The notes under the pieces: generated by a model | Databases searched by the model: none | What the model was told of the DNA's origin: nothing | The model's input: only the letters and a program-made list of their open reading frames with translations | Shown: positions 1-54,106 of the stretch, piece after piece | How positions within the stretch are numbered: the stretch's first letter is position 1 | How the letters are laid out: each line of letters starts with the position of its first letter | From: Octopus sinensis | Taxonomy: Eukaryota | Assembly: GCF_006345805.1 (NCBI RefSeq) | Contig: NW_021833806.1 | Coordinates: 1-54,106, forward strand | Reading direction: 5' to 3' | DNA: 54,106 bases | Program-made: the position numbers and the translations under genes

Positions 1-172
1 CAATCAACTTTGTATGAGGGGACAGTATCAAAGTGCTAGTGAGCATTCTTTTATTAACCATTTCTTAAATAAAGAGTTTGGAAATGGGTACATATATTCT
101 GAATGGGTTGATGTCAAGAATGCTTTCGATTTTCTGGACCATGACTTTTTATTTCATGTAATAGATTGTTCT
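1..172 (+). mobile_element. Reverse transcriptase fragment of a non-LTR element, interrupted by the following LINE
   Basis: Reads WVDVKNAFDFLDHDFLFHVIDCSG, an RT xDxxxAFD motif; ends at the (TAA)n tail of the adjacent LINE. Confidence 0.45.
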
Positions 173-175
173 GGG

Positions 176-2130
176 ATTATTATTATTATTTAACCCAATA
201 ATCATCAACAGTTAATTAGGGTAATTAATTATGTGATTCCAACAATCCTCAAGATCTTTCTCAGCTTTTCCCGATGTTGGACTCTTGACCCAACGCAAGT
301 GCGGGACGGGCGGGGGGCAGTTTTTGTGAGGAATTGAATCGGGTTGATGTGTTTCGGGTTTGTAAGGTCTTAGTTCTTTGGCAGATGGTCCTAAGAAGCC
401 CTTTCCATCTTTTTTAATAAGGTAGTCCAGCGGACTCGCGATAATGTTGTTCAAGTTGGAAATTTTCTTTTTACTAGCCGCGGCTCGGCATAGTGTAGTC
501 TCAATTTTAAGATGTTTAGACCATGAGAGATTAGTACCCCATGCGGCGCAGGCATAGCCAATTGTAGGTTCGATGAATTATTTGTAGAGAGTGCCGAGAG
601 CCGGGAACGGTTTCTTTAGTCCGCCAAATATCGATTTGATTAGTCCAATCTTTCTCTGACTGGATCCGATGGCCTTCTCTAGATGGGCAGTAAAACACAT
701 GTGGGTGTCAAAAGTGATTCCCAGAATTTTAGGGTTCTTCGTGAATGGGATCTTTTCGTTCTCCAGAAAAAAATCAGCAGTACGGCTTCCGAGTCTCTTG
801 TCCGACGTAAGTAAGATAGTGGACGATTTTTCTTAGTGATGGTATCGTTGAGGTTCTTTATTTCTTTTCTTCCTCTGGGAATAGAAATTAGATTCTTTTT
901 AAGAAAGTTTCTTTTTCTGATAAGGATTTTTGTCTCCTGGTCGAGATTTTCGTCGAAGTGATGGTAAGTGTATTTTGGAATAAATAGTTTTCTACCCAGC
1001 AAAGTCGCCTCATTTAGGCACTTGACAGCTCCGTGGATTGATTTTAACAGTTTACTATCAAAGTTTTGCAGCATTGCGTCGATGAAGTTAACATATCCCT
1101 CTCAGTTTGCGCTCTTGTAATCGAAAAAGGACATAGCTTTGTTCGTACGAGGAAGGGCTTTCTTGATCCTGATGATGATTGGATTGTGATCTGAATAAAG
1201 ATCGTAGTCTACTGCTTATGAAATGGCTGAGGATAAGTTAGTTGAGGATAGTGTAATGTCCGTAGATGTTAAGTGTTCGGTATCCTTATAAGGTGTTTCA
1301 GTGTGGGTCTTCGGATTGTTAAGGAAAGACATGGCAGAGAGTTGTTTCAATAGAGACCATCCTCTTGAGTCTGCCCGTTGGGATTTAAGCCAAGTCGGAT
1401 GCTTTGCGTTCAAATCTCCGCAAATTAAAAGGTTCTTTAAATTGGATAGCTTTGAGAAGTTTTGGTTGAATCCCTTTGGACAAGACAGGAGGGGTGGAAC
1501 ATATATGTTGACAATAGTTATCTTTCCAAATTTAGTAATCAACGTAATTCCAGATATTTCTGATACGCCGTCCTGAATAAAGTCATCCGAGGGGTTCGTA
1601 TAGTGCAAATCGTTTTTGATAATAAACAGAAAGCCTCCGCCAAGTTGGTTTAACTAATCTTAGCGGATACAGTTATATCCCGGGAATGAGGGAGTAATAG
1701 AGGAAAGTGTTAATTTGTTTTCTTGTAAGGCAGCTACATCGATGTTGTGTTTTTTGAGGTATGTCCGTAATTCAAGAACTTTCCCTCTTATTCCATTGAT
1801 GTACAGTTGGAGTATGGTTAGATGTGGTCCTGGATTCTCCTTAACATCGCCCGAAAGCAGAATGCTCGAGCCTTTCGTCCATCGGGGGCTGAGATCCCGA
1901 GATTGTCGTCTGGATAATTCCAGCTGGGAAGAGTGAATGGTTCTTTTCTCGAATGCTTTAGGAGCATTCTGTGCGCCTCCACAGTTGTAACAACTGGTGA
2001 ACCACATGACGCAACGTAAGATATTCTTTTGGGTTGTTAACTGTGTGAAAAGTATTGTACAAATGTGGACAGTGAAGCCCATTTGTTTAGTTGGTCCGAT
2101 GAATGACTGCTGTCAGGACACTTCATTTAA
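176..2130 (-). mobile_element. Decayed APE-type LINE (I/Jockey-like) with 2A-like motif, endonuclease, largely deleted RT and (TAA)n tail
   Basis: ORFs 1660-2082 (LTILQLYINGIRGK, DVAALQENKL) and 1216-1608 (IVNIYVPP, ICGDLNAKHPTW, DITLSS) are APE endonuclease motifs; LLSGDVKENPGP at 1825-1860; ATT repeat at ~177-190 is a TAA tail on the minus strand. Confidence 0.75.
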
Positions 2131-2449
2131 AACAACGCGACCTATAACAACTTTTTCTTAACGGAAAGGTAGAGAGTAGAAACTAGTAGCAAATTCTTTC
2201 TCAAAAAGGGAAAGAGAAGTTTAGAACAGTAAGGAGTAAAAATCTCAGTTAAATAGTGTAACCTTAGTTAAATTTTGTTTATATAATAAGCAAGTATAAA
2301 ATCAATTTTTAAGTCAAAATTTCTGCTTTATGTTTTAAAAATATTAAAAAATAGGTTTTCTCGCTTAATGAATTAATTAGATTATCGAGATTCGTAGCCA
2401 CTACTTTTGGAATTCACTGACGATTTTAAAAAATCATGTAACTCATTTT

Positions 2450-2812
2450 TCATTTTTCGACATTCTTCAATCTCATTATTCTAATAAACATAATTAGGTT
2501 AATAAGAATAATAACCATTATTAACTCCGATGAACTTATTTCTTCACTCATATCAGAACTATAAATCTGATTTTTGAATGACTGATTTTTGAGTTTAGAT
2601 TTCGATCGATTATTATTTGTAGAATTCATATCTTTTCTCACAATTTTTTCTTCACAGAAATTTTTAAGAGGGGGGAGAGGAGGTAGTGGCAGACAAGATA
2701 GCATTTGGGATCCTATTGCATTGTTGTTTATGCATTTATGTTTTTTGTATTCTGAAAATGCATGTTTAATTAGTTTGGATTTTTCATTAACAATTTTGTC
2801 ATTTTTTGTTAC
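2450..2812 (-). CDS. Hypothetical exon or ORF with a C-terminal hydrophobic segment; unrecognised
   Basis: Frame is open from ~2812 to the stop at 2450 and ends LIMVIILINLIMFIRIMRLKNVEK; no homology recognised. Confidence 0.2.
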   Translation of the reverse strand, partial: VTKNDKIVNEKSKLIKHAFSEYKKHKCINNNAIGSQMLSCLPLPPLPPLKNFCEEKIVRKDMNSTNNNRSKSKLKNQSFKNQIYSSDMSEEISSSELIMVIILINLIMFIRIMRLKNVEK

Positions 2813-5058
2813 AAAATCGTTCTAAAATTCTATAACATTATATGAAAACTTTTTTTTGAATCATTTCGCTAAAAATAAGATCATTTGAATTAAAAGAACA
2901 TTGATATATCAGAAAGCCAGATTTATGAATAAAGTAATCTTCTAATACATTCTCGGAAAATTTGTTTGGAAAATAAATCAATATTTTTGACAACTTTGTT
3001 ACTATTTATTATTTTTTGCAATTTTTATACTTTTTTCATGAATCACACTTTTATATGAAACTTTGTCGTCGATTTGCATTTCAATAAGCAATTTATCTAA
3101 ATAGACATTAGAAAATATTTAATTTGAACATTATTTAAATTTATGGTTACTTATTTTATTGTTTTGAAACAAGAATTATATTGTTTATTTATAGTTTAGT
3201 TTAATTGTCTTACAATTGGCATTTTTTAAAAATTTTAATATTTTATTGACTAACGCCTTTATGTTTTCGTCTTTACCATTAATATTTTTACAAAAGATTA
3301 ATTTGTGTTTAATATAACTTGAGTCTATAATGAATAAAATAATATGTACCAAATAATTTCATTGCTTTGAATTTTAACGAAGAAAATATACATTCTCGTA
3401 ATATAAAACTCAAAAAAATTTCTTGACTTTCTAATAATCGATTTGAGTTATCGCAGTTATCTGATACTGATACACTTTTATTGCACATAAAAACAACCGT
3501 TTGGAGCTACAAAAACGACAGTTTTTGGAATAATAGAATGTTTAAGTAGTATTGAACAGATTAATTTAGGCATTGGGCTATAAATTGTTTGATTGTTTGA
3601 AAGGGCTGATTTCATCCCAGTTGTTTGAATTCTAGGTTGTTTTGGATATTTCTATGTTATACAAATTAGATAATAATACATTAGAGAGCATCCGACACAG
3701 TTTTTCAAATTAATTGCGCCAAGTTAATTTATATTTTATTTGATAACAAATCTACAAAATTTAATCGACTTAATGCCGCTAGCCGAGTAAAGTGATACCA
3801 ATAAACTATTCTTTAATAATATTTTCAATTACAAACAGATGTTTTTCAGTAACCTCTCGATGTCGTTTATCCAATAAAACTAATTTATCAAATAATATTT
3901 ATTCTTCTATTGAAAATTTTGTATTTAATACAATGAGAAGTTGTTAATTGAACATTTTTTTAATGGTGACGAATTTTTAAAAAATATTTAAGCATCTTCT
4001 CTTCGAAGTGAAAAAATATTTTATCAAAACAGGATGCCGCATGCATAAAAAGATAAAAGAAAGATAAATTAATATCTCCAGATTTATTTCAATCGTAAAG
4101 TTAATTGTCTAATTTGTATTAAAGGTCAGACATCAAAAACAATAAATTTAATTGTTTCCAGACTAAAATAGCAATAATTTTGATGCATCAAAGAAATCAA
4201 TTTAAATGGTTCCCATAGTTTTCTATTTTAAATGAAATTAAAACAATGCTGCTCTATTTGATCTTTTAAGTAGATTCTCTCAATGTAAAAAAGCTTTTGT
4301 TTACAACATGCCAGGTAGATATGGCTGATATGTTCGGTTCGACGCCGAGAACGTATTCGTGCAGGTAGCGTCCCACAAAAGGAAACGGCTTTCCTGGAAT
4401 GGAAAGATTGTCAGTTCGTTCGGTGTCGGATGCGTCAAAATTGATGGAAACCCCACAGCCTAAACGACAAAGATAAGGCATCATTTAAAGCCGCGTTTCA
4501 GGAGAAACGACATTGGTTCAGACCGAATCGGAGAGCAACTCCAATTCTGAGGAAAATTGTCGTCGAGGAGAGTTCCTGTGGATGCGCTCAGCTAGGCGCT
4601 ACCCTCATAAGTTGCAGCAGAGAGGAGGAAATTGGATTTTGTCTAAACAGACGGAAAGTCTTCGTCTGGGAATTTATAATCACTGTATTATTTTATGGAA
4701 TTTTAAATAAAATTCTTTATTTTAGTAAAATTTTTTTTGGAAAGTACTGGCTTAAAACTCTATACTTAATAACATTTGAAATAGTAAAATACAAGCCGAC
4801 ATTTAAATAACAGACAAAAACTCAAGATAGAACTTATTCTTGAGCGTCTATAATTAGAGGTTTTAAGAAAAGAATCCTAAGACTGTTTTTAGAGTGTTTT
4901 GAAGATAGATCTGGTATCTTTGATGGATCTTTTTGTTCATCAATAAGAAGGAAATCGATATGAATCTCTTTGAAGCCGGTTTTATGACTTTTTAATGTCA
5001 TAATGTTATCTATTAACGTCTTAATGTTACCTATCGATTTCTTTAATTGTTTCCTATA

Positions 5059-5676
5059 CAGTAAACTCTCTCAAATTTTCGATAGATTTGTGGAATGGAA
5101 AATTGCAGAATTTAATCAATCATTTTAAAATATTTATTGGAAACTTTTTGTCGATTAAAACTAAAAAATTTGATTATATTAAGAAACAAAATTTTTTATT
5201 AGGACAAATTACTAAATTTTATCAAAATAATATTCAATTTCAATTTGTTTTTTTTGATATTTCAATTTTTTCTTTGAATCTTCTAATTGCTGTAACAAAG
5301 ACTGCATCGTCTCCGTTTTCAATGTTCTCAATAAGATCCGTTTCAATTTAGCTTAACTTGGATGCTACTTCATTCTTGAGGGTTTCATTTCAGCAGCATC
5401 TTCATGGATGAGTATCTCACTTTCATCCAATAATGGTGTTATTTCTTCTTCATCTGTTGCATTTTTTCAGAGTAATTTATCAACACAAAATCTTCGATTT
5501 CAATCGGATCGAAAATATCCGTCTTGGTTAATATTTCTTTTAACGGCGTGATTGTATCCAATTTTCTAAGAAGTTTAAAACGATTTATAAACGTACATCT
5601 TTTCTGTCATTTTTATAAATAGAACAGTATCTTTAAGGCTATCTACAAAAAATGGCCAATTTTCGAGGGTTCACTG
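5059..5676. mobile_element. Possible degenerate pogo/Tigger-derived element
   Basis: TA-CAGTAAACTCTC at 5057 and GAGGGTTCACTG-TA ending at 5678 resemble CAGT-type TIRs; the interior is a broken acidic reading frame on the minus strand. Confidence 0.3.
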
Positions 5677-5766
5677 TAAAGGCAAATTCTGAATTGGAAA
5701 ATTTAAAATAGTTTACTGTACTTTATAACAATTCAAAATTTAAATATATAACTGACCGACTATTCC

Positions 5767-6459
5767 ATGATGCGCGCGGGGTTTCTTGTGGTGTTCGAAG
5801 GCCCTGATAAAGTTGGAAAAACCACACAGTGCAAGCTCCTATACGAATCCCTAAATAAAATGGGGATTCCATCTAGATTAATGAAATTTCCAGGCAATGA
5901 TTGTTTGCTAATTCATTAGACCGGGAAACCAAGATAGGAAAATTAATAGACTCATATCTCAAATGTCAAATAGACTTGGACGATCACGCTGTACATCTTC
6001 TTTTTTCTGCAAATAGATGGGAACTTTAGTTTGTTATTTTTTTTATTTTTAGTAACGAAATGATCACTATTTTGTCTGAAGGAAAAATACTGATTCTAGA
6101 TCGTTATATTTACTCTGGAATTGCATATTCAGTGGCTAAGGTTTCATATATGAATTTAAAAATTTTTAGGGTTTGTCCCCAGAGTGGTGTAGTGCATGCG
6201 ATGTGGGACTCCCAGAACCTGACATTGTATTATACTTGGAGAAAAAAAATGTTATTTTTCCGAATAACAGTCATCATGAGAGATATGACAATCCTCTTTT
6301 TCAGGACAAAACTTCTTTTTGTTTCAAAAATCATTTTCCTGAGAATACGAAAGTTTGGAGATAGTAAATTTTTGATATTAGATTATTACCGTATGCGATG
6401 ATATTATGGAAACACATAAAATTATTCTCAATTTTGTCTTAGAAATGTCCAATATCTAA
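5767..6459 (+). CDS. DTYMK: Thymidylate kinase (dTMP kinase), 5 exons
   Basis: MMRAGFLVVFEGPDKVGKTTQ P-loop, LLFSANRWE, ILDRYIYSGIAYSVAKG and GLPEPDIVLYL. Introns 5894-5919 (GC-AG), 6029-6052, 6141-6169 and 6353-6381 keep the frame; TAA at 6457-6459. Confidence 0.95.
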
Positions 6460-6789
6460 TTCTCTTTTTTTACGTCTTTTAATAATTTTTTATATTAATA
6501 ATGTCGGTCTTTACAATGAGAAAGCATCTTTTAGTCAAATGTTTATCTTAATTAGTTTTCCCTGTACTTTTGTAAATCTAATATACTAAAAATAAGAAAT
6601 GATTAAGAGTTCCATATTTATTTAATATCGTGATTTATCAAATCAAGCGCAATGACAAGTGTAGCTAAAATTAAAAAATGAGTGGTTTCATGAAATTTTA
6701 TAGCGATTTTTGTACTATCGCTTATTTCAAAAATTTTTTTTTTAATGAAACAAGTTATTATCTTTGAAGCAAGAAAGAAATTAAAGATA

Positions 6790-7350
6790 GCTAAGTTAAT
6801 TAAAGGCCTCACGAGACACCCGACCAGCCTCGCAAATGGCGAAGCCGTTCCCTCAGATCACAGCAATCGACAGACGTTCCAGGAGCCAAGAAAACTCTCT
6901 TGGGTCGTGACTAGTCCTTGAAATCCGTCGACCGAGCGAGCGAAGGAAGCGGAGTGTCTTGGGACCGAAGATCCCGGAGGACTCCACGGCAATTGGAGTA
7001 AAGAGCAGCGAGTTGGAGAGGTGGCCGTACTTGAGAATCTTTCGCTCCTCGGCCTGCCTGGAAGCGTGCCCAGGATTGGCGGCGGACAGAGCGAGATTTC
7101 CCAGCGAGAACGTGTCCGAGCAGGTAGAATCCCAAATAAGGGATTTCCCCTGCTCGTAGGGGAAGGTGGACATGCCGTCAGGGCGTTTGCCATCCCCTCT
7201 ATCCAATCCAACAGGTTCAAGGATTGACGGGATGCCTGCTGAAGCGAGGGCTCTCTGTATGACTGAGTTGAGTTCACTGTGACGGGGGGCACGACCGGCA
7301 CTCCGCCGGCAAGCGAGGGGATGCAAACCGTACTCGTCAACAGTTCCCCC
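6790..7350 (-). mobile_element. 5'-truncated CRE-clade non-LTR element (REL endonuclease end)
   Basis: HPLACRRSAGRAPRHSELN..LEPVGLDRGDGKRPDG..LIWDSTCSDT..PIAVESSG..ERLSIAVI, the PD-(D/E)xK domain typical of CRE elements. Confidence 0.8.
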
Positions 7351-7575
7351 AATTTATTCATATTTTAATGATGATTAATAATGACTTTAAATCAATTACA
7401 TTAGTCCGACCCCCAAATGGGGCACCAAGTGCCCCAAAATGCGGGGTGCCCCAAAAACAGGGGTTGTTATTTTTTAAAAATTAACCCATTAATAAACATC
7501 AAAAAACATTTTTACTAAAATATTCAGTTATTTTCTTTTTATTTGTAGAGTTTTGTCTGATATTGTTCGTCAATT

Positions 7576-8890
7576 TCAGCCGAAAATCAAAAAAATCTCG
7601 GAGCATACTTGGTGCAACATTAGAAATTTTTTCTCTAAATTGTTAAGCAGATCTTTTGTTTTTGCTACGACATTTTCACTATTTTCGGTTTCTGAATATG
7701 TATCATAAACATTATTGTTCATGTCTTCGCATTCTCCATCAATTGTTTCGTTAACAACTTGATCTAAATGTTCATCTGTTAGACAGTTTTTTGTTGCATA
7801 AGAATCACGGTTCCTGTCGATTTTCTTCCAACAATTAACAATACTTTTAGCATCTATTTTCTCCCATCCTTTTGAAATTAGCATCATAACCTGACGCAAA
7901 TTTAATTTACCAATAGAATGTGTAAAATCGTTTTCGAAATCTTGAAAACATAAAAATTCCATTAAGAAAGAGGAATAATAATCTTTAAAAATCTTGATTA
8001 TTCCCATATCCAAAGGTTGTAAATAGGGCGTTGTATTTTTCGGCAAAAATAAAAATTCGATGTTCGAACATTCGGCAGTTTTATGGCATCCCGCATTGTC
8101 AAGTATTAATAATATTTTTCTGTTGTTTTTGCAAAACGATTCATTTATAAGTGTAAGCCAACTCATAAAAGTCTTTCCAGTCATCCATGCATTTTGAGAA
8201 GATGAATACAATAACCCAAAATCTTGAACATCAAAATTTTTTAGACACCGAGGTTTTTTATTTTCCAATAATCAATGGATTAAGTTTTTCCCCGATTAAA
8301 CTGCAGCATAGAAGAACAGTGAGTCTTTCTTTCCCTTGTTTATAACCAAAACACGGTTCGCCTTGTTCAACAAATGATTTTTGAGGAGTTCTTTTTAAAA
8401 AAGCGCAGTTTCATCACAATTAAATATATTCTCAGGTCCATATTTTAATACTTTCTGGTCATATTTTTCAAAAAATATTTTCACATAAGATAAATCACAT
8501 GAAGCTTTTTCACCACATATTGACTTGAATTGAAGTTCATGCCGCAATTTAAATCTATCAAGCCACCCATTGGAAGCTTTAAAAGAAGTAAATCCAATTT
8601 TTGAAGCTGTAACTAAGGCAATTTTTTCAAAATAGGGTCTGAAATCGGAATTTTATCTACGCGTAGTCTTTGAAATATTTCAAAGACTTGATCATCAAAT
8701 TTATCTTTATCGGCTTTAAATGTGTCATATCCTCAGAAATAGTATTGCCGTGTTGCAAGAAAGGTACATTTCGTTTTTTTTATTCTTGATATTGTTCCTT
8801 TACTTGTGTTGTACTTTTCATTAGTTGCCTCTCAGATAAATTTTTCTTCAAATTTCTTTAGCAATCTTCAATTTAGTTTCGTAATCCATA
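7576..8890 (-). pseudogene. pogo/Tigger transposase (CENP-B HTH plus DDE_1), frameshifted
   Basis: ASNGWLDRFK, IFNCDETA, SSQNAWMT, LILDNAGCH and FLPKNTTPYLQPLDMGIIK, in broken frames. Confidence 0.85.
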
Positions 8891-8982
8891 ACCACAACAA
8901 TAAAAATATAATTGAAAATAAAACAAAAAATAATTAATTTATTATAATTTTATTTTATTTTTAATCTTAATAATAAAATGGT

Positions 8983-9050
8983 ATGGTGTGTGTCTGTCTG
9001 TGTGTCTGTCTGTCTGTGTGTCTGTCTGTCTGTCTGTCTGTCTGTGTGTG
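8983..9050 (+). repeat. (GTCT)n/(GT)n microsatellite at the Helitron 5' end
   Basis: gtgtgtctgtctgtgtgtctgtctgtc...; mirrored at 34440-34515. Confidence 0.9.
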
Positions 9051-9072
9051 CACACCAACTTCAAATTGGCAA

Positions 9073-9970
9073 TACGATGTCCTCGACTTACATGATGAGG
9101 TCCTTAAAACCTTCCCCCCCAAAAAAAATTAAAAAAAAATTTCTGCATTTTGGTTAAAATGAACAACTACAATGTCCTCGACTTACATGATGAAGTCCTT
9201 AAAACCTTCCCCCCCAAAAAAAATTAAAAAAAAATTTCTGCATTTTGGTTAAAATGAACAACTACAATGTCCTCGACTTACATGATGAGGTCCTTAAAAC
9301 CTTCCCCCCAAAAAAAATTAAAAAAAAATTTCTGCATTTGGTTAAAATGAACAACTACAATGTCCTCGACTTACATGATGAAGTCCTTAAAACCTTCCCC
9401 CCCAAAAAAAATTAAAAAAAAATTTTCTGCATTTTGTTAAAAATGAACAACTACAATGTCCTCGACTTACATGATGAAGTCCTTAAAACCTTCCCCCCAA
9501 AAAAATAAAAAAAAATTTTCTGCATTTTGGTTAAAATGAACAACTACAATGTCCTCGACTTACATGATGAAGTCCTTAAAACCTTCCCCCCCAAAAAAAA
9601 TTAAAAAAAAAAATTTCTGCATTTTGGTTAAAATGAACAACTACAATGTCCTCGACTTACATGATGAAGTCCTTAAAACCTTCCCCCCCAAAAAAAATTA
9701 AAAAAAATTTTCTGCATTTTGGTTAAAATGAACAACTACAATGTCCTCAACTTACATGATGAAGTCCTTAAAACCTTCCCCCCCAAAAAAAATTAAAAAA
9801 AATTTTCTCTGCATTTGGTTAAAATGAACAACTACAATGTCCTCGACTTACATGATGAAGTCCTTAAAACCTTCCCCCCCAAAAAATCAAAAAATTATTT
9901 TCTGCATTTTGATTAAAATGAACAACGCGAATGTCCTCGACATTCATGATGAGGTCCATTAAAACCTTCA
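9073..9970 (+). repeat. ~95-bp minisatellite, 10 units, inside Helitron A
   Basis: Unit AAAATGAACAACTACAATGTCCTCGACTTACATGATGAAGTCCTTAAAACCTT-Cn-An-TT-An-TTTCTGCATTTTGGTT; unit starts at 9156, 9251, 9344 and so on. Confidence 0.95.
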
Positions 9971-10679
9971 AGGCAAAAATCTCACGTATTAAGAATATCC
10001 TTGATGAAAACGACAGCGAGAATATTAACAATGATGAACTCCCAATTATTCGCGATAAAGAAATTCAATTCATCCTATGTTTTTCTCTTTAAAATTAAAT
10101 GCATAATCATTATCGACCATGAATCAAAATTAAAGCTATTATCATATTTGACTTTGACAGAATGTGCAATCACAGATTGCACGACTTTGAATAGAGTGTG
10201 CAATTAACAGATTTTGAAAAACCACTTTGATAGTTGAAACCAATTAGCACAATTTACACAATTTACCACCAATTGACGCACGACCTTGAATAGAGTGTGC
10301 AATTAACTGATTTTGAAAAACACTTTGATAGTTGAAACCACATTAGCACAATCATTAACACAATTTACCACCAATTGACAGCGCAATCAGAAGAATTTGC
10401 GTAAAAATATTAGCTATTTAGTTAAGTTTTTCGTGAAGATAGAATTTATTTTCGGTATGCCTCTTTTTCCTAATTTTTTTATTATTCAAAAATAATTTTT
10501 TCAATAGATAACCGAAAGAGGGAAGACGACCTTAAGAAAAGAAGTTTTTCGTAAAGATAGAATTTATTTTCTGTATGCCTCTTTTTCCTAATATTTTTTA
10601 TTATTCAAAAATAATTTTTTAAATAGATAACCGAAGGAGGAAAAATGAAGCTGAAGAAAGATGGCTAACGTAATAGAGG

Positions 10680-10983
10680 CGACGATATTAACAGGTAAGT
10701 ATTGAGGTGAGGATGTTTATATTCCACGAATTCGATAATTTCTGATGAATTACCATTTAGATTTAAAAGGCTGCAATTTCCTTTGAGGATGAGTTTTGCA
10801 ATGACAATAAACAAGGCCCAGGGACAGTCATTAAAGGTAGTTGGGTTATTTTTAGAGAGTGAGTGCTTTTCACATGGACAGCTGTATGTGGGATGCTCGA
10901 GGGTAGGCAGAAGAGAAAATTTATTCATATATGCCAAGGAAGGACGGACGACAAACATCGTTTATCAACAGGCGATAGAATAG
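10680..10983 (+). pseudogene. Helitron RepHel Pif1-like helicase C-terminal remnant
   Basis: QFPLRMSFAMTINKAQGQSLKVVGLFLESECFSHGQLYVGCSRVG..TTNIVY. Confidence 0.9.
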
Positions 10984-11336
10984 GGTTACATTAAACCAGG
11001 TAGTTTTATACATCTACATAAACTTATAGTTGTTTGATGAAACAGGCCCTCCGCAGGAGCTAGGTCGCGGTGAGCGAAGCGAGCTGCCGAGCTAGTTCCT
11101 TATAAATGATTTTATGGTGCCCCAAAAATTCCATAATTTTTTATCGATTTTTATTTTTTTTCTGCCAAAATGTACTTTTGGAATAAAGTGCCCCAAATTG
11201 CGGGGGTGCCCCAAAATCCGAGGGTGCCCCACCCCTGGGGTCTGCCCCATTTTGGGGTCGGACTGTAATAAGCTGATGTTTTAATGAGAAAGATAAAATC
11301 TTTTTTAATTCGTCGAATTCAAAATGTGTTGCCAAA

Positions 11337-11595
11337 TTAGCGAGATGCTGCAGAGCAAAGAAAAATTGCCAAATACGCAAATCTTGGACAACGGTACCGC
11401 TTCGTACCTATCGCTGTGGAGACTTCTGGGGTAACCGGCCCTCTTACGACTTCTTTCATCAGAGAAGTCGGAGGAAAAGTTGCTAGGCGACGTGGGGAGC
11501 CTCGAGAAGTGTCATGGTTATTCCAACAAATTGGAATAGCTGTCGTTCGCGGCAATGCACACTCCATCATGCGTGCAACCGCAAGTGCCTTTTAG
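11337..11595 (+). mobile_element. CRE-clade 3' fragment
   Basis: AEQRKIAKYANL..FVPIAVETSG..WLFQQIGIAVVRGNAHSI. Confidence 0.75.
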
Positions 11596-12229
11596 TCATT
11601 GACTAACTTATTTCAATAATTACTTTGAAATTAAAAAAAAAAAAAAATTAGCGAGAATATTGAATTGCATTAAAGAATATCTTGAAATACTCGACAAAAA
11701 AACAACAAGTTAATGAAAAATAAAATGATCGATTTTCCTTAATTTGTCTTTACCGTGTTATTGAGTCTGTGATCGTCTTTTAGCCAATGACTATGCCTTC
11801 ATGGATTTTCTTTCTTCGTGACATTTCCCAATAACATCTAAACAGCACTCCGAATATTATTAAAAACTAAGATTTCAAATAAAATCAAGGCATATATACA
11901 GTATGTTCTCCTTAAAAAAGCTACTAAAATATGAAAGATTCGAGTTAATAATTTAGCTAATTAGTCAACTGTGCTCCATTTCGATATGGCTATGAAAATG
12001 GTAGACCACCTAGAAACAAGATGTGATATTATTTTATTTATTTATTAAAGACCAAAGACGGGTAAACCAGTTAATTATAGTAATCCCCGTGATCGCCGAT
12101 CCGAACGATACTAACTTACGGTAAAATAATGAGGTGATAAGATGTATCCATCTACATTTATTCTATGGAATAAACAAGTCTAAGAAGCAGTTCAGCAGTC
12201 AGTGGTGGAAATAATTTTATTGAATTATC

Positions 12230-12790
12230 CATGAGGCGGTCATACATACGATGCTGAAACCGTTTGTCGGAATCTGTCGATCTCAAAAGAGGGGTACCTA
12301 AAGGCTCGGTCTAGAGCCCTCTACTTGTTAATATTTACGTTGCTGATATTCAAAAACCGAAAGATCCTACCAGTCGTCTCATGATCTACGCGGAAGACAT
12401 ACTAATAACGGATGCTTTGTGGAAAAAAGATATTATGTGAAGGAAATTAAAAGGATACGTAACAAGAGTAGAAGAGTGGTGAATATCAAAAGGATTGACA
12501 CTCTCAAAATAAAAGTGCACCGCCACTTGGATTGCAAAACAGGGAACTAAACGAAAAACGCCAAAAAACCTCCATGGGTTTACAAAATGGAAAACCTGAA
12601 ATATCTTGGGGTTGAAGTTGGATCCAAGGGTTCTTACGCCAGATACATCGATTCGAGGAGAAGGAAATGCGCTCAAATTCTCGGAAGCATAATTCACATT
12701 CACCTTTGTCCGGAATCATTTTTATATGTTTATAAAACATAAGTCGGACCATTATCGCTAAGCTCGAAAAGACGAGACGATTGAAAAGAA
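12230..12790 (+). mobile_element. Decayed non-LTR reverse transcriptase fragment
   Basis: GVPKGSV*SPLLVNIYVADI, YAEDILIT and KYLGV motifs with stops. Confidence 0.55.
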
Positions 12791-13378
12791 TTTGGTAGAT
12801 TTAACTAATGATTGACGAATTAATTAAAATATTGGAGCAGACTAAAACTGTCATTGATTAGCTTGTTTATTTATAATTTAAAGTAAATTACTTATGGCCA
12901 TATGGCCATATGGATAGGAATTTATAAAACCTGCTTTCATTCTACTGTAAAATGCTATAGGCTAAAAAAGTCAGGTAATGAAACAAAAGAAACAAATAAG
13001 TGGCTGTTCTAAATGCAACCCTCAGTGGTTGCATGGGGCATAAAAATGAAACGCCTCTTTTTAACACCAAAAAATTCAATTTTCATGGAAGTTCATTTTT
13101 CAAACTTCAAATCAATTAGTTAAGCTAAAAATAAAAAAATTAACCAAAAAATAACTTTATTAACTTACAAATTAAAAAATTAACTTAAAAATTAATTTAA
13201 CTAAACAATAAAAACACAAATAATTTTTGCAAACATGTAAATATGAAATTCGACATATACCTATACGTGAAGTGAACAGTATAGAAATATTTGGATTTGA
13301 TTCTATCCAATATTAGAGCTATAGTGGATTTTTTTCTAACGAAAATTTAAAATAATTTTCAAATCAATGAAAAGAACA

Positions 13379-13810
13379 TCAACTATAAACACTAATTAGA
13401 CGACTCTTAAATTTTTTGCTTTCCGAGTTCCCCATGACTCCACTTTGATCGTCCCCGCCATGATCTTCAATCTCCTCCTGGGGCGCGCAATCTCTGGATC
13501 TCTTAAGGGACTTGCTGATCTTCATAGAGAAATTATATTTCCGCCAGTTCCTATTTACGGAATTTGCAGAGTCCAGGATTTCACTGAAGCCATGTTTGTA
13601 CTCAACAAACATGCTCTCCAGAGTGGCCTTCAGCGTTACAGTCTGGATGTAAGACCGAACACGTTCTTCAATCCCAAGGAGCTCCATGTACTTGCGGTAG
13701 AACGTTGAGACGATTCCATCCCACGTAATAACAATTGGCACAATCTTCACCTTAGCCTTGTGAATCAGTTGTAATTCACTAGCTAAAATGTCGTAAATGT
13801 TTATAATTTT
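13379..13810 (-). mobile_element. R4/Dong-like non-LTR 3' fragment (REL endonuclease end)
   Basis: YDILASEL..KIVPIVITWDGIVSTFYRKY..YIQTVTLKATLESM. Confidence 0.6.
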
Positions 13811-13859
13811 TCAAAGAAAAAAGTAAAATTTATAACGAATCCAATTTTTGTCTGGCATT

Positions 13860-14435
13860 GTATTCTACGGAATGCACAAAAATTGTTCTTGCTAAACGGA
13901 CCTATGATAAACTCTGGAGAAGGCATAAAAAGTTGGATTACTGCTGGGTGACTCTGAAGATGTCACCCATAGAAAGATACTATCAAATGTGGCGTACAAT
14001 AAACTCGTAAACAGCTGGCGTTTAAGAAAGCTAAATACAAAGACAATAACACGTTAGTTGTCTCGGTCCTGACGTATAACGGATCGATATGGGAAATCAC
14101 CAAATATGAAATGAACAGTTTGAACCAATTTTATCAAAAAATTATAAAAATGCAATTCCTAAGAAAAATATCAAATTCAGTCTTATACAAACGATGTAAT
14201 CCGAGTCGATCTCTACAGAAATCTTGAATTCCAGATGGGGATTTTTTGGCCAATGTTAAGACTGCGTAGTCTCACTCCTCGGAACATCGCGATGGAAAAC
14301 TAATTTGTCCCATTTCGTGGAAAACCCAAAACACCTACCTACCGAATTAAACAAAGATTTAGCTGCAATAAACAAAAACTGCAAAGTGGTTGAGGATCTC
14401 GATGCTCTAAAAGCATTATCAGGCAACAAGGAAGA
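13860..14435 (+). mobile_element. Decayed RTE-like 3' fragment related to the element at 15451
   Basis: Nucleotide similarity to 17700-18350 (ggtgactctgaaga, aagaagctaaat, tccagatgg, gaatatcgcgatggaaaac). Confidence 0.65.
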
Positions 14436-15450
14436 TTCTTAATTTTAATAATCTTTGGAATACTGGGGATACTCGTTTTATGCACTGATTTTTAAAAATA
14501 TTATTGATTTGTGACTAAACATTGCTGAAATTACCAAAAAATCTGAAAGGCTGCTCTGTTCTAGTGAATGTAATGTATATTAATACGAAAAATTATCATA
14601 TATGAGCATAAGCATTTAACAACATTACAAATTTATCTATTTTTTCCTAATAATGTGTTAACTTTATATTTTAGAATTAAATTAAAAACCTTCTACTAAC
14701 AAATAGTTATCGTCAATTCATTATACAAATATTTACATTTTAAAAAATAATAATGACAATTTTTTTAATTACTCAAGGAAAATCAAACGTCATGTATTTC
14801 CGTTTTTCCGGAGGGCGTACAAAGAAGATCACGAATTCCTCCAATTTCTCCGACGGGTCTGACCCCACCCTGAGATTCGTCTTCCATGAAGAATTATTAA
14901 ATATAGTTGTATCCTTATGCACTAAATGAGTATATTTTATCTTTCCAGCCATCCAAAATTTTTCATCTTAATTTATATTTGTAGAAATAAAAAAATAGGA
15001 TTTTTAAATGACTAACCAGCATAACACAAGGTAGTCTTGATTTGTCAAAATGGTCTTCCAATGTTGACTAATTAAAGTCACGTTTTGAAACATTTTGTTC
15101 TTCATCCTACATTAAATGAATTATATAATCCAACCAAATAAAATGCTCCTCGATGAAAATTTTTGCAGAAATTAATTTTCTTGTTTATTTAATTAATTTA
15201 TGGGGGATTCTTCTTTGCACCAATTCTATTTCCCCCCTCAATTAACTTAAAGGTCGAATAAAATGATTTTACTCTTAATGAATACTGACTTTGTTCTTCT
15301 CTTATTTTAATGGACTCAATTTCCAATCTTATCTCCAACTCTTTCAACTTTATGCGGTCCTTCTTGTTCACAAACACTGGTTTGTTTTGATAATTTATTG
15401 ATTTATTCAATAATTTGATGATTAAAAAATAAAAATAATTAGTTATCTAG

Positions 15451-18413
15451 TTGTCTTTCTCACACTTGATATCTGCTGGCCCGTTCTCAATTGGCACTCT
15501 AAACGTTAGAGGACTCAATCCCATGTATAAACAACTTCAACTCACAAGAGATTTGGAACAACGCAAGGTGTCCATCTGCTGCTTACAAGAGACGAAAATA
15601 ACTGAACATGGAAGCTCGAAGATAGGCGATTACACACTAATTACCCTCCCAACTACCTGTCGTCACTACGGCCTTGGGTTTGCAATCAACAGAAAACTGG
15701 ACGAACACATATCCGGGGTGTGGTCCGTCTCGGACAGGATTGCGGTACTCCAAATCAAATGGGGAACGAAACCGAACTCCCTCGTCACAATCATTAATGT
15801 GTACGCGCCAACTGGAGTCAGAGCCCTTGCTAATCCGGATGAACTTGATGAATTCTATTCCACTCTCACAAATTTATACAACACACTCAGATCCTCGTAT
15901 ATGTGTTTCATTGCTGGTGATTGGAACGCCAGAGCAGGGAAAGCCAGGCCGGAGAAACATGCATAGGATCCCATGGAAGAAACCGGAGAAATGTGCCTGG
16001 AACTGCCTTGATCCAATTCTGCACCTATTTAGACCTATTCTTATGCAACACGGCATTCCGTCATCCAGCCAGGCACAAAACAACATGGACTGGAACCAGA
16101 AAGGACTCAAATGGAAATTACATACCTATATTCAATCAAATAGACTACATCCTCTGCAAAGCTGCCCATAAACATCTACTTGTGGATTCACGTTCATACG
16201 GGGGACTGGAGACAATAGTGACCACAAACTAGTAATCACTAGCATCGGACTGTACAAGACATACAACAAACTGAAAAAACTTACGCATGATGAACAAGAA
16301 AGCTATAATCTTGAATTATTCCGTGATGAAAAACTCAAACAGAACTATGCAGACAAACTACAGGAAGAACTCGACAATATTGACACAACAAAACCTGCAA
16401 ATGCGATTTGGGATGCAGTGACCAGTGCAATGAAGAAGACAGCTGTAAATGTTGTTGGACTCACTCGAAAAAAACACAAATTTCACGATAACGAGATTTG
16501 CTCCCTCTCAGAAAGGCAGAAAACCTTGAGGTTAAAAATACAAAACTCCAGCAACCCGAAAAAAATAAGAGAACTCCGAAAATTACGGAACATGATATTA
16601 CTAAATATCAAGAAAACACAGAAATTGCTAGTGTACAAGAAACAGAAGAGCAATTTCAACACATAACAAAACAAAAGGACGACACGAAAATGTTCATGGC
16701 AATGAGGCTGCTAAGCAAAAAAAAGAGGCAAAATTCGATCACTGTCTGGGACACCACGGAAGCGGCTATCATTGACAACAAGAGTAAGGTAGAGGCTATA
16801 TCTGAATACTACTACAAAATGCTTAACTGGGAGGATGAATCAGGATACAAACCCTACCCATATACTGTAGGGGCACTAAGTTCCCCATTAACCACTTACG
16901 AAATATTGGAGGCAATGAAGAAACTGAAAACCGGCAGGTCTGGGGGACCGGACAATATCCCACCTGAACTAGTAAAATATGCGCCAATGAAGTTTGCTGA
17001 AATCGCTGCAAATATCCTGAACAAGGCATTTGAGCAGAACAACCCATTAGACCTCGGCAAAGGATGGTTAATTCCTCTACAGAAACCTGGAAAACAAAAA
17101 GGACCCCTATCCAGCCTAAGACCTATTATTTTGCTAACGACGCTTCGGAAAACACTGTCGTTGATCGCATTAGAGAGGATAAGAACCAAGGTGGAAAACT
17201 TTCTGTCACCGGGACAAAGTGGCTTTAGAACTGGCAGGTCCACTGCTGATGTGATCTGGACTCACAGATGGACAGCTGCCACATGCCAAAAATATAAACA
17301 TTGCACTGAAATACTCGGCATCGATATGTCCAGAGCATTCGACTCTGTTCACAGAACTAAACTTGTGGAAATACTTATGACCTTCTTAAATCATGACGAC
17401 ATCAGAATAATCCTAATGCTTCTTCAGAACACTCAATTAGCAACCAAACTTGGTAAAAATGTGTCAAACTATTTCTACACATCACGGGGCATACCACAAG
17501 GCGATTCGCTGTCCCCAGTTCTCTTTATCGTCTACCTAGAGGCAGCACTCAGAGACTTTCGGCCTCTTGTGGACAACACTAAATACAACGAAATAATATA
17601 TGCTGATGATGTCGACTTCGTATCTGATGATGCTGAAACCCTTCGATTTATTATCGAAACTTACCAGATATTTTTTCCAAATGGTTTCTAACAATCAACC
17701 ACAATAAAACTGAACATACGAAATTTATTCGATCTGAACGAACTCATGATGAGCCCTGGAGAAGACAAAAAAAAAGTCGGATCTCTCTTAGGGGACTCTG
17801 AAGACATTATGCACAGAAAAATACTATCAATTGCCACATACAATAAGTTTATGAACATCTGGCGCCTAAAGAAGCTAAATTCAAAGACAAAACTTAAAAT
17901 ATACAACACATTTGTTGTCCCAGTCCTAATGTACAATGGATCGACGTGGGGAATCAGTAAGACCGATATGAACAATTTGGACCGATTTCATCGGAACCAA
18001 CTGAGAAGAGTGATAAACATGCAATTCTCAAGAAAATAGCAAATTCCACCCTATACAAAAGATGCAATTCGAGACCGATCTCTATGGACATCCTGGAGTC
18101 CAGATGGCGACTCTTTGGACACATATTAAGACTTGACAGCCTCACTCCGCCGAATATCGCGATGGAAAACTACTTTGCCCATTCCAAAGGAGACTTCCGT
18201 GGAAGACCCAGGGTCACTCTGGCTACCACGCTAAATGAAGATCTAGCTGGAATTAATAAAAAACTGAAAAATGGCGATGATCTCGACTCACTCAGGACGA
18301 TCGCAACTGACCGGAGAGCCTGGAGACGCATGACCGGGAGAATTTCAATGGTGGCACAAGGAAAGCTTAATTAACTTATGACTTTTCCGAAAGTGCTTTA
18401 TAATAATAATAAT
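15451..18413 (+). mobile_element. Near full-length RTE-clade LINE (APE endonuclease plus RT) with a few frameshifts and a (TAA)n tail
   Basis: EN motifs GTLNVRGL, CCLQETK, INVYAPT, AGDWNA and QIDYIL; RT motifs LRPIILL, QSGFR, DMSRAFDSV, GIPQGDSLSP and YADD; 3' TAATAATAATAAT at ~18400-18413. Confidence 0.9.
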
Positions 18414-18623
18414 ATCTACTCTCCTCCATTCAACTATTTATTCAGTTAAGAAAATAATAATAAATAAATAAAAACTTTAAATAAAAATTATAATTTTTTT
18501 ATTTGTTTAATTAAAATTTTAATAATCAAATAAGATATTATCTAATTTTTTTTGATGGTTGTGCCGTGTTACTTTTCAACCTTTAATAAAACATATATTT
18601 TAAATATAATATCATCATTTTAG

Positions 18624-19921
18624 GATAAACAAGAAGTCGGTTTCGACCCAACGAAATACGGCTTACGTAGAGATTTTGCTCTCACAAAATACACCGAACT
18701 AAAGGGATGAGGCTGCAAAGTCCCCCAGTCAGTCCTGCTCAGACTACTGGAGGGACAGAAGCCGAACATCCCCATGGATCTAAATTCTTCCAGATCCTTA
18801 ATGGGTAACTACATTATATATTCAAGGAATTGACTGCAGTATTGTCCCCTTGCGGTACGGAGGTCTCAGTCTAATACAAACTACTGATTTTTTCTACCCA
18901 AATATTGACGATCCTTACAAAATGGTAATATTTTGGTCGTTTATAACTTTTGGAGAACTATACATGTGGGAGAATGCAGCTGATGTCTACGCGTTTGGAT
19001 ACGCTTCTAGGAGTAATTGTGACTGACTGTTGAAAATGATTTTGGGTGTCAGTACAGGACTTGTTGGGGCTGAGAGGAGTATTGTGGTGGATTTGATTCG
19101 TAGTGGATTTAGAGTGTCTTTTAGATTACGTAATATTATATAGGATCAAGCTAAATTGGCGGGAGTTGAAATTTCGGGTGGAACTGTTACTTTTAATCCT
19201 TGGATGGTCATTGGAGGTGTTGCAAGTTCGATATGTAAAGACTATTTAATGTTATTTTTGTTATTTATTTTAGGCCAACAAGTGCAGTAGAGGGAGACGT
19301 GTTGGTTCTTACGAAACCTCTAGGAACCCAATTGGCTATAAATATGTACTTGTGGCTCAATCGGCCTGACAAGTGGAGTAAACTCAAGAGTGTAGCCCGT
19401 CAAAGTGATGTGATTAAAGCTTATAAACGTGCAATTGACTCAATGACAAGACTTAATCGAGAAGGTTTTATTAATTGGGTAAATGTTAGCTTCAATTCTA
19501 ATGAAACGTTATAATTCACATGGGGCAACAGATGTCACGGGTTATGGTCTTTTAGGCCATGCGGAGAATTTGGCACGTTGTCAGACCAATCAAGTCTCCT
19601 TTTTGATTTACAACATTCCTGTTATTGCTAAATTACACTCGTTTAATAAATCGTGTGGGAGTCCTTTCCCGCTGTTGAGTGGTCGTTGTCCTGAAACTTC
19701 GGGTTTTTTTCGTTTTTGAAATTTTATTGTTTTTAGGTGGGCTTTTGATAATTTTACCACAACAACAAGCGGCGAGTTTTTGTAAGGATCTTCAAAGGCA
19801 GGAAGGGTACCAGGCGTGGATTATTGGAGTGGTTCAGAAGGGGAACCGTACAGCGAGGATAGAGGATAGTGTGAGAGTCATTGAAGTTCCCGCGAAAGAT
19901 AATGAAAATCAATTATGGTAG
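18624..19921 (+). CDS. SEPHS2: Selenophosphate synthetase (SelD/SPS2 type) with in-frame UGA = selenocysteine; exon 3 partly garbled
   Basis: [59 protein letters not shown] and [20 protein letters not shown]. Introns 18805-18826, 19114-19143, 19251-19273, 19465-19489 and 19703-19736, plus 18925-~18951 with no clean AG. Start uncertain (possible ATG at 18555 followed by an intron). Confidence 0.92.
18720..18756 (+). promoter_or_regulatory. Candidate Sec redefinition element (SRE) hairpin 9 nt 3' of the UGA
   Basis: GTCCC/GGGAC, CCAGT/ACTGG and AGTC/GACT pair (14 bp, two 1-nt bulges, 7-nt loop). Confidence 0.65.
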
Positions 19922-19952
19922 GAAGTATTGAGCAGTGCTTCCTGGGTGCATG

Positions 19953-20011
19953 GAGTCAGATTATGTGATTATTCTTCACAAAGTATGTGATTTATATGAT
20001 TCATCTGACTT
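19953..20011 (+). promoter_or_regulatory. Candidate SECIS element in the SPS 3' UTR
   Basis: Helix I AGTCAGAT/ATCTGACT; core GTGAT..TGAT; 11 nt from TGA to apical AAA; helix II pairs 7 of 10. Confidence 0.65.
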
Positions 20012-20439
20012 TTTATACCCTTCTACTTTTTTATTTTGATTTTTTATAAAAATAAATAGTTTAGTGGACTTTTATACCTAGTTTTGGGTCACTTATTTAT
20101 TTGTTTTCTCTGTGTTAACATATGAGTACAAAATTTGGATATTAATAATTCATACTAAATAACAATTTAAATGGTTGGAAGTTTTTCAATCATACCTTTG
20201 GGTAGTAGTTCTCATAGGTATGTGATTGTGAGTCATTATAGCTCTCACTCCCGTATTACAATACTATTTGTTTATGATTGAATAGCTCATTATTCAAAGT
20301 AATTAGACTGAAAACTGTATTCGGTAGTTTATTTTCAGATGATTGGAGTACGCAAAGTTTAATTGCCAAAACTATTTTTTTTACTCTCTAGAAAAACTAT
20401 TTGCTTCGAATAAATATATTTGATAGACTTCGCTAAAAA

Positions 20440-21130
20440 TCAAAAACACTACGAAAGATACTCTCATTATGGGGCCGGCATTCCTGTTGGAAGCTGACGC
20501 TTAACGGTAGAGCCGAGGATAATATCTTCAGCAGCGTCGGAATCACAGCTTGGGTTTCAGGCATATCCAATGCGAATGGCACAAGCGCCCAGCTGTAAGA
20601 TGCTTCCGGTCCAACTGTTTGCACACACATCCAATATGTGCACCGAAAACTCCGGTATCTACTCTGTGGGGACGAACACAGGCATAAAAGCTGCCCGAAA
20701 GCAAAGAATAGCTTTTGTTAAGAGTATCTACATAAATTTCAACAACTCGGGATACCTTGCGTGTTACTGCGGATGCCGTCCGCCCAAGCCGCGACAGCAG
20801 CAAAACGAATTGTTCACAATCTGCCCGCTAGAAACCCGGTCCGCTAGACAAATGCCAACAGACTGAATCGATGTGGGCAAAGGGGCCAGCCCCGAGTTTG
20901 TCCAAAGCCGATGTCTGCATTTAGACTTTACCTGAACTCGACCCCGACATCAACTCGATGCCTACGGCTGACGCCCGCAAGAAGACAAGCCTCCTTCAGA
21001 CAATATCTCGCCACAAACAAGTGCCCTCTCTAATCAGGAAAAGCACAACAGAAATGCTTTTTTGTTATTCTTTCGCCATTTTATGGGAGCCCTGACAAAA
21101 CTGGGTGTGGAACCTGAAATGCTGCAACGG
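20440..21130. mobile_element. GC-richer island, probably a decayed retroelement 5' region
   Basis: Abrupt GC rise and Cys/His-rich broken frames; no diagnostic motif. Confidence 0.25.
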
Positions 21131-21599
21131 CTCCTATTAGAGGGAGAATGCAAGCAACATAGTTCAAATCAAAATCATCGCTGTGAATGCTCGATCTATT
21201 AAGAGACGCCACCAATATTTTGTTAAGATGATATGCAGCGCCCATTCAGACATTATTGTCTTTTACTATCATATATTGTTATGTTTATCTCCTCCATTAT
21301 TATCGGTTCTTAATGGATATAATGTTACGAACTTGTATTCAGAGTTATTAAATTGTCGATGTCTAGCTTGTCTTTGCTATTTATGTTATTAGCTTGTCTT
21401 GTCTTTGCTTAAGGTTGTGCGAATGGAGACAGTTGACCTTATTACGATTTTAGAGATTGAAATGCAGAATCCTCCAGTGACCCCACCTGTAGAAAAGGAT
21501 GTCTCTGTATATGTCATGGTCCTCACATTGAACATCTTGTTTTTAACACTTCTTTTAACTCTTGGTTGATAGGATCGAAGATCATGTCAAAAAAAACGA

Positions 21600-21692
21600 T
21601 CGGACAGACAAGCTGGCTTTTTCAGCGAATCTCGGTCGCTGTGCTCACCGGAAACTGCCATTCCATACGCAGCGCTGCGTCAAAGAGCTGAC
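21600..21692 (+). mobile_element. Short CRE-clade 3' fragment
   Basis: SWLFQRISVAVLTGNCHSIRSAASKS*. Confidence 0.6.
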
Positions 21693-21980
21693 CCCTAGGC
21701 TTTTGACAGACACCTTTTAGTCGTAGTTAGTTGATTTACTTTCTTATTTTTTTATATTATTGATTAAGAAAAAGTTTCACAAGTAAAGAGAATGCTTATT
21801 AGCGGATAGCCAGAACATTACCCCTGACTATACCTAGGAAGACTCACTCGGCCGATACCTTTGCTCGGATTAGTCGCCAGTAAACCTCTTCAATGATTAC
21901 CCGATTTTTCAAGGTAGGCTACGAGTAAAGGATCCCTGTATTAAAGACGTTTTGACTGTCAGGGAACAAACACTCTACAG

Positions 21981-23150
21981 CAGGGGTGTCAAAATAATAA
22001 TTTCTCATTAAGGGAAGATTAATTCTGATATTTATTATGATAAATAATCAAATAAGAAAAACTAAATTATTCAATCATCGCCCTATAATTTTGGTGAGAA
22101 CTGCTTCCAGAGGATTGACATCTTTTTTTAGATACAATTTTTGATGTCAGGCTGAGCTATTCGTGTAGTTCCGACTTGTATTAAAGAGAATAAATGTTTA
22201 TCAGTTAGTCTTGTTCTTTGAGCAGTTTTTGTCAATTTCATAAATGAAAAAAGCTGTTCACACATATATGTCGAACCAAACATAGCAATGATTTTTGTCG
22301 CAAACTTTTTAAGGTTCCATTTACTGCAAGCATTCTGCTGATTTCATACCTTGCAGTGACTAATACAGTACATCGATTATGACTTTTTGTGAAATGAGCC
22401 TTTAACGCAGATAAATTTTTTCGCAATTCATTTAGCTTTGAAACGCGAATTGGGCCTTCTTGGTTAACAAGCAACTTAATACGTTCGAAATAATTGTATG
22501 ATAGATGATTAGATAGATAATGGCTCTTTGGGTTGTATTCTTTCAGTATAGTGATAAACTTGTCAAAAAATGTATATTTCCATCAACCCTTGTGCAAAAA
22601 TAGAAAAGTTGCCATTTATCTTGAAACACTTTCCGTTCATCTTTCAAGCACCGTTTCTTTTTTATTCCAGAAGAAGCAAGCGACATTGACAAACACGATT
22701 TAAAAATACAATACAATTAAATAGATAACGAATTATTTTATTTTAATTATATTATCATTAAAAATTTTGATTAAATATAAATAAATAAAAAATAATTTTT
22801 TGTATTCCTCTTTGTGCCTGTTTCAGTCGAAACATCAGGCACATTCGGCCCAGCCACGCTACGTTTTCTCACCGAGAGAGGCCGTCACCTCGGGAGGATT
22901 AGAAACGACCCCCGCGAGGTCAATCGGCTTTTTGAGCGCGTCTCAATAGCCGTACTCAGGGGGAACAGTTTCTCTATTCTCTCTGCGGCTAGTAGCTGAC
23001 TTCCTGTTCCATTTTCTTTTCTTTTAATTGAAAAAAAAAATAAAAATTTTTTGTATTTTATAGCCATTAAATCAGACCGCATTTATGTTTGCCAAAGTAC
23101 GTTGATGGCCACACCTATGTCTTTCGAGGGCCGCATGTTTGACACCCCTG
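21981..23150 (-). mobile_element. Internally deleted hAT (Buster/SPIN-like) element with perfect 8-bp TSD
   Basis: TIRs CAGGGGTGTCAAA / TTTGACACCCCTG; TSD CTCTACAG at 21973-21980 and 23151-23158; remnant MFGSTYMCEQLFSFMKLTK..RTRLTD. Confidence 0.9.
22812..23002 (+). mobile_element. CRE-clade 3' fragment nested in the hAT element
   Basis: PVSVETSGTFGP..DPREVNRLFERVSIAVLRGNSFSIL. Confidence 0.75.
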
Positions 23151-23954
23151 CTCTACAGTTTTCAAAATAAGAATATTTAGCGTATTTTCTTGCTTTTGAC
23201 CTCTTTGGATAGGATTCCGAAACTTTCGAGTGATTCTCTTATGTTCTGGGCGTTCCAAACCAGACAATTTTTCCATTGAAAGAAAAGGTCGTCATACTGT
23301 CTGGTCTTCTGCCGTTTTTGCAAAGATCAGGTTCCAGCTTTGTGTGGAATCCGGAATTACAAAGTAACGGGGAAAGCGTCCCATTCCGTGACAAAAAGAG
23401 GAGTGGTAATCAAGTTTATCGACATTTATGTTGGGCAATACGGGTGAACCGAGAGGTAGGCAGATTCCAATCCTCACAGTGGTGACCAGCTGCTTAAAAA
23501 CCTAAGATTTCGGTCAAGCACGGCTCAGATGCAAATTACTCATTTTTAAGCATGCCAGCTAGCCCTAGTCTATGCGTTCGTTCAATTTTTCTTATGCTTT
23601 GTCCTTGATGAATGATGTGCATTACAATTGGCGAGCTGTATTAGATAAAATAAGCAGTCCCGGTTTTTTTTAATGGTAAGGATTCTAAAATTGTTTATTT
23701 ATTTAAATCTTTTTGGAATTTTGTACTAATTTTGTAGACACGTATTTTATTCTTTTTAATTCGTATATTCTTAATACAAATAAATCATATTGATAATTTA
23801 TTTCATAAAAAGCTAATAACTAAAATTACAAATATCAATAACGCAAAGTGAGTTCAAAAAGTATTTAACGAAATCAATAAAACTATTAAAAAAAAGCAAG
23901 TAATAAAACTAACTATTAAAAAAGCGAGTACTACTATCGAACACAAAGCTCAAG

Positions 23955-24925
23955 GTGCGGGTCGGCACGGCGTTTTCCCGTGAATTCACGTGCAACGTCG
24001 GTACCCCTCAGGGAGACGCCCTCTCGCCGTTGCTATTCGTGATCTATCTGGAGACGGCACTACGAGACCTTCGAAAATTCTATGCTGGCAATATCGTCGA
24101 AATTGTATATGCAGATGACGTCGACTTCGTGTCAGACGACAAATCGGCCTTACTTCGACTCCTTGAAGTGGCACCTGCTGAGCTGAACAGATGGTTCCTT
24201 AAAATGAACGTTGGAAAAACCGACATCGTTGAAATCATGAGGATGGAGAGCAGCTCAAGTGAAGCCTGGCGCAAAACGAACAAACTCGGTTCTCTACTTG
24301 GGGACGGCCATGATATTGTCAGAAGAAAGGCTCTCGCTTGGGCCACGATGAACAAGATAAAGAAAGAGTGGATCGGCAAACGACGACTCTGTACGTCACT
24401 TCGTCTGAGGATGTATGAAGCCTTTGTCAACCAATCCTGACATATAATTCGGCGACCTGGGGAATGTCTAGTACTGAACAACGTGGACTCGATTCTTTTC
24501 ACCGCAGGCAACTTAGATCCCTACTGGGATTGAACTGGCCTATAAGAATCAACCAGGAATCGCTATATAATAGATGCAGAACTGGCCCTCTGAGTGTGGA
24601 AATCGTCAATATGCGGTGGAGGTTATTTGGCCATATTCTACGAATGGACATGCTTGCCCCAGCTAAATAGCAATGGAGGGCTACTTCCTGAAAGAGGGAT
24701 CGAGCTTCCGTGGACGTCCACGTGTTACGCTGCCGGAAAAACTTGACGGAGACCTGAAATGTGTGAAGAAAAGGCTAAGGAGTGGTGAGGATCTGGACGA
24801 GCTGAGGAAACTCGCTCACGACAGAGGAGGTTGGAGGAGGCTGGTTCAAAGGATTGTTTTTAATGCTGCACGAGTAAAATTATAACTAATATGATTCTAC
24901 GTATGTTGCAAATAATAATAATAAG
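23955..24925 (+). mobile_element. 5'-truncated RTE-clade LINE with (TAA)n tail
   Basis: GTPQGDALSPLLFVIYLE, YADDVDF, RWRLFGHILRM and RGRPRVTL; AATAATAATAATAA at ~24911-24924. Confidence 0.85.
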
Positions 24926-26149
24926 TAATAAAACTAAAACTATTTTTTGAGAAGCCAATCAATGCTAAAATCTGGGGGATCGTCTAAAAAAGTTTTATAT
25001 TAATTAAAACACCTTTTTTGACATTTCTTAAATGTCCATATAATATAAATGTAAAATTACTTTTAAAAACCATTCAAATTTTGAATTACGTTATAAATTC
25101 GTTTTTCTTCTGGTATTAGCGTATTTAATAAATAAGCTGTGTATGTTCGAGATTTATCAAGAAAATCTAAATAAAATCATTTTCAAATGAATCAAACAAA
25201 TGTTGTGGTAGTCCGGATCACTCAAATAGTCGTTTCGTATTACGCAGTAATTATTCCTCTGAAAATTCCAATCACTTTGAAAGTGTTGCTCATTTTGATT
25301 ACATCCACCGCGATTCCATCCTCCAAAGTAAGACTGCCGAGAATCATTTCTCCAATCTTCTTGGGTACTGAAATAGCTGTGCATGTTGCTCTGTTTGTAC
25401 ATATCTGCTCCCGATTGTACTGTTTGGATCTCATACCTGAATTATCCTCGTTTTGGCATTTACATGGAATTCTCATACAATTACAGTTTGGGTTAACTCC
25501 TGCCATTTGTGTACGTCAAAGTCTAAATAATATCGGCAGTATTTATACTCGGATTGGGGCGTTTCGACTTAATAAAATCGGCATTTCAAACAAAGTCTAG
25601 AATTTTCTTATCCTGAATGAAAATCAAAGGAAAAAACTGGCATTGACGGGTAACTTAATTTTATTGTAAGAAAATATCTTTTTAAATAATTTATTTTTAA
25701 AAGAAGCTATATAAGTAATATTATTTGACTTTAGTGAGAAAACTGGTGAATAAATAAACAAAAAAATTAAATTTTAGACTAAACTGATATAATAATTAAA
25801 AATTTTATAAAATGATAATAAATATGATACTTTTACATCATTTAAATCGCGTGTTTATATTATTATCATTATGCATTGATCATCAAAAACACGGTTTTGA
25901 GGTCTTAATGAAGGACAACCAGCAATATTGGTGTTTACTGTAGTTTCTATTTACTGGTCTATTTACCAAATCAACTCTACTAAGGAAAAAAATGAGTCAA
26001 TGTCCAGTTCTTTCCTGATATTTAGACAGCAAGAGTGACAGCACTGCATTTTTTCGGTAATCTACAAAGTCAAAGAAGGATGAGAAGAAGGGAAGGAGAT
26101 GCGTAGAGTGCCACCGCCTGCTCACTTCGAAGAGTCAGGACTTACAATA

Positions 26150-26420
26150 GTAGTAGCACTTTCACAAGACCCAAGAAAGTTATGTTGAATTGAATATAGA
26201 TGTTTCGCTTAAAACGTCTATCCAATCAGTGACAATCAAGAAAAGGATGGAGAACATGGGCGCTAAACACAGACATTGCACAAAAATTGACAACCACCTA
26301 GTTGCGAAGGAAGCAAATAGTCGTATCGCTAGAGAGGAACTGGGAATATCAGTAAACCCATCAGAGGAGTTGACTTTCATACTACAATACAAAAAGAAGA
26401 GGTGTCGATAGGTGATCTGT
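26150..26420 (+). mobile_element. R4/Dong-like 3' fragment
   Basis: SIQSVTIKKRMENM resembles YIQSVVIRKTLETM of the opposite-strand copy. Confidence 0.35.
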
Positions 26421-26529
26421 CTGTCGAGTAGCTGTCCTAAAAAAAGAAAAAACATTAATTAAAGATATGTATATAACTTTATCCTTTTATTAATAAAGAG
26501 TCAAAACTAATTATTTATCAATTGAACTA

Positions 26530-27400
26530 ATTAATGCGTCCTCTCACTCGATTCTCCTCCTCTTTGAGCTAAAGCCAATCTCTTCGATGGGCACACTCAT
26601 CCATCTCACAGGGTTCGCCTCTTCTGTGGTCGTTCTCAAGTTCGACTCAATGGCCTCATTTGGCAGAGCCTCTTCCGTTGTTCCATTTGTAAAACGAGTC
26701 GTTTGGCATTTTTCTGACGGGATCATTCCAAATTTGTGTTCTACACGCATAGTCTCCAATGTTTTCCTGATTACCACCGACTGAATGTAAGCTCGTGTAA
26801 GTTCTTCCAAACCAATAGTATCGCAGTGATGTTTATAGTATTTACTGAATGTATAAAAGATTTAAGAGTTTGAAAAACATTTTCTTTCGGTAATAAAATA
26901 GTAATAACAGTTGACTTTCTGAATTTTTTCATATACAAAAGCACAAGCGCCGTAAAGGTGGCCCTGTCGCTCCCAGAGATCCCGAAGCGCTGCGTGTTTT
27001 AACGACATTGGCAGTGGTCTAGGACAAATAAAAATGGTGAACGGAGATCGGATTGGAGTTACATACGTGGCAGGGTTTTCTTTCTGGTTTTTTCCCATGT
27101 AATCGTGTCCAAGACAGGGGTGATGTCCGCAGCCAAGTCCTGCAAGAATTACACGTTTCTTTCTTAGCAATATTGATTCTGGTTTATCGATTTCCGGGGA
27201 TTTAAACATTCGGTTATGGTTTTAAGACCAGCATTCTGCACTCTCAAGGAATGTGAGCAAGACGCACGGAGACCAACAAGGCGAGGCATAGTTCATTGTT
27301 GTTCTGATAAATTGTTTTTACATCAGTGTTAAACTTTCCTTGGGTTGTAAAAAAGATTAGCCAAAGACTGCACCCAGTGCGTTCAACTTGCACCTGGCTT
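26530..27400 (-). mobile_element. R4/Dong-like non-LTR 3' region, decayed
   Basis: YIQSVVIRKTLETM plus an upstream Cys/His region; same family as 13379-13810. Confidence 0.5.
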
Positions 27401-28770
27401 TAGTACATATCGTTTTCACATGTGTAGAGAAACTCAGTGATTGATAATAAATGACACTCAGAATTTCGGGGTTTTTTGTTATAAGGTTATCCAAGTACAG
27501 AGAGTGAGGGTTTATGATTGAGTTCACGTTTGTTGGTCATGAAGAGGTTCATTATTTTCTCTGCATCAAGTTTCTAATCATCCCGAAGCAATCGGAAAGC
27601 CAAATGATTTCTTTAAAATCAAAAAAGATTATATTCAGCAAATAGATGATTCATTCAAGTTTGACATTAATTTTCTATTATTAAATTATACCGTGCATTA
27701 AGGTCATTGTTGAGCTTCTCTGTCAATAAACTTGAGCACTTCTTTCAAAAAAGTTCTATGGTTAAATGATACAATCAATAAACGAAAACATAAAAAAGTT
27801 ATTTTTTGGTGAAATGTTATTAGGTCATCAGTGAAATAAAAAGTGCTGCCTGTAAAAAATTTTAAATTTAATTAAATAAATCAACAGATGTAGCAAAAAT
27901 TACTCTTAGTTACTTGTTTATGTACGATATTTTTATATGGGAAATATTGGACTTTTTGTCAATTATTCATTATCTTTAAACACAAAAAGTGCGTATTTTT
28001 TTGATCCAGTTAATTGTTTTTTGATACAAAAAGTGCATTTTTCTTAGTGCATGCACCACAGATGGAGCACTAACGATGCTTTGATTTTACTTTGGTTCGT
28101 GAGGTAATGTACAATCTTTCATTAAAATGTAAAAAAAATCCTCACTGCATGTTGCATCGTTATGGTCTTGATGTGAAGACATCATATCAAAAAGTCCTTC
28201 AAATTCACTAATTTTTATTCATTTTACGAAATTTTAAAGATGGAAAACTATACAAATCTGCTGTAGAGTATTTAATAAATGATTATAGAAGCTGAAACTG
28301 CTATGTTTCAAAAAGTAATAAAAAAGGAATAATTAAGCATGTAATAACTATTAGGCAACTACGATTATGTAATAACATTTTAATATAAATAGAAAATATA
28401 TGATATCTTACGAGAATAATTTTTATGAGTTTATTTTCTAATTTTATGTTATTAAAGTATAATGAACATAATAAACACATGCGGTTGTATTTTTTGGAAG
28501 GCTTCGCTTACGAGGAAAGGAAATTTTCCTATTCAAGAAAGCCTACATTATAGCTGGGGTACAATTGCTACGAAATTACGAGCGAACTTTGTATTCGCTC
28601 TTTAAATGACCCCATACATTAATGCATTTTCAATATGTTTAACACAATTTTTTTGATAGTAAACTATACAAATCTGGTGTTGAAGTATTTTTAAAAATGA
28701 TTATGGAGGCTAAAACTGGTATGTTTTAGAAAGTAACTAAACAAAAAAAGGAATAATTGAAGAAGTAATA

Positions 28771-29628
28771 TGTCACATGGGTGATCAGACCCCTGTGGGC
28801 AACCTGGCCTTTACGTGTTTCCATGGCAACTACATAGCAAATATTTACTAAAAGGCCAACTAATATAAAGGCAAACGATCCGAACTAATGATTGAACTTT
28901 AAATTTTTGAGAAAATGATGTTTTATATTTGAACCATGCTTGCTTTAAAATAGTAAAATTATTTACAACATTAGCAAATTAGAATGTGAATTATTTTTAT
29001 TTTTGATAATATAAATTGCAACATTAGCAAATTATAATTTACATCAAATTTTTTGCAAAGTTTGTAACAACTTAACTCTAACCTTACCCCAAACCCTAAC
29101 GTTGGCAATTGACAACATAAATATTCAAAATCTAACCCTAACCTTAACCCAAACCCTAACGTTGGCAAGTGACAACATAAATATTCAAAATCTAACCCTA
29201 ATCTTAACCCAAACCCTAACGTAACCCTAACTCGAAATTAAATGATGTTTATGCTGACGATTCTTCAGACATTTTTGACAAAAATTGGAAGCCTTTTTGG
29301 CCAACCGGTGTTTGCTTCGAGCATTCATATCCTCCGGGAATATCCCGATTAACGCTTCCTTAATTTGATTGTATTCGTTAATATTTCTGACATAACCCTA
29401 AACCCAGACATCACAAAGTGTGAGTAACCACGCTGTTAAAATTAATATACTTTTGGGTAAGCCATTTTTAAAAGATATTCAAATGTAATTTTAAATTAGA
29501 ATAATTGATTAATCTACACTCTTCCATATATAAATTGCTATATTCAATATTTAATACCTTTTCTGCGGTTTCCATAGAAACACGTAAAAGGCATGGCTAC
29601 CCATAGCGACATAGTCGCCCATGTGACA
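28771..29628. mobile_element. Non-autonomous TIR element (TGT..ACA ends, 5-bp TSD TAATA; Ginger-like)
   Basis: TGTCACATGGGTGA / TCGCCCATGTGACA with imperfect inverted similarity extending to ~70 bp; TAATA on both sides; a single TAATA at the paralogous empty site 28342-28346. Confidence 0.8.
29075..29231 (+). repeat. 60-bp tandem repeat (~2.5 units) rich in CCCTAA-like motifs, inside the MITE
   Basis: Lines 29101 and 29161 are nearly identical, with an exact 60-nt period. Confidence 0.9.
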
Positions 29629-30654
29629 TAATAACTATTAGCAAACAACCATTATGTAATAGAATTTTACTATAAATAAAAAATATATGAACCTCACGGG
29701 AATAATTTGTATGAATATATTTCTAATTTCATGTTATTAAAGTATAATGAACATAGTGAACAAATGCTGTTTTATTTTTCGAAAACTTCACCTACGGGAA
29801 AAGAAAAGAATTTTTTTATTAATAAAAAGCCTAGATTACAGCTGGGTCTCGGGTACATTATATTATTTCCTGGTCCACAACTGTTGCGAGCGAACTTTTT
29901 ATTCGTTCATGAAGAATAACTTGCATGGGTATATTTTTAATTTTATGAATTAAAGTATAATGAAAATATGAAATTGTATCTTTACTCTGAGGCTCCATTT
30001 AAAACGAAAAACTCCCATGCACGAGAAGAAACAATATAAATATATAAAAAATAATTAATCAGTGATGTAGCAATAATTTGATTTCGTGATGTATTTCAAT
30101 ATAAAAGAAATTATTTGAAAAGTATAAAGAAACACATATGAGGTTTACTGCCTGGCTTTCTACGTGTCGAGAAGAAATTCTCGTAAAAAACAAGCCTACA
30201 TTACGAACCGGGGTACATATTTTATGAACTAATTTTGACGCAGCATTAATGCATTTTCAATATGATAAACACAATTATTTTGATTTCCATGTTTTACCAT
30301 AATTGAGTATACATTAGTGTAGACAAGACATATAACTTTTCTTTAATAATTTAAAATATTATGATTATTCAAGTAGGGGATTTAAATTATGATTATTTAA
30401 AATGAGACATGTAAAAACACAAGAACGTACTACAATTCACGTTAAATGACACGTGTATTGTTATTTATTATTCATTGTCAGCCAATGTGGTCTAATTAAT
30501 ATATTTTCATTTTAAAATATATTATTGAAAAATAGAAGGAAGAAACTACAAATAGTTGTAACCCCAATAATTGACGATTTAGTAGGATAAACATTATAAT
30601 TTTTTTAATCGAAAACAAATCAAAAAAATCTAGGTATTAAGTACCGGCTCGCAA

Positions 30655-31330
30655 AATTGAGAGACAATTCCCGCTTTAAACAGCCAGCGAGATCCTGTGA
30701 ATAAGGAATATAGATTCCCATGATTTCTGGAACAAGTTTCTTAAGATGAGCAAGCGTCTTGGCCCCAAAAACACAGGAAGTCTCGACGGCAAGCCGTGGA
30801 ATTCAAAGCTCCCTTTGCAAAAGAGTCGTCACAGGTGACGTCCTAAACAAGCTGCCTCCTGGATTCAAAAAAGAAAAACCGTACAACTGCCTGGACGTTT
30901 GCATCTTCAAAGACAAGGCTCGTCGTTTCCAGAACTGAATGGAACCAGCTCTTTCCAGAGGTTTGTAAATTAGATTTTAATTTCACTGTCCCGAGGAAAT
31001 CGGGCGGCACTCATTCGACAAGACAGAGCATATAGCCCAAAGACGTCAACTTTAGGCCCACAACGGCAGGGATGAGGTCTGCAGACAGGGAGTCCAAGGC
31101 GATTACAGATACCCAAACGGAGTAAATCCCTATCAAGGAGAGTATCCAAAAGCGGAGAAGGGAATACATTCAGCCAAGAGCCTGAGTATGGATGACAGGC
31201 GGAACGGAAACAAGCCAGTCTGTGTTGGCCGATTCGTTATGTATATCCTATTATACAATCTCGGATACAAAAGCAAAAAAAAATTGGACTTATTCCATAG
31301 ACGACAAATCCGAACATCACTCAATATTCA
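30655..31330 (-). mobile_element. CRE-clade 3' fragment (zinc knuckle plus partial REL)
   Basis: SGSWLNVFPS..LRLGICNRLGLPVCRPHPCRCGPKVDVFG, DVTCDDS, LAVETS and RISLAV. Confidence 0.75.
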
Positions 31331-32371
31331 ATAGCCAAAAAAATATGAAATGAAATGGAGTTTAGATGGCGACTGTTTGGACATTTATTAGGGAAAAATT
31401 GCAAAACATGTGCAATATCGTCATGGAAGAATATTTTAATTTAAATGAACTCATATTACCAGTATCCCTAAAAGAAAATTATTAGAAGATCGGGAGAGGC
31501 ATGAATTCGAAGCGACCTAGACCAGGCATGCCAACAAAAATAATCCAGGACTCCCTTTTCGACATTTTTTAAATTTATTATAATAAACTGTTATCTTGTT
31601 AATAATTTTTTCATTATTGAAAGAAAGATTTCGATGAGGACAATTAAAGATTTCGACGAATGCGCAAAGGGATTTTTGCACAATATAAGAGTGTCAATTC
31701 TTTTACAAAACCCATGTATTTCGTTTTTAGCTACAAATAACATGTTCATCATTTCAATGGAGTCACTGTTTTCTAACTCAGTTAAAGTTGATGGCATAGT
31801 AGTGAACATTTGGCTCTTCAACCTCTTTGTAGTAGGTCGTTTGATGGCAATGATAAAGACACTTTGTGTTTTTATTTTTTAGTATGATTCTGCGTTTACT
31901 TGAGTAGTTAGTCGATCGTGAATAGAAGGTAAGTAGTTACAAACAGAAAATACAGAAAAGAAATGTTTATTCTAATATTAGAGCCCCAAAAACAGGGGTT
32001 TCCCCAGATAGAGGGTTTTCTAATATTAACGAAAAAAACTAACGTTTTGTTAATTTAAAACCAAAAGATGTTTATTCTTAATTCATTTAACAATTTTAGT
32101 CTTTACTTGTCGGGAAATGATCCGTTATTTTCGCTCCGAATTGGTACTTTTGAATTAATCGATCCATGTCAAATTAATCGATCAAAACGACCTTGTCGAG
32201 AAATGAATGTTTATCACTATTATCGGTTCTCTGAAGCCCTCAGAACCTTCACATCCATCAAAATTACATCCATCAAAACAACAGAAACACGTTATTATTA
32301 GTTATTCAAAAATTATAACTAAAAAATATATAAAATATTAAATGCCCATAATGGGGTTTATCTATAAAGAA

Positions 32372-34533
32372 CTAGCTCGGCAGCTCGCTTCGCTCACCGC
32401 GACCTAGCTCCTGCGCAGGGCCTGTTTCATCAAACAACTATAAGTTTATGTAGATGTATAAACTACCTGGTTAAATGTAACCCTATTCTATCGCCTGTTG
32501 ATAAACGATGTTTGTCGTCCGTCCTTCCTGGCATATATGAATAATTTTTCTCTTCTGCCTACCCTCGAGCATCCCACATACAGCTGTCCATGTGAAAAGC
32601 ACTCACTCTAAAAATAACCCAACTACCTTTAATGACTGTCCCTGGGCCTTGTTTATTGTCATTGCAACTTTTTTTTCATTTTTGTGGGTTATTTTTTTTT
32701 ATATTTAATTTTTCATTTTTCCTTGTAATTTCCTTTTTTTTCTTTTTTTGTTTTTTACTGGCGGAAATGGGGCAGGGGGGAGATGCGCAGGCGGAAATGC
32801 GGCAGGCAAGAAAGCGACACACAAAAAAGATTTAATTAATTACCTTATTAAGCTGACCGTTTTTTCTTCAGCTTCGTTTTTCCTCCTTCGGTTATCTATT
32901 TAAAAAATTATTTTTGAATAATAAAAAAGTTTAAGAAAAGAGGCATACCGAAAATAAATTCTATCTTTACGAAAAACTCAAGTAAATAGTTAATATTTTT
33001 ACGCAAATTCTTCTGATTGCGCTGTCAATTGGTGGTAAATTGTGTTAATGGTTGTGCTAATGTGGTTTCAACTATCAAAGTGTTTTTCAAAATCTGTTAA
33101 TTGCACATTCTATTCAAGGTCGTGCGTCAATTGGTGGTAAATTGTGTTAATGATTGTGCTAATGTGGTTTCAACTATCAAAGTGGTTTTTCAAAATCTGT
33201 TAATTGCACACTCTATTCAAAGTCGTGCAATCTGTGATTGCACATTCTGTCAAAGTCAAATATGATAATAACTTTAATTTTGATTCATGGTCGATAATGA
33301 TATATGCATTTAATTTTAAAGAGAAAAACATAGGATGAATTGAATTTCTTTATCGCGAATAATTGGGAGTTCATCATTGTTAATATTCTCGCTGTCGTTT
33401 TCATCAAGGATATTCTTAATACGTGAGATTTTGCCTTGAAGGTTTTAATGGACCTCATCATGAATGTCGAGGACATTCGCGTTGTTCATTTTAATCAAAA
33501 TGCAGAAAATAATTTTTTGATTTTTGGGGGGAAGGTTTTAAGGACTTCATCATGTAAGTCGAGGACATTGTAGTTGTTCATTTTAACCAAAATGCAGAAA
33601 TTTTTTTTTAATTTTTTTGGGAGGGGGAAGGTTTTAAGGACTTCATCATGTAAGTCGAGGACATTGTAGTTGTTCATTTTAACCAAAATGCAGAAAATTT
33701 TTTTTTAATTTTTTTTGGGGGGGAAGGTTTTAAGGACTTCATCATGTAAGTCGAGGACATTGTAGTTGTTCATTTTAACCAAAATGCAGAAAATTTTTTT
33801 TAATTTTTTGGGGGGGAGGTTTTAAGGACTTCATCATGTAAGTCGAGGATATTGTAGTTGTTCATTTTAACCAAATGCAGAAAATTTTTTTAATTTTTTT
33901 GGGAGGGAAGGTTTTAAGGACTTCATCATGTAAGTCGAGGACATTGTAGTTGTTCATTTTAACCAAAATGCAGAAAATTTTTTTTAATTTTTTTGGGGGG
34001 GAAGGTTTTAAGGACTTCATCATGTAAGTCGAGGACATTGTAGTTGTTCATTTTAACCAAATGCAGAAAATTTTTTTTTAATTTTTTTTGGGGGGAAGGT
34101 TTTAAGGACTTCATCATGTAAGTCGAGGACATTGTAGTTGTTCATTTTAACCAAAATGCAGAAAATTTTTTTTTAATTTTTTGGGGGGGAAGGTTTTAAG
34201 GACTTCATCATGTAAGTCGAGGACATTGTAGTTGTTCATTTTAACCAAAATGCAGAAAATTTTTTTTTAATTTTTTTTGGGGGGAAGGTTTTAAGGACTT
34301 CATCATGTAAGTCGAGGACATTGTAGTTGTTCATTTTAACCAAAATGCAGAAAATTTTTTTTTATTTTTTTTGGGGGAAGGTTTTAAGGACCTCATCATG
34401 TAAGTCGAGGACATCGTATTGCCAATTTGAAGTTGGTGTGCACACACAGACAGACAGACAGACAGACACACAGACAGACACACAGACAGACAGACAGACA
34501 GACAGACACACACCATACCATTTTATATTAAGA
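32372..34533 (-). mobile_element. Non-autonomous Helitron, copy B (inverted relative to copy A)
   Basis: Reverse complement of 8965-11095 with the same A|TC and CTAG|T ends; 11 minisatellite units; a private insert at ~32668-32855. Confidence 0.88.
33440..34430 (-). repeat. ~95-bp minisatellite, 11 units, inside Helitron B
   Basis: GTCGAGGA core counted 11 times between 33466 and 34412. Confidence 0.95.
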
Positions 34534-34559
34534 TAAACAGAAAAACTCCTAATAGAAAT

Positions 34560-34622
34560 TCAAATTGCCCCAAAACCCGAGGGTGCCCCACGTCCGGGGT
34601 CGCCCCAATAAGGAGTTGCACT
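34560..34622. mobile_element. pogo-type terminal sequence related to the element at 7399-11265
   Basis: CCCCAAAACCCGAGGGTGCCCCAC..GGGGTC.CCCC..CACTG-TA resembles 11215-11267; GCCCCAAAAACAGGGG at ~31983 matches 7449. Confidence 0.55.
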
Positions 34623-35692
34623 GTATTTATCAATTTTTTTATTAAAAATCTTGAAAAATTATGTCAAATATCCATTAAAGCTAGAAATTTTTTTAATAAG
34701 GCAAATCTAAGAACTGGCGAATTTAAAATTTAGTCAATCAAGATTTCTTGCCAAATAAAACGTGACCAAATTCCGCGTAGAGAACTGTATTAAATAGGCC
34801 TTTAACAATTAAGGTTTTAGAAAACAACCACGAAAAAATAGATAAGTATGATTATGAGGAAAAACAATTTTTAGAAAATGAAGATTTAAATTTTATTGAG
34901 AATAAAGATAATTTTTTGCTGAGGATAAAGAGGGTGGAGATTTTTCATTAAACTCTCAAACACTAAAGTATGTTAGACGTATTTTAAAACTGGACGATGT
35001 GAGCATGTGAGAAAGAAAAATCTTTATAATCGTAATTAAAAAACCGAACCCAAATGCAAATCAGAGGTCTGTTGGGCCTACCGTTAAAGATCGTAGTTTT
35101 TAAATGCGCCTCATTATATATATTCACTTTATTGAAAAAGAGAAGATGAAGCTCGATAATTATCCAAACTATAATCAAAAGTATTTAACAAACTATTATT
35201 CTACTCCAAAAACAGCGTTAAAATTGACGAAATACCTTAAATCATCAATTCATTTCTAAAATTTCAAATCAATTATATCGAGTTTTTAAAAATTTTGACT
35301 TTTCGAGATTTTAAATGTTAGGTCTTTGAAAACGTAAACGATCCGACAAATCTCCCATCTTTCTTTTCGAAAAAGACTTGGAAAACAGTACTTTTTTGAA
35401 AAATCAATTTAAATGCAATGAGTGCACTTTGAGACTAGCTTAACTCACATATTGGAAAAACTGGTTCTGACCCTAAGGGTCCTCTTGGCTTAACGTTAAC
35501 AAACAGGCCAGTTACATCCCTTCTCTACTTTAGCTGAAATAATGATTGTCTTTCCTTGGGCCAAGAAAAAGATTTGAATCTGGAACTGAAGTCCGGACTT
35601 CAGAATGATCATCAAAACTCTTATTCTAATATCAAAGCATGAATGTAATTAAGTCCAATCTTTAATTAATGTTTTATCTTCTTTTAGGACAG

Positions 35693-36010
35693 CTACTCGA
35701 CAGAAAGGTCACCAATTGATCGGTTAATCTGTGGACCTTTTTTTGGGTCTCCTCGATTCGCCTCCTGTTGGATCACGATAGCCGCGGACCCCATGATCCG
35801 CAGGCGTAGGCAATTGAAGGTTAGAAGTATTGACGGTAGATATTCGCCAGTACCTGGTGTGACCCGTTTTTCCATAAGCTGGATAGAGTTCTGAGAATTT
35901 TCAATTGAATGAATGCTTTCTTCGGCATACAAGCTGATGCACTTGGAGACTTCTTCTTTGGTAATTTGAAAATAAAAAATGCCAACATGTTTAAAAATTA
36001 TTATTATCAA
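35693..36010 (-). mobile_element. Possible LINE ORF1 (gag-like) remnant
   Basis: YLPSILLTFNCLR followed, after a frameshift, by HGVRG resembles a broken CCHC knuckle. Confidence 0.3.
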
Positions 36011-36062
36011 TGCTCTGTTTCATATTACAGGTCCAATTTGTCTGAACAACTGAAACCACATA

Positions 36063-37521
36063 CAGTGCTGGTAGAAAAAAACCGGTTTTGCAGTTACTAA
36101 CTTTTTTTGGCAGATAGCTATTAATTTTCTAAATGAAATAAAGAGTTTGAAGTTGATTATATGTATAATCTTTTTTAATTTTAAAAAATTTCAATAATCG
36201 GCGGAAATTTTAAAAATTTAAATTTTTGCTTGTGAATAAAAAACCGGTTTTAACAAAAAGAGTTAACAAAATCAACAGTTAATATGTTGTGTGGTATCCT
36301 CGATTAATAAATAGCTCGTATGACCTGTTAGGCATACTATCAATTAACTTCTGAATACTTTCAGACGGCAATTCGTTCCAAATTTTTGTTAATTTGACTT
36401 CCAGATCCAGTTTATTTTTTGCAGGATCTAAAGAATACTTTTGCTTCATCATTCCCCAAACATGTTCCATTGGGTTCATGTCTGGAGATTGCGGAGCCCA
36501 ATCAAAAATTGGAACTTTATTTTCTTCAAAAAACTTGGTTGTCAATGCAGATTGATGACAGAAAGCCAAATCTTGTTGGAAAGTGAACTGATTTAGTCCC
36601 ATTTTTCGCGCCGAAACGAACAAATTATTCGTTATTACATTTATATATTTAGCGGAATTGAGGGTTCCATTAGCAAAAACTAAATTGCCCACTCCTTGAT
36701 AGGAGATACAGCCCCAAACCATAACACTGCCTCCACCAAATTTTACTATCGGCGTAATATGGCTCAATTCATAACGTGAACTTTTTTTTCGATAACTGTA
36801 TTGCCTTTTTTAGTATAAAAAATCTTAAAAGATGCTTCATCAGAGAAAATAATAGTTTTCCATGCGTCATTGTTCATCCGAATAAAAATTTTTGACAATT
36901 CATATCTTTTTATTATGTTTTTCTTCGAAATCAACGGTTTACATTGACATACTCTTCCGAAGAGAAAATTGGAATTTAAATAAGTTCCAATTTTCTTTCT
37001 ACAGACACTCTTACCGGTTAAATAATTTATTTCATTCCTCAACGTGTTAGAAGATTTTTTGGATCGCACTCAACAAGATGCAATAAAATTTCAACGTCTG
37101 TTTTTTGAAGCTTTTTAGGACGTCCAGAACCAGGAATCCTATCAATAGTTCCATATTTTTTGAATTTTCGAAGAAAATCTCCAATTGTCGATTTTGGAGT
37201 ATTTAGATGATCTGCGATATCTTTTATCGTTTAATTTAACTCATAAAGAGCAAAAATCTTCCATTTAATTATTTTATTTAACATTTGCTTATAAAACTAA
37301 AAATTCAACTACTAAAATATCACTCAATAATGAAAACCGGTTTTTTATTCACACTCTAAAATTTAAATCTTCAGAATTTTAAACGATTAATGGAATTTTT
37401 TATAAATAAAAAAAATTATAAATCTAATCAACTACAAAGAGTTCAATTCAGTTAAAAAAATAAATGCTATCCGCCAAAAAAAGTTAGTAACTGCAAAACC
37501 GGTTTTTTTCTACCAGCACTG
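36063..37521 (-). mobile_element. Tc1-family (DD34E) transposon with 189-bp IR/DR-type TIRs; transposase frameshifted
   Basis: TA-CAGTGCTGGTAGAAAAAAACCGGTTTT / inverse-TA; IIFSDEASF, GGGSVMVWGC, FQQDLAFCH and QSPDMNPME with 34 residues between D and E. Confidence 0.92.
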
Positions 37522-38132
37522 TAATGTTAAACCGTATGTTGGTTAGATCTTTGTTTGTTTCGGTCTTTCCAGGGTATGGGAAAGCTTCTCTTTTGGCATT
37601 TGGTTTTTTGATAAAAGTGTTTAACATTTCTGCTCTTCAGGGAACGCGATACTTATCTAATTGGACCCACGTTTCTTAAAAAAAGACAAAGACAGCCAAA
37701 AAACGAGTCAAGTAAGAATTGCTCAATGTACTCAAACTCCAAACGACATATAAGTTCTCTGTTGTTTGGTTATCCATTAAATTCGAAGAGAGTCCTTTGT
37801 CCAAACTGCACCACCTTGCAATATTTGGCCATGACCAAGTCGAGTTGGTCCTAGAAACATTACTTTAAGTCGACCTATTAATTTTTATTAACCCGCACGT
37901 CTCTCTATGACTGCATTTTTTTAAATAAAAAAATACAAAAAGTATTATTCCGTGATAAAAATACATTTTTATTTTTGTCCCGTGATAAAATCTCGACTTT
38001 ATCCCAAAAGGTAACCTAAATTTAACCTTATCCCTATCCCCAACCTATACTTAACCCTTATTTTAACACAAGGCCGAACCCTAATCTATTTCCAACTTTA
38101 ATCATAAAATAATGATTCTTAGATTAGTACTA

Positions 38133-39189
38133 CAGTGCGACCTCGAATTGGGGAAAACCAAGTAGCGGGGAAACCCTCTTTTTTGGGGAAAACCTTGCTT
38201 TTGGGGAAATATTTTTGCCATCCCTATAAAATACGATGATTTTTAATGAAATAAACCTCCTACCGGGGAAAAATTTTATATTATCATAAACGATTCATTA
38301 ATATATTTGTATAATTTTGATTTATTATTATTTATTGTAACCTGTTTTTCCAAATTTGTAATCAATAATTTTTAAAATTTATTTAACCTGGTAACTTACT
38401 TATTTAGCTAATTAACCTGGTAAAAAATTGAAATTATCAATTTTTTAAGTTATTATAAATTTTAGAAAGCCAATGCCTAGAAAACTAAATCAAAGTGAAA
38501 AGATCAGAATTTGCAAGGATATACAGTCGGGGTCATAAGGACAAAATGATTTGTGAAGGATTTAACATCTCTAAAGGAATGCTATACCGACTAAAAAAGA
38601 AAAGGGAAGGAATCTTAGCTCAGGTTTCTCAACATCCGAAGGGACAATTGGATACGAATTGAATGCCCAAGTTTACGAGATTTTTCGTAATCTCAGGTCG
38701 AAAGGTTTCCCAATTAATGGGCCAACCTTAAAGCTTATTGCACGTAAAATTGCGTATAGAAATTCAAATCATGATTTCACTGCTTCTAATGGATGGCTTT
38801 ACAGATTTAAGAAACAATTCGAAATAAAATTCAGAATATTACATGGCGAATCACGATGCAGCGAACAATTTATGGAACATTTGGATGATCAACAAGTTAT
38901 AAACAATGCGGAATGCGCATTCACAATGCTGCTAAATGTTATTAAGCAAGAGACTCCGGAAAATGTACTTGATCTATTCAGATTCAAAGCAAATATTATG
39001 AGTTCGATGCGAAAAAAACAAAACACACGATTAAAATTAACTGATTTTTTTATTAAAAATTAGTTATTCGTCTCGGTTATATTATTAAGAGAGATATCGA
39101 ACAGGCGAGACCTAAATTTAATGAAAAACCTTTTTTTGGGGGAAAACCTCAAAATTGGGGAAAAATTTCCCCAATTCGAGGTCGCACTG
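38133..39189 (+). mobile_element. Internally deleted Tigger element
   Basis: TIRs CAGTGCGACCTCGAATTGGGGAAA with TA TSD; ATG at 38473; HTH and CENP-B domain (FTASNGWLYRFKK..LHGES); DDE core missing; ends KLTDFF. Confidence 0.9.
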
Positions 39190-39233
39190 TACTAAAGAAT
39201 CTTATTAAGAATTATTTTTTATAAACAAAAACA

Positions 39234-39902
39234 CTAATTAATTTTATAAAGTCTCGCAATATTTGTTCTTTTTATGACAGATCCTTCTTCATCTTGAATA
39301 TCAAAATTCATATTTTCTTTAGCAATAACTTTATATTTTTTCGTATCAATTTGATCATATAATGGATAATGTCTATTTTTAGCACCAAGATCTTGCCGCA
39401 ATAGAACATTATCCCCCACCTTAATCTGCATTATAACACGTGATAAACTACCTTAATGTCGTTTTCGTCGAATTTCCATTTCCGTTTGTTATTCATTAAT
39501 TTTTTGGACTATAAATAAATTTTAATGTTTTTACCTGACAAAAGACGCAGTTATTGATAACTTGCATTATTTCAGAACGACTAACACCATAGATCCTTGT
39601 CTTCAGATGACTAATCATTCGATCTCTTCCAAAATGATTAGAATTATGCTCGGACTATTTTTAGATGCTACAAAGAGTACTTCAATCATTAGTAATTTTA
39701 GTTCTGCGTCTTCAATACAAAAAAATCGTAGTTTTAGGCCATTTCTTCGTACATAAACTTTTCCATCAGCAAAAGAAAAGGTTTCTGAATGTTTTTTGAC
39801 TTTATATCTCTCCTTCTTATCCAAAACTTCATCCAAATTCTGGGATTCTTTGTATTTTTTGATTTTTGACAGAGTATCTCTAGTCAAAACCAGTAGACCC
39901 AT
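39234..39902 (-). mobile_element. Ginger/Gypsy-type integrase remnant
   Basis: RIYGVSRSEIMQVINNCVFCQ (integrase zinc-finger CxxC) and KVGDNVLLRQD..YKVI C-terminal domain; catalytic core not found. Confidence 0.5.
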
Positions 39903-42249
39903 TTTTCACGTGCCAATTTAATTTTATAAAAGTAATATTCTTTTTAAAAATAATTAATAAATATGTATTTATGACTGTTAATAAACAAGAAAGAAATGAT
40001 TATCGTAATCTTAAGCTGCTGATGATCGAGAAGACGTTGCCCCTCAGGATCGCAATGGATATTCTTTGGAACAACCATTGCTTCTCCCGAGGTTAATAAA
40101 CTATTTTCTATATTTTTTTGAAAATACGTTTGCGGTCCGAGCAGATGCCGGATCCAGACAAAAACCGGTGACACTTATAAAACAAAATTACAGACTAAAT
40201 CTAAAATCAAATCTCAGATTAAAATTGACTAGTTGCGACCTAGACATTAGACAAATCTCCAAAAAATTAAGGAATCACATTTCTTATTAATGAGACTCAT
40301 AAATTTTATTTTTAAATGAATTCTTAATTATTATTGAATTTTTGATTTAGTCAGGTGGTAAAAGGTGTCTTTTCGATTTGTCGAAATTTCTGAGAATATC
40401 AAAAATTGGCTTTTCTCCAAAAATATTTGCCGACTTTTAGTCCAGAATAAAATTATTTTAACGACAATATTACTGTTCAAATGCTTTAAATTACTCAACT
40501 TAAATGTCCAATTAAAAAAATCAAGTTTTCCACCTCATTTTCTTGTGCCATTTTCAGAATTTTAAATTATTATTTTGCTTTTTCTTCTAAATCTCTCGGT
40601 CATCTTTTAAATACGATTAAATGTATTTTACATTAAAGACCAAATAAAGTTTTAATTAATTTGAATGACCCTAGGATAGCGTGTGAATTTCCGCGGACAA
40701 TTGCACACGAAATCCTCTGGAAGAAAGTATTGGACTTTTCTTTTAAATTAATTTCTTTATTCTTCTTTTAACTTTTTTGTCATTTCTTTGTATTTGTATT
40801 TTCTGTTTCGTTTTCATCAATGTTAATATTCCTTTTGTGGTTTAATGAACATGAGAATTAAGCCAACTGCACCTGCTTACCAGGCTACGGTAGAATATTT
40901 TCTTTCAAATAGACAAAATGGATTTTTGGATGGGACGTCTCCGGACTAACGTGAAAGTTAATTATGCTTTTGAATCGATGTATCTGAAGTAAGAACCATT
41001 GGCTCCAACTTAAACCCTAAGGTATTTTCACTGTTTAAAATTTAATGTAAAGATATTATCCTCATTTTGTCATCCAGGAAAATAACTCTCAGAGTACCTA
41101 AATCCAGGACATTATGCCGAAAAACATTCTTTCAACGTGATGAAATGACTTCTAGCCTTCCAATCCAAATAAAACTGGGTGTGTACAAGTAAAACACCAA
41201 AATGAAAATCTCTCTTTAGTTATTAAAAACGCCTCCGAACTTGAAAATTTCGATTTAAGGTACTACAGTTTTGGGAGGTCCAAAACTCTTTTGGTAAAAA
41301 TCGTCATGTAAATTGCCTCAGCAAAATCTCTTCAAAGAACTTGTCTGTACTACTCTCAGAGTGTCAATTCAATAGATAAAGCTGTCTGTTCATTTTCTGG
41401 TAACTCTCAATCAATATTATACAAATACATAAGGTCTCCGAATTTTACAATGCCTTAAATATCAAATATCTCACTATATTCAGTCGCACTGAAACAGCAG
41501 TTTAAAACAGAGTAGACTAAATTTTTTGGACTAAACTGGAACACACTAATATGCTTTTTTTCTGCGTTTGTCGACAGAATTATCAATGCCAAATATTTTC
41601 ATTAGTTGGCCAACGCCTAAGTGACAAATGTCATTTCACATGCTGGACGTTGGCATTTCTAATAGTCGTAAAACTAGAATGATTTTTCAATTTGAACTCT
41701 TCATTCAAAATTGCCAAAATGTGCACAAAACTTGATATCGAAAACATCTTCAAAACTTACAAAAACGATCAAAAATTGTTTAAACTTCTAAAAAATCGGA
41801 TACAATCACACCGTTAGTAAATTGATCATAGTTTAAGAAATATTATCGAAGGCCGATATTTACAATCCAAATAAAATTAAAAAATTTATTTTGCTACTGA
41901 AACAAAAAACCTTAATAAAAATCAAATAGCATCCAACATAAGCGAAACTGAAAAGACCTTTTTGAGAATATTGAAAAACTAAAAGGATGTCGTCCATGTT
42001 ACAGAAAGTAGCTGATTTAAAGAAAAAATTCAAAATATCAAAAAAATGCAAATTGGAGTCTTAACATATGTTAGACTTCGAGCACTGTCGACACTATATG
42101 AAAAATGAGAAAAGACGGAATAAAAAAATTGAGAAAAGACAAAAAAAGACATAGCATACATCGATTCCTTTTCCGTGTCTAAAGTTATCTTGACTTCTTT
42201 GGCTTTTACGAAAAATCTGTCGATGTGGGTCACCTTCTTGCCGTGACAG

Positions 42250-44785
42250 GTGATAGTTTTATACTACGAAAAGACCTACAACTACTCCCCTGCCGGATCG
42301 GATCGATTCCGCGACGTCGGTGGCAGCAGAGCAGGCGCGAAGCCGTTGCTCCCAAGGACCTCTTTGCTTATCAAACTCACCCTTCTACTTTCCAGAGACA
42401 TTGAACCAAATCCTGGCCCCAGCAAAAAGAACCTATTACGTATCTTGCTCAGAAGACTGCTGAACTTTATTCCTTCCTGGAGAAGCACGACGTGGACATT
42501 GCTTTGGTGCAAGAAACAAAGCTCTCGGCAAAAATCGCTTGCCAGATTTCCCTGGTTATTCATACATCCGTCGGGACAGACCGGGCTCTGTAAATGGAGG
42601 TGGCCTACTAACTCTTATCAAAAAATCCATCCCGTTCACTAACTGTACCTCCCAAGCTTACTCGCTAATTGGCAACGATCAAGTGATTGAAATGACAGCT
42701 ATAACTGTCTCTACAGGGTCATCAACTAGGAGACTCTCAATGTATACATACCTCCTCACTCGTTATGTCCTCATGGATGGACCCCTTCTATTCAAAACCT
42801 CCAGTCCCTTAACAATGTCGTTATTTGTGGTGATATGAACGCAAAGAGCCCGTTATAGCTAAAAAAATCAATCTCTCAACTCAAGAGGATCTTTACTATT
42901 CGACCAATTTGATGGTTTAGTTATCCTCAACAATCCCTCATCTCACACCAGAAAACCGTCAAGGAAAGGCGACGCAAATTTCTTCTCCTGACATCCCGCT
43001 GTGTACTCCAATTCTGGCCCCAGTTACTTCTTGGAAAGTCATTTACGACTTAAATTATGATCACAACCCGATATTATTATTGAGAATGCCCCAAAATCCA
43101 AATCGACATCAACGGCGGTCGTTTTATACGAATTACAAAAGAGCTTCCTGGAACGAATACTGTCTCGCTCTAGAAAAATCATTGAATGATTTCGACATTA
43201 TCAACTTTCGTTCGACTGATGCAGCAGTCAATTATCTCAATGCACTTATCATCTCCACCTCCAAAAAATTCATTCCTCAAGGAATTATACAAAATTTCTC
43301 CCAAAGTTACAGCCACGAAGTAAACGCCCTTATAAAGACCCGTAACAATTCGAAACGGAAAAATGGACAATCTGCTGTGTCCTTTATAAAACTGAGGAAT
43401 CTAAATTCGCAATCTGTGCTGGACGGCTTCAATGAGAAGAGACCCCCAAAACGAACAGTACTAGTTTCAATCGATATCTCAAAGTCGTTTGACAGCGTCC
43501 CTCTGTGTGGACTCATCAACAAAATTTTAAAGACAGACCTAAACTCAAACCTCAAATCTTGGCTTGCAAACTTCTTATCGGGTCGAATGGGATACGTCTC
43601 CCTTATTGGGTACCGCAGGATTCTGTGTTGTCCCCTTCCCTGTTCAACTTATATTTACATGACTTTCCGGCGAATGACCCAAACAACTTGACTTTATCTT
43701 ACGCAGATGACATTATCATTGCTTCTAAACACGCAGATTACATATCAGCCTCTCTCAACATCCAGCAACAATTATACTCCGTTGAGATTTGGTTCATTTA
43801 AAAACAGACTCGAGGCTTCGCCCTCAAAATTATCGGTCACCTATTTCTTCCGACAGAAGACAATCAAACCTTCACCCGAAGTTATCTCTCTTTGGTTCTG
43901 ACCTCCCACAATGCAAAACCCCTACTATCCTCGGACTTACTTTTGATCCAACTGTATGTCCTTCAACAAGCATGTCTCTAACATTTCTGACAAGGCAAAC
44001 AGACGCACAAACATACTAAAAGCAATAAGTGGTCACATTACAGGCGCCCAGAAGCCACTCCTCAGACGAGTTTACAAACAATACATACGGCCCGTATTAA
44101 GTTATGCGAGTCCAAGCCGGGCGCTCTGTCTATCCATAAACTCGACAATGGCACTTCAATCAGTACAAAACAAAAAAAACCATGCGCACAATATCTTGGT
44201 GTCTGAAATCAACCCCAATTGATAACCTCCACTGAGAAACAAACCTTTTGCCAATTGAAGATAATCTAAATATGAGAGGAGCCCAATTTTTATTTGCATC
44301 TCGAATGTTCTGCTCTAAATGTGCTAAACGGAAATTCTCGTTCAGTGAAGAACACGCCGGCGAATCTATATTCCCGGATCCTTGCAAAAATCGATGAGGA
44401 AAATTCACAATTCGATATCCACATCAGCTATTCTTAAGCTGACGCCTAACTCTGTACTCAATAAACCTCCTCCTGACGTTCACTGTTCTGAATTGCTTCT
44501 CGACCCTTCGGACTTGGCTCGTTTCCGTTCTGGTCATCACTCCTCATTAAACCACTATGCACACAAAATGGACATCTCGATCTCCCCCTTTTACCCCATT
44601 TTCCATGCTGATGAGCATACAACCGCCAATCTATTCCGCTGTCATGGTCTTCTATCGTTCCGTAAAAAATTTGCCATTCACGCCCCGAAGGTCCTATGGG
44701 AGCAATCTGGGAGGGCGCTTTTGTTTCTGCAAGATGCTGGTCTCATAACTTAAAGTAGGATCGGGGTTATGCAACAACAACGAAA
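42250..44785 (+). mobile_element. Decayed APE-type LINE (I/Jockey-like) with 2A-like motif
   Basis: LLLSRDIEPNPGP at 42382-42420; EN motifs DIALVQETKL, RRDR..GGGLLTLIK and ICGDMNA; RT motifs DISKSFDSV, VPQDSVLSPSLFNLY and YADD; CAACAACAAC tail at ~44772. Confidence 0.8.
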
Positions 44786-44885
44786 AATCAGCACAGGCAA
44801 ATCGGCTTGTCATTGTCAATATTCAGCTTCTCTAATTTTTTTTTAATTTTCTTCATCTCTTCTTAATTTATAAACGTAAATAGAG

Positions 44886-45300
44886 AGCTAAGCTAATTAA
44901 TGGCCTCACGGGACACCCGGCGTACTCGTCAACAGTTCCCCTACAGCGACATTTGTGTGTCTGGCAGTTTTTCAGCCTGACACGGAGGGAGATTGCGATT
45001 CTTAGGCATTCCTTGTCCACCAGGTTCCCGATGGAAGGGAAAGGGAGAGCCTTTAACCAGACACCGCTGCCTTCACAGTGACCTGCACAGAAACAAGCAA
45101 CACGGTATTAATTGGAGACAGGAAGGAGGCCTTCGAAAATTGTCTCACAAGAGATTTCGTCCCATTGACGCTGTACAGATTGAGAATTGGGCAGCTTCGA
45201 ACCAAACCGAGCCTCCCACCAACCACAGGCTGCAGAGTAATCTTCGCACAATTTCCGTTCGGGGAGGTTTCTAAGAACGATATTGTCCCGTGTAACGTCG
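44886..45300 (-). mobile_element. CRE-clade fragment of the same subfamily as 6790-7350, with the REL domain deleted
   Basis: QRQWD..SGVWLKALP..LRIAISLRV..HKCRCRGTVDEY is joined directly to the 3' end CGGGTGTCCCGTGAGGCC. Confidence 0.75.
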
Positions 45301-45375
45301 CAAATAATAAAACTAAAGTGATAACGGTTAAAGATAAATTATTGGCACTTATTAAGAAAATAATTAAAAAAACAA

Positions 45376-48018
<2,643 letters not shown>

Positions 48019-48399
48019 CACGAGACTCGATGTTATATACCCGCTAATGTTAAAGAACTAAAATTAAATTTAATTGATTTTAATAAAATTAAATAATGAT
48101 TTCAAATGTTTCACTAAAATAATTATTTTTGGATAATAAGAGAGTACCAGTGGTTTTTTTTCTTATAGGAAAATATTAACATTAAACATTTTTTTTCATT
48201 TGGTACAATAAAATAATTTTAAAAGCGGATCTTTTTCTATCTTATATTTATGTGACTTTTTTAAACTTATTTACATATATTTAAATAATCATTTTAAAAT
48301 TAAATCTTATAAATTTTTACAATTGATTTCACACGTTTTCATTTTTATGATTTCTAATAATAATAAAATGAAGTAGAAAACTCGTTTTTTCAATTCAAT

Positions 48400-49520
48400 T
48401 GGACTAAAGTGTTTGCATTTGTCATAAATTCTAAAAACTTACCTACGTGTCTCATATGTCAAGAGATTTTCCAACTTGGAAAGACATTTTAATTTCAAAC
48501 ATGGTGAATTTTGAAAAAATTATTCTTCTAGTGATATTCGAAAAAAGCTGTTGATGAACTTAAAAGAAATGTTGGATGTTTCACGTCAACGTTTAAAAAT
48601 TTAAGACAGTTATTAAAGACTTCTACTATTGCCAGCTTTATTATCAGTTACAAAATCGCTAAAAGGGGGAAACCTTTTGACGGAAAGTATATAAAAACGT
48701 GTTTTATTAAAGCAGCTGACGAAATCTTCCCAGAATTTGAAAACAAAAAAGATATGGTAAATTGTTTTAATAATATATTAATAAGCGTTTTTTCAGAGAA
48801 GAATTTATGTCATTCTTACATCTTAAAGGCTACACCAGTGGTGAAAACATAGCCGAAGCTTTTATTAACAAAATAAAAGGGACTTAACCATAGAGTAAAG
48901 ATTTGTTAATTAAAACTAATTCAGAAAATATTGATCTTCTTCAGTACAATAAAGTAAGATGGCTTTCCAGGTGGGAAATTCTTAATTCGTTCACATCCTT
49001 TATTGAAGAGATTCGATATTTTTTGGTGCAGAGGAATTGAATATCAAGAATTGACCGAAAATTATGGTTACAGAAGCTATATTTTATGACCGATCTATGC
49101 TAAAAACTTAATTAATTAAATTTAAAACTACAAGGAACTGGAAATATTGCATTATTTATCTTGGAGGAAATTGTCTTATTTGAGAAAAAACTATGCTTGT
49201 TTGTAGATGATGCAGATTATGGGATTTTATCTCATTTCCCCAAATTACTTGAATATTAGATGGAGATTAAAACGATTGAGTTTAAAGAAACTCTTTTATC
49301 GATAAGCAAATCATTTTAGAACAGGTCAGAATTTAATAAAAAATTACACCAGATTCTATGCTTTTAGAAAAGAAAAATTTACCTTATTGTTCGTTACTTC
49401 TTGAGAAAACAGAAGATCTAAATTTTGCACCATATAAAATAAAAATTTCTGAATTTAATGCAATTACTGGAATTAAGGAGTAAAGAATTATGGTATCAAA
49501 AGTTATCCACCTAACCACCG
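48400..49520 (+). mobile_element. Decayed hAT transposase (GTF2IRD2/SPIN-like)
   Basis: PTCLICQE, SYKIAKRGKPF, LLQYNKVRWLSR, FMTDL and LNLKLQG, in broken frames. Confidence 0.75.
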
Positions 49521-50559
49521 AATTAGAAGAATTAGTAAAAAGTGGTAAAAAAGTAAAAAATGGCTATTTACCACAAAAAGGTTGCCGACTCCCGGACATG
49601 TCAAAAGCTTTTGACTGTGTCCGCCTTGACCTACTTATCTAAATGAGGTCTTTAAATGGGTTTTGAGTTCGCCGTGTTTCCCTTAACGTTGAAGCCAGTC
49701 GGTTTTTAGCTTTAAATCGACTCGATTATTTGATAAAAAACAATAGTTAAAAAGATTAGATGCTAGCTAGGGTAGGTGGATAGAGAGTAGGTGAGAGCCT
49801 AAGGGTCAGTTCAACGGCGCCGCACTCCGTATTGAATGGCAGTTTCCGCGGGGCATGGAAAACAAGATTCGCTGAAAGATTCAGCTCGTCTCCCTCGTTT
49901 GTTTTCAAAGAGATTCTTTTACTAACGTCAGTGAGGAGTTGAGTCGCCGTCTTGCCGACAAATTTCTAAGGTTTCGAAGGCAAGGGGAAAACTCAAAAGA
50001 GTCCGGAATATACAAGTATTTCGTCCTCTTTAACTCTTCGGCATCAGCACTGGCAAAGCCCGGTTTGCTGAAGTCTTGGGTAGTATCTTCAAAACTGGCA
50101 CTGGCAAGCAGATACTGATCCGTACGAATTCATCTCCAGTAGTAATCCCGTGTTAGGGATAGATATGGACAAATTTTACGAACTAGAAAAAGCGTCCTAC
50201 CCCTTTGACAGAAGACCAGGCAGTCCAAAATTAATGGTTTTTAACGTTTTTGATTATTTTCTTTTCTTACTTATTATTATTGATTTTTATTAAAATATCG
50301 GATAATTGGATTTATCGGTTATTTAAAAAAAATTTTCCGTGGACACATGCTATGCAAATAACCATTGTTTACTGTACATGAAGTTTCTCTAATATTTTTA
50401 ATAAGAAAGTTCAAAGAAAATATTATGTGACAAGAAAAGTAATTTCAGTGTGTGATGTTTGCAAGTTTTCTCTTTCACTTAAATTTAAGTCTGTTTTATT
50501 AATAATTTAAACCGAGGATGAAACTAATCATTTTCTGTTTCTGTTCCAAATGAGCGGTT

Positions 50560-52100
50560 TCAAATTGACCTCATTGATCTTACCAGCTTCTCTGTTATTA
50601 CTCAGTCGAAGCATTGCTCCACAAATGTCGGAATTTGTGATTATATTGTTCAGTAAACGAGGCTGTTTTTTGACTTGTCAGAGCGGTAAAGTGTCCTCCG
50701 ATTGAACTGATTCCTAAAGAGTTGGGCTATAAGTTCAGTCGAGCAAATAACGTCCAATATAAAATGACCAGACTCATTTTGAATTTTTAGATTAGCCAAC
50801 CCTCGTTTGAGTAAGCGCATAGCCATAAACATTTTTGTACCTGATTGTAGCCTCTTTACTTTTATTATGCGCTATTTCAATAATTCAGACCAGGATTGAA
50901 GCATATTCCTCTTGATTTCGTGTTGGATTTTGTTTCTCAGTTTTCTTAATTCGGATTTCCGATTAGGATCACAAGTTTCCTTTTGAAGTCTTAAATCTCG
51001 TTGACGTAATTGACTAGTAATTGTAATCTCGTAATCTCGTTGACGTATTTGTACCTTCATTTAGTTTCGTGAATCTCAACAGTTTCTTTGGCAGCCTTTA
51101 TTATAACTTCTGAACTTCTTTTCTATATTATGTGTGGTAAGCCATCCATGAGAATATTGGAAATATAATGATCCAAGCGCTCCTAGTTATTTCATGATGA
51201 GTTTAGCATTATTTATTAGTTCTTCCTCCTAATCCTTTGTGTTTTTCTAGCCTGTGCATGATATCTATGTAAAATTCAGTAAAGTTTTCTTAGATTTAAT
51301 GTGCTAACTACAATAGTGCATATTATATGCAACCCGGCTTGACGAGTGACGCCGTTATCAGTGATCTCACTGCGGAACCGGATGTCTTCTTCAGCCACAC
51401 CATAAAAGAAAAAGACAAAAGAGAGCAGTGACACTTGACTTCGTTCGGAATAGTTAGTTTCTTGATAACATGTTTTCTTTCTGTCTTGATCTTGTGTGGC
51501 TGCCTCAAGCAAGATATCATCTTGCGGCAAGGCTTTAATAATAATAAGTACAATAGTATGATCGCTGTTTGTCAAGGCTCTATACGTACGGGAGTCGACT
51601 AACAATCTCTTCTGCGACTGCTTGTACAAAATATAATTAATTTGTTTATATATTTTTAGTTCCTATCTTTGTTCATTTGTTATATAACTTACCAAGGTGG
51701 TCTTGTGTAGGGCGGCGTGCTGAAAAGCCGTGTTGTACAGAAATTACAAACGTAGGTATTACAAATGTCGATTATAATATTAACGAAAGAATTTCGATAC
51801 TCCTTTCCGTGATTACTAATGCAGCGTTCACCTTTGTGTTTAATTCCTGCTTTTAAATTTGGGTCCCTTGCAATAAAAATTATTACGGACAAGCTGAGTT
51901 AGGCGCATACTTCCAATAAAATCAAGTAAAAATCATCAACCTCATCCGTAAAAATTGATAATCTTTCACTGTGTGGGAATACATGTTAATGACATCATAA
52001 TCGATGTCTTATTATCTGATATTAATTTAGATTTGTGAAATTCGATCTGTTACCCTCCATAGTTTAAGTAGCCGATCCACAGGTGAGATGTAAGCCTATC
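50560..52100 (-). mobile_element. Decayed RTE-like element (EN and linker), same family as 15451
   Basis: Shares MFMAMRLL, KSELRKLRN, LLVDSRTY and SDHTIV. Confidence 0.65.
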
Positions 52101-52443
52101 CTATAATGACAGAAGGTGATAATATTAACTGGTTTTCTTTGAAATTTAAAATATAGAGAAAAAAAGCAGAGAATGGACAGATCGAGAATACGATAAAGAC
52201 ATCAAAATAAGAAGTCAAAAAACTTAACCAAAGTGACATTTCATTATAATTCACCAATCATGATCAAAAAAGTAGCTGTATATAAAAAATAAAAGTAATA
52301 TAAATTTTCTTATAGTCTTGTAAAATAGATATTATTAATATGAATTGAATTTAAGATTATAAGGATTATTACTATGCATAAATACAAATAACTCTGTATT
52401 TATTTGTTAGAATAATTATCGGCTTCATGCAATTACAGCCCAT

Positions 52444-52634
52444 ATGTCGCTTCTCGGCCTTTTGGCTAAGATCAAAGTGTAGTATCTGTTCTTTCCAGCT
52501 TTATATCTGGGACGCCCTTACACGGGGCAAGATATAATGCTTATTTTTGTACCTTGGTATGTGTTGCGAAGCTTGCTTCCTCCATACCACGCGTCCTCCC
52601 GGTATTGCAGTACTTCCGGGTTGGGCGCATTCCC
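52444..52634 (+). ncRNA. RNU2: U2 spliceosomal snRNA
   Basis: TCGCTTCTCGGCCTTTTGGCTAAGATCAAAGTGTAGTATCTGTTC 5' end; Sm site TATTTTTG; 3' stem CCGGTATTGCAGTACTTCCGG. Confidence 0.97.
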
Positions 52635-52669
52635 TTTTGGGAGTTTTCAACTTTATAAAAATTAATTAG

Positions 52670-53020
52670 CTAATCACGGGAAATGCCTCATCTGGCACGC
52701 GACATGCTCCGACACATTCTCCCCGCATAACCTGATTTCATCAGCTGCTGAGCCCGGCTCAGCGGCAAGACATGCGGAGGTCACAAAAACAAGAAAATAC
52801 TCGTACCTGGCCAGAAACCACATTTTTGCGCCAGTAGCCGTGGAGACATCCGGGGTCATCGGCCCAGAATCGCTTTCTTTCCTTCGTCGGCTGGGGTCGA
52901 AGATTGCCAGACGAAACAAGGATCCCAACGAGACTCGTCATCTTTTCCAAAGAGTCTCGTTGGCGATCGTCCGAGGGAACTGCCAGGCCATCTTATGCGC
53001 CGGCAGTTCAAAATAACTGC
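52670..53020 (+). mobile_element. CRE-clade 3' fragment
   Basis: WHATCSDTFS..PVAVETSGVIG..HLFQRVSLAIVRGNCQAI. Confidence 0.8.
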
Positions 53021-53084
53021 ATTGTCTAGTTATCATATTAATCTCCATTATACATTTAGTGCCATTAACTAATTAATCCCCTCC

Positions 53085-53480
53085 CTGCTTGAACCCACTG
53101 GGATCGATCGGGGGGACGGAAAAAGCCCTGATGGGATCACTGTGTTTCTCTTCAACAGGGAGAAGCCTCTTACCTGGGATGCCACGTGTGTGGACTCTTT
53201 CTCGCCTCAGAACCTGCTGATGTCCGCATCCGCCCCTGGATCTACTGCGGAATGCAAAAAGATTGGAAGTACTCCTCACTTATAAAAAAAAGTTCCAATT
53301 TCTCCCATTCACAGTTGAGACTTCCGGTTCCTTGGGTGGTAAGGCAATCAGCTTCGTTCAGGAGATCGGGTCCCGAATGTCTGCTATCACAGACGACGCC
53401 CGCGAATCAGGATGGTTTTTCGAGCGGATATCCCTTGCGATAGTACGTTCTAATTCTTTCTCGATCCCGTCCATGAAGCT
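53085..53480 (+). mobile_element. CRE-clade 3' fragment
   Basis: LEPTGIDRGDGKSPDGIT..TWDATCVDS..FTVETSG..FFERISLAIVRSNSFSI. Confidence 0.8.
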
Positions 53481-53660
53481 TCAAAACTTGACCGAATTCT
53501 TTTTTCGTAATTTTCATTGTGGTTTAACTTCAATTCGCTCGCCAAGAGATCGTATTTATGTAATTTCTCGACTTCCACATTATGTTGAGAAATAAGTCCA
53601 ACTTCAATGAGCGTAATGATGTTCCGAACTTTGTCGTAATCGCTGTTCAACATTCTTCCA
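53480..53660 (-). mobile_element. R4/Dong-like REL fragment
   Basis: IITLIEVGLISQHNVEVEKLHKYDLLASEL. Confidence 0.6.
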
Positions 53661-53835
53661 CATATTGTATCAAGATATTGTATTTTTTCTTAATGTCTTT
53701 AAGTTAAAAATAATTTTTTTTGTTTATTTTTGACTTTTCCTTTCTTTCAATTCTGAGGACTAAGACAAGCGTTTCACGATCCGATTAAAATTAACATGTC
53801 TGGGGATCCTTAGATTCTCTCGAGATTCTCTAAGC

Positions 53836-54106
53836 CAATGGTTCTCAAACTGGGGTACCCATAGGGGTACGCGAAATATTTTTGAAAATCTATTTAATTT
53901 TTGCACTATTAATTGAATTTTGGTGTTAAATGTTATCAAAATATCACAACATTGGATTTTATACAATCGATTTTTTTCTTTTGTTTCCGACTAAATATTT
54001 CTGTGAACAATGATTTTCATCTTTGTTTAGTTTAAAATCAGTTCATCGTGCAAAGCTGAATGTTGTTCATGATATTCGGGTGTGTCTTTTGTCAAAGGAT
54101 CAAGAA
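53836..54106 (+). mobile_element. Left end of a hAT element, running off the window
   Basis: CAATGGTTCTCAAACTGGGGTAC terminus preceded by CTCTAAGC (nnnTAnnn target); LFPTKYFCEQ*FS dimerisation-domain remnant. Confidence 0.5.

Follow-up and report, generated by a model that had tools for sequence, protein, structure and literature searches.

A gene for selenophosphate synthetase (SPS/SelD), a member of the PurM superfamily as judged from its sequence, lies at ~18555 to ~20070 of the window, the 54,106-nt stretch of DNA analysed here, and carries an in-frame TGA at the codon for its catalytic Sec/Cys residue. We tentatively read it, with a probability of about 0.45, as a working Sec-SPS2 in which the defects seen in exon 3 are artefactual, arising from the assembly or a haplotype, or else an oddity that is tolerated. 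The gene would then be of the SPS2 (SEPHS2/SelD) type, the ancestral metazoan form, with Sec in the N-terminal catalytic loop. A ribosome arriving at the UGA at 18708 would meet an SRE, starting 12 nt downstream, that slows termination, and a compact K-turn hairpin in the 3'UTR, serving as the SECIS, would recruit SBP2, eEFSec and Sec-tRNA, such that the residue inserted is Sec and no other, with translation running on to the TAG at 19919. The enzyme would in turn supply selenophosphate for the synthesis of Sec-tRNA.

A profile search of the SPS protein matches the selD equivalog (NCBIfam TIGR00476) at 180 bits (cut-off 125), and finds the Pfam domains AIRS (PF00586, E 1e-5) at the N-terminus and AIRS_C (PF02769, E 2e-14) at the C-terminus. 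The N-terminal 93 residues align to human SEPHS1 (PDB 3fd5 and 9hjt, E 2e-23) and to E. coli SelD (PDB 3u0o, E 4.5e-05). The Gly-rich loop ELKG-UGA-GCKVPQ, including the catalytic Lys, matches LKG-T-GCKVPQ of 3fd5, and the alignment also retains an Asp in each of the motifs GIDCS, TTDFF, AADVY and ATDVTG. The loop Lys and the Asp residues are thus shared with human SEPHS1 and E. coli SelD, which have Thr or Cys at the site of the UGA, whereas the Asn of the CAN motif lies one residue out of register with theirs (N-x-x-D, not N-x-x-x-D) in the segment at the frame break described below. The metal- and ATP-binding positions we take to be D51, D68, N87, D91 and D227 in E. coli numbering.

Over 97–98% of its length, the SPS protein is 54–60% identical to animal SPS. 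In a comparison of divergence it stands at 53–60% identity to animal SPS, which are 64–95% identical among themselves, so the protein is more divergent than usual; MCM6 from the same window, 67–71% identical to its homologues, is not. Outside exon 3, the protein retains 143 of the 191 positions that do not vary in other animals. Typing as SPS1 or SPS2 by sequence identity places the protein equally far (49–59%) from every type, with no affinity found to any SPS group. No further SPS copy was found within the window, and exact-product look-up, protein searches, and a DNA pattern and protein scan of metagenomes returned nothing closer than 63% as an independent copy of the locus. An AlphaFold2 fold from a 10-sequence alignment was unusable (pLDDT 37).

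A UGA-bearing SPS2 in an animal is expected, Sec-SPS2 being the default state of animals. SPS2 and selenoproteins are retained throughout the animals, some insects and nematodes excepted, and SPS2 is the best single genomic marker of Sec use in eukaryotes (PMC4561486). The gene resembles metazoan SPS2 (Mariotti et al. 2015, PMC4561486) in family, domain order, C-terminus and the UGA codon within the G-U-G-C-K loop, as well as in having an SRE right after the UGA and a candidate SECIS in the 3'UTR; the single copy seen is as expected of the unduplicated ancestral state. It departs from metazoan SPS2 in its 53–60% identity, in an exon 3 whose frame is broken and which contains another in-frame UGA, and in its seven introns, all of them tiny.

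The gene extends beyond 18624–20011, the interval first given for it, and from the candidate ATG to the TAG it spans seven GT-AG introns of 22–66 nt (Table 1). The first of these, at 63–66 nt, would take out an in-frame TAG at 18621–23. At the other end, the C-terminal residues KDNENQLW before the stop pair with KEKEGELW before the stop of the homologues. The original prediction had placed the gene in a tiny-intron animal, and the surroundings bear this out: MCM6 has 11 introns of 22–30 nt, and the short introns seen in the window, 17 apart from the 48-nt alternative described below, fall in the range of 22–34 nt. Introns of <30 nt are known only in myxobolid myxozoans and Dicyema japonicum (PMC13644364), and the earlier idea of a reduced, possibly parasitic lineage fits this literature.

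Table 1. Coordinates of the features of the SPS locus in the window.
Feature	Position	Strand	Remarks
Candidate start ATG	18555–18557	+	In frame with exon 1, GT donor immediately after; from sequence
First intron	18558–18623 (66 nt) or 18561–18623 (63 nt)	+	Gives M(V)DKQEVGFDP...
Exon 1, main part	18624–18804	+	N-terminal Gly-rich loop with UGA
SRE-type recoding stem-loop around/downstream of UGA	18704–18772	+	Conserved core helix 18720–18756
In-frame TGA, catalytic Sec/Cys position	18708–18710	+	...YTELKG-TGA-GCKVPQ...
Intron, 22 nt, GT-AG	18805–18826	+	Sequence and alignment
Exon 2	18827–18924	+	Alignment
Intron, 31 nt, GT-AG	18925–18955	+	Excision leaves exon 3 out of frame
Exon 3, damaged	18956–19113	+	Catalytic Asn/Asp helix and core beta-strand
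Frame break	18966–18972	+	NYTCG (exon 2 frame) meets NAADVYAFG (rest-of-gene frame); 1 nt missing
Second in-frame TGA	19024–19026	+	Conserved core; opposite nearly invariant Asn of homologues
Intron, 30 nt, GT-AG	19114–19143	+	Alignment
Exon 4	19144–19250	+	Alignment
Intron, 23 nt, GT-AG	19251–19273	+	Alignment
Exon 5	19274–19464	+	Alignment
Intron, 25 nt, GT-AG	19465–19489	+	Alignment
Exon 6	19490–19702	+	Alignment
Intron, 34 nt, GT-AG	19703–19736	+	Alignment
Exon 7, coding part	19737–19921	+	Stop TAG 19919–19921
SECIS-like K-turn hairpin	19952–20012	+	Within ~130-nt 3'UTR; descriptor and folding
Polyadenylation signal AATAAA	20051–20056	+	130 nt past stop codon
Weaker SECIS-like pattern	20339–20400	+	AUGA, 11 nt, AAAG ... 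GA; AATAAA then at ~20410

As predicted originally, the first in-frame TGA occupies the catalytic Sec position of SEPHS2/SelD. In the alignments it stands opposite Thr29 of human SEPHS1 (PDB 3fd5/9hjt) and falls in a column that holds R or C in arthropod and rotifer SPS, and R, C or U across 40+ SPS. Among the other SPS sequences fetched, transcripts and genomic sequences together, 33 have TGA at this codon too. The hairpin at this codon folds at -36.1 kcal/mol (z -3.69), a stability reached by 0 of 200 shuffles, and occupies the corresponding site in SPS of arthropod, snail and metatranscriptome origin. Over a set of 31 UGA-SPS sequences, paired cells make up 85% of the total, as against 37–68% with the partners slid, and compensatory changes are seen at seven of the 14 hairpin pairs. 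By position and conserved pairing, we identify the hairpin as the known SRE of UGA-containing SPS genes, which has been reported for all such genes in eukaryotes (PMC4561486).

The hairpin in the 3'UTR fits the SECIS descriptor, and we regard it as an atypical and as yet unconfirmed SECIS candidate. Its helix I is a perfect 10 bp (19952–61 with 20003–12), the quartet strands GUGA (19965–68) and UGAU (19997–20000) are in register around the helices, and AAA (19980–82) comes 11 nt past GUGA. The hairpin is more stable than shuffles (z -3.8 and -3.0) and folds at -14.9 kcal/mol with the quartet kept open. It is the top descriptor match in 108 kb (both strands) and unique in the window, with a match of equal grade in 5 of 5000 shuffles (0.1%). 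As a control, the descriptor detects a textbook SECIS in the 3'UTR of a millipede SPS.

In other respects, the candidate deviates from its counterparts. Helix II is broken into 3 bp, a 3x3 loop and 4–5 bp (7–8 of 11–12 positions paired), short and AU-rich, and the apical loop of 5–7 nt lacks a mini-stem. Six other SPS SECIS elements are of type II, carry a mini-stem and have helix II arms that measure 12 nt; helix II pairing in the control SPS elements is 9–12 of 12. Compared with those six, the window element is short, its quartet is GUGA and its helix II is interrupted; three other SPS SECIS elements also have GUGA, two of them in L084 and the third in L085. R1, a covariance model derived from two SPS SECIS elements, gives 5.4 bits for the hairpin, which is noise level in the window. 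R1 is narrow: it detects a second element in L084 and another in L085, and misses the millipede and L083 elements. A wider set of SPS SECIS elements gave no in-register alignment with MAFFT. Rfam finds no SECIS match in the window, and this null was set aside as evidence because Rfam also misses the textbook millipede element, even in a 111-nt search.

Two further candidates in this region were rejected. A C/D-box snoRNA on the minus strand, opposite the 3'UTR hairpin, scores 14–17 bits against cut-offs of 45–60 and was discarded because its putative D box sits inside the perfect stem. The pattern at 20339–20400 folds no better than its shuffles (z -0.2), scores 7.0 bits with R1, and is probably due to chance.

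The difficulty lies in exon 3. With canonical splicing, the CDS is 1136 nt long (2 mod 3), and stops are reached after exon 2. All three reference proteins require a frameshift at 18971–72, and a 1-nt placeholder near 18970 is the sole fix that returns the frame to the TAG at 19919. Folding reveals no recoding structure downstream of the second TGA (z -0.18). This premature stop is a TGA, the sole stop codon open to recoding by a SECIS. Of all the exons, exon 3 is conserved least, keeping 14 of 27 otherwise invariant positions. When all GT/GC-AG intron combinations of 15–90 nt were considered, none was both stop-free and able to keep the conserved strand; an alternative 48-nt intron at 18925–18972 is in frame and loses the residues equivalent to GKIACA. 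Both exon skipping and a 14-nt intron would remove catalytic residues and were rejected for that reason. As assembled, then, SPS has no uninterrupted frame apart from the Sec codon. The expectation that the frame continues through the spliced exons to the TAG holds at its end point, which is the homologous C-terminus, and fails within exon 3, where the canonical CDS breaks at ~18970 and meets the second TGA.

On our preferred reading of a working Sec-SPS2, these defects would have arisen locally as an artefact of assembly or haplotype and be absent from the expressed gene. The ~250 codons 3' of them form an open frame that stays in phase across four introns and reaches the homologous C-terminus, and the two defects lie at most 55 nt apart, which suggests a single local cause. 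The neighbourhood offers no independent sign of assembly indel errors, since MCM6 (784 codons) and the neighbouring dTMP kinase gene are both flawless. A hint of an indel error at MCM6 45622 was dismissed, the apparent frameshift being a 22-nt intron; with its ORF intact, MCM6 gives no support for such errors. Since exon 3 is not intact, the SPS locus is no proof of ongoing Sec decoding in the lineage, and the locus as assembled could equally be a freshly dead copy. A tRNA search of the 54-kb window found none, tRNA-Sec included, and none of the other Sec-machinery genes was found there. The full UGA-recoding toolkit that the original prediction attributed to the lineage (tRNA-Sec, eEFSec, SBP2, PSTK and SecS) is thus pure supposition, which one locus cannot carry; our preferred reading supposes it as well.

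A substantial possibility, which we favour less, is that this is the same Sec-type SPS2 but dead, a very recent pseudogene or null allele that keeps the UGA, the SRE and the SECIS-like hairpin as relics. Loss of 1 nt near 18970 would have shifted the frame past the 31-nt intron, and the nonsense TGA at 19024 would interrupt the core. The frame break and the second TGA are incurable by any splicing scheme, and the flawless neighbours mean that assembly error is not the default explanation. The poor conservation of exon 3 and the deviation of the SECIS-like hairpin from the type found in other SPS mRNAs point the same way, as does the unusual divergence of SPS next to an MCM6 that is not unusually divergent, which fits relaxed constraint. 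A decayed LINE ends ~140 nt upstream of the SPS ATG, the window holds no second SPS, and selenoprotein loss is on record for insects and some nematodes (PMC4561486). The locus resembles the selenoprotein pseudogenes of selenoproteinless insects and nematodes in that the UGA and RNA elements are recognisable while the frame is broken.

Unlike in those pseudogenes, however, the damage here is minimal and confined to a single exon. There are only two lesions in 1.13 kb, whereas long relaxed constraint should give more, and six further splice junctions are intact together with the codons and C-terminus noted above. From this it follows that any inactivation would have to be very recent, at roughly ~1% divergence. 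The SRE, moreover, is very stable, with pairing maintained through lineage-specific compensatory changes, and helix I of the 3'UTR hairpin has no mismatch. That the defects are real and the gene is the sole SPS copy, so that a tiny-intron and probably parasitic animal lineage has just lost or is losing Sec, we consider unlikely. If true, it would be another independent selenoprotein extinction in animals, beyond those of insects and nematodes, with the UGA, the SRE and a SECIS relic still readable.

The in-frame UGA at the same site and the strong adjoining stem-loop are also features of the SPS1-UGA genes of insects (Hymenoptera and Paraneoptera), and transcripts of the SPS1-UGA kind from arthropods are among the best database matches of the window SPS. 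If the gene were of this sort, the hairpin would aid readthrough without Sec, a mode put forward for Hymenoptera, the 3'UTR hairpin would not be a SECIS, and the product would have a non-catalytic "SPS1" function. SRE and HRE structures do promote Sec-independent readthrough without a SECIS (PMC4561486), and most of the UGA-SPS transcripts that we fetched have no SECIS match by descriptor or R1, so SECIS-less UGA-SPS genes are common. The equidistance of the protein from all SPS types and the atypical SECIS candidate are likewise compatible with this reading. However, SPS1-UGA genes have no SECIS and carry a three-stem HRE with the UGA at its apex, whereas the window gene has a single extended stem with the UGA at its 5' base and a 3'UTR hairpin that fits the SECIS core far above chance, differences that count against this reading without deciding it. 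SPS1-UGA has also been described only in insects with duplicated SPS (PMC4561486), and readthrough would not cure the frame break. We regard this explanation as improbable.

Within the preferred reading, and counted in its probability, there is a variant in which the 48-nt intron at 18925–18972 is used and the UGAs at 18708 and 19024 both encode Sec. This is the top-scoring canonical splicing solution; it is in frame and would need no sequence error. The extra stop is neither TAA nor TAG, and its residue would fall in a loop 3–4 residues longer than that of the homologues. A eukaryotic SECIS works on any in-frame UGA in its mRNA. However, the catalytic Asn/Asp helix would lose six conserved residues from its beginning, 48 nt exceeds the range of the 17 other short introns, no recoding hairpin follows the second UGA, and we know of no SPS with two Sec residues. 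Such a two-Sec enzyme is very improbable.

Two in-frame TGAs in one gene might also hint at a nuclear code change in which UGA is a sense codon and neither TGA needs recoding, but this is next to impossible, and global reassignment was rejected, as MCM6 terminates at a TGA exactly at the end of its homologues with no in-frame TGA in its codons, dTMP kinase likewise has none, and elsewhere in this genome UGA acts as a stop.

The state of SPS2 in a lineage whose introns are the shortest known in animals tells whether the entire Sec system survives in such reduced genomes. An intact gene would be an ordinary ancestral Sec-SPS2 in one more animal, with an unusually compact SECIS candidate; if the exon 3 defects are real, they would point to a further animal group that has recently lost the Sec trait. 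For annotation, the locus is instructive in itself, as gene callers will split SPS at the UGA and at its 22-nt introns.

The conceptual protein encoded on the plus strand between ~18555 and ~20070 passes the NCBIfam selD equivalog model (180 bits, cut-off 125) and contains both Pfam AIRS and AIRS_C, which bears out the original prediction of an SPS/SelD gene at this position. Its conserved blocks change frame every 100–200 nt, as seen by three-frame translation and by tblastn with two homologues; introns were placed by aligning three reference proteins to the genomic sequence with a home-made procedure. The start is inferred to be the in-frame ATG at 18555, spliced to exon 1 by a GT-AG intron of 63–66 nt that would also take out an in-frame TAG; the stop is the TAG at 19919–21, at the C-terminus where homologues end in ...KEKEGELW. 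Identity to animal SPS proteins is 54–60% over 97–98% of the length. The divergence is high (53–60% identity to animal SPS, versus 64–95% among other animal SPS; the closest database relative is at 60%, that of the neighbouring MCM6 at 71%), and may reflect relaxed constraint or simply lineage-specific evolution.

The TGA at 18708–18710 is in frame within ELKG-TGA-GCKVPQ and aligns with Thr29 of human SEPHS1 (PDB 3fd5/9hjt) and, in SPS of arthropods and rotifers, with a column of Arg or Cys, confirming the predicted Sec-site UGA. The same codon is TGA in all retrieved transcripts and genomic loci of homologues recorded as N-terminally truncated proteins, and in 33 of the SPS loci from metagenome and metatranscriptome contigs, so its position is not due to chance. 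The 91 nt from 18700 form a stem-loop (−36.1 kcal/mol, z −3.69) whose core helix begins 12 nt past the UGA, and the helix is predicted at the same codons in arthropod transcripts and a snail gene. In a gapless alignment of 31 distinct UGA-containing SPS sequences, 85% of cells pair, versus 37–68% with slid partners; 7 of 14 pairs are changed on both sides, and the covariation score exceeds those of 500/500 shuffles. This hairpin is the already-known Sec redefinition element (SRE), reported from every eukaryotic SPS gene that contains a UGA (PMC4561486).

The 3'UTR is short (AATAAA at 20051) and contains a hairpin at 19952–20012, with z of −3.0 to −3.8 and a sequence that occurs once in the window. 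We searched the whole window, both strands, with our own simple descriptor of the SECIS, the 3'UTR hairpin for Sec insertion, defined as (A/G)UGA, 9–12 nt, AA and then GA, plus helix counts. The hairpin ranks first among the matches, and one of equal grade arises in 5 of 5000 UTR shuffles and nowhere else in the window, with thresholds that were set after this match was known. As a control, the descriptor recovers a textbook SECIS (AUGA, helix II 12/12 paired, AAAA, GA) 575 nt past the stop of a millipede SPS. Rfam gives no SECIS match in the window; since Rfam 15 cmscan also overlooks the millipede element, even when only 111 nt are searched at E<=10, that negative carries no weight, and negatives of cmscan as run here should not be trusted for eukaryotic SECIS elements. 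Helix II of the hairpin consists of 3 bp, a 3x3 loop and 4–5 bp beneath an apical loop of 5–7 nt. In six SPS SECIS elements identified elsewhere (L009, the millipede; L083, L084 with two, L085 and L087, other SPS loci), the helix II arms are 12 nt long, and AAA and a mini-stem are present; under a covariance model derived from two of these six, the window candidate scores a noise-level 5.4 bits. The GUGA quartet is present in three of the six; its presence in both L084 elements and in L085 suggests that GUGA is recurrent in SPS SECIS elements. We regard the 3'UTR hairpin as a probable but unproven SECIS of unusually compact form. The reverse complement of 19952–20012 gives weak C/D-box snoRNA-like matches (SNORD28, 17.5 bits; snoTBR7, 14.2 bits), far under gathering scores, which probably only reflect common K-turn-like GA motifs.

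Many arthropod-like SPS transcripts (L001, L003, L005, L017, L020 and ~20 other loci) have UGA as the Sec codon and carry the SRE hairpin, and in their 3'UTRs of up to 1.7 kb neither descriptor nor covariance model finds a SECIS. Outside Hymenoptera, SECIS-less genes of the SPS1-UGA type, known from insects, in which UGA is read through without Sec, may be more frequent than has been described; otherwise the descriptor is insensitive.

Coordinates of the features (window positions, or those of the named locus)
Feature	Position	Strand	Evidence or remarks
SPS intron	18805-18826, 22 nt	+	sequence and alignment
SPS intron	18925-18955, 31 nt, GT-AG	+	protein-to-genome alignment
SPS exon 3	18956-19113	+	frame break and second TGA
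SPS intron	19114-19143, 30 nt, GT-AG	+	protein-to-genome alignment
SPS intron	19251-19273, 23 nt, GT-AG	+	protein-to-genome alignment
SPS intron	19465-19489, 25 nt, GT-AG	+	protein-to-genome alignment
SPS intron	19703-19736, 34 nt, GT-AG	+	protein-to-genome alignment
Helix I	base of hairpin 19952-20012	+	fold; 10 bp, 3-nt/1-nt internal loop above
Candidate quartet	GUGA 19965-68 opposite UGAU 19997-20000	+	fold
AAA	19980-82	+	fold; 11 nt past GUGA
Tandem SECIS pair	L084:1760-1835; L084:1884-1959		3'UTR of metagenome SPS mRNA; both GUGA, not AUGA
Third GUGA-type SECIS	L085:2380-2451		contig related to L084
Textbook SECIS	L009:6188-6266		millipede Chamberlinius hualienensis, GCA_054772095.1
U2 spliceosomal snRNA gene	52446-52635	+	Rfam RF00004, 159 bits (gathering score 46), full length
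Decayed non-LTR retrotransposon	15451-18415	+ (strand of SPS)	APE endonuclease and RVT_1 reverse transcriptase; several internal frame changes
Other LINE fragments	679-2112 (-); 23913-24882 (+); 42247-44750 (+)
Repeated ORF family, five copies	6856-7353 (-); 11341-11592 (+); 21461-21688 (+); 52666-53013 (+); 53221-53592 (+)
DNA-transposon remains	7579-8652 (-); 36282-37069 (-); 38575-39060 (+); 10711-10980 (+)

Joined at the canonical introns, the exons make a CDS of 1136 nt, two more than a multiple of three. Beyond the 31-nt intron this yields NYTCGRMQL... and then a stop at 19031, and a frameshift at 18971–72 is forced by all three reference proteins: NYTCG (~KIACA, including the conserved Cys) and NAADVYAFG (~NVLSDLYAMG) are in successive frames. 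A single placeholder base restores the frame through to TAG 19919, leaving a second in-frame TGA at 19024–26, ~52–55 nt downstream of the break. This TGA faces an Asn that hardly varies among homologues, whose loop at this place is 3–4 residues shorter, and it is followed by no significant structure (z −0.18). An exhaustive splicing trial (1–3 GT-AG introns, or 1–2 introns with GC donors also permitted) gave only products that contain a stop or lose the conserved strand LLKMILGVS; among canonical schemes that stay in frame, the best, a 48-nt intron at 18925–18972, loses six conserved residues and keeps the second UGA. Exon 3 retains 14 of 27 positions invariant in nine other animals, against 75–83% in the other exons. 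The original observation is thus confirmed in part: the Sec-site UGA and the SPS identity stand, whereas a clean frame through the spliced exons to the TAG is not borne out in the sequence as assembled.

We put the probability that the locus is a Sec-type SPS2, whether alive or just dead, at roughly 85%. At a little short of even odds, our tentative preference is a working gene in which the exon 3 defects are not the expressed state. That the same gene has recently died is a serious possibility. MCM6 (48018–45376) has an intact 784-codon ORF, 67–71% identical to mollusc and vertebrate MCM6, showing that the local assembly is accurate, and dTMP kinase (5767–6364) is intact as well; with ~3 kb of neighbouring coding sequence lacking indel errors, the exon 3 defect is not dismissible as an assembly error. 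An MCM6 frameshift considered as a sign of such errors proved to be a 22-nt GT-AG intron. The ~250 codons past the lesions are perfect, as are four more introns and the C-terminus; the SRE and helix I are in excellent condition, and the premature stop is UGA, the sole stop codon that a SECIS could recode. Prolonged decay would give more damage, so the lesions are either artefacts of a local kind or very young, with about 1% divergence or a null allele that still segregates. Readthrough without Sec, as in SPS1-UGA genes, is unlikely; we retain it because most retrieved UGA-SPS transcripts lack a detected SECIS and the protein shows no sequence affinity to any class. An error-free form of the working gene, using the 48-nt intron and inserting two Sec residues, is improbable given the residues it drops, and takes its share from the working-gene reading. 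Global UGA reassignment is negligible and contradicted by MCM6, which has no TGA in frame and whose own stop, placed where its homologues end, is TGA; elsewhere in this genome UGA thus serves as a normal stop.

Animals trace back to a last common ancestor with one SPS2, a Sec-containing one; SPS2 is a precise marker for Sec use and, with selenoproteins, has been kept in all animals but some insects and nematodes (PMC4561486). The gene is therefore the expected one. It differs from known SPS2 genes in having tiny introns, a compact SECIS candidate of the GUGA type and damage in exon 3; if intact it is ordinary, and if the lesions are real it is moderately interesting. We found no published work on selenoproteins in dicyemids or myxozoans. 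The original interpretation is partly supported: a complete Sec toolkit in this lineage is a sensible prior expectation that goes beyond what the window shows, and damage to exon 3 keeps the opposite reading, ongoing Sec loss, in play.

All 18 introns modelled in the window are 22–34 nt except the first SPS intron, and a 2026 survey places introns <30 nt in myxobolid myxozoans and Dicyema japonicum only (PMC13644364). The D. japonicum genome, a merged PacBio RS II/Illumina assembly, has 36.7% GC, 49% repeats, many LINE ORF2 copies and 1.24% heterozygosity (PMC6736024). These figures fit the window, which has ~35% GC and is rich in transposable elements.

MCM6, on the minus strand, is complete, and its 11 introns of 22–30 nt, all GT-AG, make it a clean case of ultra-short animal introns. 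The plus-strand dTMP kinase gene also has tiny introns, one junction being either a 17-nt GT-AG intron (5903–5919) or a 26-nt GC-AG intron (5894–5919); the latter gives what we take to be the exact length of human DTYMK. The non-LTR retrotransposon has an (ATA)n-like tail, which ends ~140 nt before the SPS ATG. The DNA-transposon remains comprise pogo/Tc5-type DDE_1 and HTH_Tnp_Tc5, Tc1-mariner DDE_3 and a Helitron/PIF1-like helicase C-terminus. The five-copy ORF family, with no Pfam match in the two copies checked, shares the pattern ...VE(T/S)SG..GP....F.R..G..I.....DPRE..WL.QR.S.A..RGN... and probably belongs to a mobile element not yet characterised.
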